This document shows positions 1-64,000 of a DNA stretch of 64,000 nucleotides, in pieces (position 1 is the first letter of the stretch; every line of letters begins with the position of its first letter). The position numbers and the translations under genes are program-made. Source of the DNA: Eledone cirrhosa (Eukaryota); contig OZ024742.1 in NCBI GenBank assembly GCA_964016885.1, forward strand, positions 258,354,001 to 258,418,000, given 5' to 3'. Below the pieces are notes generated by a model. That model had not been told where the DNA came from, did not search any database, and worked only from the letters and a program-made list of their open reading frames with translations.

Positions 1-185
1 TGAAGTGGGTTAACAAGGGACCTGTTCAGGCCTTAAGTAAAACGGCTTGTTCGAAACATAATTTGCAGTCTCCATGTTGTCAAAACTGTCGATGGGGATT
101 AGACCTGCTTTGAGAGACGTGGGAGCATCGCGCATCACATTGGCTGCGTTCGCAGATACCACAAAAATGTTTTGGAAAGGAGGAA

Positions 186-345
186 ACCTTGACAATTGGA
201 ATCTGGAACATCACAATCCTTACATGCAGTGGAAACAAGTGGAGGAGGCTTTTTGATACTATAGTCGGTGTTTCCTATGCAAGGTTCCGTGGCTCTTGTA
301 CTCTAGATTTGGATGAAAGATGGAAACACCGCTGTGTAGGTGTGG
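186..345 (+). pseudogene. Degenerate RTE-type APE endonuclease N-terminus
   Basis: TIGIWNITIL...IVGVSYARFRGSCTL...KHRCVGVA resembles the RTE APE start (IGTWNVRTL...LGxSEVRWxGSG...HxxGVG). Confidence 0.45.
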
Positions 346-571
346 CACCAGAAATGACTGTACATGCGATCGTGCGAATATTCCCAATCCCCCCCCCCCC
401 GGCTGTCAGAATGTGTTATGGACTGGATACCATTAGGAGGGAGGATTTGCATCATGATGCTTACGCTGAAACTTATGTAGATGGTGTAACTAGGATTCCG
501 AATACATATCCTTCCTTGATGAAGACACTGAAATGTTAGATGAAGTTATGTGTATATAGATACTTACATCT

Positions 572-587
572 ACACACACACACACAT

Positions 588-674
<87 letters not shown>

Positions 675-765
675 CACACACACACACACACACACACAGA
701 CACACACATATACACACACACGCACACATACACACACTCACTTACATGTATACATACACTCACAC
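572..765. repeat. (CA)n microsatellite
   Basis: Direct reading. Confidence 0.95.
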
Positions 766-1070
766 ATTACCCTGCCCCGTCTCCGGATTTGACACTCTGT
801 TATTTCGTCCTTCCATCCGGATTCCTCAATCCACACACACACAATATATACACACCAATACACATACATGAACATAGACACGCACAGACATATACACCAT
901 TCCCCGCCACACACTACACACACAATATTACACACTAATACACTAATGCATAACATTCATATACACAGCAGTCACTCGTCTGTACTCACATTTAACAAAC
1001 GTTCACACACACTCGCTTCTATTCAGACACACATATTGACATCCACATATACAAGCACATTCACATCTAC

Positions 1071-1217
1071 ACATACACACATACCTTACCACCATGCCCA
1101 CCATCCACACATACACACATACCTTACCACCCATGCCCACCATCCACACATACACACATACCTTACCACCCATCCCCATCATCCACACACACCTTACCAC
1201 CCATGCCCACCATCCAC
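1071..1217. repeat. ~40-bp tandem repeat, about 4 copies, in a probable PLE 3' tail
   Basis: Unit ataccttaccacccatgcccaccatccacacatacacac repeated. Confidence 0.8.
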
Positions 1218-1363
1218 CCCGGACCTCTACCACTCTCTATATTTTTTTAAACTATTTTTATTTATATATATTTCTAATTTTATTGTTCTCTTTATATTGT
1301 GTTCTTTTCTATTTAACTTCCCCCATTAAAACCCTTCTTACTCCCGCCCCTTATTAGCACTAT

Positions 1364-1395
1364 CTTGATCAAGGACATATGTCCGAAACGTTGAA
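1364..1395 (+). ncRNA. Degenerate type I hammerhead motif (PLE terminal repeat)
   Basis: TTGATCA-A-GGAC(atat)GTCC-GAAACGTT; core deviates from CTGANGA. Confidence 0.45.
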
Positions 1396-1471
1396 ACCTG
1401 CTCCACTTCCACCAAGTCTGAAGCTAATATAACCGTGTACAATTGCGCCCCGTGGTTTGTTCGTTCATATC

Positions 1472-1520
<49 letters not shown>

Positions 1521-1525
<5 letters not shown>

Positions 1526-2110
1526 ATATGGGTGAGAAGAAAACTGCTGGTTGCACATAGATAACATGTTATAAAATGAGTCCCTCATCAGTGATTTACC
1601 AAACGATCATGGGTATTTCATCGCATTAAAAATCATAAACCTCACGTTGGAGCGATAATAACTAAAATAAGTTATTAGGACAATAGAAACGCGTAAAGCG
1701 AGTGAGACAAGTAAACAACACAGGGGGAAGCTAACCGAAGATGGAAATAAACACAAGCAACATAGTTATTCTTTCTGCATAAGCTGTGTGAATATATGAG
1801 CGAGTCAGAAAACAGACCTTTCGCTAGTGAATCCGGTGTTAGAAAGAATGAAAACCGTTTTCCCAGCGAACGGGAGGAAGAAAGAAGGGGAGAAACAGGG
1901 ACTGAGTGAGTGGGAGTGCGAGGAAGAGGTCAGTAGAGAGAAAGAGTTAACTGACATGGCAGAGGGGACGAAAGAAAGTAAGAGAAACAGAGAGAACGAG
2001 GGAGCAGTAAGAGAGAAAGAGAGAAACACAGAATTGCAGTTTGGGTAAATATATGAAAATATGGGTGAGAAGAAAACTGCTGGTTGCACATGGATAACAT
2101 GTTATAAAAT
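1521..2110. mobile_element. Non-coding repeat with ~57-bp direct terminal repeats, inserted in (TA)n; related inverted copy at ~30703-30900
   Basis: tgaaaatatgggtgagaag...aacatgttataaaat at 1521-1577 and ~2054-2110; (TA)n on both sides. Confidence 0.7.
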
Positions 2111-2170
2111 ATATATATATAGAAGTGGTTTTATAACATGTTATAAAATATATATATATAGAAGTGTTTA

Positions 2171-3358
<1,188 letters not shown>

Positions 3359-3577
3359 TACCAGTACCAGTGACCAGTTCGGAAAGTGTGCAACGAAAAT
3401 ATGAAGGAGAATAATGACTGTTTCCAGATGTGGCACAGGGCCAACAATTCCGGTGCGTTGGAAAACCGATTATATCGACTCTAGTTCTTTCCTGTTCTAA
3501 TGTTATCGACCTGGAAAGAATAAGTACTAAAATGGACCTCAATATGAACTCTTAACTTATAGAGCAATACCTAATAT

Positions 3578-3787
3578 AATAATGGTTTCTTATATAGGCC
3601 AAGGCCAGTCTTTTGGTTGGAGAGGAAAGTCGATTAAATCGACCCCAGTGTGTGACTGGTACTTTATTTTATCGACCCCGTAAGAATGAAAGGCAAAATT
3701 GGATTTTAACTCAGATCATAAAAGGCTGTAAAACTATGTTGCAAAGCATGGCATCCGACCCTCTACCAATACTGCCAATCCACCGCC
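3578..3787 (-). mobile_element. tRNA-derived SINE with Meta-type central domain
   Basis: Reverse complement of the GCCTTTCATCCTTACGGGGTCGATAAAATAAAGTACCAG-like domain; ATT tail. Confidence 0.8.
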
Positions 3788-3795
3788 GTGCAAAA

Positions 3796-3981
3796 TAATA
3801 ATGGTTTCTACTTTAGGCACAAGGCCAGCAATTACCCAGTGCATTACTGGTACTTTATTTTATCGACCCCGTAAGGATGGAAGGCAAAGTAAACCTCGGC
3901 GGGATTTGAACTCAGACCGTAAAATGACGTAACTATGCTAGAAAGCATGGCGTCCGATTCTCTACCGATACTGCCAATCCA
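3796..3981 (-). mobile_element. tRNA-derived Meta-type SINE
   Basis: Same family as 7813-8003; B box GAGTTCAAATC on minus strand. Confidence 0.85.
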
Positions 3982-4261
3982 AATAATGATAAATGAAACT
4001 GAAAGTCATTGTCCTTATATTCCAAATGTCTAAAATATCTTATTCTCGAACTCATTAGGAATAACATTAATCTATAACGCCTATGTTTTCATACTTGATT
4101 AAATAGAAGAAAATATATTTTGCATGTTTAACATTTCTACAGAAATCTTTACGTTTATTGTAACTGACCGCGTCAAATTCTATGTTTCATGTCGTAACAA
4201 CCATCAATCATTATATATGAAGGCCTACTTCAACTTATTCAGATTATAAGCTGGTGACATC

Positions 4262-4536
4262 TGGATTTGAAAGAAATATTTGCCAGCCTCCCACGGATAA
4301 CTGTCGTTGTACGTAAAAGGAGAATAAGATTTGCTGGCCACTGCCATCGTGCGACATTTGTGGCTGTGTCCCCATTAATGTTTTAGAAACCATAAGCAGT
4401 AACATGAGACATAATTCTCCTATCCCGATGTCATCTCCAGTTTTTCTGGTATTGAAATCCGAGACTTGGCAACAGCAATGAATGACAGACCCACGTGGAG
4501 ATCAATTGTTGAGTCGATTTAAGCTGAGGCCACCGG

Positions 4537-4538
<2 letters not shown>
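4262..4538 (+). mobile_element. RTE LINE 3' end fragment
   Basis: LPRITVVVRKRRIRFAGHCHR...SYPDVIS...LATAMNDRPTWRSIV, typical RTE C-terminus; ends in (TA)n. Confidence 0.75.
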
Positions 4539-4583
<45 letters not shown>

Positions 4584-4908
4584 GTTGAGACAGTAAACAG
4601 AAAACAAAAAAAACAACGTGGAGGCGAAGACGCACTACAAATGTTAACATTATTTTCCCGCTTACATATATACATACAGATTTCTCTGACTCTACACAAA
4701 GGCATATTTATGCAACATGTTGAAATGCCATATCATAATAACAGTCATCTTTTCTGATGATTTCCTTCGAAGGAAATAGTTCTAGTCCTGTAGAAGCCAT
4801 TTCTATATTAAACATTTATACTCTGGTATATGTTCAGTACCTAACCTATCGTGTTCACACCCGATTGAACCCGGGAGACACACACACACACACGCACATA
4901 CTCAAACA

Positions 4909-4991
<83 letters not shown>

Positions 4992-5096
4992 ACACACACA
5001 TATGTATATATATAATCATCAGAGATTTAAAAAATATAATCGGCGTTGCAGATATCATCACAGCCTGTCTATCTCTAGCTCTCTTCCTTTAATTCT

Positions 5097-5574
5097 TTAT
5101 TTACTCCTCCCTATCCCTCTACATGTGTCACAAACAATCGCACACATTCTTATCATCGCCCCTCCTGCAGAACAGACGTTCTACAAAAACATACAACATA
5201 TTTGATATATGATTTCCTAAATGTTCATCCCATTGACTTATGTTTGTTGATTGCACGACTATAACATCAATAGAACGCAATTTATTTCATTACAACTGAG
5301 CGGCAAATTACTAAATACTGGGTCTTACGTGACCGTTTGCATTGTTTTTTTTTTGCCGGTTGTCATCGAGATTTGTGGTGTCCTCCTCGATCCCCAGCCT
5401 GATGTTTCCCTCTGCAAAATTTATTTGAGGAAGTAACCACGTCGGTAGATGAGCCGATGCACTGAATACTGCTGTCTGTCTTCCATTGGATTTCTTTCGC
5501 CAAATAATACGCGCGAGGCAACCTCCCAGCCAAAAGTGTAGGGAAAAAGTGTAGCCAAAAGTCCATCTCCTCAT
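5097..5574 (-). CDS. Weak candidate two-exon small Cys-rich protein (exons 5574-5329 and 5180-5097)
   Basis: ATG at 5574, GTAAGA donor at 5328, AT-rich 148-nt intron, TTTTTGTAG acceptor at 5181; second exon NVCSAGGAMIRMCAIVCDTC...; other frames are also open. Confidence 0.25.
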
Positions 5575-6361
5575 TATATTTATTTTCTTTCCTCCTTTAT
5601 TTTTATTTGTTTATCTTTGTTCGTATTGGGAAATATATACATCTGAATTGTTATTTTTTTTTTTTTTTCAATCATAAATTGACGTTACTAAATTAATCTT
5701 AAAACCAAAATACTCACATGTTGTGCGCAGCATTAGCAATATATTCTTGATATACTCTAGTATTTCATATTCAAAATATCCTTATACGTCTGTATATATA
5801 TCGTATTGTTGTAACATATAATGCAATATTGAACAGTTTAGATAAGTTATTATAAACTTATTTATTTTTACTACATTTAAATATAAATATTTAGAAATAT
5901 CTTGGAAATCTGTGTGTGAGTAAATAGCTGTTACTAAGTTTTATAGAGCAGTAAATTAGTGAGGAAAATGGCTTTCCTTTGATGTTTCCGCGTGATATTT
6001 AATAGAAATATGAAATTAAAATATGTTCTGAATATTTTCCAATACTCTGTATATTTTTTCATCCAGGAAATATCGATTCTATAATACAAGAAGGATTTTA
6101 AAAAGAAATATTTTGCTTTGTTTAATTTTACGATAAATATTTATTTATATTTCTTCATAAGGATATGCAAATATTTATCTCTATATAAGTGTGTCTGGCA
6201 TGATTGTGTATTCAACTGCTTCTACTTTATTTTAGAGCGTTGAGAAGGCTTAATCTTATAAAACTGCAATACATAATCGTATCCCTTCATGGTCATTGCA
6301 GAATCAATAAGAAATCGAAAATTGTAGCACATGATAATTTCCATATTTCTTATTATTAACT

Positions 6362-6553
6362 ATAATAATTGTTTCTACGTTTGGCACAAGGCCAGCAAAT
6401 GCCCAGTGCATTACTGGTACTTTATTTTATCAACCCCGTAAGGATGAAATGCAAAGTTAACCTCGGCAGGATTTGAACTCAGAATGGCAAGGGCCGTAAC
6501 TCTATACTTCAAAGCATGGCGTCCGACCCTCTACCGATACTACCAATCCACCA
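6362..6553 (-). mobile_element. tRNA-derived Meta-type SINE
   Basis: Reverse complement of the 7813-8003 family. Confidence 0.85.
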
Positions 6554-6865
6554 ATGTAATGAAGGTAGCGAAAATGTAGAGACGTTAGTTCCTCGAATAC
6601 AATGATGTGTGGCGCTTGTTTCAGCCTTCTGTGCAATGAGTTCAATACCCGACGAGGTCATGTTTGAATTTCATTTCATTTATCTCAAACTCAGTATCTC
6701 CGTTTTCCTTCGAAGAAATCTGCACCGGTCATACCTACAAATACTTGGGACCTGATAGGTGTATATGCAAAAGACGGAATACCTGTGAATCCTAGGATGG
6801 AACCACTAGTATCAGAATGTTTCCATATATGATAATATATGTGGAAATTTTATTATTTTAACATT

Positions 6866-7150
6866 GAGGGATGCGCGTGGCGTAGCGATTACAGTGTATG
6901 GTTCTGGATCGTACTGTCGTGGGTTCGGTTCCCGGCTGCGCGGTGTGTCCTTAAAAAAATATTTTACTTCATCTTATTCCAGTTCATTCGGCTTACAAGA
7001 ATAGGTGGTACAACCTTTTCACGCACTACGTCACGTATAATCACCCAGAGTACTGAGGTAAGCGTACATATGTGTGTGGCATACTCAAACGCTAGGAATT
7101 CCAAGGTAATCTCCCGAACATTCCTGCCGTTGATCAAACAGTCATTGGAA
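6866..7150 (+). mobile_element. Second tRNA-derived SINE family, degenerate
   Basis: A box TGGCGTAGCG, B box GGTTCGGTTCC, followed by tgtgtcctt domain; related to 56107-56353. Confidence 0.6.
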
Positions 7151-7812
7151 CGGAAGAAAATACAACAATATAAATGTATTTCTCACCTATATGGAGTTAT
7201 TAGCACTATAATATTATTTGCAGTTTGGTTTCAGAATATAGACATTTTAGCGTTTTGCATGCACCGATTTGATTGAAACATGAGACCTATTCTAGAAGAC
7301 ATAAAGACCAATCATCCTGTTTTGCCGTGTTTATCTATGGACTCGTAGGTAGACTGAGATGGAGACAGACACACACATGGAGTGAGGTGAACGAGATGAT
7401 TTACCGTATTTGTTACGGATTTTCAAATCCCATGATAGGATGTTTGAGCAGTATATAATGCAGGGGACTTAACCCATGGTGGAATCGTAGGAGTGCTATC
7501 CTGACACACGGAGTGAATTGGAAATTAAAACCTGGTGGAGGCCTTCTTTATCATGGTCGAAAGAACAGGAGAATGAAAATACAAAATGTGAAAGCCTAAC
7601 ATCCATGCTTGATTTATCGAGCTTGAAAGGATGAAAGGTAAAGTTTACCCAACTGGATTTAATAATTTGGTAAAGTGCACGGAAACAAATATCGAGACAT
7701 TTAAACTAAGATCTAATAATTCAGCAATTCGCCAACTATCTCTGAAATTTGATAGAGTCTACATGTTTACCGACTGAATATTCAACATTATTTGATAGTT
7801 AACTATTATAGG

Positions 7813-8003
7813 GTGGTGGATTGGCAGTATCGGTAGAGAGTCGGACGCCATGCTTTGACGCATAGAGTTACGGCCCTTGCCATTCTGAGTTCAAATCCCG
7901 CCATGGTTAACTTTGCCTTTCAGCCTTACGGGGTCGATAAAATAAAGTACCAGTAATGTACTGGGTAATTGCTGGCCTTGTGCCAAAAGTAGAAACAATT
8001 ATT
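7813..8003 (+). mobile_element. tRNA-derived Meta-type SINE with 18-bp TSD
   Basis: TGGCAGTATCGG A box, GAGTTCAAATC B box; TSD ATTATTTGATAGTTAACT at 7787-7804 and 7998-8015. Confidence 0.9.
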
Positions 8004-10761
8004 TGATAGTTAACTCTGCTTTAATGGTTTTCTTATGGAAGGGTCCAACAATGTATTTTTCTTCTATAAATAGGGGGAAATAAAAGGAAATAATCGAATC
8101 TTAGCTATTTGCTTCATTAGAATTCTTAGTCTAAGGCAAACATTTTCTGTATATTGATATCTTTATATATCCTACCAGGGAAAATTAAAAGGTGTTAGTT
8201 ATCTGAACCTTATAATTAGCAATAGACTTAAGTGGAGTTAATCCATTCAAATTTTGTAAAAAAAAGATAATAATAAATAAAAAAAAAACAGAAAGGGATA
8301 AACGAATATTTCTTATTCATCTTAAACGTGGAAGGCGTATTAGCCTTAAATCGATGTTTAAGTGAGTGGGATATGATTTCAGGAACAGAAATTATAGAGG
8401 AAGAAATAGAATATATGGATCCATTCAGCTTTATAAAGTTATATTTACTTTCTAATAATATGCAACACATTCCGGGTAAAATGAACCTAAGAAAAAAATG
8501 CAGGTGTAAGGAAACCAATACGGAGCATTTCATCAAAGATTTTAATCTGTAATCAAAAATGATTTTCTAGTCTTTGAAGATAGGAATCGATCATTGATTC
8601 CTCACCTATCACAAAAATCGACGGGCTTTAGATTAATGATATAGAAGACACCCAATATAGCACTGGTTTGATATATTTCACGAATCAATAGACAGCACTA
8701 ATATTCTAATGGACTCAAAGTGAAGCATGGCAACTACCAATTTCATTGCAGGTTTCTCCGATGATAGCATTCGATAAAATTAAAGCAGATAAAAATAAAA
8801 GTAGTAGATTAAAAATGATTAACCATGCTATACATGACACTTACCTCATTCCCATCTATATTGAACGTGGCGGTTTGTTAAAGTAATATATTTTACTATA
8901 GATCAACTTGTTTAATGAAAAATGAACCCAAAGAAGAATGCCAATAAGGGAGAGAGTGAGAAATAGAACATTGGCGTATGTGTTTTTGTGTGTTTGAGGA
9001 TGTGTGCATGTGCATACATTAGTACTTTCGTTTATGTTTATGAAAATATATGCTGGTAATATACTTCATTGTATGTGTGTATATATACCTGTGTGTTTAT
9101 CTGTATGTCATTGTGTCGATCAGAGCAAACGCCTGTGTTTTGTTTTTATGTGAGTGTGCGCAAGTCATTGTATGTGTCTAGGCTGTGTGTACGTTTGCTT
9201 TTAAAGATGTATGTCTGTATGTGTCCAAATACCAGTGTCTGTATGTATGTGTAAGATATTACATATCTTTCTGAAGCATACATCTTTCAAACATTATAGT
9301 TGGTGTCTTTAAATTGAACTAATACATTTTTTGTCGAAAGAAATATATTACGAATCGTGTAAATTTTTGTTTGATTTGTATTTTGTCTCTTGCATTTTAC
9401 TCCAAACCTTTAATACTGTAAACATTCAGAAATGCTAAATTAAAAATATTTACAGGAATAGAAAATAAAATTCAATTTAAATATATAACCTAAATAAAAC
9501 AAAATAACAATCCAGGAACATAGTTAAAAAAACGAAACTAAATTACTTCAGTTTATTTACAGGAAAATAAGAGAACCATAGCAGAAATAAATTTGAAAAT
9601 TAAAACATTTGGATTTGAAAGAGAAAAGAACTTTGCTGATCCATAGCAATATTTATATCCCCCAAATGAGTAATTTCCAAATATAGTCAAGTCGGTTGAA
9701 ATATTTAGATATATAAATAGCAGCTATAATATATAAATGTTGGTTTAGAAGAGGCATTAATGAGTTTAGTAATACAAAGTTGATTTATACTCTGCTTGGC
9801 ACGTACACATGCACATTTGATTAAATTAATATGTATGTATATGTATGTATAAAGAGTGAAAGGCTTTCTGCAGCACTATCAAAACGGCAATATAGCTAGT
9901 TTAATATAAACATATTTTACACACATATATAGACACACACAAGCCACCACATATATTCATACGTATGTATGTAAGTATATATAAGTACATGTATCTCTTT
10001 CTCTCACTTTCTATCTATGTATACATATATATAAATGTGTGTGTATGTGTGTGTGTGTATTCATATAAATATACGTAGAGAGGGAGAGAGAGAGAGTGAG
10101 AGAAAGAGGTACATGATGACGTGTGTGTATATACGTGTGTAAAGTATGTCTATGCAACTATTGAACTACCTATGCTGCAGTTTTGATACTACAGAAAGCT
10201 TTTCAATGTTTATGATGAATAAAGACGTGTCATTTGGAATTCCATTATATATATTTTGTTTTCGGATCCAAATAATGTTTGTTATACTTAATATATTCTC
10301 TTTTATAAACCCACATATAATGGCCGAGTTCTTACGCTGTTCTGTCTACAGTGATGTACACACATGCTATTAAGTATAGTACATGTTTCATGTAGATATT
10401 ACTTCCACGGATCACAGGGTTATGCGATATCTGATTAGATACACAGTTTGTATAGCAATTAGAGAGCTCTCCAATGGAATTTTACTAATATCATTGCATT
10501 TAAATCTTTCAAAATTTAACAGGTTAAACAATAATTATTGGAGGATAGGGTGCGTTGTTTTCTCTTTAGAAATATGGTAGTGACTTCGGAGAATCAGATT
10601 GGTGAGGCTGTGTAAATGTGTGCCGCTGTCTGTGCGACTGTACACTTACATTGAACGTATATAATTAAAAATAGATTTTGTTTGTATATTGAAATATCTG
10701 CTGATTCATACACACGGAACAATTACGGTGAACGTTTTGATAATCTCATTCAATTAAACAG

Positions 10762-10811
<50 letters not shown>

Positions 10812-11110
10812 CAACTCGATAGACATGGACACACGCAACACATACACATACGCAACACTCATACACACACATATATATATATTTATTTATTTATTTATTT
10901 TTCTATACTTAAAGTAGATTCCATTCGTTCCCATGTTTGTTCCCTATGTGATAGAAGTCGAATTGCTTCATAATAGTATTTAATACATTAGCCTAAGTAT
11001 ATTGTCTAACGTTCCATGAATTTCAACTTTAATGTTTACTCACTATATTTATCATTTAAAACATGTCAGTATTTAAACTGATATATATTTTTTTCTTCCC
11101 AATTCTCTCT

Positions 11111-11221
<111 letters not shown>

Positions 11222-11397
11222 ATTTTACGTCTGTAAGTATAGATTTAATATTTAAAATTCTCTAGATCGATACAGACGGACTATATGTACTTGAATTAAG
11301 GTATTTCTATCTGGCTAAAAAATTATTGTCATTTTGCAAAAAAAAAAAAACACAGTAGTGTTGATCATATATTTTTCAATTTTTAATTTCTAAATTG

Positions 11398-11445
<48 letters not shown>

Positions 11446-11553
11446 TTTCTACCGATTGACGAAGAAAAGAATTGAATAGATTTTTTCTGACTGTTCTTCA
11501 AATTTATAATTTTGGGTATATGTATATATATATATATATATACATATATATTT

Positions 11554-13995
11554 ATTGGTTCAACAGCATTTGCAACAAGGAACATTGCCGTTTTATCCAA
11601 ACTGGCAATATATATCAAGTGGAGCGCAGTACTTACCATCGAGTGCTACATAATGCTGTAACTAAGGATTACCGTAAAACTAATCGGAGCGTCATTAATA
11701 AAATCAACGATGCTGGGTTTAAAATCACCTCTGATCACAACATACCTGGACCGGACTAAACCTCTGGACCCTATTTCTCCCCGCTTTACCCTTAAGGATC
11801 ACAAATCCAATTTTCCGAACAACCCTTATATTCGGCTTACTAACCCTACGAAGTCCGATTTAGGTAGACTCAGTAAAAGGATTCTTGATACAATTATACC
11901 TGAAATTAGAAGCTTGGCCTCTCTTGCACCGTGGAACAATTCTTTCGCGGTGATTGATTGGTTCAACAGCATATGCAACAAGGAACATTGCTGTTTTATC
12001 CAATTCGACATCAATAATTACTACTCCTCCATCACTTCACCACTTCTCCTTACAGCTATCAATTTCGCTAAAACACTCACAGTGGTTAAGGATTTCGAAG
12101 TTGATGTCATCCTCAATGCCCGTAAGTCGGTGATTAATTTCGACGATTCTATTTGGGTTAAAAAATCCAATAATACCCCCATTCGACGTGAGTATGGGCG
12201 CCAGCGATTCTGCGGAGGTTACTGATCTTATCGGCCTTTTCCTCCTTTTCTCTATCAAGGAAGAATTTCCCAACATGGGCGGTGGTTTGTACCGTGATGA
12301 TGGTATTTTGCCTATAACTAAGTGCGACCCACGTGCTTGCCACAGGTTCAAATAAGAACTCACAGCCTTCGTTAAGGCTTCAACCTCTCCATACAGGTTG
12401 AGGCCAACCTCTCGGTCGTTAATTACCTCGACATTACCCTCAATTTATCGAATGGCTTGCATTACCCGTATAGAAAGCCGAATGATACGCTTAATTACAT
12501 AAGTAAGGTCTAACCATCCTGCCAGCATAACCAAGAACCTGGTAAGATACGTTTCTTTGAGGCTTTCCCGTCTATCTACTAACGAGCATATTTTCAACGA
12601 CCATTCCACATATTACAATGAAGCTCTTGCTCGGAGTGGATTTGTCGATAAGGTAGCTTATACAGAGTATGAGAACAGACCTAGAAGAAATAGATCCTGA
12701 CGCATTATATGGTATAACCCACCATATAATATGGAGGTGGCCGCACCATTAGCTAAGATCTTTCTCTCCCTTATTATGAAACATTTTCCCCTTACACATA
12801 AAGATAGTAAATTTTTTAATAGAAATACTATTAAAATGTCTTACTCTACGACTCCTGACCTTGCACATAACAGCACAGCTTCAAATTTAGTTAAACTACC
12901 TAGCCGTAGAAACATGTGCAAATCTGTAGTTAGTACTAACTGTAATTGTAGGAATCGGGTTGACTGCTCCCTATCCAGGAAATGCCTCTCTAGTAACTTT
13001 GTCTACAAATGTAAGGTTTAAACACCCACGTTTCGTAGGGCCTACATAGGGTTAACCGCCAATAGATTCAAGCAGCGTCTTTACATGCATAACCATGCTT
13101 TTCATAACCCTTTAAGAAGGAATATGACGTCACTTTCAGCTTATATCTGTTGTCTAAAAGACAACCACACCCAATATAAATTACACTGGGAGATCCTAGC
13201 TAAGGCTAGATCGTATAACGGAAATAAAAGACCCTGTGACCTCTGCGTCGCTGAGGTCCTGGAAATACTCTACGCCAAAGAACACATCATAAACAAAAGA
13301 TTTGAGGCAATTTCAGCTTGTAAACATAAATTGCACAAAACTTTCCTGTATTACAGCCCCACATTATACCCTAACGGATAGTAAGAACTATACGCGGATA
13401 TTTTGCGTCTTGATGTGGTAGCTAAGTATATGTTATGTTTATACAATTACTTATGTGTATAGGTAAGTATATATTACCTGTATGTTTTGTGAAGGTACGT
13501 ATACTTTCTCGTACGTATATTTGATTGTATATGTTATGGCGTATATATTATATATTCTGGTACATATGCTTTTGGTTATGTGTATACGTGAGTTTTGCGT
13601 CTGTGTGAGTATGCGGGTTTGTACGTATGTAGGTTGTTTGTATATGTTTACTTTTTGTTTTGGTTGACCTACGTCTCCGAACTTATGTGTATTTACATGT
13701 AGGTATGTCTGTGCGCTTGTTATATACGTATTTATTTATTTATATACGTTTATTTAATTATATGTATACACGCACACACACACACATATATATATATATT
13801 TTTTTTTTAAAATATATATTTTATGTGTATTTGGTGTATACATTCGTATGCGTGCGGGTACAGGCGTTGCGTGGGTTCTGTATGTGCGTGCGTTTTTTTT
13901 TTGTTGTTGTGTACGTGCGTGTATTTGTATACCTATGGCGAGTGTTTTCGCGTATGCTTGTGTATGTACGTATATGGGTGCGTGTATGCATTTAT
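11554..13995 (+). mobile_element. Penelope-like element (Naiad-like), RT + GIY-YIG, frameshifted
   Basis: FTLKDHK..IRL.NP.KS.LG, FIQFDI..YYSSI, MGASDSAEV, GLYRDDG, VNYLDI, WYNPPY, CNCRNRVDC..KCLSSNFVYKC, YIG, CDLC..CKH. Confidence 0.9.
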
Positions 13996-14004
13996 TTCGC
14001 TCCA

Positions 14005-17000
14005 GGGCAAATGAATGAATTTCAGAAGTCCCTTACCGGGCAGTGTTACCGGGGAGCGTCGCCAGTTTGAAATACATTTTACAGGCATTGAAGTGCCCTC
14101 CACCGAGCTTGCCCGACATGCACGTGTGGTGACGAGATCGTCCTACACGCACTCGTCCAGTCTCCGAGCATCGCTGACTTGTGATGTTATATCAAACGTC
14201 TGCTGTTGTGTGTAGGATTGGTCCGGCTATCTGCTGAGTCCATCGTGAACATTGCCCCACCAGCAGACGTAAGACCAGCGAAAACGCCACCACCATCTTT
14301 GGAATCCTGTTGCTCCTACCAAACAAAATACATACATTGACACAAACACAAACACTAACATTCAGAGAAATAGTTACTAACACAGTCACCTTGTCTTCTA
14401 GTAGCGAAGACGAGACTAAATCTAAATAACAAATATTAAAAAAAAGAAGGCACAAAAAACTCCACACATCACAAACACATACAACAGAAAATGGAAACAC
14501 AACACACAGAACAAAACTAACATTTCCACAACAACACCAACGCCAGCAACGCCACCGCCGCAATGCCCCAACCACCAATGGCCACAACGAACGCGAGAAC
14601 AAAACAAAACACACAATTTCGTGCTATGAAGAAGAGCCTACAAGGATTTGATGGCCCTGATAACGCGAAGATAAGAGTTAGAAAAGGAGAGCGAAATTTT
14701 CGGCACACAGCACATTTAGCGCGACTGAGGACCTATCGGTGGTATGCATGTCGGTCGGTGCATAAAAAGGGATTTGGCAGAGCTTTCTTCGCTCCGTGGA
14801 AACTACGATTATGAAACCCACTTTTTGACTTTTAAAGGGGTTCCCAAAGGAAACACAACCAACCATGGAGGATGAACCACCCGACATCCACAAGGCCCCG
14901 TGAGATTTGAAAACCTTTCTTCTCTCTTTTAGCATGCCAACATGGCCATCGAAAAATAGGATGTTTAATCATTCGCGGCATTGGGTCGTCCGGGAATTAG
15001 GGCGTCACTTGAACGACCTCAGGGAACTAGATATGCATGTGGTTACCAACAGCGTGTGCACGATTTCCGACACGCACGCACTATCCCCGAATTTCTACGA
15101 CTATCAGATCCTCGCATCTCTTAGTCAGCCGGGAACGCGAGGTGGGGTGGTATTGCTGTTTAGGAACGACCTGGATCTCGAGGTAAGTTCGATCTTCTGA
15201 GACCCGGACAGCATGCTGGTGGTCCTGGACGTAAACCGTAGTGCAGGTGCTGCCTTCAGACGGGTAGCCGTATACGCCCCAGACATCTCGCCCTTTACTG
15301 TTAGCAGCCGACTGGAACGGTATTTTAGATACACGCTGGGATTGTGTGGGCGTAGCTGAGCGGAGCGGGTGTTGCAAAAGCTTCAAGACCTTATCAGCCA
15401 GTTAAAACTACCTGACATGTAGAGATTAGATAAGACATGTAATTTAGGACCTGTTTACAGGACGCTGAACATGTAGTTTCCGGCACCTAAGACTTACCCC
15501 TACCGGGTCGAAAATTTAATCAAGCAAACGTTGAGAGAGTGGGTCATCAACAACTTGTGTTTGGGCTCTCAAAAGAGAGTTTAGAATAATGTCAATAGGT
15601 TTTAGCAAAGAAGTAGCGTTAGAGAAAAATAGAGAGTATGTCGAGCTGGAAGCTAAATATGACGAGGCCGTTATACTCTGACGAAGGGATTATCTCCCGA
15701 AATATTAAGACGAAAGAAACAACAAAATAAAAGATTAGCATGTAACTAACTTTTTCGTTGCTTTCTTCTTACCGTCCATTTTGTATTGCTTAGCATTGTT
15801 GCATACATCACTTTCCACATGACAGAGTTTAAGATTTTACCAAGATGTTATCGAAGATGTTGGCGCCTGTCATCGAGTATTTGGTAGGGTAGGTGCAACC
15901 TTGCATAATTCCGACTAGGTCCGTACACGACATCCTCCACCTCATGCGATACATCATAGAGAGAGTAGGGTGTAAACCCTAAAAAGTCGCTGACCTTGGA
16001 GCTCGGTACCTGCAGAGTCATGTCCATGCCCTCCAAAAGCATCGTCGGGTACAGGACGGAAAGAACTGTAAAGTTGCTCGGTGTTTCGTTCGGACCTGTC
16101 CTCCAGGTGGATACGAATTGGAACGAGGTTACAATCAGGGTGGCCACTCTCTCCCAGAAATGGGCAGAGAGGAAGCTATCTGTTAAAAATCGGGTGGAGG
16201 TGGTGAATGTATACATCGCGTCCGTCATCTACTACCGCCTGACCGTCATGCCTTGTCCTCCTTCGCACTTCACCGAACTAGATTGTCTCATCTTCATCTA
16301 TATGTGGAGGGGACAGGTTTCGTCGGTGGGGCGCTCCATCTTCTGCCAGCACCCTCTACGTGGAGAGCTGGGCATGCCATAGCTAATGATGCACAAACAT
16401 GCGCTGAGGTAACTGCAGATATTCTGCCTAAACGGTGAACAGGTGACGTCGCTGTTCGCGGGACAGGCCTTTCCGCAGCTAGTCTATGTTACTAAGCTGC
16501 AGTCATGGGTGAAAAGAGACCATGACGGGTTGCCTGGCATGTGGAATCTTCCCAGGCTATCACTGTTCTCTGCCAGCTGGGATTAGTGGTGGGTTCTGGT
16601 CGTTCCAGGGGAGTTAAGAGCAGTGTTCTGTGGACAACTTCCAGAAATCGCTCGCTTCGCAGTGCTGCCGGGGGAGGGGGGGGGGGGGCACCTCCGGTTC
16701 GAGATAATCTACACAGGCACGGAAATGCTGTCACATTGATATACCCGAGATGCGCACAGGGCCATGAAACTGTTCTACACGCACACGTCCATTTTCCGTG
16801 CATTACTGAGTTGTGGAGATCTGTCATCAGCTGTTATTGCGTGTAGAAATGATCCGGTTATCAACTGTGTCCATAGTGATGATCGACCCACCACCATATT
16901 TTGGCCAGGAAGGGCAGGCATTCCTGTCTGGTGGCAATAGCGAAAGAGGTTGTATGGTGGACCAGGCTGAAATTACTGAAGACAGACTCTTTTCTATTCG

Positions 17001-17411
17001 GCCAGTCCCATATCAGTTTTTTCAAGTTTCACTTGGATAGAAACATGATGGTGGAGAGGAAAGTGCTGCCCGCCAGTACATTTGGTTATAGGCGAGTGTA
17101 TATAATGAGAATGGCCTGTTTGAATGGGCCTAAATTGAGCATGCATCTGTAGGCCTGCTAATTGGAGAGAAGATTGGTACCCTTCCCATGTGCCCTCGAA
17201 GTGGCGGGTGTTTCATGATTGGTGACTCAACTGATGGCCCCTCCGAAGTTATACCTCATATTTGTGAACTCTCATTGTTGTATTTTTCTTGTTATTTTGT
17301 CATTGTCATATTTTATTTACATGTTATATATTTAAACCACGACTGCGTCTGTTTATTGTATTGTCCACTATATATCGGGCCTTGTGGCCAAATAATGAAA
17401 CAATTATTATT
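14005..17411 (+). mobile_element. Degenerate, rearranged Tx1/L1-clade LINE (copy D)
   Basis: Homologous to copies A-C (APE ..GGGVVLLFR.., QKWAERKLS, FFKFHL); 3' tail ccttgtggccaaataatgaaacaattattatt. Confidence 0.85.
15678..15712 (+). ncRNA. Hammerhead-like motif inside Tx1 copy D
   Basis: CTGACGA-A-GGGA(ttatc)TCCC-GAAATATTA; stem I poorly paired. Confidence 0.5.
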
Positions 17412-18169
17412 AGTAGTAGTTCAAACTTTGTCGAGGTCAACTTTACTTTTCTTCATCCTGAAGTCGATGAAATTAAGTGCCAGTTAAATACCAACGCTAT
17501 TATATTCGTATTTCCCTTCCCCCAAACCACTGGTCTTCTGCCAACTTTAGAAATAATATATATATTTTTTATTTTTGTTTGTGGTGGTGTGCAAAAAACC
17601 TTGTGATGTTTTCGGCTACTTATATATGTTGTAAGTTCAAATCCCGCCGCGAGGAAGACTGCTTTTTATATAGCTGTGGGTCAATAAAGTAATTTACAGT
17701 CAATTGGGTGAATAATTTAATCGATTTACCAGTCTGCAAATAATGTACTGGCCTTGTCCCAAATGTAAAATCATTTATTTTCATAATTTTTTATATTATG
17801 TTCATTTAAAATTTAACGTTTTCGTTAAATTTTCAGAGGTTATATTGAATCATTATTTTATCTCGTTTCCAAAAGTTCTGATAGATTATTTTCTTATAAG
17901 ATATATTTCATGACAAGACTGTATATTATCTTGTGTGTCTTTCTGTGTGTCTGTGTGTGTGTATGTGTATGGCCATGTGTGTGTATATGCGTGAGTGCGC
18001 GTCTGCATGTATGATAATGTGTGCGTGTTGCCTGGGTCAGAATATGATGAGATATGGGATGGAAATAGAAATAAATTTGTGATTGTTTGTAGAAAATACT
18101 TATAATAATGATAGCACTTAATAGGAAACCCTTTTATTATATTGATAATATATCATCGTTTATATATGT

Positions 18170-18279
<110 letters not shown>

Positions 18280-19311
18280 GAGAGAGAGAGAGGGGTATAT
18301 TAGTGTTATATATATATGTGTGTGTGTGTAGATATTTATATATGTATTTATATATAGAGAAATCAATTCAGTTATCCAATAAGTCTCACATTAATGATCT
18401 AAATATGTTGGAGTATAATACCTTTTCTCTGATTTATAGTCTACTTTATTTTTTTTTATTGTTTGATAACGCACGCAAACATTGAAAGTGTTTAAATTTA
18501 AATTCTTTTGTTAGAAACTTTGCTCACAGTGACATTTGGAAAAAAATTAAACCTCAATCAGTTTGAAAATTGTTCATCAAAAAGCAAAGCAATTTTAACT
18601 CACTCAAAACAGTACACAGAAATAGTTTATTCCGATTAACTTTCAACATCATGTATAATTTCACAGAAAAAATTTAAAACAGGTCTGATAATTTAAATGT
18701 TCATAATATCACTGCTGCTGGATAAATTGTTGTAAAATTAATACAATGATAGCCTTGTTTTGTACTTTTCAAGAATGAATTGCTAATGCGCCTTCATGTA
18801 GTACAGGGTGCTAAGTGTTCAGCCACAACAATATAGCATAGATGTTTGCAACTCAGCGTATGTGTCAAAAGAATGGACATAGACAGGGATTGCTATGTAA
18901 GAACTTTGCTTCGCAATGCCCAAGTTAAACACGTTGTGATCGAACACCTGGTGTATAACTTGTTACCACTCAGCCATAATATTGCAATTCACAAACACAG
19001 CCCTTATGAATCTCATTCTACACAAGAATAATCTCTCTCCTCAGTGGAAACAGAATAGTCGTGTGAGTCATGCATCAAGATGTCAATTCAATCTTATACT
19101 CAGTTTTATATATACGTGTAAGCAAGAAAGACATCATCTTTAGCAGCTCGACAAATATTTATTGATAAGATGAGTGCTAGAACTGAATATACGTATTTGG
19201 ATAAATAAGACCGACTATAATTTTCGAAAAGCTGCTACAGTATGGCCGCAAACATGTTATGGGAACCAGTAATAGCGTAAACGCATAAATTGTTTTTCAT
19301 ACATGTTCGTA

Positions 19312-19379
<68 letters not shown>

Positions 19380-19477
19380 ATATATATGATGACTTCCCCC
19401 CTTCGTTATCGAGTCTGGTCAACAACGAAAAGAAAATCATAATAATAATAATGATAATAATAACAATAACAACAATA

Positions 19478-22400
19478 ATGATTTCTTTATTAACCACAAG
19501 GGTTTACATAAAGGACATTAAGGACAGTACAGGACAATACAGGGTGGTACAAATGGGCATTTCTGCGTGTAAAAAAAACAAGAAACAGAGGATGTAATAA
19601 TAGAACAATGAAAAAAATTCCCCAAAAGGGGGGGAGACTTCCGAGGGACATTGGTGGAGAAAGCCCATGAAAAAGCCACAGTGAACCTGACCGCCATGGC
19701 AAGTGCCCTCTCCCAGTTTTCCACTTTAATTTACAGACACATACTCAGAGTAGGCCCATTCACTCGGGCCATTCTTACCTCTCTCACCCATCTTTCAACA
19801 AAATGCAGGGAAGAGAGCACTTCCCTTTCTACCCTGATTTTCCTTTTCAAATGAAATTTGAAAAAGTTAATCAGGTCATCACCGAAGAGGTAAGTGCTCG
19901 TCTTCAGCCCTTTCAAAGGTGGCCACCAGACAGACAAAAACTGACAGCCCTTCCCGGCTAAAGGAAGAGGGCGGGGAAATCCTCACGATGGACTCAGCTG
20001 ATAGCCGGATCCGTCCCACACGCGACAGCAGGTGTTCGATATAAACCCACAAGTCAGCAATGCTAGGACACGGGACGAGTGCGTGCAGGACGGTTTCGTC
20101 GCCCCGCGCGCATCTCAGACATGCCCGGGTGACAGCACCTCCATGCCTGTAGCGTTTATCCCGAACTGGCAAAGCTCCTCGGTAGCACTGCCAGGCCAGG
20201 GATTTCTGGAAGTTGTCCATAGGCACCGGCCCGAAAGTTCTTCCGAAGAGATTGGCTAGTTGATATTCGTCGACGCCTAGAGTTTCCCCAAGTACGTCGT
20301 CGCACTTCCCCTCCACTAATCCTCTATAGAACGGCAAGGTGGAGTTTCCACCGATCACATTGCCCGATTGGTAGAGGGTTGTGAGCGGCTGAAGACATTC
20401 CAGTCTCCAAGCGCTCCCTCTCGGTCTTCGCTTGACCCAGGAATGCAGCTCCGTCAACGAGATGAGCTGGGGAAAGACGTGTCTAGTAAACGGAGACCAC
20501 ACCTGATCACCGTCGAGCAAGAGGTGGAGATGTCGTAGCCTGAGCGCGTGTCTGCGCATCATCAGCCACGGCATTCCCAGCCCTCCACGTAGCGGGTGTT
20601 GACAGCAGATGGACCGACTGACCATCGGAGCGCGTCCCTTCCACAAAAAGCGAAAGAGCAAACGCTCCAGCGCAGTCAGGCGGGGCTTAGGACAAGGTAC
20701 GACGGTCAGGCGATAGTAGATGACAGACGCGATATACGCGTTAGCCACCTCCGCTCGACCTTTCAGGGATAGCTTCCTCTCGGCCCATTTCTGGGTGAGA
20801 GAAGCCACCCTGCTCGTCACCTCGTCCCAGTTTTTGTCCGTCTGGAGATCTGGACCGAACCAGACCTCGAGCCATTTAACTGGTCCGTCCGTCCAGCGCC
20901 CGACGACGGTGTTGGACGGCATGGACCTCCCTCTCCAGGTGCCGAGCTACTGCCCCACTGACTTTTCCTGGTTGATCATTGCTCCTGTCACCGCTTCGTA
21001 TTCTCTTAGTGTAGTGCCGATCGCCTCGATGTGTTTGGCGTTCGACACCACTACGGTGACGTCCGCATATGCTGACACGGATCTTCCGCATCCTAGTTCG
21101 CGCGGGACACCCCTTAACGTCTCCAGTTTGTGTAGTAATGGCTCGAGAGTCAATACGTACAAGAGGGACGAGAGGGGACATCCTTGGCGGACCGAGCGCA
21201 TGATGTTGAACGGTTCCGAAAGGTGACCGTTCACTCTCACCACAGAGCAGAAGACGCTGTGCATGGCAGCGATCCAGCCACTGAAGACGGGCCCAAAGCC
21301 AGCCGCCATCAGGACTGCCGCTAGGTAACGATGGTCGACCCTATCAAAAGCTTTCGACTGATCTAAATTGATCAAGGACCCACCCGTGCCAGGTTCGCTA
21401 GCTACCCTCTCTACGATGTATCGCATGAGGTGGAGGTTGTCGTGGATGGATCTGTCGGGAATGGCGCATGTCTGCGCCTCTCCCACCAGACCACCAACGA
21501 CAAGCGCCAACCTCTTTGCTAGCACCTTGGCCAAAATCTTGAACTCTGTGTTTAGCAGAGTTATGGGCCTAAAATTATCTATATTATCCCCCTTGTTCGG
21601 ATCCTTTCTCAGCAACGCCACAGCTCATCGGCTCACAGAGCTGGGAATTCTCCCGTTCTGTTGCCAGTTGCAGTAGACGTCCGCCAAGAGGCCTCCGAAC
21701 AAGTTTGTCATTTGTACGTAAAGTTCATAGGGCAGACCATCCAAACCAGGCGATTTACCCCTTGTGCAGCTAGTCATTGCCTCCCGTACTTCAGCGGCTG
21801 TTATCGGCTTTTCGCAACACTCCGCCTCAGTGGCCGAGATCCGCGGCAGTCCGTCGAGGTAGACACTAAAGTCCATCCCTCGATCCGGCCCGCCGCTGCC
21901 CCCGAACAACTGAGCAGAGTGTCGATGAAAAGCTTCACACATTTTCCCGGGATCGAGTAGCATGCGCCCGTCGTGTTCCACCAAAGACCGGATCGTGGCT
22001 TTGTTGCCTCGACGCGCATCCGCCACTCGGGCCCGTTGAACGGCTTTCGTTCCCTCGTGTCTGAGAGCACGCACTATAGCTCTGACAACGCAGCCTTCGT
22101 GCTTTGCATTGAAGAATTGGTCAAAAGCCAATTTCGCCGCTAAGCGCCTCGTCTAATTTTCTAACTAATTCTCCCTCTGCTCTATTTTTCTCTATTGCTA
22201 AACCCTTACTAAACCTAATGGACTCTATTCTAATTACTCTTTTCAGAGCATACTACCACTTGTTGTTGACGATGGCCCCGTCAACGCCGCTTAACTAGTT
22301 CGCTAATCCGGTCTGTGTAGGCCTTGCGCGCTTGTAAGTACGCGTTTAGCTTCCAGTAGCCGGGTCCTCGCCTATGAAGCCTATCTAAGTCAAGCACACA

Positions 22401-24800
22401 GATCACGAATTTGTTGTCCGTGTAGCTGACTATCTTGAATTGTGGACAGCCTATGCTAGACCTATCTATTTCCCTACAAAGTACTCTATCTAGATATGAT
22501 CTGGATGACCCTATGCGATTTGTCCAAGTCCACATTGGGACATTCGGGAAATCCAATCGGTACCTGCCAGACAGTTCAAAACGCCTGAGCAGGTTGGTGA
22601 GGCTCTTGCACCCTCCTCTCCTATCCGCTAATCCCACACAGTCCCAGCGTGCATCTAAGATCCCGTTCCAGTCGCCCACTAACACTAACGAGCGGGACGT
22701 TCCAAGAAAGGTCTCTAGACGTGTGAAGAAATCTGGCCGTCCTGCCCCTTTGGGGCGTAGACGGCTACTAGCCTGAAAGCATTGCCTTCGCTGCCGGTCA
22801 CGTCCAGCACCACCAACTTATCCTCTGGGTCCAGGAAGAAGGCCCGTATGGCGTGCTCCAATAATCTCCGAAAAAGCACAGCAACTCCACCCCCGATCCC
22901 GGACGGCTGGGAGATGCGTACATATCGTAGCCGACGAAGATCGGCCACTACATCTATGTTTAGTGACCTGAGGTCGTTGAGCACGTAGCCCTACTTCCAT
23001 GACGACCCCAAGCCACGCGCATTTATGCTGCCTATTCTGAGTGAGGTCATGTTGAAATGGAGTGGAAAAGATGGGAAAGACCACTTACCTTACTTCTCGT
23101 AGAGGAAGGATGGTTTCTCCATCATTTTCACTGCTTGTGGCCTCCTCCGGAAGGATGTCCTTATAAATCCTCCTATAGAGTGCTTGTCGAAAGTCTCCGA
23201 TGTCTTTGGGGAATGTTTGTTTTAGTGTCGTGTACGTTTTCTGTGTGATGCAAGTGATATGTATGTGTGGAGGTGGTGTGAACTTTTGAGTTGCTGTGTA
23301 GTCTTTTTCTGTGATGCTGGTGTTGTGTTGCATGTAGTGTAATAATTGGTTGTTGTTCAAATTTAATGCTGTGTAGTGTGTATCGTTTTGGTTGTTTTGT
23401 TTGCGTTTGTTATGGGTTTGATTCTGTTACGCTTTTTGGTGACTTTTGTGGTCTTGGTGATGGTGGTGTTGGGGTTAATGATGGTCATGGTGTTGGTATT
23501 TGTGGTGATGGGGTTGGTGATGCTGGTGTGGATGGTGGCATATCTGTCTTAACTTTCTTGTTTGATAATCTGTATTTTGTTTTTGGAGGGGGAGGAAAAA
23601 GTATTTTTTCTTTCTTGGTTTCTTTTTTTCTTTTTTCCTGATACCGTTTCCCACTCCTCGTCATCACAATCTGTCTCCAGCTGCGATAAGCCGGGGAGTA
23701 GAAAATCCTCCACAGGCGTTGGTTTGGGTTGTGGCGTGGTGGATGGTGTAGGCGCTGGTTCTAGTTCTGTGGCGTTGGCTGGTGGTGGTGTTGGTTTTGC
23801 TACGGTTGCTGGGGTTGTTGCTGTTATTGTTGCTTCTGTTGTTGCTGCTACAGTTGTTGCTGCCATTTATGCTGCTGGTGGTGTTGATGGTTGAGTTATT
23901 GGGGTGGGTAAGAGAGGTGGCCTCAACCTTTTAGCCTGAGGGCAGAGAACCCTTAGGTGGGTTCCTTCACCACAAACGACACACCTAGGTATTCTGCCCT
24001 CAACGATTACTGTGAGGTGGCTGCCGTCAGTGAGGTCTATTACCTCTGGGAGCTGCTCAATGCTTTTTTGGTCCGCTTGGATCAGGAGCTCCATCCCAGA
24101 TCCGGACCAGTTCTCCTGCTTTTCTTTTGCTATTGCTATTATTTTGGTGTTGGCCTCGATGCCAGCGAGGACGGCAGCCATTAGCCAGGGAATTTCGATG
24201 GCCGTTAGAACGTGGGTCACCCTGATCTTCACAAGTCTCTGGCCACAATAGCTTGGGATGAGTGTGAAGTCGTCACTTCTTAATGGGGCCATGGAGTGTT
24301 CTCCGGCCTCCTGTGGTGTTTCAAATAACACGTCCATGGTTCCATACTTCTGCCCACGTCTGATGTGGGTTTTTTTTTCCCACACATGTCCCAAAGTTTT
24401 TGGATTTGGGACTCGGATGCCCGTTCCACTTGCGATTTTATGTTTATTGTCCGACGTTGCTCCATTTTATTAGGTATGTGTGTGTGTGGGGGGGGGGGGC
24501 TGAGCCTGTACCCATCTTTCTTTACCATTCCTTAGGCTTCTTCTAATTCCTCCTGAGTTACCTGGATCGCTTCGTACGTGTTTGCTACTCTGGCAAAACT
24601 CAGGGTAGTTTTCTTAATTTCATTGTTGCTGTTGTTGTTATCGTTATTTTTGCTATTGTTAATTTTAGTTTCAGTTGTGGTGGTGGTGGCGTCAGTGGTG
24701 TTCGGTGTGGAAGAGCTCATTTTGGTTGAATTCATTTCGATATCACGAGTTAATTTATTTTTTTCTTTTGTTTCCGTTGTCGCTGTGGTGTGGTGGGGTG
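19478..24800 (-). mobile_element. Tx1/L1-clade LINE copy A (ORF1 ~24735-23085 with CCHC knuckle; ORF2 APE-RT ~23050-19731; disrupted)
   Basis: GDWN, LDR, FRPITLLN, DQSKAFD, QGCPLS, CVVCGEGTHLRVLC; tail aataaagaaatc(att)n. Confidence 0.95.
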
Positions 24801-24804
24801 GGGG

Positions 24805-26490
24805 TTGTTCACTGGGAATAGACGGCCGTGTTGGAGTTCATGTACTTTTGCATGTCGGTTGAATCCCTTCTGCTGTTTTATATTCTCTACCATATGCTTG
24901 GCAAGCATCATGAGTAGCATCTCTAACAGCAGCCTGGTAGTCAACCACTGGTCTCACTTTATGACTGCGAAGATGACTTTCGAGTCTAGATTTGTTGAGG
25001 CAGAGTCTCGCACAGACGCTGCATGTCAGCGCCGCAGGAGGATCCTCGCCGTCTGGAAATGCAACAGTAATACCATTCTTCGCATCCCTCTTTACTTTCT
25101 CGTATGCGATTCGAGATGCCTCAAAGGCAACTTTCCCCTCATATACAGCTTTTCTCAGCAACAACATTTTCCCATCTATCACCAGAGATGTTAGCGCCTT
25201 TCAAAGAGGATTTCAAGGAATCCTTATAACTCCTTTTGACTTTATGTGGAGATCGTTTTCTTTTAAATAACTCCCGATAAAAGAGTTGTTTTGGTATTCT
25301 AGAATCCATCATTCTGGTAAGGTGACCACTCCAACGGAGTCTTTGCTTAAGCACAAGAGCTTCTATAATGTCACGCAAAGAGCTTTCCAAAATCTCGACA
25401 TTACTGATGTGGTTCCTCCAGTGAACGCCATGATCCATCTGAGACACATCTGATGGAAATGCTCAAATTGTTTAAGCTGGTGTCGATATATGACCCAGGT
25501 CTCGCAGGCATAAAGAAGAGAAGTGAGCAAACATGCCTTGTACACCTTTACCTTTGTCTCCTTGCATGTATCTCGCTGACCCCAGCGTCGCCTTTCTAGC
25601 TTTCCAAAAGCATCACTTGCTTTCCTAATCCTGATTGGGATTTCATTATCAAGGTTGCTGTGTCGATTGAGACAGTGCTTCCCAGGTAAACAAACTGATC
25701 AACCACTCCAAGTTTTTTGGTTTTGCAGCAAAGCGCCTGATGTTCGATATTGAATGTAATCACCATGCTCGCAATTCCTGAATGCAATATAGAACACCAT
25801 TGTAAAGTATATGGCAAACAGGGTCGGTGCTGGAATATCCCGATGTTTCACCTCATTTTATACTGAGATTGGCTCAGATATGTTACCTCCGACATTAACC
25901 CAAGCCTTCATGTCGTCATGGAAAGACCTAACCAAAGCAAGGAATTTATCAGGCCAACCAAGTTTCTGGAGAACCTTCCATAATGCATTTCTGTTAACAG
26001 TATCTAAAGCTTTTGTCAGATCGACAAAAACCTGATACAGATCCGAACCTTGTTCCATGCACTTCTCCTGGAGCTGTCTAGCTGAGAAGATGATATCAGT
26101 AGTTCCGCGTCCAGCACGAAAACCAGATTGACTTTCAGGAAGAACACAATCTGCAATGTGTGTCAGCAGACTGTCCAGAAGCACCCTACATAAAAGTTTT
26201 CCTACGACAGAAAGCAATGATATACCTCTGTAGTTTCCACAAACATTCTTGTTACCATTTCCCTTGCACAAGACCACCATTACTGCGTCCCTCATGTCCT
26301 CACGTACGGATTCATTAGCCCATATCCTGCCAAAAAACGAGTGAAGATGTTGCAGAAGTCTCACACCACCATATTGTGGGAGCTCTGCATGTATGCCATC
26401 CATACCTGGAAACCTTCCACTGTTCAGCTTCGAGATAGCTACTGCAACCTCCACAAGCGTCAGTGGTTCTGCGAGAGCTACTTTCAAAGG
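24805..26490 (-). mobile_element. RTE LINE, RT to C-terminus with two C2H2-like fingers, disrupted
   Basis: NYRGISLLS, QSGFR, FVDLTKALD, LRWSGH..PKQLFY; CSVC..SHLRSH. Confidence 0.9.
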
Positions 26491-29335
26491 TTTTTATGGA
26501 ATAAGATTAAGGAAATCTTCATTGACGACAGACGGCTGATCACCCTCAAACAAGAATTGAGAGCTGTTAGCGAAAAACGCCAAATACCTGAAGAAGGTAG
26601 ATGAGAGAAAAATGTTTAATAAAAGATTCAAACGAAACCAAACATCAGTCTATAGAGATATGAAGGGCAAAATAATAAGTGTCACTGAGGCCCCATCCCA
26701 GAAAGACATAGATTCCTTTTCGAGAAAAATATAGGGTGAAAAGAAGAATTTCAACCAAGATGCAGTGTGGCTAAGAGAAATCCGAAAGAACTATTGCTCC
26801 TACACTACAACAAAAACATACGAAATAAGTGAGGGTACCCTTGAGACTGTGATAGGAAAACTCCAAGATAAGAAAACACCAGGATGAGACATGATTGTCG
26901 GCTACTGGTACAAAAAACTAATATTCTATCGGAGGTATCTTACTGACCTCTACCTACAAGTTCTTAAGGGAGATACACTAATACCAGAATGGTTGACATT
27001 AGCATAAACGTTACTGGTCCCCAAGAACAAAGACACCTACTTGGCAAAAAACTACCGACCCATTGCATTGCAAAACCTGATGTATAAGATGTATACAGCC
27101 TGCCTTAACCTATTCCTCCAAGATCACTGTGAAAATAATAACATCATCACAGATGAACAAGAAGCTGGAAAGAAAAGGGTTTGGGGATGTGCTGAACAAC
27201 TCCTAATCAACAAAACTGCGATGTCGGAGGTGCGACAACTTAGGAGGAATATGACTACAGTCTGGCTGGACTACAATAAAGCTTTCGATTCTGTTCCCCA
27301 CTCTTGGATGATAGAGGCTTTCAAACTTGCTAAAGTCCCAGACATTATTGTCAGAGCCATAGAGAGGCTGTCTTCTTCTTGGGCTACTATCCTAAGGTTA
27401 AAGACAGAGAGCGAGGACTCTATTTTCACTGATAAAATAAAATATTGCAGGGGTATATTTCAGGGGGACAGTCTCTCTGTGATATCGTTCATCTTGTCAT
27501 TAAACCAGTTGTCCTTTCTGCTCAAGAAATGTGAGGGATACATCATTGGCTCACAGGAGGACAGAAATACGAACCTAACCCATAACTTCTTTGTGGATGA
27601 TCTGAAACTCTATGCCAAGAACATGGATGTGATGAAGAAAAATGTTGACCTGGTTACAACGTTCTCAAAGGATATAGGAATGGAGTTTGGCCAAGATAAA
27701 TGCTCATACATGACTGTAAAGCGGGGAAAAACAACAACCCAATCTAGCAACATTGTCATCAATGGTCTAACTGTTTCACCGATATCTGATGAGGACTGCT
27801 ACAGATACCTGGGGATAGATGAGAACATATCCTATAATGGTATCTGTAATAAAGAACGCGAAACCAGGGAATACTACACCCGATTAAGAAAGATCTGGTC
27901 ATCGGAACTCTCTGCGCAAAACAAAACAGTGGCTCACAATGTGTTTGCTGTGCCTCTCCTAACACCAACGTTTGGAATACTCAATTGGACGATAGACGAA
28001 ATCCGAGCAGTTGATGTTGGAACTCGAAAAATACTGAACACCGGAAACTTTCACATCAACAGTGACATAGACCGCCTTTACTTGAAACGTAAGCAGGGAG
28101 GCAGAGGCCTAACATCAGTCCAGACAACATTTGAATGTCGCAGCATATCTCTCCGACAACATCTACGAACCTCGAAGCGTAGGAGCCCGTTTCTCGAGCA
28201 AGTCTATCTGCATGAAACAGATAAAATCATGAGAGTTGGGAAGGAACTCTTTGAGATATATTCCCTGTGTGATAATCAAAAACTCACACCCAGGGATGTC
28301 GCCCAGCAGTATCGCAGTGAATCTATGGATGAAAAACTCCATGCTTAGCAGCAAAAGATCATGCATGGATATGTTGCCAGGAAGCTCCAGAGTGAGAGTA
28401 ATATAGATAAGGAAAGTAGTCTATCTTTTGCAATCCAGGAACAGGAGATTAGCACGAAATACCTGATTCACAAAAGAGATAGGGATGCAGGCAAAACACC
28501 TAGATGTGATAACAAGTGCAGACTCTGCAGAACTAATATCGAGGATATCATCCATGTCATCAGCAGCTGCCCAAAGATGTCATCGCTGTACTATCTACCT
28601 ATGAGGCATGATGTAGTGGCCAAAACACTGTACAATGCAGTTCGTAAAAAAGATAACCCCGATAATAAACACATTAAAAGCTACAGCAATGTGGAAGACA
28701 TCCGTGTACATAATATGAAAGAGTACTGGTGGAATGTTCCAGTAAAAACCCCAATAAAATGCAGGCATAACAGACCAGATATTATGATATGGGAGAGGGA
28801 GAAGAAAACATGCACAGTATTGGAAATTAGCTGCCCAGCAGATGCCAATATAATATCAAAGATTAGCGAAAAGGAGAATATTTATGCAGAACTGATGACA
28901 AATCTGCAGATACTCCACCCTGATTACACCTTCAGATTTATGCCTGTGTTTATTGGGACACTGGGGTATGTTAGTAACTGCCTCAATACAAATCTTGAGA
29001 AGCTAGGCTTCACTGGAACAGAAAGAACACAACTAGTTAGGAAATGACAAGTACAATCCATTAATGGAACAGTAAAAATATGTAAAACATTCCAAAAATG
29101 TTGCATCTAATAACTGCATATACACATGTACAGATATAAAGCATATACACATGCACACATACAACTCAAAACATACATATCCACACATACAATAACATCC
29201 ATATCTACACATGCATGCATACATATCTACCTAGTTGATGTTGTGTAAATTCCAATGAGAGAGTCTTGTGTCTATGTTAGAAACCGACTCTCTCTCTATT
29301 GGTAAAACTTTGTGAAATTATAAAACCAGAAGAAC
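26491..29335 (+). mobile_element. R4/Dong-like REL non-LTR element, 5'-truncated, (CATA)n tail
   Basis: NYRPI, LDYNKAFDS, QGDSLS, FVDDLKL, CRLC..HVISSC, RHD, RPDI, EISCP; ends at (CATA)n ~29336-29413. Confidence 0.92.
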
Positions 29336-29413
29336 ATACATACATACATACATACATACATACATACATACATACATACATACATACATACATACATACA
29401 TACATACATACAT

Positions 29414-30008
29414 GGTAGCTGCCAACTCGTTTTCGAGTACGGCCACTACTTTATATCCATGTAGGAGAACCCCAACCGATGCGCTGAAAAAGTGTGACTT
29501 TTAGTACAGCCAGCGACTTGAAAACTCTGGTATAAACACTACACTTGTGACAATTATTGACACATAGTGCTGGGCCCCTGGTACCATGTGATGACAAGTG
29601 CAGAGAGATCTCCAGATACAAAGCAATGCCTGTGCCGTTAAGCTTTTATAGTGAGCAAAGGCATTGCACAAAGCCAGTTCCACTCTCTTAACCAAGCTGA
29701 TATTTACCAAAAAGAAGAACAAGTCAACATCATTGCATACCATCAGAGTTGCAGGTGTTATATCAGAGTTTTCCTTCTCCTAGAATTCTGCCTTGACAAA
29801 GGCTAAGGGGTCATCTCTCCCGGTGATTTTGGATGGCCATTGACTCTTAAGAGCTCCTTTGCCCTTTGACAGGTTTTGTTTTCAGTCCTGCAGGATGTCC
29901 AAAGTCACCCTCCTCACCAAGAAACCTTGGCGGGGTTGCCAGTTTAGACGCCAACGACCCGACCATGAGACAGGTTGTACTAGGATACACCTTACCAGTA
30001 GCACCAAC
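29414..30008 (-). mobile_element. RTE LINE 5' UTR region, possibly the 5' end of the 24805-26490 element
   Basis: ctaggagaaggaaaactctga, a motif typical of RTE 5' UTRs; same strand; flanked by (CATA)n. Confidence 0.6.
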
Positions 30009-30033
30009 ATACATACATACATACATACATACA

Positions 30034-30066
<33 letters not shown>

Positions 30067-30084
30067 GCATACAAAATACTATAA

Positions 30085-30895
30085 GGATTGTTGTAGTGGA
30101 TAAAGAACTATAACACGCAATCGGTAGAATGAATAGCCCTGTTAATAAACGTATACAAGATTACAGTGAAGTGGATGCTATGTGCATACATATTAAGAAA
30201 AAGTATTTATGAAATGTTCCACTCAAAACCCCAATAAAATACAAACGTTACAGAACTGACAGGGACATGAAAGAGAGAGAATGCTTGCACAGTTGGGGAA
30301 ATCGGTTGTTCAGCAGATGTTAATATGAAGCTAAAGATTAACAAAAAGGAGTACATTTATGCTGAACTAATGAGGGACCTGCAGATACTCCACCCTGGCT
30401 AAACCTTTAGATGTCTACCTGTGATCATTGAGATGCTGGGAAATTTTACTAACTGTCTGAGCACAAATCTTGCGAAACTGGACTTCACAGAAACAGAAAG
30501 GGCACAGTTGATTAGGAATTAATCAGTACAGTCCATTAATGGGACGGGAAAATATCTTACATATTTCAGAAATTCAGCATGTAATCACTGAATATACGCA
30601 TGTATAGTCACAGATACATATGCACGTGCACACATATATCTCAAACCACACTAATGGGCTCTCTATAACCCACACGCTGCATATATATATATATATCCTT
30701 CTAAGTTGTTTACTTGTCTCACTCGCTTTACGCGATTTACTTGTCCCAATAGCTTTATTTAGTTATTGCTCGCACCAACCGGAGGTATATGATTTTTAAT
30801 GCGATGAAATACCAATGAAGGTTGGAAAATCGCTGACGAAGGACTATTTTTATCATATGTAACCCATGTGCAACCACGCTGTATTCTTTCTTCTC

Positions 30896-30947
<52 letters not shown>

Positions 30948-31080
30948 CATAGATATATATACATTTTTGCCAAGTTGACGTTGTCTCAGCTCCAATGTAA
31001 GAAACTTCCATCTATGATAGAAACCGGCTCTCTATGTGTAATGGCTAAAATGTATAACAGAATAAACCCAGAACATACAT
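30085..31080 (+). mobile_element. Older 3' fragment of the (CATA)-tailed R4-like family, interrupted at ~30680-30965 by a TA-flanked repeat
   Basis: Homologous to ~28580-29340 including the 3' UTR ending ccagaacatacat. Confidence 0.75.
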
Positions 31081-31157
31081 ATATATGTAAATGTGTGTAT
31101 GTATATTCATATATATAGGGTGGGTGAGTGTTTGTTTGTGTACGTGTATGTATCCCT

Positions 31158-31193
<36 letters not shown>

Positions 31194-31195
31194 TA

Positions 31196-31771
31196 TTATT
31201 AGAAATGTAAGCTATCGCCGTATTTTGACTAAAGAAATTAAAGAAATTATTTAGCCTGATAGTGGGGTTAAGAACTCTCCGAGAAATGGAAAAAGATGAG
31301 TATTGACGTACATGGGAGTCGAACCCACATCTTTGGTTATCCGGACCACTGTGCTACCATTTACATCAACACATCACACGTCTTTGTCCATTCAAATTAG
31401 AAGCTATAAACTTAGCGACTGTAATGTCAAGTAAGAATATTTTCGAAACAGCGAGTTGGTTTAAATTATTAGAAATGTAAGCTATCGCCGTATTTTGACT
31501 AAAGAAGTTATTCTTACTAGACATTACAGTCGCTAAGTTTATAGCTTCTAATTTGAATGGAAAAAGACGGGTGATGTGTTGGTGTAATTGATAGTACAGT
31601 GGTCCGGATAACCAAAGATGTGGGTTCGACTCCCAAGTACGTCAAGACTCATCTTTTTCCATTTCTCCGAGGGTTCTTAACCCCAATTTCTTTAATTTCT
31701 TTAGTCAAAATACGGCGATAGCTTACATTTCTAATAATTTCAAACCAACTCGCTGTTTCGAAAATATTCTT

Positions 31772-31776
<5 letters not shown>
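31196..31776. mobile_element. Fold-back repeat of a ~270-bp unit containing a tRNA-like sequence, in (TA)n
   Basis: Left and right halves are reverse complements with permuted ends; tRNA-like copies at 31304-31375 (-) and 31573-31644 (+). Confidence 0.8.
31573..31644 (+). pseudogene. tRNA-like Pol III head, not a credible functional tRNA
   Basis: A box TGGTGTAATTG, T-arm GTGGG-TTCGACT-CCCA, GU-rich acceptor stem, atypical anticodon loop CCGGATA. Confidence 0.65.
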
Positions 31777-31802
<26 letters not shown>

Positions 31803-32518
31803 GAGTGTTACTATGTATATGTGCCTGTGTATGTGTGTAAGTGATTAGCCAGTTAAAATGATGCTACAAAACTGTTAAATCGACGGCATGAAATTAGAAT
31901 AACGCCGGAGTCATCATCTTTACAAAGTTATAAAGTACATGTTCTCCCTGAATAAAAACCAACGAATTATATCTTGAATATGTAGTTAAGAATGACACGA
32001 GGAGCTTTTTCTAAAAGTTTCAAGTAGAAGTTAAAAGTTCTAACTACAAAATTCTGTTAGATTGCCCCAAGTAACAGTTTTGTTCATCTTCATATATGCA
32101 TGAATGTTATTGTTGATGGCGGCAGATGTATTTCAAGATATTTATTTCCAATTTATTCGCAATACCACATTGCTTCTGTTTTGTTGTCTTGTGTTGAGTT
32201 AGGTTCATTTTTCTATATTGTTTTATTGTTTTCATCTTCAAATTTAAGCATGGTTTATTTTTCTCAGTGGAACTTAATTACAAGAAGTTGTAAACAGCCA
32301 ATAGCAGAATCGTTAAGGTAGAGAGACTGCGCAATTGTATAGTTGCTTTCATAATGGAAATATATTTTCTTCTATGTATGCCCATGCGTCTTTGTATTCT
32401 GTTTTGATTTAGGTTCTTTCTACATATATAAACAGTATAGCTGCCTATTCGTACCCACAAACACTCACACACACAAACACAAAACTACACACACGCCTCT
32501 CACACACACACATATATA

Positions 32519-32551
<33 letters not shown>

Positions 32552-34114
32552 CTGTGTGTGTGTATATAATCATGTGTTGTACAGAATTTGAATTAGCGTG
32601 TAATGTATATGTGTATACTTTTATTATCAGCATATATAAATAGAATGTTTTTTTGTTTTTATTTTAGTATACGTCTAAGCCCTGAATAAATTAAAAATGT
32701 TGATGTGTATGTGCATACCCTATTTACAAAAATCTGCTTCTCTGATGATATCTGCAGCTCTGTGAGCGGTAATATTTTATTCTGATTCCATTCCATGTAT
32801 ATAATTTGCTCCTGTGTCAAGTTAAATTGGAAATGGAACTTTGATGGACTCGTTTAAGATGTGGGATAGTGTGCAGGGTCGTATTTGTTTGTTTCAAATC
32901 TCTGCTCCCTAATTTTAAACCAAGCCGAGGTCGATTTTACTTTTGTACTTTCGAAATCGTTGAAACAGTAGCAGAACAGCACTGGTTTCGTTTCTTCTTC
33001 TATATCTCTTTCTTACCTTCAATCCATATCTGTTTCTATCCTGCTCTCTCCATCTTTCTCCAATTCTGGTAGAAATCAGCAGTTTTCAAACCTGGAAAAT
33101 AATGGATTCCAGCAGTATTAAAATTTCCTAGACACGCCTTATGCACACTATGGGAAAAGGCAGTTTCAAAAATACAGTTTCTTGATGAATGACACAACGT
33201 ACCGACAGCTATTGAATACACGATTGTGGGCCAAAACCCTTCACCAATAAGCCAAGCACTTTCACAATAGTTAAGGACAAAGAAGCTTACATGAAAGCAT
33301 TTATCTATAGGTCTACTATGCATAGGCTGGGTTTGTGCGAAAAAATATTGTCTAAAGTAATTTGTATTTATTAGGTAAATAAGGGAAACTTTTGATCGAA
33401 TTTAGATTTGTGATTTAAATATTGAATATGGAAGAATTTCAGTAGATATATCATTTCAGATTTTCTACGTTACATGAAAGCATGATTGCAACTAATTTTA
33501 CGTGAGTACCAAATGTTGATATACACGTATATTTGTATATTTAAACTCATGTGAATTGAAAACGGTGTGTTTTGCCGCCAATAGTCTATATTCCTACGCG
33601 CGAATACTGATGTCAATGGATATACATCTCATATGACTGTTGGTCACAGAACAATAAATACATATGACTTGCCTGAATTATATACGCATAACAGTGAACA
33701 ATAAAATGGTTTTTATCCCTGTATTTCTGTATTTCTGTATTTCTAAAGATAACCTACGAAATATATGGAATTTGAATTCAAATAGACAAGAGTATCGATT
33801 CTTCAGGTATGGTATCTTTATTACTAGAAATAAAATTTATGTTATTAAGATCTCCCTTTGCCAAAACCTAACGTTTCTAGAGGTGTCAAACAATAAATTA
33901 CTTCATTGCATTACTGTTACTTATTTTTCTCTGGCTGTCAAATACAAAATAAAATGAACAACAAATCCCTTTCTCAGAAGGAATATATTTTTCCACAGCT
34001 ATTGAATGATGATAGGTTGTAGGGTGAGCATAAAAAGGAATGCCATAACATAATAGCGAGATACACGCAGGAAGAAATATAATATATATCGCCACACCTC
34101 TAATACATTAATAA

Positions 34115-34625
34115 ATAACCATAATACATGTAAAGCCCACTATACTATATGTATAAACAATTATGATACATGTATAAAAAGCTATATTACATGTACAAAC
34201 AACTATGATACATCTATAGAAAATTATGACACGTACAAACTACAACATACGTATGAACTATAATACATGTAGAAAGAACCATACTACATGTGTATACAAC
34301 TATGTTACATGTATAAACAATTATGCTACAAGTATACACCACATGTACAAACAGCTATAATATATGATTTAAAAAAATCAAGTATGTGTTAAAATCATAA
34401 TACATGTATAGACAACTATACTACACGTATAAACAAATATAAGATATGTATAAACAATAATACTAGTCGATACAACTATACTACACGTATAAACACTTGC
34501 GATACATGTAGAACCTGCTATTAGACATGTAGAAACTATAAGGTTTATATTAACAATTATAATACATGTGCAAACAATTATACTGCATATATAAACAACT
34601 TTACTTCATGTACAATCATGATACA
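34115..34625. repeat. Degenerate ~21-bp minisatellite (aactataatacatgtataaac)
   Basis: More than 20 diverged units with TACATGTA core; related tracts at ~55990-56105 and ~56355-56425. Confidence 0.8.
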
Positions 34626-34639
34626 GTAGCAGAGGTATT

Positions 34640-35080
34640 AAATAGCAGTCATGTATAACATTCATGTCAATAATTCAATGAAGCTTCGACAACTTTACTT
34701 GTACAAAATCGTCGTCTTTTTCCAAAGAGGGGGATGGGGGGGGGGGGGGGGGTCGTGCCCCCAGGGTTCCCCTGCCCAATAGGTTCCAAGTGCCAATTCT
34801 GAGTGTTTAAATTCATCTGTAGATTATACGTATCCCATGTGTCAAGTTTGGTGAAAATCGGTTGCGAACTCCAGAAATTATGGCATTTTGTTGCAATGCA
34901 CTGCAGTGCTTCAGTCGACTGCAAGGAAGCGGTTAAAGAGGCTTATCTGCCCCCGGGGCACCCTATAAGCAATATCTGGAATAATGTAGGTTCCCATCAC
35001 CATCCGGAGTACATAAGTAACCTATGTTTTAAATACAATGCTGCTCGTAGTTTTCTAACGCTCTTTCAGTAGCTTTACGT
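34640..35080. mobile_element. Possible non-autonomous DNA/Helitron-type element remnant
   Basis: tgtgtcaagtttggtgaaaatcggtt motif common in invertebrate non-autonomous elements; GC-richer patch. Confidence 0.3.
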
Positions 35081-35213
35081 TCAGCATCTTGCGATCATCT
35101 AATTGCAGCCTCCATTGACGATTCATTTGCTTTTCTTCTTTTCCCGCTCTCAGCTTTCACCGTTTTGCGAAAAATGGTCGATCCATTCCAAGGAGGCATT
35201 ATCTAAGGAAAGA

Positions 35214-35400
35214 GGTGGATTGGCAGTATCGGTAGAGAGTCGGACGCTATGCTTTCCAGCATAGTTACGTCCCTTTACGATCTGAGTTCAAATCCCGCCG
35301 AGGTTCACTTTGCCTTTCATCCTTACGGGGTCGATAAAATAAAGTACCAGTAATGCACTGGATAATTGCTGGCCTTGTGCCAAAAGTAGAAACAATTATC
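35214..35400 (+). mobile_element. tRNA-derived Meta-type SINE with 18-bp TSD
   Basis: TSD ATTATCTAAGGAAAGAGG at 35198-35215 and 35395-35412. Confidence 0.9.
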
Positions 35401-35476
35401 TAAGGAAAGAGGACGTAACAGTCTAAGATATATATATATATATATAGTAATAATATTAATAATAATAATAATAATA

Positions 35477-35822
35477 ATGGATGTGGCCTGCCCATTCGAC
35501 ACGAGAGTGCAAGAGAAGGAGAGGGAGAAAATTAACCGATACCAGGACTTAAAGTGGGAGGTAAAAGGGATTTGGTACTGCCATGAAGTCAAAGTGGTCC
35601 CGATTGTCATAGGCGCACTAGGTACTATCTCAAAGAGTTTCCATGGATGGTTAAAGAAAATTGGCCCCGCCCCGCTTTTTGGAACACTTCAAAAGGCATG
35701 CTTACTGGGAACAGCAAGAACTCTCCGATACGTCCTGAATATCTGAGGCTGCAGGTATTGGTATGATATTCATTTAAACAAACTTTCCAGTTAACCAACA
35801 TCAATGACTGAGACTCAAAGAA
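35477..35822 (+). mobile_element. R4/Dong-like 3' fragment (family 2) between (AAT)n tracts
   Basis: DVACPFD..EKINRYQDL..PIVIGALG..LQKACLLGTA; closely matches ~52010-52340. Confidence 0.9.
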
Positions 35823-35831
35823 CAATAATAA

Positions 35832-35861
<30 letters not shown>

Positions 35862-35862
<1 letters not shown>

Positions 35863-38800
35863 GATTTCTTTATTGGCCACAAGGGCTGACATCAAGAAAA
35901 ACATCACAGACGGCACAGGACGGTACGATGTGGGTTTTGTGTTGACAGCAGATGGATCGTCTGACCATGGGAGCGCGTCCCTTCCACAAAAAGCGGAAGA
36001 GGAGGCGTTCCATTTTGATGAGAGTTGGGTTGGAGCAAGGGACGGCGGTGAGGCGGTAGCAGATGACGGATGCAATGTACGCATTCGCCACTTCCGCTCG
36101 GCCTTTCAGGGAAAGCTTCCTCTCAGCCCATTTCTGGGTGAGGGAGGCGACCCTGCTCGTCACCTCGTTCCAGTTTTTCTCCATCTGGAGGTCCGGTCCG
36201 AACCAGACCCCGAGCAATATAACCGGTCCGTCCTTCCAACGCCCCACGACGCTGTCGGACGGCATGGACTTGCCTCTCCAGGTGCCTAGCTGCAAGCCCA
36301 CTGACTTATCCTGGTTTATATTTGCTCCTGTCAACGCTTCGTATTCCTTCGTATTCCTTGCCGAGCATCTGGACGTGTCTGGTGCCCTCCCACCAGACCC
36401 TTGACGACAAGCGCCAACCTCGTTGCTAACACCTTGGCCAAAATCTTGAACTCTGCGTTTAGTAGAGTTATGGGCCTGAAATTATCGATAACATCCCACT
36501 TGTTCGGGTCTTTTCTCAGCAGCGCCACTGCTCCCCGGCTCACAAAACTGGGAATGCTCCCGTTCTGCTGCCAGTTGCAGTAGTCGTCTGCCAAAAGGTC
36601 ACCGAACAAGTATAGCATAAATGCATAAAGCTCGTGGGGCAAACCATCTAAACCTGGCGATTTACCTCTTGTGCAGTTAGCCATCACTTCCCATATTTCA
36701 CCGGCTGTTATTGGCTTTTCGCAACACTGTGCTGCGGTCGTCGACAGCCGAGGCAGTCTGTCGAAGTATGCACTGAAGTCCATGCCCCGAAACGTGCCTC
36801 CCCCGCTCCCGAACAGTTCAGCAAAGTGCTGCTGAAAAGCTTCACACATCCTCTCGGGTTCGAGCATCACGCACCCGTTTTGGTCAGACAAAGACAGAAT
36901 TGTGGCTTTGTTGCCACGTCGCGCCTCTGCAACCCGGGTCCATTGGACGGCTTTTGTCCCCTCGTGTTTCAGAGCACGCGCCCTAGCTCTGACAACGCAG
37001 CCTTCGTGTTTTGCGTTGAAGAATTGGTCGAGTGCCTCTATCACTACTCCTTTGCTAAACCTAATCGACTCTACTTTAATTGCCCTTTTCAGGGCGAACC
37101 CCCACCTGTTGTTGACGACCGCTCCCGTCAACGCCCGCTTAACTAATACGCTAATCCGGTCTCTGTAGACTTTGCGCGCCAGGAAAGACGCTATCAGCTT
37201 CCAGTAACCGTGTCCTTGTCTATGAAGTCTGTCTATGTAGATCTCACAGATCACAAATTTGTGGTCTGTGTAGTCAACTATTTTAAATTGTGGACAACTT
37301 ATACTAGCCTTATCTAGTTCTCTGCAGAATACCCTATCGAGATACGATCTGGATGACCCGATGCGGTTTGTCCATGTCCACATTGGCACATTCGTGTGAT
37401 CCAGTCGATACCTTTCAGACAGTTCAAAACGTCTGAGCAGGTTGGTGAGGCTCTTGCACCCTCCTCCTCTATCCACTAGCCCCACACAATCCCAGCGTGC
37501 ATCCAAGATACCGTTCCAGTCGCCCACTAACACTAAAGAGCGGGACGTTCCAAGAAAGGTCTCTAGACGTCTGAAGAAATCTGGCCGTCCTGCCCCTTTG
37601 GGGCGTAGACGGCTACTAGCCTGAAAGCATTGCCTTCGCTGCCGGTCACGTCCAGCACCACCGACTTAACTTCTGTGTCTAGGAAAATGGCCCGTATTGC
37701 GAGATCCAAGCCTCTCCGAGATGCGTATACATCATGGCCGCCGAAGATCGGTGCGAAGGCTTGTGCTTCGGAGATTCTGATTTCACTGTTGGCCACCACA
37801 TCTATGTTTAGTGACCTGAGGTCGTTGAGAAGGTGACCCTTCTTCCAAGATGACCCCAAGTCACGTGCATTTATACTGCCTATTCTAAGTTCGGCCATGT
37901 TGGACGAGAAACGGAGCAAGTGAGAAAGGGTCACTTACCTTGATCGTGTGGTGAAGGGACAGTAGAACCGTCCCTATTGCTGGTCATGGGTGTTTCCAAG
38001 AGGATGTAAGTGTATATCCTTTTGGTAACCGACCCTCTGAAGTCTCCAACTGCGTTGGGGAATTTTTGTTTTAAAGATTTGTACTGTTCTATTGAGATTT
38101 TGATGATGCTTATGTTTGTCGGGAGAGTTCTTGGTGTTGGTGTAGTGTAGTAGTTTTTGTCTGTGATGTCTGTGTGCTGCTTTATATATTGTACGAGTTC
38201 TTTTTTGCCATGTTTATGGGGGAGGGGTAATTTTGTTGCTTTCTTCTTGTTGCTGTTTGGTTTGTGTGTATTGTTGTGTTTGCGTTGTTGGTGTCTTTGG
38301 TGATGCTGGTGGTGGTGTGGTTGTTGTTGTCAGTGGTGCTTGTGGTGGTGATGGTGATGGTGTTGCTGCAAATTTCCTTGCTGCCTTTACCCCTCTTTGT
38401 ATGCCTTCGCTTTTGGAGGGTGAATCTAAGGGTTTTTTTATTTTTTATATTTTTGTGGCAGACCGTTTGCCACTTCACCCCTGCCTCAAACTCTATGTCG
38501 GATTCTGTGGCGTCTGGGCGGGGTATGTGCTCCACGGCTGTTGGTGGTGGTAGTGGAGCTCTCTTCGTCAATTGTGTTGCTAGTGTAGCTACTTCAAATG
38601 TAGCTATTGGTTTTGCCGCCACTGATGATGCTACTTTAGTTGTCCGTGGCCTTGGTACGGGTGCTACGGACGTTGCCCTCCTACTCAACGTGGAAGGGGC
38701 TTCTGTGTTTGTTGCTTGCCCTGCTCTTGCTAGCAACGGACCAGGTATTGGAAGGAGAGGGGCCTTCTTATTCGCTGTCTTCTGCGGGCAAAAGGCCCTA

Positions 38801-40219
38801 AGGTGACCCTTCGACCCACAGAGATAACATTTTGGCCGTCTTCCTTCTACACTTATAGGGAGTTGGAGTCCTTTCTCGATGTCTATGATATCGGGGATAG
38901 CGTCGATACATTCCTGGTCAGTTTGTATAAGCATTTGCATGCCTTTACCTGACCAGTTCTCTCTCCCTATTTTTTCTACTTGCAGCATGGTCGTCATGTT
39001 ATCGATTCCAGCAAGGACAGACGCGGCCAGCCAAGGTATGGGCACGTCGGGTGGGACCTGGGTCACTTTGACCATCACAATTTTCTGCCCGCAGTAGGAG
39101 GGCACCAACACTATCTTCTTACTCTTTAGGGTTTCCAAAAAGTGAGTCTTTGCTTCCTGGGGCTGGCGAAAAGTACGTCTACTGTGGCGTACTTTCTGCC
39201 TCGGGTGATGTGGGTTTTGCGTACCTAGATGCACCCCAAGGCCTTTTAGATTTGCGCCTCCGTGGGTCTCTTCACCCGATGTGAGATTTTGCTTACGGTG
39301 CGGTAAGTCACCGTCCGTAGCTGCTGGTCCTTGAAAAAATCGGGTGGAGGTTCCAGGGAGACTCTATTGGTGCTTCCTGTGACCATGGCCCTTGCGACTG
39401 CCATCTCCTCTGTGACTAACACTGTCTCGATATTTCGGGCGACACATGCAAAAGAAGTTGTCCCTTTTTCAGCAACACCACTATTGCTGCCGCTACTGGT
39501 CTTACTGGTGGGGCTGAGATCGCTATTACAGGTATCCGTGTCATTGTTGATGTTTTCGTTGGAACAGTTGTTGGTGTTGTTGTTGTTGTTTTCGTTGATA
39601 CTGTTGCTGTTGTTACTGTTATTGTCGCTGTTGTTATTATTGATGTTTTTGTTGATACTGTACCTACTATTATTGTTGTTGTGACTGTTGTTATTGTCAC
39701 TGTTATTGTCGTTCTCGACCTTACCGCTCTTATTTTTGTTATTGTCGTTCTCGACTTTACCGCTGTTATTTCTGTTGTTGCTGTTGTTATTGATGGTGTT
39801 GTTGTTGGTGTTGTTGTTGGTGTTATTGTTGGTGTTGTTTGTGTTTGAAATATTTGTTAATTTTAAATCTGTAACAAACTTCTTTTCCTTTGTAATATTT
39901 TCGTTTATATTTACCTCCGCTGGAACGCTGTCTTGTTGACATGCTGATAAAGTCTCCATCTCTCTGTGTTGTCTAACAGCGCTCTCTCTGTTTCTTGTGT
40001 TATCCATGTTGAAATTTTTCCAAAAAGATATTTTTACACAAATACCCCGTAAAGGGGTGCCGTATTATTTACGAGTGAACCCCTGTATTAGGGGGAGGGT
40101 CACTTCTTGAAAACTTTTATCAAATTTTAAAACTTGAATAAAAGGTTTAAAACGGTTGAAAACGAGGTAAAACGTTGAAAAAAAACTGGACTGGAGCCGA
40201 TAAGAAGCGTGGCTTCACC
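35862..40219 (-). mobile_element. Tx1/L1-clade LINE copy B, both ends present, RT core and ORF2 3' part deleted
   Basis: Asn-rich ORF1 with CYLCGSKGHLRAFC; APE LRIGSINAR, GDWN; deletions near 36385 and 35935; (AAT)n at both ends. Confidence 0.93.
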
Positions 40220-40253
<34 letters not shown>

Positions 40254-40255
<2 letters not shown>

Positions 40256-40490
40256 CGCAAATCTCAGGAAACCCGCGTATAGGAGAAATACAAAAGATAG
40301 TACTAATGGAAACTGCCCATATACTAACGAAGATTCTGTCAATATAAGTACATCACAAGTCTAAACACTAAAGATGCATGTGTGAATATGTATGTTCTTT
40401 CTTGAACATGGCGGACCTTGTTGTCTCTTGAGGTCACTGGTTGTGACTTGGTGATAACTCGTAGAACATAAAGCAAGATAAATGCAACTG
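40254..40490 (+). mobile_element. 5'-truncated copy of the Dong-like element at 47581-51511
   Basis: Near-identical to ~51280-51512; (AAT)n on both sides. Confidence 0.92.
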
Positions 40491-40507
40491 TAATAATAAT
40501 AATAATA

Positions 40508-43500
40508 ATGATTTCTTTATTAACCACAAGGGTTTACATAAAGTAGACATTAAGGAGAGTGCAGGACAAGACAGGACGGTACAAATGGGCATTTCTGCGT
40601 GTAAAAAACAAAAACAGAGGATCTAGCAAAAAATAACAAAGAAAAATTCCCCAATAGGGGGGAGGCTTCCGAGGGACATTTGTGGAGAAAGCCCAGTAAA
40701 AGGCCACAATGACCCTGGCCACCAAGGCAAGTGCCCTCTCCCAGTTTTCCACCTTTAATTTACAGATATATACTCAGAGTACGCCCATTCACTCGGGCCA
40801 TTCTTGCTTCTCTCACCCATCTTTCAACAAAATGCTGGGAAGAGAGCACTTCCCTCTCTACTCTGATTTTCATTTTCAAATGAAATTTGAAAAAGTCAAT
40901 CAGGGCATCACCGAAGAGGTAAGTGCTCGTCTTCGGCCCTTTCAAACGTGTCCACCATACTATCTCTTTCGCCATGGCCACCAGACAGATAAAAACTGCC
41001 TGTTTTTCCCGGCTAAAGGAGGAGGGCGGGGTAAGCCTCACGATGGACTCAGATGATAGCTGGATCCGTCCTAAACGCGACAGCACGTGTTCCACATAAA
41101 CCCACAAGTCAGCAATTTTCAGACACTGGACGAGTGCGTGCAGGACGGTTCGTCGCCCTGCGCGCATCTCGGATATGCCCGGCTGACGGCCCCTCCATGC
41201 CTGTAGAGTTTATCCCGAACTGGTAAGGCTCCTCGGTAGCACTGCCAGGCCAGAGATTTCTGGAAGTTGTCCATAGGCCCTGGCCCGGAAGTTCTGCCGA
41301 AGAGATTGGCTAGTTGATTTTCGTCGACGCCTAGAGTTTCCCCAAGTACGTCGTCACTCTTCCCCTCCACTAATCCTCTATAGAACGCCGAGGTGGAGTT
41401 TCCACCGATCACATTGCCCGATTGGTCGAGGGCTGTGAGCGCCTGAAGACATTCCAGTCTCCAGGCGCTCCCTCTCGGTCTTCGCTTGACCCAGGACTGC
41501 AGCTCCGTCAAGGAAACGAGCTGGAGAAATACGTGTCTAGCAAACGGCGACCACACCTGATCACCGTCGAGGAAGAGGTGGAGATATCGTAGCCTGAGCG
41601 CGTGCCTGCGCATCATCAGCCACGGCATGCCCAGCCCTCCACGTAGCGGGTGTTGACAGCAGGTGGACCGCCTGACCATCGGAGCGCGTGCTTTCCTCAA
41701 AAAGCGAAAGAGCAAACGCTCCAGCGCAGTCAGGCGAGGCTTAGGACAAGGTACGACGGTCAGGCGGTAGCAGATGACAGAGGCGATGTACCCGTTAGCC
41801 ACCTCCGCTCGACCTTTCAGGGATAGCTTCCTCTCGGCCCATTTCTGGGTGAGAGAAGCCACCCTGCTCGTCACCTCGTCCCAGTTTTTCTCCGTCTGGA
41901 GGTCCGGACGGAACCAGACCCCTAGCAATTTAACTGGTCCGTCCGTCCAGCGTCCGACGACGCTGTTGGACGGCATGGACCTGCCTCTCCAGGTGCCGAG
42001 CTGCAGGCCCACTGACTTTTCCCGGTTGATCATTGCTCCTGTCACCGCTTCGTATTCTCTTAGTGTAGTGCCGATCGCCTCGATGTGTTTGGCGTTCGAC
42101 ACCACTACGGTGACATCGTCCGCATATGCTGACACGGATCTTCCGCATCCTAGTTCGCGTGGGACGCCCCTCACCGTCTCCAGTTTATGCAGTAATGGCT
42201 CGAGAGTCAATACGTACAAGAGGGACGAGAGGGGACATCCTTGGCGGACCGAGCGCATGATGTTGAACGGTTCCGACAGGTGACCGTTCACTCTCACCAC
42301 AGAGCAGATGTCGCTGTGCATGGGAGCGATCCAGCCTCTAAAGACGGGCCCAAAGCCAGCCGCACTCAGGACTGCCGCTAGGTAACGATGGTCGACCCTA
42401 TCGAAAGCTTTCGACTGATCTATATTGATCAAGGACCCACCCGTGACAGGTTCCCTAGCTACCCTCTCTTCGATGTATCGCATGAGGTGGAGGTTGTCGT
42501 GGATGGATCTGTCGGGAATGGCGCATGTCTGCGCCTCTCCCACCAGACCACCAACGACAAGCGCCAACCTCTTTGCTAGCACCTTGGCCAAAATCTTGAA
42601 CTCTGTGTTTAGCAGAGTTATGGGCCGGAAATTATCTATGTTATCCCCCTTGTTCGGATCCTTTCTCAGCAGTGCCACCGCTCCTCGGCTCACAGACTGG
42701 GAATTCTCCCGTTCTGTTGCCAGTTGAAGTAGACGGCCGCCAAGAGCCTTCGAACAAGTCTGGCATCTGTACGTGAAGTTCATAGGGCAGACCATCCAAA
42801 CCAGGCGATTTACCCCTTGTGCAGCCAGTCATTGCCTCCCTTACTTCAGCGGCTGTTATCGGCTTTTCGCAACACTTCGCCCCAGTGGCCGAGAGCCGCG
42901 GCAGTCCGTCGAGGTAGACACTAAAGTCCATCCCTCGACCCGGCCCACCGCTGCCCCCGAACAGCTGAGCGAAGTGTCGCTGAAAAGCTTCACACATTTG
43001 CCCGGGATCGAGTAGCATGCGCCCGTCGTGTTCCACTAAAGACCGGATCGTGGCTTTGTGGCCACGACGTGCCTCCGCAACTCGGGCCCATTGAACGGCT
43101 TTCGTCCCCTCGTGTCTGAGAGCACGCACCCTTCTTCTGACAACGCAGCCTTCGTGCTTTGCATTGAAGAATTGGTCAAGTGCCAATTTCGCCGCAAGCA
43201 CGTCGGTCGCAATGCCTTTGCTAAGCGCCTCGTCTAATGTTCTAACTAGTTCTCCCTCTGCTCTATTTTTCTCTATTGCTAAAGCCTTACTAAACCTAAT
43301 GGATTCTATTCTAATCGCTCTTTTCAGAGCAAACCACCACTTGTTGTTGACGATGGGCCCCCGTCAACGCCCTCTTAACTAGTTCGCTAATCCGGTCTGT
43401 GTAGGCCTTGCGCGCTGGTAAGGACGCGTTTAGCTTCCAGTAGCCGGGTCCTCGTCTATGAAGCCTATCTAAGTCAAGCACACAGATCACGAATTTGTGG

Positions 43501-45835
43501 TCCGTGTAGCTGACTATCTTGAATTGTGGACAGCCTATGCTAGACCTATCTATTTCCCTACAACATACTCTATCTAGATATGATCTGGATGACCCTATGC
43601 GATTTGTTCAAGTCCACATTGGCACATTCGGGAAATCCAATCGGTACCTGTCAGACAGTTCAAAACGCCTGAGCAGGTTGGTGAGGCTCTTGCACCCTCC
43701 AGCCCTATCCGCTAATCCCACACAGTCCCAGCGTGCATCTAAGATCCCGTTCCAGTCGCCCACTAACACTAAAGAGCGGGACGTTCCAAGAAAGGTCTCC
43801 AGACGCCGGAAGAAATCAGGCCGTCCTGCTTGTGTCGGGGCATAGACGGCCACTAGCCTGAAAGCTTGCCCGTCTCCGCTGGTCACGTCCAGCACCACCA
43901 GCTTACCCTCTGGGTCCAGGAAGATGGCTCGTATGGCGAGATCCAAACCTCTCCGAAAAAGCACAGCAACTCCTCCCCCCGATCCAGGACGGCTGAGAGA
44001 TGCGTACACATCGTACCCGCCGAAGATCGGTGCGAAGGCCCGTGCTTCGGCGATTCTGGTATCTCTGATGGCCACTACATCTATGTTTAGTGACCTGAGG
44101 TCGTTGAGCAGGTGACCCTGCTTCCATGACGACCCCAAGCCACGTGCATTTATGCTGCCTATTCTGAGTGGGGTCATGTTTAAAATAGAGTGGAAAAGAT
44201 GGGAAAGACCACTTACCGTACTTTTCGTAGAGGAGGGATGGTTTTTACATCCCTTTTCACTTGATCGTCTGGTGAAGGGACCGTTGAATCGTCCCTTCGG
44301 CTGGTCGTCGGCTCTTCTATGAGTATGTCCGAATATACTCTTCGATTGATAGTTCCTCCTAGGTCCCTGAAATCACCAACTGCGTTGGGGAATTTCGTTT
44401 TAATGTTTGTGTATTGTTTCTGTGCTATTTTTAGCAGTCTTATGTTAGTTGGCGTTTTGATTGGTGCTGGTATTATGTAGTCGTGTTGTGAAATGTCTGT
44501 GTGTTCAATTATGTAAGTCATTAGTTTCTTGTTGTGTGTATTTATTGCCGTGCATTTGTTTTTCTGGGGGTGGGGTGTGGTTCTGCTATTTTCTTGTCGT
44601 TGCTGGATGTGTGTGTTTTGTTGTTGTGTTTGCGATGTTGGTGCTTGTGGTGGTGGTGTTGAAGGTGTTGTTGGCGGTGGGGTTGTCGCCGGTGGGGATG
44701 GTGGTGCTAGTGTGGGTGGTGATGGTGTTGGTGGTGTTGCTGCTGTGAGTCTCTTTGCAGTAGCCTTTACCCTTTTTTCATTTCTTTCCTCCCTTTTCGA
44801 AGGCGATGATGCGCTGCTTCTGCGTTTGTGTCTTTTTACGACCTTTTGCCATCCCTCTCCCACCGTACACTCCATGTCTGATTCTGTGAGGTCGGGGAGG
44901 GTTACCAGCTCCACTCTTTCACTTGTTGTTGTTGGTGATGTTTGCAGTGGAGTCTCTGTTGCAGCTGCATTTGCTATTGCTGTTGTTGTTGTTAATACTT
45001 CCACTGCTGCTGCTGTTCTTGATTTCCGTGGCGTGGGTATGGGTGCCACGAACCTATCGTTCCTGGTTGCCGCTTGTCCCGTTGCTGGTAGCCGTGGAGC
45101 CGGTTTCGGAAGGAAGGGGGCTTTCTCCGTTCTCAGGGTCTTCTCGTTGCAGAATGCCCTGAGGTGAGTCTTCGATCCACAGCGAAAGCATTTCGGGCGT
45201 TTTCCCTCAAAACTTATGGGCAGTTGAGTGCCGTTATCGAAGTCTATCACATCCGGAATAGCTTCGATGCACTCCTGGTTGGTTTGGATTAACATCTGAA
45301 TGGAGGTGCCGACCCAATCTTCTCTTACTTTTTTCTGTACTTGCAGTACAGTTGTTTTTTCCTCGATTCCGACGAGAACAGACGCGGCCAGCCAAGAAAG
45401 GGCCATCCCGGGGGGACGTGGGTCAGTTTGACCCTCACCATGTTTTGCCCGCAGTAGGAGGGCACCAACACCATTTCCTCGCTCCTTAGGGTCACTAAGG
45501 ATTGAGCCTTCGCTTCCTGGGGTGTGGCAAAAAGCACGTCTACGGTGGCATATTTCTTGCCTCGGGTGATGTCCGTTTTCCGCTACCACACAGACCCTAA
45601 GGCTTTTTGTATTTGAGCCTCTGTGGCTCTTTCAACCCTGCGGGATTTTGTGCTTACTGTACGGTACGTGACCGTACAGAGCTGTTGGGTTTCGAAAAAT
45701 GTTCGGGTGCCTTGCAGATTGCTCGGTGTCCAGTTTTCGTTACCATCTTCTTCGCTTCCTCTAATTCCTCATTTGTTATGAGGATGGTTTCCAGGTTCTT
45801 TGCGATACCTGCAAACGAGACTGGTTTTTCTTTGC

Positions 45836-45872
<37 letters not shown>

Positions 45873-46586
45873 ATTGTTGTTGTTGTTGTTGTCGTCAGAG
45901 CTGTTGTTGTTGTTGCTGCAGGTACTACGACTACTGCCGCCGCCGCTGTTGCTGTGGTTGTTGTTGTTGTTGCTGTTACTGCTGTTGTTGTTACTTTTGC
46001 TGCTAATGCTGTTGTTGTTTATGCTGCTGCTGATGATGTCGCGGCTGCTACTGTTGTTTTCCTTGTCACTGTTGCTGCTGCTGCTGTTATTACGGCTGCT
46101 ACTGCTATTATTCCTGACGTCAGACGAATGAAATGGGTTTTCGTATTTCCGCACACCTTTTTCGTCGTTGTCGTCGTCGTTGTGGAGAAATCTTGCACGC
46201 TTTGCACGTGATTTTTCTTTTCTGGCGTCGCTTGCGAAAGAGAAGGGCGGAAGAGAGACACATTTAGAGAAGGGAGGGAGAGAGACAATCTTATCTCTGC
46301 TGTAGTGACGATTGAGGAAGAAGAAGACGGAATGAGTGGGAGTGACCTATGAAAATTCTTTTTCGTAGCCATGTTTTTTTTTGTTTAAAATAAATATTGG
46401 GCACAAAACCCCAATAACCAGTTATTTAACCCCGAAGGGCCAAATAACGGGCGGAAAGACCCCTCTCAAGAGGAGGAGGGTGTTTTTGTCTACAATTTGC
46501 TTAAAGTTTTAAACAATTTACAATTGTTATAGCGGTCAAAATTTACAATACCTTACAGTGCCGAGCCTCCGTCAACCATAGCATTC
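40508..46586 (-). mobile_element. Full-length Tx1/L1-clade LINE copy C (ORF1 ~46372-44213; ORF2 44177-40760; several frameshifts)
   Basis: ORF1 CFRCGSKTHLRAFC; ORF2 MTPLRIGSINARGL, GDWN, DQSKAFD, QGCPLS, AYADDV; (AAT)n at 40491-40509 and 46587-46633. Confidence 0.96.
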
Positions 46587-46633
<47 letters not shown>

Positions 46634-47580
46634 GGGAAGAAGACGCACAAGGTTGTAGATGGTCATGAAATCGCTCCCGTAAGTTTTTGAATTTTAACAT
46701 ATTTAAATCAATTGTGAAATAACAATTCTTAGTACAAATGGTGCATAAACCACCGAATGAGGTCCCATAAAGTTTCGGATCCATATTATATTGTTGTATC
46801 GCTCAAATAATCAATTTTGTATTATATATTTTGTATTCAAAAAAAGAAAATGGTTATAAATGGAAGAAAACACCCTCTGTCTACACTATATAGAACAGCC
46901 AAATAACAGCAATTTCACCAACACCAGAAACTTGATACACCACCTATCCCATCACACTAAATATAACAGCCAGATAACGGCAATTTCACCACCACCACCA
47001 TCAATCCCAGCATCATAATAATAATTACTATTATTATTGTCTCAAATATTAAGAAAATGTTTAATTCCAATTTTACGGGAATATGTCAACACAATATATA
47101 TTAAACATACGAACACAAACTCATAGATACTACATTTCAGTAACCACAACGCGACCGCTGCCACCACCCCACCCCATCCATCATTGCCGCCGCCACCACT
47201 CCTTTATTGCTACCACCACTATTCCCCTTTTAACTTGAGAGAGAAAGGGGAAGGTGGCGGTATCACTAGACAAGGGAGAGGCTAGCAAAAGATATAAATA
47301 GATTGACTTAGTGACCTGGCCACCGGCCAAACGTCAACATCAACAACTATGGGACTGCTGGCTCACCCCTTCCTCACCAACAATATAAAAAGCCCCGGCT
47401 CCACCAATAACAGGCAACTACTGCAAAAAGTATATTATATTATTGTAATGCACTGGGTGATTGCTGGCCTTGTGCCTGGAGTGGAGACTATTATTAATAA
47501 TTTCATTCTTAAGCCACGCAATGCTCACATTAAGGAACCACTCATGATAATAACAATTTAAAAAAACAACAAAAATAAAA

Positions 47581-50500
47581 CCCCGTGACCAAGAAATACC
47601 GGGATGGCGGCCGGCGGGGAATAGCTGTGTCTCTAGGGGAGAACGACCCCTCTAGTCTTGGTTGACACTCGTTCTAGAAGTGGTAACACGAAATGATTAC
47701 CCCTTGGCGGATAAGGATAAAACGCGACAAAATAAAGTAAATGTCTAATGATAAAATCTCATACCGGATCGGCCGTCAGCCGGGTAAAAAAGGGCCGCGT
47801 GCCTCAGAGAGGAACCGGACTGGGGGCGAAAAATCAGCTAATGGTTCAAACCTTCCCATCACTTCGGAGCCGGAGACCTCCCATAACCGGAATACTCCTA
47901 CTGTTGGCCCTCCATGCTCACCACCAAGAAATCCAAAGAAAAAGAGAGAAAAATGGTCAAGGGAAGATAATAAAGAAGTCCTTGAGGCTTTCTACACTGC
48001 CATGTACTACCCATCAAATACATCGAATACAGAACAGACATATATCAACTGGAAAAAGAAACATCCCGTAAACAGAGGCTATATTGACAGTAACAAACTA
48101 GCCAATATACGAAGAAATATTGTAAGAAAAAAGTTACTAACTGATATAGAAATTGATCAGATCAAGCTATTAGCACAAAGTCAGCGAAGGGAAAATGAAA
48201 CATGTGTCAGTGAAAACGAGGTAAACTGTAACACTTCGAATCCCAGGGTTGGGGCGGAATCACTGGCAACAGAACAAATTAAAGAAAGGATCGAAAAAGT
48301 GGAGGGAGTGCATGCAAATAAAAATAATGAGATCGTAAATGATAAAGAAATGAATGAGAATGAACTTGCCAACTTGAAGGATGAAATTATGATCGAATGG
48401 ATGAAAATGAAAGAATCTGACATGGGGCAACGAGACACCCTCCCTAAGTTCCAGAACTCCAAACAGAACCAAAATATAATACACAAGACTAACATAATTC
48501 TCAAAAACATTATCATCACAAACAAACTAAACATTACTGATTTAAATCATCTCTATTATGCATCGGCTAAAGTCACCACTCACTTATGTGGAGTGAAGAT
48601 GAAAAAACAAAGGAATTCCCACAAGAAATCTACTTGGCAAGAGAACATCAATCGCCAAATAAACCTTCTCAGATCTGACATAGAAATGTTCACAAACTAT
48701 AAATTAGGTGAACATCTGAAACAAACTAAACTTAGAAAATTGAAAAAAAAGTACAGTATAAAATCAACATGTGACATAGACATGCTGATAGAAATAATCA
48801 AGCAAAAAGTGTCGGCCAAAGCTGCTCGTATAAGGCGCTTTGAAAAACGATCTAGATTCTATAAGGACAATAATATGTTCAAAAACAACCAAAGAAACTT
48901 CTACAGAAAAATTGGTAAGTCAACAATAACTGCTAAATCAATACCACCCAAGGAGGAAGTGCAAGAATTCTGGGAAAAGATCTGGGCCGAAGAAAAAGTT
49001 CATAACATACATGCCCCATGGATAGACAGACACATGAAAGATACAGCTCACCTTGAGGAACAAATATGGGAATATATAACAGTTGAACAGTTGCGCTTGG
49101 CTCTAAGAAAAACCAGCAAATGGAAATCCCCAGGAAAAGACAAAATACAAAACTTTTGGATAAATGCCTTCACAGAGTCTCATGAGCTGTTAGCCCAACT
49201 TTACAATGAAATAGTTAAGGAGCCAGAAAAGATACCATCATGGCTAGTTAACGGCATTACATTCATGCTACCGAAGAATGATGAGACAAACAATCCCAAA
49301 AATTACAGACCGATAACCTGCTTGACAACAATGTATAAAATTTTAACATCAGTCCTAACTGAATACACATATGACCACCTGATAAAAAATGACCTGTTTC
49401 CCATTGAGCAGAAAGGGTGTAAACGAGGCTCATATGGCTGTAAGGATCAGCTTCTGGTTAACAAAATGATACTGGATGATTGTCATAATAGACACAAAAA
49501 TCTATTGATTGCTTGGATAGATTATAAAAAAGCATTCGATAGTTTGCCATACAGTTGGATTAAAAAATGTTTAGAGATTTTCAAAATATCCCCCGTTGTC
49601 AGGAGGTTTTTGTCATTCAGTATGAAGACATGGAGAACGACACTCCTTTTGAATAGTGAAACAAAATCACTGGAAGCTGGAGAAGATAATATTAATTGTG
49701 GAATTTTCAGGGTGACTCTTTATCACCGCTTTTATTCTGCATCGCACTTATACCATTAAGTAAAATGCTCAATGAAACAAAACATGGATATAGAGTCTAT
49801 GACAAAACCATTAATCACCTGTTCTACATGGATGACCTGAAACTATTTGCAAAAAATGATGAACAATTGCAAGGGCTATTATCCACTGTGAAGCAGTTCA
49901 GTGATGACATTAAAATGGAGTTTGGACTGGATAAATGCGCCAAAGCAACGTTCACCAGAGGAAAGCTGGTGAAGAGTTCAGACATTAATCTTGATCGGGG
50001 GAACGTGATAAGAGAGCTTGATCAAGAAAAAACTTACAACTATCTAGGTGTTTGTGAAGGAGACGGAATCAAGCACTCGACAATGAGGGAAAGGATAAGG
50101 AAGGAATGTTACCGCAGAGTCAGAGCAATCTTAAGAACGGAATTGAATGCAAGGAATAGGATCGATGCCATAAACACGCTTGCCATACCAGTAGTAACCT
50201 ACAGTTACAATGTCATCAAATGGTCAAGCACAGAGATCCGTAGGCTCGATACAGAAATCCGAAAATTCTTAACCATGCACAGAATGCATCACCCTAAGGC
50301 AGATATAGATAGAATATATCTCCCTAGGAAAGAAGGAGGACGTGGGTTAATCCAGTTAGACATTGCGTTGAAAACTGCAACAATTGGATTATCCACATAT
50401 CTAAGGGAATCACATGATTGGATGATCAAACTCGTTTTGAAACACGAAAGCATCAAAAGATCATATTCCATTACAAAAGATGCACAAAGATACAGTAATG

Positions 50501-51511
50501 GACTACAAATTTCAGAAGTCCCATTTACTGCTGAAATGGAAAACACAGAAAAAGCAAAGCAGGTAAAAGTAACTGCAAAGAAACTGCTAGAGAAACTGGC
50601 TAAGAAATGGCAAGAAAAGCCTCTGTATGGAAAATACCCAGAATGAGCTAACAATCCTGATGTTGACAAAACTTTAACCCATCAGTGGTTGGCATCCTCT
50701 GGACTGAAATCGGAGACTGAAGGACTGATTATATCGGCACAAGATCAGTGTCTGCCAACAAAAAATTACCAAGCCAACATAATAAAAAATGGGTGCAGCC
50801 CATTATGCCGTGTATGCAAAAAACAACCAGAGACCATTGACCATATAATTTCAATGTGCAGTCCTATAGCTCCAACCGAATACCTAAACAGGCATGACAG
50901 AGCTGCACAATACATACATTGGATAATGTGTAAGCATTTTGACCCGCCCCATCAAAAGAATTGGTGGGAGCATCAACCACCTCCCATACTTGAAAAAGAT
51001 CACATCTCAATCTTGTGGAACTTTAGCATCCAAACAGACCGAAAAATAGATGCAAATAGACCTAATATAATAGTGAAGGACTTTCAAAGGAGGGTATGCC
51101 TGCTAATTGATATGTCTGTTCCAATAGACAAGAATGTATCTATAAAAACATTTGAAAAATTGAGCAAGTTTAAGGACCTGGAGATAGAAATTGGAAAAAT
51201 GTGGAAATTGAGAACTAAAACAATACCAGTGGTTGTAGGCGCTCTGGGAATGATACCTAAGGGGTCTAACGACTACTTATCGCAAATCCCAGGAAACCCG
51301 CGTATAGGAGAAATACAAAAGATAGTACTAATGGGAACTGCCCATATACTAAGGAAGATCCTGTCAATATAAGTACATCACAAGTCTAAACACTAAGGAT
51401 GCATGTGTGAATATGTATGTTCTTTCTTGAACATGGCGGACCTTGTTGTCTCTTGAGGTCACTGGTTGTGACTTGGTGATAACTCGTATGAACATAAAGC
51501 AAGATAAATGC
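47581..51511 (+). mobile_element. Nearly intact R4/Dong-clade non-LTR retrotransposon
   Basis: Single long RT-ZnF-REL ORF, structured 5' UTR, (TAA)n tail at 51512. Confidence 0.95.
47741..51372 (+). pseudogene. Dong-like RT / CCHC finger / REL endonuclease ORF with one frameshift (~49708) and one in-frame TGA (50644)
   Basis: NYRPITCL, IDYKKAFDS, QGDSLSP, YMDDLKL, CRVC..HIISMC, RHD, RPNII, PVVVGALG. Confidence 0.93.
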
Positions 51512-51539
51512 AAATAATAATAATAATAATAGTAATAAT

Positions 51540-52340
51540 TGAGAAAACTGAATTCAGAGATCCACAGACATGGAACTGGGTAAAAAGAGTAGACCTTAAA
51601 AAGACTACAGAAGGAATGCTAATGACTGCGCAAGAGCAGGCCCTCAGAACGAAGTGGGTTAAACATCATATTTACAAGGAGGAGGCTAGTCCACTGTGTA
51701 GGATCTGTGGAGAGAGAGAGAGAGAGAGGAGACTGTGGCCCACATTGTATCCGAGTGTAAACACATAGCCCAGACTCACTATAAAGGCTGGGGTCATGAT
51801 GTGATGGGAAGCGTGAACCACTGGCACCTATGCAAAGTAAACAATTTACCGCATTCTGAGAAGTGATATGAGCATAAGCCAATGTCGGTGATAGAAAACG
51901 ATCAGGTGAAGGTGCTGTGGGATTTTAGGATACAGACGGACAAGAAACTGTAACACTATAGGCCTGATCTTGTAGTTTTGACCAAGGAAAAAAGATAATG
52001 CCTGATTGTAGATGTAGCCTGCCCATTTGACACGAGAGTGCAAGAAAAGGAGAGGGGGGAAAATTAACCGATACCAGGATTTAAAGTGGGAGGTAAAAAG
52101 GATTTGGAACTGCCATGAAGTCAGAGTCATAGGCGTACTAGGTACTATCTCAAAGAGTTTCCAAGCATGGTTAAAGAAAATTAGTCCAGCCCCGCTTTTA
52201 GAACACTTCAAAAGGCATGCTTGCTGGGAACCGCAAGAACCCTCCGATAAGTCCTGAATATCTGAGGCTGCAGGTAGCGGCATGATATTCCTTTCAACAA
52301 ACTTTCCAGTTAAATAACATCAATGACTGAGACTCAAAGT
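51540..52340 (+). mobile_element. R4/Dong-like 3' fragment (family 2), degenerate
   Basis: TEGMLMTAQEQAL, CRIC, LWDFRIQTD, RPDL, DVACP; (AAT)n on both sides. Confidence 0.88.
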
Positions 52341-52354
52341 ATAATAATAATAAT

Positions 52355-52537
52355 AATTGTTTCTACTTTTTGGCACAAGGCCAGCAGTTATCCATTCCTT
52401 TACGGGTACATTATTTTGTCGACCCCGTAAGGATGAATGGCAAAGTTAGCCTCGGCGAGATTCGAACTCGGAATTGCAAGGGCCGTAACTCTATCCGTGA
52501 AAGCATAGCCTCCGACGCTTTACCGATACTGCCAATC
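52355..52537 (-). mobile_element. tRNA-derived Meta-type SINE within (AAT)n
   Basis: Reverse complement of the 7813-8003 family. Confidence 0.8.
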
Positions 52538-52574
52538 AATAATAATAATAATAATAAAAATAATAATAATAATA

Positions 52575-53423
52575 AATTTGAAGAATAAAACCCATAGAGG
52601 GCTAAGAACCGTAGAGCAAATATTTATTAAAATAACAGATTAAATTTTAAGCAAAGAATCGCTGCTTTCACCCTTAACGAGATCTTCTGAAACTAAAAAA
52701 AATCAATTTGTGAACGCAGAAGTAAATATTTCTAAAAACGTTGCAACCGAAAAAAGACAGGAAGACGATACTTTGGTTCGTGGAGACGTTCCCTGGCAAT
52801 GAACGGGGGAAAAAAGCGAAGATAATACGTCATTATTTGTGCGTGGGAACAATTTTATGCAAAGACAAAACCACGTTTATGGTATAAACTAAAATTCTGT
52901 TTCGGAAAACGAATGATTGTCGGCTTCAGATTTAAGAATAATGTAAATGAATTACAGAGGTTATTGAAATTAACAATAATTAAATATATACATGCACGCA
53001 TCCATATACGTACATCGAAAACACCCGCCATAGATATGCATATACAAGCACGTACGCAAAAACACGCGCACACACCTAAAAACCCGCGCAACAACTTAAC
53101 TTGCTTGAATCTATTGGCGGTTTAACCCTATGTAGGCCCTACGGGACTATAGTGTTACAACCTTACATTTGTAGATAATGTTACTCGAGAGGCATTTCCC
53201 GGATAGGGGGCAGTCAACCCGATTCCTTCAATTGCAGTTAGCACTAGCTACAGGGTTGCACGTGTTCCTACGGCTAGGTAATTTAGCTAAATTTGAAGCT
53301 GTGATGGATAGGAGTCGTAGAGTTACTTCTGCGTTCACAGATTGATTTTTTTAGTTTCAGAAGAGCTTGTTAAGGGTGAAAGCAGCGATTCTTTGTTTAA
53401 ACTTTAATCTGATATTTTAATAA

Positions 53424-53425
<2 letters not shown>
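52575..53425 (-). mobile_element. Internally deleted PLE of the 11554-13995 family with inverted hammerhead-bearing terminal repeats
   Basis: ~53100-53305 matches ~12873-13077; ~52980-53095 matches ~13865-13995; ~52623-52726 and ~53323-53423 are inverted repeats. Confidence 0.85.
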
Positions 53426-53475
<50 letters not shown>

Positions 53476-54661
53476 GTGAGGGTTTTTTTTACAAAAAATT
53501 AAATAAGGTTTAATATACATTATGTCAACACCACACTATGACATACAAACACACACATAACACCTTCTACTTTAGAAAATAAAAACCCGAACTAAATAAA
53601 CCTTAACATACGTTTGCACTGGCAATACAACAGCAAACACGAAAAAGTAAGGAAAATATGTTCATTCAAAAATATTCCTACTAAAGGAATCACTTTACTA
53701 CACACACACATACACACACACAATATATATATATATATATATATTCTCTTCATCTTAACATGCTAACCATACTCCCACACACATAACACCCATACACACA
53801 CATAACAACCCCCACACCTACAACTCCCTCCCCATTTCTACTAATAGAACCACTTTCCTACACACACAAAATATATATTCTCTCCATCTTAACATACTCG
53901 CACACACACACATAACACCCATATATACACACACACACAACTCCCTCCCCCATCTCTACTAATAGAATCATCTTCCAATACACACATACATACACACACA
54001 CACACACATACACACACACAAGCACACAAATAAACATACATATCTTCACTTCAATAGAAAATCTGAACTCTGACACCCCGGCGAGCTGGCCATATTCACT
54101 GAACCAGAACAAATCTCCCAATCCCTTTTCTCTTGACCACTATCTCTCCATTGTCATAACATTCATTATAAAGACTACAGAATAGTTTTCCAAATAAGGG
54201 CGCAAAAATGTAATGAAAACTTGTTCACGTGACAGTCAAATTTCATTTATAACCAACCAAAAAAAAAAAAAAAAAAAAAAGCGTTCGTGAGCCTCCTTTT
54301 TTCAAGTAAAAAGAAATTCAAACACTCATATATGAAAAAACAACCTGTGACAACCCCCCCCCCCCTCTCTTATTTGAAGAACTATTGTAACGCGAACTGG
54401 CGCGAAATTTATTATAATTATTGACAAACCAATCAAGTTACTTCTCGAAAAACCTGGCATTTCGAGCCACTTTTTCCATATAAAACAAGTAACATTCAGA
54501 GACCAACCAGATGTGAGAAAAACCACAGACCCTCCATCTCAACACACCTTTTGAAAAGCAGAAGAACTGCGAAACCGGTAAAGGAACCGGTAAAGGAACC
54601 AAATAAATATATATTTTTTTAAAATAAGACTCCAGTTGCATTTTCGATTTCATCTCTTTTT

Positions 54662-54697
<36 letters not shown>

Positions 54698-54921
54698 TAT
54701 ACAATAATCAAAGCTGTGTTCAAATCATTTCATTGCTGACAATCGTTTCTTTCAAACTATCGTTTGGATTTATCGGAGCAATAGCAATGTTTGTACATAT
54801 AATTAACCTCCTATTCAACTGAACAACCATATAGATACATGGATATTAATGTTGTCAATAGTTTCATATTTACAAGGTGAAATGGATGTGACATAGATTA
54901 CAAGAGAATTGTACAATAATG

Positions 54922-55022
54922 AAAATTAAAAATTAAAAATTAAAAATTAAAAATTAAAAATTAAAAATTAAAAATTAAAAATTAAAATTAAAAATTAAAA
55001 ATTAAAAATTAAAAATTAAAAA
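54922..55022. repeat. (AAAAATT)n heptamer array
   Basis: About 14 units. Confidence 0.9.
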
Positions 55023-55296
55023 GGTACAGAGTGGAATGCAAGCGGCAGAGATAAGGGAATAGTATAACAATTAAAGAGGCATTAAGCTAGAAAGTCACTC
55101 GTAAAACGAGGACACTCTGACGTCCCGGGTAACGCACCTGCCTCTTGCACAGAGTAAGACCGTCAAGTCTTTTCCCACGAATTCTAGGCAACCCAGATGG
55201 TTCCAAAATTGAGGGGATGTTTGCCAGGGCCAAAGCTCTTAAGTGGTAATAGGAAAGCCTCTGTATGTGCGCGCGCGTGGGATCGTCGGCATTCTT
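55023..55296 (-). mobile_element. CRE-clade non-LTR REL endonuclease fragment
   Basis: Minus strand reads RALALANIPSILEPSGLPRIRGKRLDGLTL, matching the CRE motif RAL..A.IPS.LEP.GL.R.DGKRPDGLTL. Confidence 0.65.
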
Positions 55297-55464
55297 AAAT
55301 TAGAGACACGTGTGTGGGAGTGTCACTGTTTTTAAGTTAGACATATATATGTGTGTGTATCCCTTTCCTTCCTTGTACACACACATAAATTCACACAAAC
55401 ACACACGCACTGTGTTATTGACGAGTGGACAGAAGTCCCTGAAATTTATATACATTTGTATGGA

Positions 55465-55735
55465 GTTCTACTGAAGCAGTTTGAGAATTCAAGTGTCTTG
55501 GAGCCGTGTTCATGAGTGATGGAGTGCAGGGGGCTGAATTAAGTGCAAGAATTGCAAAAGCTGATGCAGGAATGCGCCAGCCTCAGCATTCAGCAATGAG
55601 AAGAATGGGGGTAGGTGTAAAAGCCAAATTCGCTATCTTCCTGGTATTCCTGCCAAGTCTTACCGAGGATCATGAATCTTGAGTAATGACCAAAAGAATA
55701 CAATTGAAATTAAAACGCAGAAATTAAGGTTTAGC
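55465..55735 (+). mobile_element. RTE (Expander/Rex3-like) fragment
   Basis: FKCLGAVFMSDG..ELSARIAKA..KAKFAIF..LPSLTEDHES*VMT. Confidence 0.7.
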
Positions 55736-55879
55736 ATACAGTATTAGTATCTCCTTTTCTCCCCCTTTCTCACTGAGACATATTCTCTTTCCTCCTCCAT
55801 TGTAAAGAAGTCCCTAGGGGTTCCATTATTGATTTTTACTGAAACACAATTAGCCAGTCCTGTTTCTGTTTCTGAATAT

Positions 55880-55989
55880 TAGCTAAACATGTGTGTGTCA
55901 TCATGATCGGATCACTGGTGTAGCCGCTAACTGGTTATACACAGATTACACAGATAGACAGACATAAATTGCCATTTATATAGTAGATG
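55880..55989 (+). mobile_element. Non-autonomous Helitron-like 3' end
   Basis: catgatcggatca...acagatagacagaca...ttatatagtagat terminus, as in Lep1/DINE-type repeats. Confidence 0.4.
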
Positions 55990-56106
55990 TATGATTCATT
56001 GTGATGCATTTATAGACGACTATGATATATATGCAATGAACTATTATTCATGTACAAACACATTCATTAGATGTACAATCAACTATGATGCATGCATTAA
56101 CTACCA

Positions 56107-56353
56107 TGAAAGGCCCCTCTTGGTCATGAATGACCATGGATTTGTAGAAGACCAGCAGTCACCCATGCATACCAGTCCCCCCTCTCCACCGATGCAACTT
56201 GGCACCCGAGTAAACTACAACTGAGTAAACTGTAGTAACGTGAAATAAAGTGTCTTGCTCAAGGACACAACGCATCACCCATTCCGAGAATCGAACTCAC
56301 AACCTGACAATTGTAAGTCCAATGCTCTAACCACTAAGCCATGTGCTTTCACA
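56107..56353 (-). mobile_element. tRNA-derived SINE (second family) inserted in the 21-bp minisatellite
   Basis: A box TGGCTTAGTGG, B box GAGTTCGATTC, ttgtgtccttgagcaagacac domain. Confidence 0.8.
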
Positions 56354-57861
56354 CGGATAATCAACTATAAACATATGTAAACTATGACACATCTACAAAC
56401 AACTATAATACATGCATAAACAATTCCAAACAGAGACTTATATTTAACAAACTTTTTTGTAATAGGTGGACTGGAAGAAACATAAGAATGCTGTATATTT
56501 CTCAGAATGATTACGAACCCCGCTTAGCAATTATTAGATACTAGCTTCGATCTCACCATGGCCAGCTGTCACTTACTATAATTTCGAATCGACTCAAATC
56601 TTAGGAATAAAATTGATTTTATGGAACAAATTTGGAAGCCTGTCGGATGGAATGTAACTCTAATTCCAAGACCCAATCTTGTCACACACTTCCATGATAT
56701 ATCCGAATATTTTCGCGTCTCTGGAATTTTCAGCCACTTAAGTTTCATGAGCTGACTGTTCCGTTGACTGTACAACTAGAAGACTCATCGTCGAAACCGA
56801 GAGAGTTCGGTTCCTTTCATTCGCGATAACTGATATCGGTTTATTAATATGAAAATCGTCTCATCAATTCCGGTTGATTTTCAAACCTAAACACAAGAGA
56901 CTTGAAATGAAATAGTTGAAAAAATGTTATGTTAATCTGAGTATCAGACAAACCATTGTAGCAAAAACTTAACTTCCTATTTATCAACTGAAAATATTTT
57001 ACCGTCTCCAGTTAGACAGGAAAAACTATCTAGGGTTATAAAACATATATCGTAAATTCGATACCCAGTATATTTTGTTGCACGTTATAAAGCATTTAAA
57101 GTTAGTTAAATTTTCTTTATTTTCTAAAAGAAAATTCACGACTAGAAGGCGGCTGTTCTTGAAATGTTTGTGAAATATGAGCCAAACCTTATTTCAACCG
57201 CACACATGAGGAGAATAATGCTTGTCATTAAATAAAATGAAAGAAAATATATTACATTTGCGGACGACCTTAATGGCTGCATTAGAAATTAAAATGGAGA
57301 AAGAAAAAATATATATATAAAAAAATGATAACAATAGAGAATATAATTATCGTATTAATTAAAATAATAGCGCCAATTATTCTATTTTCTCGACATTTGT
57401 TATAATTTCAACAATATCTGGATCAAATGCAGTAGGAGTAAATTTAAATACCAATCGTCGTATACTTTGTAATATTTAATTTTAATATACTAAATAATAA
57501 GAACGATGGATTGGCCGAATTCATAGTGTTTCTTATGTAACGTCATTGTGGTATTTGTTCTTGTTTTTTGCGTTAAAGTTGCAGCGAAGTCAAATTTGTC
57601 TTTCATGTTTTCGAGATCGATTAAAAAACAATACAAATCAAGTAGTGGTTTTGATTTCATCAACCTTGAACTTACCCCAAAATTGGATGCCGTCCTTGCA
57701 ACATGACCACTGGGTGGCTGGCATGTTGGGTCCTGCATGCTACAGAACGTTCTCCCATACCCTCCGAGGGCGTAACATCGAAATAGCGATGTGGCTCTAT
57801 TCTTATTAATATTTTCTTGCAATTGTAATATGTTATTCACACAATGTATGCATGTATGTAT

Positions 57862-57944
<83 letters not shown>

Positions 57945-57946
<2 letters not shown>

Positions 57947-58138
57947 GGAACGTGTAGGACCCCGACGGCTGAGCTCAAGCCGATTCGACGGCTAATTCAG
58001 TCCAGAATTAGCCGTCGAAACGGCTTGATCTCAGCCGTCGGGGTCCTACTCGTTCCTATTACCCACTCTACTACCCTAACTATTGAGCACTTTGGTGCGT
58101 TATGGTCCACCTGGTTCCTTATCACATTTTCTCCGTTA
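57945..58138 (+). mobile_element. Short TA-flanked repeat with hammerhead-derived hairpin; second copy ~60897-61058 in opposite orientation
   Basis: 54-bp inverted arms; GAAA-CGGC..GCCG-TC half-hammerhead. Confidence 0.75.
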
Positions 58139-58499
58139 TATATATATATATATATGGGGGGGGGGAGTATATTCATACTTAAGGACAATAGGTGTCCCTA
58201 TTAATGACAAAATAAATCAAATTCTTTAACATTATAATACATCCTATTTATCATCAGCTATTTAATATAGAATTGTATCACATATTTTAAGGTTCATACA
58301 CAAAACTTTCCCATTCTGATTTGCTGGTTTTATAATTTAAATATTAGTTCAATTTGCCACAAATCTGTCCATGCTTTTCTAAAAATATTTCCGTTTCATT
58401 ACAAGAGCAAAGAATAAATCACGCTTTTTAGATAACTTAATCTCCTGTTCCATACATATCAATACAATTTTGCATATTTCACAATTTATCAACACATAC

Positions 58500-59720
58500 C
58501 GAAGGTAGACAGACATCTTGACCCCACCAACTCCACAAAGATGGAAAGAGCAACTGTTGCCATCATACGGTCCATAAACGAGTTCACAGCGAGAGCAAGG
58601 CTGAAACCACGGTTAATAGCAGCTCTACTCTCGTGGTTTGTACCAACACCACCACCATAATTCATAAGGACAACATTGACGCCTTCACATCGAGCGAAAC
58701 ATCCAAGACATAAGTCCCTGCTCTGACTGCCTTAACACGAGCAAAAATGTCGAACACTATGACTGTACCTTCCGCTGCCATCACCACGAGGTGATAACCG
58801 TAAACACGTCCACACGGAGATGAATGACCGCCTGACTACCAATACTAATATATGTGCGACCCCAGCACAGCCCACCTACGCCAACACCAACGATAGGCCA
58901 CGCATGTGCGCACAGAATATCACGCAATAGACATGTGACCTGGTGGAACGCGCCATATTCTATATATGTCCGTACAAACATCTCTGGAATCTTATTCAGG
59001 GCCCTTGACCAGTGCCTCCCCGCGACACTTAAATACCACCGGATCTTCAACAGGCAAACTGTCAAGTTCTCGGTTTCGACAAAACCAAATCTTGAGAGGG
59101 TCTTAATGGCCATCAACCAGAAAAAGATCAGGAAATTTGCCACGTATGGCAGTTCCAATTTGGCACCCAACCACGAATTCCAAGTTGCAAAGGAAGCCTA
59201 CGGTCCGAACCATCGGACAATTATCAACCAACAGAACCACTTTACAGATCTTCCACCTACCTGCTTCACAGAGCAATAGGACAACCGTGTCCCCATGAAT
59301 GGAAAATGCAACTGTAGATTCCATACGGAGTGTCCGCTTAGAAACAACTGCTTAGTCCCCGGAATTGTCTACAGATGTACAATTCATGCGGAAAAAAACA
59401 AAAATACATCTACATAGGTGTAACCGGAAAGGATTTCTACAACCACGCCTGCTCCTTTAGACATCGGCCTAAAATATCACAAACCAGTCTGTTCGATCAG
59501 GCATGGAGGCTTAAGGACGCCATCATCAACTTTACAATTGAATGGGTCGTCCTTAGACGTGCAGCGCCCCACTCCGCTTTTGCCTTTCGGAATCTGTAGA
59601 AGTCATAAAACTTAAATAACACGGAATGAACTCAATGACCGAAGTCGTGATGAACTCTTTACACCAAGGCTTACACTTATGCAACGCTTCCGGAGAAACA
59701 TGGTATCGCGTTTGGGTTAA
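58500..59720 (+). mobile_element. Degenerate Naiad-like PLE (thumb + GIY-YIG)
   Basis: TWWNAPYS, KYHRIFNRQTVKFS, CNCRFHTECPL..CL..IVY, YIGVT, NHACSF. Confidence 0.8.
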
Positions 59721-60384
59721 AACAAACAGAACAAATAGAAAGCCGAGCGAAAACAAAGAAAATAAAGAAAAACAAAAGAAAATATGCCATAGTGGACCTC
59801 ACGCTGTGGTGTCTGTCCTTAACAGAAAGCTAATCATAGCTATGAAAAAGTTAGCTATGGTTATCTTTTATCACACACAATACCAGCAGAAATATTTATT
59901 TTCCTGTTGAACGATCCAGCATTTTAAAATGTTACAATTAAATCGTGCGAAACGATTTTGCAGGTTTGAGAGCCGAAGAGCGTGAATATGTGTGTGTATG
60001 TGTATGCATGCGAGTGTAATCTAGTATTTTAATATCGCCTTTTTTTTATTTATTTATTCCAGTAATTTGTGTGTGGCAATGCACTTCTCCTTTTCCTCCT
60101 CCTCTTTCAAACTGTTCTACAGACATTTTTGCCCATCGCTGTCGTTGTTAGCATTTAGCTCTCTTATATCAAAGAAAAATTCGGGACCCCAACAAGGGAG
60201 CTCCTGACGTTTCAACAACTAGATCCGAACTATAGATGTCGAAACGACAGAAGCTCAGATGTCAGAGTGACGACATTTTCATATTAACCACTCTACTGCC
60301 CCAAGTATCGAGTACTCTGGTGAGCAAATGTCTAACTGATTTTTACCGCTTCCATTCATATATATATATATATATGTTAATGTT

Positions 60385-60568
60385 TAAGCAAAGAATCGCG
60401 TTAAGGGTGAAAGCGGCGATTCTTTGCTTAAACTTTAATCTGTTATTTTAATAAATATACGGTGTAGGGTTCTTATATATTTGATATATATTTATCCTTA
60501 TCGAACCCTCTTTGGATTTTAGTCTTCACATTTATTATTATTACTATATATATATATATATTTATATG

Positions 60569-60661
<93 letters not shown>

Positions 60662-60880
60662 ATAATAATAAATTTGAAGACTAAAATCCAAAGAGGGCTC
60701 GATAAGGATAAATATATATCAAATATATAAGAACCGTAGAGCAAATATTTATTAAAAAAACAGATTAAAGTTTAAGCAAAGAATCGCTGCTCTCACCCTT
60801 AACGGGAGTTTAAGAAGATCCCGTTAAGGGTGAAAGCAGTGATTATTTGCTTAAACTTTAATCTGTTATTTTAATAAATA
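60385..60880. mobile_element. Multiply inverted PLE terminal repeat around a (TA)n spacer
   Basis: ~60399-60550 and ~60655-60808 are inverted arms; hammerhead-like motif 60807-60857; same family as 52575-53425. Confidence 0.85.
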
Positions 60881-61109
60881 TATATATATATATATGACGG
60901 GGGAGTTGTGGTAAGGAACCAGATGGACCATAACGCACCAGAGTACTCAATACTTAGGGTAGTAGAGTGGGTAATAGGAGAAAGTATGACCACAACGGCA
61001 GAGCTCAAGCCGTTTCGAAACGGCTTTGAGCTCTGCCGTCGGGGTCATACGTTCTACTATATATATATATATATTAGAAAAGGGAATTTAGTTTCTATAC
61101 AAAACAGTG

Positions 61110-63362
61110 GATATAGGTTTTCTTTTTTTTTTCCTTCCTTGGTGTATCAAAGTGGCATTATCGAAAAGATGACATTATTGTAAAAATGAGAGGGACAATT
61201 CTTTTTAAAATTGAGTTTTATAATGTATATAAAGTATATAAAGTATATAAAGTATATAACGTATAACCCGTTTCGATGTATTATTAAAATTCTTCTTATC
61301 AAATGTTGAGTATTACAATTAAAAAGATTTAATAAGAATTAAAAACTAAAAATTAAAGATTTAAAATTAAGTGTTGGAGTAAGTTCTTTTCCCATCTTCC
61401 TTGCTCAGAAGGGGACTGGAGAATGAGTTCTTGTGTATATAGAGAGAGGGAGGTGTGTAGTCATTATAGTAGCAGCAGTGTTGGTAGTTGTGTTTCTTCA
61501 CAGAACAAAATTGTTTTTTGGGGGCAAAGGAAATATTCCGTAAAGATGTGTGTGTATATCTGATTCTGTTAATTGACTGGTCAAGAGGTCAAATGGGGGT
61601 TACGAAGGGGATGGGGAATTGTAAATTAGAGACAAATTCTATGGCAACTGTAGGGTTGTAAAAGAAATTCTATAATTGGAATATGGTTTTAGGGAGTGTG
61701 TGTATATTGTGAGAGTATATATGAAAATATACACATGTGTGGGAGGGTTGTGGTGTGTGTGTGTGTGTTTTTTGTTCAGCATGTCTGTAACAGGTCCCTA
61801 TGTGGAGGGAAATAAAAAAAAACAGAGCAGAGTATCAGTGGTGGCTTTCAAACAGGAATTTTTGGAAAGTATGTGAATGAGCAATTTTTTCTCTCTTATT
61901 TTGTGGCGTGTGTGTTGGGATCTAAAGGGGATTGATTACATATTTAATTTTGGTTTAAATTTGTTAATAAATAGTTTTTTTATTTATTTATTCTTTGTTG
62001 TTGAGTGAAAGAATCGGAGCACTTGTAAAGGGGGAAGATTTTAAAGTTGGGTAGAGTCATTCCTGCACAATCTGCAATGTGGCTACTTAAGAGGGTTTTT
62101 CTTCTTCACGTCTTGCATTTGTCGGCGATGGATGGTCATTCTTTGGCGTAATGACACACCCATCTGTCCTATATAGTTATGTCGACAGCCACCGCATGTG
62201 ATTACGTAGATCAGGTTCTCCGAGTTGCAAGTAAAGTTTTTTTTCACTGTAAAAGTTTGGCCATCTTTATACGTGAATTTTGACCTTCAATTAAGTATAG
62301 GCATGTGCCACAGGTTGTTCTTCCGCATGTTGTTACCGTAAGGCTGGAGATAGGTTTGTGTATCTTTGTTCCAGTGAGAATGTGTTTTAGTGATTTGGGT
62401 TGCCTTTTACTTTTAATGATCTTGTGTGTTTCTAGGATATTTTTCATTTTTCATCTTTAAATAGAATGGGAAGATTTTTGTGTAGGAGGTCGAACATTTC
62501 GGTGTTTCTGGGTTGAACATAGATACATATGGTAAGGTATTGTTTGTGGTATGTGATTTGGGTTGTTGGGTTGATGATAATTTGCGTGTTTTGCATTGTC
62601 TATTCCGTTATTAGTTATTAGTGGGAAGGTTCTTAAAGTTAGTGTCTTCTTTAGTTCATTTAGTATTTGTTCCCTTTTAGCTGGGTCTGACACTGTGGTG
62701 CCTATACGTTTGGCTAAATTAAAAGGAATCTTAAGTTTTCTATGTTTTGGTTGATTTTATGTGAAGATGAGGTACTGTTTGGAGTCCATGAGTTTATAAA
62801 GGATGTCATTTCTATTTTCCCATCTGTTTTTAAGATCAGGATAGCCACGAAGTCTAATTCCTTGCAGTTGGATTCCATTGTGAATTGTATGTTATTGTTA
62901 ATGTTGTTTATCATACTTTTGAAGAGGGTGTCTTCTTGCCATCCCCATTTGAACTCTTGACCAGTCAATTAACACAATAATATATACACACACATATTTA
63001 CAGAATATTTCTTTTGCCCCCCAAAAACATAACTACCAACACTGCTGCTACTATCATGACTGCACACCTATCTTTATATACACAAGAACTCATTCTCCAG
63101 TCCTCTTCTGAGCAAGGAAGATGGGAAAAGAAATTACTCCAACACTTAATTTTAAATCTTATCTTGTTAGTTTTTAATTCTTATTAATTCTTTGTAATTG
63201 TAATACTCAACATTTGATAAGAAACCGGTAATAATGTATATACTTTATATACATTATAAAACTCTTTTTAAAAAGAATTGTCCCTCTCATTTTTTAATAA
63301 TTTCATCTTTTCAATAATGACACTTTGACGAATCAAAGAAAGGAAAAAAATAAGAAAAACAG
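61110..63362 (-). mobile_element. Neptune-like PLE fragment bounded by ~400-bp inverted repeats
   Basis: IQFTME..LDF; KRQPKSLK; CGRTTCGTC; TCNSENLIYVITCGGC..YIGQ..RMTIH; ~61115-61559 inverted at ~62982-63360; degenerate hammerhead ~61258-61305 (-). Confidence 0.88.
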
Positions 63363-63424
63363 ACCCTAATATGTATTTTCCGTCGTGCTATTTCCAACTT
63401 CACCCCCCCCCCCCTCTCTCTCTT

Positions 63425-63504
<80 letters not shown>

Positions 63505-63693
63505 CCCCCTCTCTCTCTCTCTCTCTTAATATAATATATATATATTTAGGTAAGGAAAAAGACTCACACAAAAGGATTATGTTCATAGGTCACCGTGCTT
63601 TCTATAAGTCTTAATTAGGGGTTAAGGCAGTCAACGGTCTTGTATATATATATATAAATATATATCACAGCTCCGAAAATATATATCGATGTA

Positions 63694-64000
63694 AGATAAG
63701 AATGTCCAAGGAAAGAATCGATGAAGAGAAGAAGGCCATTAGCAGTATGGTGAAATAAAATATATGAAATCGGGTTGGGGATCCCGTCGTATGAATTGGT
63801 GAACGTCGCCTCTAATAAAACATTTTGGAAGAAATTTCGTATAACGCTGCCCCCAAAAATGTCTTCCAAAATGTTTTATTAGAGGCGACGCTCACCAATT
63901 CATACGACGGGACCCCCAACCCTAGTTCATATATTTTATTGCACCATCCTGCTAATGGCCTTCTTCTCTTCATCGATTCTTTCCTTAGACATTCTTATCT
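63694..64000. repeat. Long imperfect palindrome running off the window end
   Basis: ~63694-63838 is the reverse complement of ~63855-64000. Confidence 0.85.

Follow-up and report, generated by a model that had tools for sequence, protein, structure and literature searches.

We propose, with good confidence, that an L1-group LINE lineage of the octopod Eledone cirrhosa, represented here by LINEs B and C, reaches (ATT)n through a nick targeted to the AAT strand, and that two Dong-like families cut the opposite strand of this repeat, producing polarised chains in which several families are mixed.

Results

A chain of LINEs and a SINE joined by (AAT)n

The window analysed here is a stretch of 64,000 nucleotides from contig OZ024742.1 of assembly GCA_964016885.1 (positions 258,354,001 to 258,418,000, forward strand). 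It contains a chain of ~17 kb (35448-52575) made of six LINE pieces and one SINE that are joined solely by (AAT)n (Table 1). A sequence-only reading of this DNA had described a series of elements with nothing but (AAT)n between them and with repeat contact at both ends of B and C. We found the same order of members at 35448-46633, and (AAT)n abuts all four of these ends. The members of that shorter chain stand, but its proposed end at 46633 does not, as the chain continues to 52575 via a full-length element of family D, a second fragment of family R and the SINE. The LINEs had also been called unrelated. This is correct for the Tx1-type elements relative to the Dong-like ones, but not for the fragments labelled 'R4' and 'Dong', which represent two families of one kind (R and D) whose C-termini are identical at 34/89 residues (38%, E 3e-20) and which lie in the same orientation. 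LINE B carries large internal deletions in the window, being 4357 nt long versus at least 5630 nt in another B copy.

Table 1 Members of the chain, with positions in the window.
Feature	Position	Strand	Remarks
Imperfect (AAT)n array	35448..35478	.	Left chain edge, adjoins (AT)n run
RLE-type (Dong/R4-like) family R, 3' fragment	35479..35823	+	95% to 3.4-kb R copy from L204
(AAT)13 array	35824..35862	.	Tail-to-tail junction R/B
APE-type LINE B, both ends present	35863..40219	-	Pfam Exo_endo_phos, weak zf-CCHC; blastn to other B copies
(AAT)12 array	40220..40255	.	Between B and family D fragment
RLE-type (Dong-like) family D, 3' fragment	40256..40491	+	97% to 3' end of copy 46634-51512
(AAT)6 array	40492..40509	.	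Tail-to-tail junction D/C
APE-type LINE C, full length, frames broken	40510..46586	-	ORF1 CCHC-like knuckle; ORF2 APE + RT + zf-RVT (Pfam, partly on intact natural copy)
(AAT)15 array	46587..46633	.	Head-to-head junction C/D
Dong-like family D element, full length, ORF broken	46634..51512	+	RVT_1; 5' end recurs after arrays at other loci
(AAT)9 array	51513..51539	.	Between full-length D and second R fragment
Family R, second 3' fragment	51540..52342	+	89% to R reference
(AAT)5 array	52343..52357	.	Between second R fragment and SINE
SINE, 3' end like LINE B/C 3' end	52358..52537	-	Oriented as B and C
(AAT)n array	52538..52575	.	Right chain edge

LINEs B and C encode an APE endonuclease and a reverse transcriptase

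LINEs B and C are L1-group LINEs that encode an APE endonuclease together with a reverse transcriptase (RT). The endonuclease had been claimed for these Tx1-type elements, and the domain was found: in a natural intact copy (P0001), the ORF2 product matches the Pfam models Exo_endo_phos (9e-14), RVT_1 (1e-28) and zf-RVT (6e-8), and the APE catalytic residues are present. Its best match among solved structures is human L1 ORF2p (2e-52, residues 5-850), with R2 proteins at 1e-20 or weaker. A gag-like CCHC zinc knuckle in ORF1 is a feature of the Tx1 clade. The CCHC spacing is seen in the ORF1 product P0002, which has no Pfam zf-CCHC match, and the zf-CCHC match of B (E 0.007) is below the cut-off. 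The endonuclease hairpin loop aligns to the L1 loop without a gap and is thus of equal length; in the Tx1L endonuclease this loop has eleven residues and is longer than that of L1 (PMC1950540).

In an RT tree obtained with a quick method, an octopod clade of 15 rows (SH-aLRT 99) lies among unnamed, fish, turtle and sea-cucumber RTs. The tree contains no labelled Tx1 references, its Dong and RTE outgroups are on long branches, and the sequence in row B_L214 probably comes from an E-type copy at the locus. No Tx1-named sequence was among the matches of the homolog, cluster and Atlas look-ups, in which the only close named relative was an Argonauta hians protein (73%). The B/C lineage likely belongs on the Tx1 side of the L1 group. 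The lineage is abundant and young. The 3' part of C is also covered (repeat flanks skipped) by contigs of four DNA or unlabelled sequencing runs, each from a different organism, and the sequencing runs listed as containing the LINE include no RNA run.

(AAT)n adjoins Tx1-type ends throughout the genome

Thousands of Tx1-type copies occupy (ATT)n in one orientation. On the forward strand, (AAT)3 was present within 3-14 nt of the 5' end of C in 1177/1205 cases, while the opposite repeat was beside none of 2499 C 5' ends genome-wide. When repeat-free queries were used, AAT units adjoined 30/30 C and 30/30 B 5' ends, as judged by eye and with the window's own copy included in each set. The first 100 position-ordered matches included 67 AAT-type 3' ends, and all 33 full-length copies among these have an AAT repeat at the 5' end. 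Tx1-type 3' ends number at least 16,614 genome-wide; (AAT)3 is adjacent to 7,451 3' ends, two AAT units follow non-repeat DNA at 74, and one AAT unit occurs in a GC-rich context at 4. Only 2 of 30 loci had (TTC)n next to the 3' end, and a single ATT stood at the junction in both.

Target preference has been defined as more than 20% of flanks falling in one sequence type (methods of PMC4494074), a share exceeded both by the C flanks (1177/1205) and by the incomplete copies described below (14/34). Random 5' flanks had been named as the observation that would leave (ATT)n as a 3' tail only; neither in these two sets nor in the full-length copies (33/33) are the flanks random.

Dong-like families face the other way

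We compared the orientation of element ends at 453 arrays, which were sampled through these ends, so that the occupied fraction of all arrays does not follow from them. Tx1-type ends face one way in 297/302 cases, Dong-like (D, R) ends face the other way in 195/200, and SINE ends are oriented as Tx1-type ends in 71/73. Orientation relative to the repeat is thus fixed rather than random, and the opposite strand use suggested by the chain in the window holds at the sampled arrays. Flanks, incomplete copies and orientation agree with the earlier claim of an (ATT)n-specific Tx1-type family that shares the target of Dong, the specificity of its endonuclease being putative.

The sense strand of both D and R reads (TAA)n at both ends. 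We counted 4,797 3' ends for D and ~10,133 for R (Dong-like total, ~14,900). An array followed the D 3' end in 30/30 cases, and 13 of the 14 truncated D copies in view were preceded by (AAT)n. Among solved structures, family D matched R2 proteins only (best 1.5e-7), and its frames had no Pfam match to an APE domain. We take the C-terminal motif of D and R, which no library model matched, to be a restriction-like endonuclease (RLE).

Incomplete copies and target duplications

Among 34 incomplete Tx1-type copies, 14 end at an AAT hexamer, versus 479/28888 background windows of 20 nt (1.7%; p ~1e-16), and 2 end at the opposite repeat. The 20 copies that do not end at AAT include ~6 from diverged subfamilies whose true end could not be fixed, two nested in or joined to Dong-like DNA and two that end in (AAG)n; several young incomplete copies (L147, L174) simply have no AAT at their end. 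Truncated Tx1-type copies keep the 5' repeat less often than those of family D.

Later insertions or deletions seem to have changed several left flanks of full-length copies at short sites. Among the incomplete copies at such sites, 12/32 carry duplications of 15-27 nt ending in TAAT, mostly 15-19 nt (control, 3/990 mismatched pairs); two of these twelve come from a single duplicated locus (L372/L373), and another two adjoin SINE ends. The remaining 20 have no duplication. Further duplications occur at L226, L360 and L361. As the duplicated copy itself holds AATAAT, this motif was present before insertion. Thus, the incomplete copies that end at AAT, together with the TAAT-ending duplications, indicate that (AAT)n is the target and not merely the tail. 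Duplication of unique DNA was seen in 0/8 full-length copies at short sites, and likewise in none of L178, L335, L357 and L337, so the 5' repeats of full-length copies may be partly RNA-borne, or their sites may have been altered later.

A SINE and a sister family in GATA repeats

The 3' end of C consists of a small hairpin and an AATAAA located six bases before the repeat, with no poly(A). The 3' end common to the SINE and the LINEs forms a 4-bp hairpin with a CUUGU loop, in which 32/36 cells are paired and 3/4 pairs have two-sided changes, in an alignment of 9 related rows only; its folding z-scores are weak (-0.25 to -1.9). SINE duplications are mostly 15-18 nt and end in TAAT. With a shared 3' stem-loop, target and duplication length, the SINE has the features of a stringent SINE-LINE pair, and it likely uses the same machinery as the B/C LINEs. 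ARAGORN reported no tRNA gene in the window, so our assumption of a tRNA-type SINE head is drawn solely from A- and B-box-like motifs seen by eye.

A sister family occupies GATA repeats ((TATC)n). Its endonuclease is ~60-62% identical to that of the ATT type, from which it differs in the hairpin loop, and its RT is ~70-74% identical.

A model for insertion into (ATT)n

In our model, the first nick would cut the AAT strand at the end of an AATAAT, or immediately before it, and would prime reverse transcription. The transcript would read a few AUU units beyond the element end, and these would pair with the nicked strand. A second nick, ~15-19 nt away, would then duplicate the repeat on both sides, so that each insertion leaves two usable arrays; chains likely form because fresh repeat is left for the next insertion. 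The APE domain itself putatively reads the repeat, and RNA-DNA pairing may contribute.

It is possible, though doubtful, that the RNA sets the target instead. A loosely specific endonuclease would nick many TpA steps, of which only (AAT)n nicks would be used, by a transcript ending in AUU read through from the donor flank. The flank would pass the target on to new copies, and one chance insertion into GATA repeats could found a GATA family. Such targeting would fit with the fact that no poly(A) is copied despite AATAAA six bases before the repeat in 7/7 LINE subfamilies aligned, that copies by (AAG)n or (AGT)n keep one AAT at the junction (L066, L071, L198), that SINE insertions at short TAAT sites have duplications of the same length, and that the endonuclease loop has the L1 length and not that of the longer Tx1L loop (PMC1950540). 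Pairing of 3' repeats has also been proposed for RTE elements and SART1 (PMC6007223, PMC7265360). However, the divergence and altered loop of the GATA-family endonuclease are what a protein-coded switch would give, the Tx1L endonuclease nicks its own target specifically (PMC1950540), and the target of SART1 was changed by an endonuclease swap (PMC7265360). Targeting by RNA and by protein are not mutually exclusive.

Copies also cluster: 16/66 gaps are of 7.5 kb or less, 15 of them between copies on the same strand, with ~1 expected. Same-family neighbours match each other better than any other copy (L199/L200 at 99.65%, the highest of 78 pairs; L176/L177 at 99.03%, the highest of 153), one interrupted spacer recurs through a triple array on C1, and internal deletions are frequent among copies. 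Judging from such sequences, later tandem duplication accounts for part of the same-family head-to-tail runs. The self-extending arrays claimed by the sequence-only reading likely hold for mixed-family chains and only partly for same-family neighbours. It is unlikely that the chains owe more to tandem duplication, or to recombination among (AAT)n arrays, than to repeated insertion. The shared interrupted spacers, top identities and internal deletions would suit it, but the chain in the window combines five families that differ in divergence and has no repeating unit, subfamilies A and C are joined at 96-97% in three sampled adjacent pairs, and array recombination alone would not leave duplications of 15-19 nt.

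Very improbable, and largely refuted by the truncated copies and the duplications, is that (ATT)n is a tail made by the element, with the 5' repeat carried in full-length RNA, loose sites and Dong-like elements colonising the tails: full-length copies with long 5' arrays but no unique duplication at short sites, the incomplete copies without AAT at the end of homology (20/34) and the stricter flanking of Dong-like copies speak for it, yet truncated copies, which cannot carry a 5' repeat, end at AAT far above background, the duplications hold AATAAT on the far side with no extra units added, and different Tx1-type subfamilies are often neighbours.

Discussion

Targeted nicking of opposite strands by two LINE types, as we propose, involves no new class of mechanism, as Tx1 families specific to microsatellites, Dong and the use of one repeat from opposite strands are all known already. 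A more speculative extension, which we offer tentatively, is that this octopod lineage has a partly RNA-inherited target: with the poly(A) signal so near the element end, every transcript would carry a few units of its resident microsatellite, these would pick the nick, the duplication would renew the site, and sister families would have exchanged (ATT)n for (TATC)n or the reverse. The lineage, the SINE and the two Dong families would then form a strand-partitioned guild on (ATT)n, with multi-family chains at thousands of loci.

Microsatellite target choice by APE-type LINEs has been described as not well understood (PMC3812793). If the target is indeed inherited through RNA, these elements are a natural system in which protein-coded and RNA-coded target choice in LINEs could be tested. 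Domain-swap and tail-swap tests are made direct by the presence of closely related young families that differ in target, natural intact ORF2 copies, a SINE from which the duplication length can be read and, on the opposite strand of the repeat, an unrelated RLE family. Given at least 16,614 Tx1-type and ~14,900 Dong-like 3' ends, chains also account for some of the clumping of repeats in this 3-Gb genome.

The sequence-only reading knew of no description of such a family. Neither the (ATT)n target nor its sharing with Dong was found in the literature searched, but SART1/TRAS1 already provide a case of sharing in opposite directions (PMC7265360). Microsatellite insertions are known for Kibi in (TC)n, Koshi in (TTC)n and crocodilian Tx1 families in (TTCC)n/(TTTC)n (PMC4494074, PMC3812793). 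Like these, the B/C lineage is an APE-type LINE of the L1 group located in a microsatellite, and in both cases related families use different repeats. In contrast, none of the Kibi/Koshi-lineage targets is that of B/C, which target (ATT)n, with a sister in (TATC)n, in an octopod host and at a target used by RLE-type elements on the other strand.

Dong elements (Bombyx mori Dong, DongAg and the snail DongBg) are (TAA)n-specific (PMC3812793), and Dong-R4 has been reported as active in Octopus vulgaris in a paper whose main text does not contain the word 'target' (PMC13282606). D and R resemble Dong in having an RT nearest to R2 among solved structures, sense (TAA)n at both ends and truncated copies flanked by the repeat; they are new only in that two families coexist and that their arrays are shared with an APE-type LINE and a SINE. 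SART1Bm and TRAS1Bm belong to the R1 clade. They enter (TTAGG)n in opposite directions, two to three units being sufficient, and RNA-DNA pairing has been proposed (PMC7265360). Here too, two site-specific LINE types share one repeat in opposite directions; whereas SART1Bm and TRAS1Bm are both APE-type and telomeric, the endonucleases here are of unrelated types and the microsatellite is dispersed over the genome. Finally, in the R1 arrays of Drosophila, the duplicated target restores the insertion site, a dimer results when a second copy inserts there, and unequal exchange enlarges the array (PMC5932611). Our same-family tandems fit such double insertion and unequal exchange, while the chains described here, unlike R1 arrays, mix several families in both orientations.

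The chain in the window

The LINE chain with (AAT)n joints described in the sequence-only reading is present over 35448..46633. The whole chain spans 35448-52575, and (AAT)n is the sole separator between the added members. LINEs B and C, the two Tx1-like members, both have minus-strand APE and RT domains; B keeps both ends with large internal deletions, and C is full-length with broken reading frames.

Features of the window (nucleotide positions)
Feature	Position	Strand	Remark
SINE copy	3644-3990		
SINE copy	6354-6553		
SINE copy	7812-8013		
Subfamily A copy	19441-24700	-	third of the lineage; 90% to C over 3.8 kb; imperfect (AAT)n adjoins 3' end; other LINE DNA replaces 5' end
RT of replacing LINE DNA	25858-26493	-	
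Another RT of replacing LINE DNA	27008-29047	+	
Inverted repeat	31195-31738		long, imperfect; palindrome ~550 nt; probably MITE-type
Minisatellite	34098-34625		~500 nt; 21-nt unit
SINE copy	35200-35413		
LINE B	35863-40219	-	
LINE C	40510-46586	-	
Family D element	46634-51512	+	Dong-like; full-length; in chain
Family R fragment	51540-52342	+	Dong-like; second R in chain
SINE copy	52358-52537	-	in chain
Inverted repeat	60396-60895		long, imperfect; palindrome ~410 nt; probably MITE-type

Identity of the B/C lineage

In the intact natural ORF2 of a sister copy (P0001), APE, RT and zf-RVT were all detected, as were the APE catalytic residues. Its best match among solved structures was human L1 ORF2p (2e-52), followed by R2 proteins (1e-20). 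The lineage is an L1-group LINE, for which the Tx1 label is likely. Homologue look-ups for the lineage returned no named Tx1 sequence; the closest named protein, from Argonauta hians, was 73% identical over the RT region, which makes an octopod host likely. In a quick-method RT tree, subfamilies A, B, C, E and G formed one clade with the Argonauta protein (15 rows, SH-aLRT 99). The lineage 3'-end motif occurs at least 16,614 times in the 3.0-Gb genome.

The repeat as target

The sequence-only reading proposed an (ATT)n-specific Tx1 family, and the 5' flanks of full-length copies are not random. Using repeat-free 5'-end queries, with units scored by eye and the window copy inside each set, we found AAT units after the 5' end in 30/30 C and 30/30 B copies, three B flanks being short or degenerate. 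The C 5' motif occurs 2,499 times genome-wide; (AAT)3 lies within 3-14 nt of it at 1177/1205 forward-strand occurrences, and the opposite repeat follows at 0/2499. We also took 67 ATT-type 3' ends, in order of position, from the first 100 motif matches (33 sister-type matches excluded); AAT adjoined all 33 full-length copies. This full-length share, 33/67, is high for a LINE, and many copies in the sample have internal deletions or an A/C mosaic structure.

As a full-length RNA could bring the repeat along, truncated copies serve as the test of targeting. Among 34 incomplete copies, 14 had an AAT hexamer between -3 and +17 nt relative to the point where homology stops, and 2 had the opposite repeat; in the background, 479 of 28888 windows held the hexamer. 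The 20 incomplete copies lacking AAT include about six from diverged subfamilies whose true end could not be placed and two that are nested in Dong-like DNA or joined to it. Two more end in (AAG)n, while some young copies have no repeat at all.

We then considered short sites: 40 of 74 copies whose 3' junction has just two AAT units (32 incomplete, 8 full-length). A TAAT-ending duplication was present at the truncation point in 12/32 incomplete copies, measuring 15-27 nt overall and 15-19 nt in ten cases, compared with 3/990 in a mismatched-pair control; two of the 12 represent one duplicated locus and two adjoin SINE ends. Since AATAAT lies within the far copy in every case (one with a mismatch), the site predates the insertion, and no tail was added in these cases. 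The repeat is thus a target rather than a 3' tail alone. The full-length short-site copies showed no such duplication (0/8) and had long 5' arrays (8/8). Their 5' repeat units may have been carried by the full-length RNA; alternatively, their left flanks may have been altered later, as several appear to be.

Opposite orientation of Tx1-type and Dong-like elements

The Dong-like families D and R (4,797 and ~10,133 3' ends genome-wide) are related at the C-terminus, and R2 proteins were the only matches of D's RT among solved structures. (TAA)n followed the D 3' end in 30/30 sampled copies and was also present at the 5' end in 13 of the 14 whose truncation point fell inside the locus; the remaining 16 extended past it. 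Dong is reported to target TAA repeats (PMC3812793), with which this arrangement is consistent.

Over 453 distinct arrays at sampled loci, 297/302 Tx1-type ends were oriented as in the window, 195/200 Dong-like ends ran in the reverse direction, and 71/73 SINE ends were oriented like Tx1-type; the loci were picked via element ends, so these counts give polarity, not the fraction of arrays occupied. The opposite orientation on the repeat, first noted in the window, extends to the sampled arrays. Microsatellite-targeted insertion with strand partition is well supported. At two loci (L202, L204), opposite-polarity sub-chains meet or nest: a Tx1-type copy contains or adjoins an inverted block made of Dong-like and Tx1-type DNA.

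The 3' end, the SINE and a proposed mechanism

The lineage 3' end carries AATAAA six bases ahead of the repeat, and no poly(A) is copied. Its 4-bp hairpin shows two-sided changes in 3/4 pairs (9 related rows); the folding energies by themselves are weak. We hypothesize that a nick in the AAT strand, at the end of an AATAAT or close to it, primes reverse transcription and that the RNA likely terminates in a few AUU units pairing there. Target choice could be set by the endonuclease or by this RNA pairing.

The SINE shares the 3' hairpin, orientation and duplication length with the LINE lineage, and AATAAT is at its 3' junction in 35/46 copies. One copy, at 35217-35397, lies outside any array; its duplication is 18 nt long and, read on the minus strand of the element, ends in TAAT. 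The SINE was probably mobilised by a B/C-lineage LINE. Elsewhere, a 98-nt minisatellite of four units (L359, G000:C9, ~6.038 Mb) consists of a 61-nt LINE 3' end plus flank.

Chain growth

Tx1-type 3' ends are clustered: 16/66 gaps were ≤7.5 kb, 15 of them same-strand, with ~1 expected. Mixed chains like that in the window, with five families and no repeated unit, indicate successive insertion; a 15-19-nt duplication within an array would leave repeat on either side of the insert. For same-family neighbours, tandem duplication is indicated instead, since no pair in the respective subfamily is closer than L199/L200 or L176/L177, and one interrupted spacer recurs among three head-to-tail C copies (L228-L230, G000:C1:57.08-57.11 Mb). 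Such duplication is reported for other TE tandems (PMC5932611).

A sister family in GATA repeats

Family G (3,315 3' ends genome-wide) had (AAT)3 at 0/30 of its 3' junctions. By eye, ~18/30 carried at least two GATA units, and GATA repeats or GATA-ending duplications lay on the 5' side in ~11/16. Its endonuclease is 60-62% identical to that of the ATT-type and differs in the hairpin loop, which in the lineage has the same length as in L1; in L1 and Tx1L, this loop is reported to help determine the target (PMC1950540). Because the RT tree (quick method, few rows) pairs G with the ATT-type family E as sisters, a switch from ATT to TATC in G is the simpler reading, which we suggest tentatively. 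At its loci (L231-L260, L339-L354), G occupies (GATA)n or, in a few cases, (AT)n or (AG)n; copies are stacked head to tail at L343, L352 and L354.

Comparison with known systems

Octopus vulgaris has active Dong-R4 and L1-Tx1 families, on whose targets the main text is silent (PMC13282606, PMC8967140). Neither an (ATT)n-specific Tx1 family nor Tx1 and Dong on one repeat was found in the literature searched, which also included PMC4640811, PMC6007223 and PMC3747384 and had Repbase outside its scope; an earlier description is possible. Microsatellite-targeted Tx1, (TAA)n Dong and opposite-direction repeat sharing are each already known. Like B and C, the Kibi, Koshi and crocodilian Tx1 families occupy microsatellites, namely (TC)n, (TTC)n and (TTCC)n/(TTTC)n, respectively (PMC4494074), but the B/C repeat is (ATT)n. 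Similarly, SART1 and TRAS1 occupy one repeat in opposite directions (PMC7265360), as the Tx1-type and Dong-like elements do here, although theirs is telomeric.
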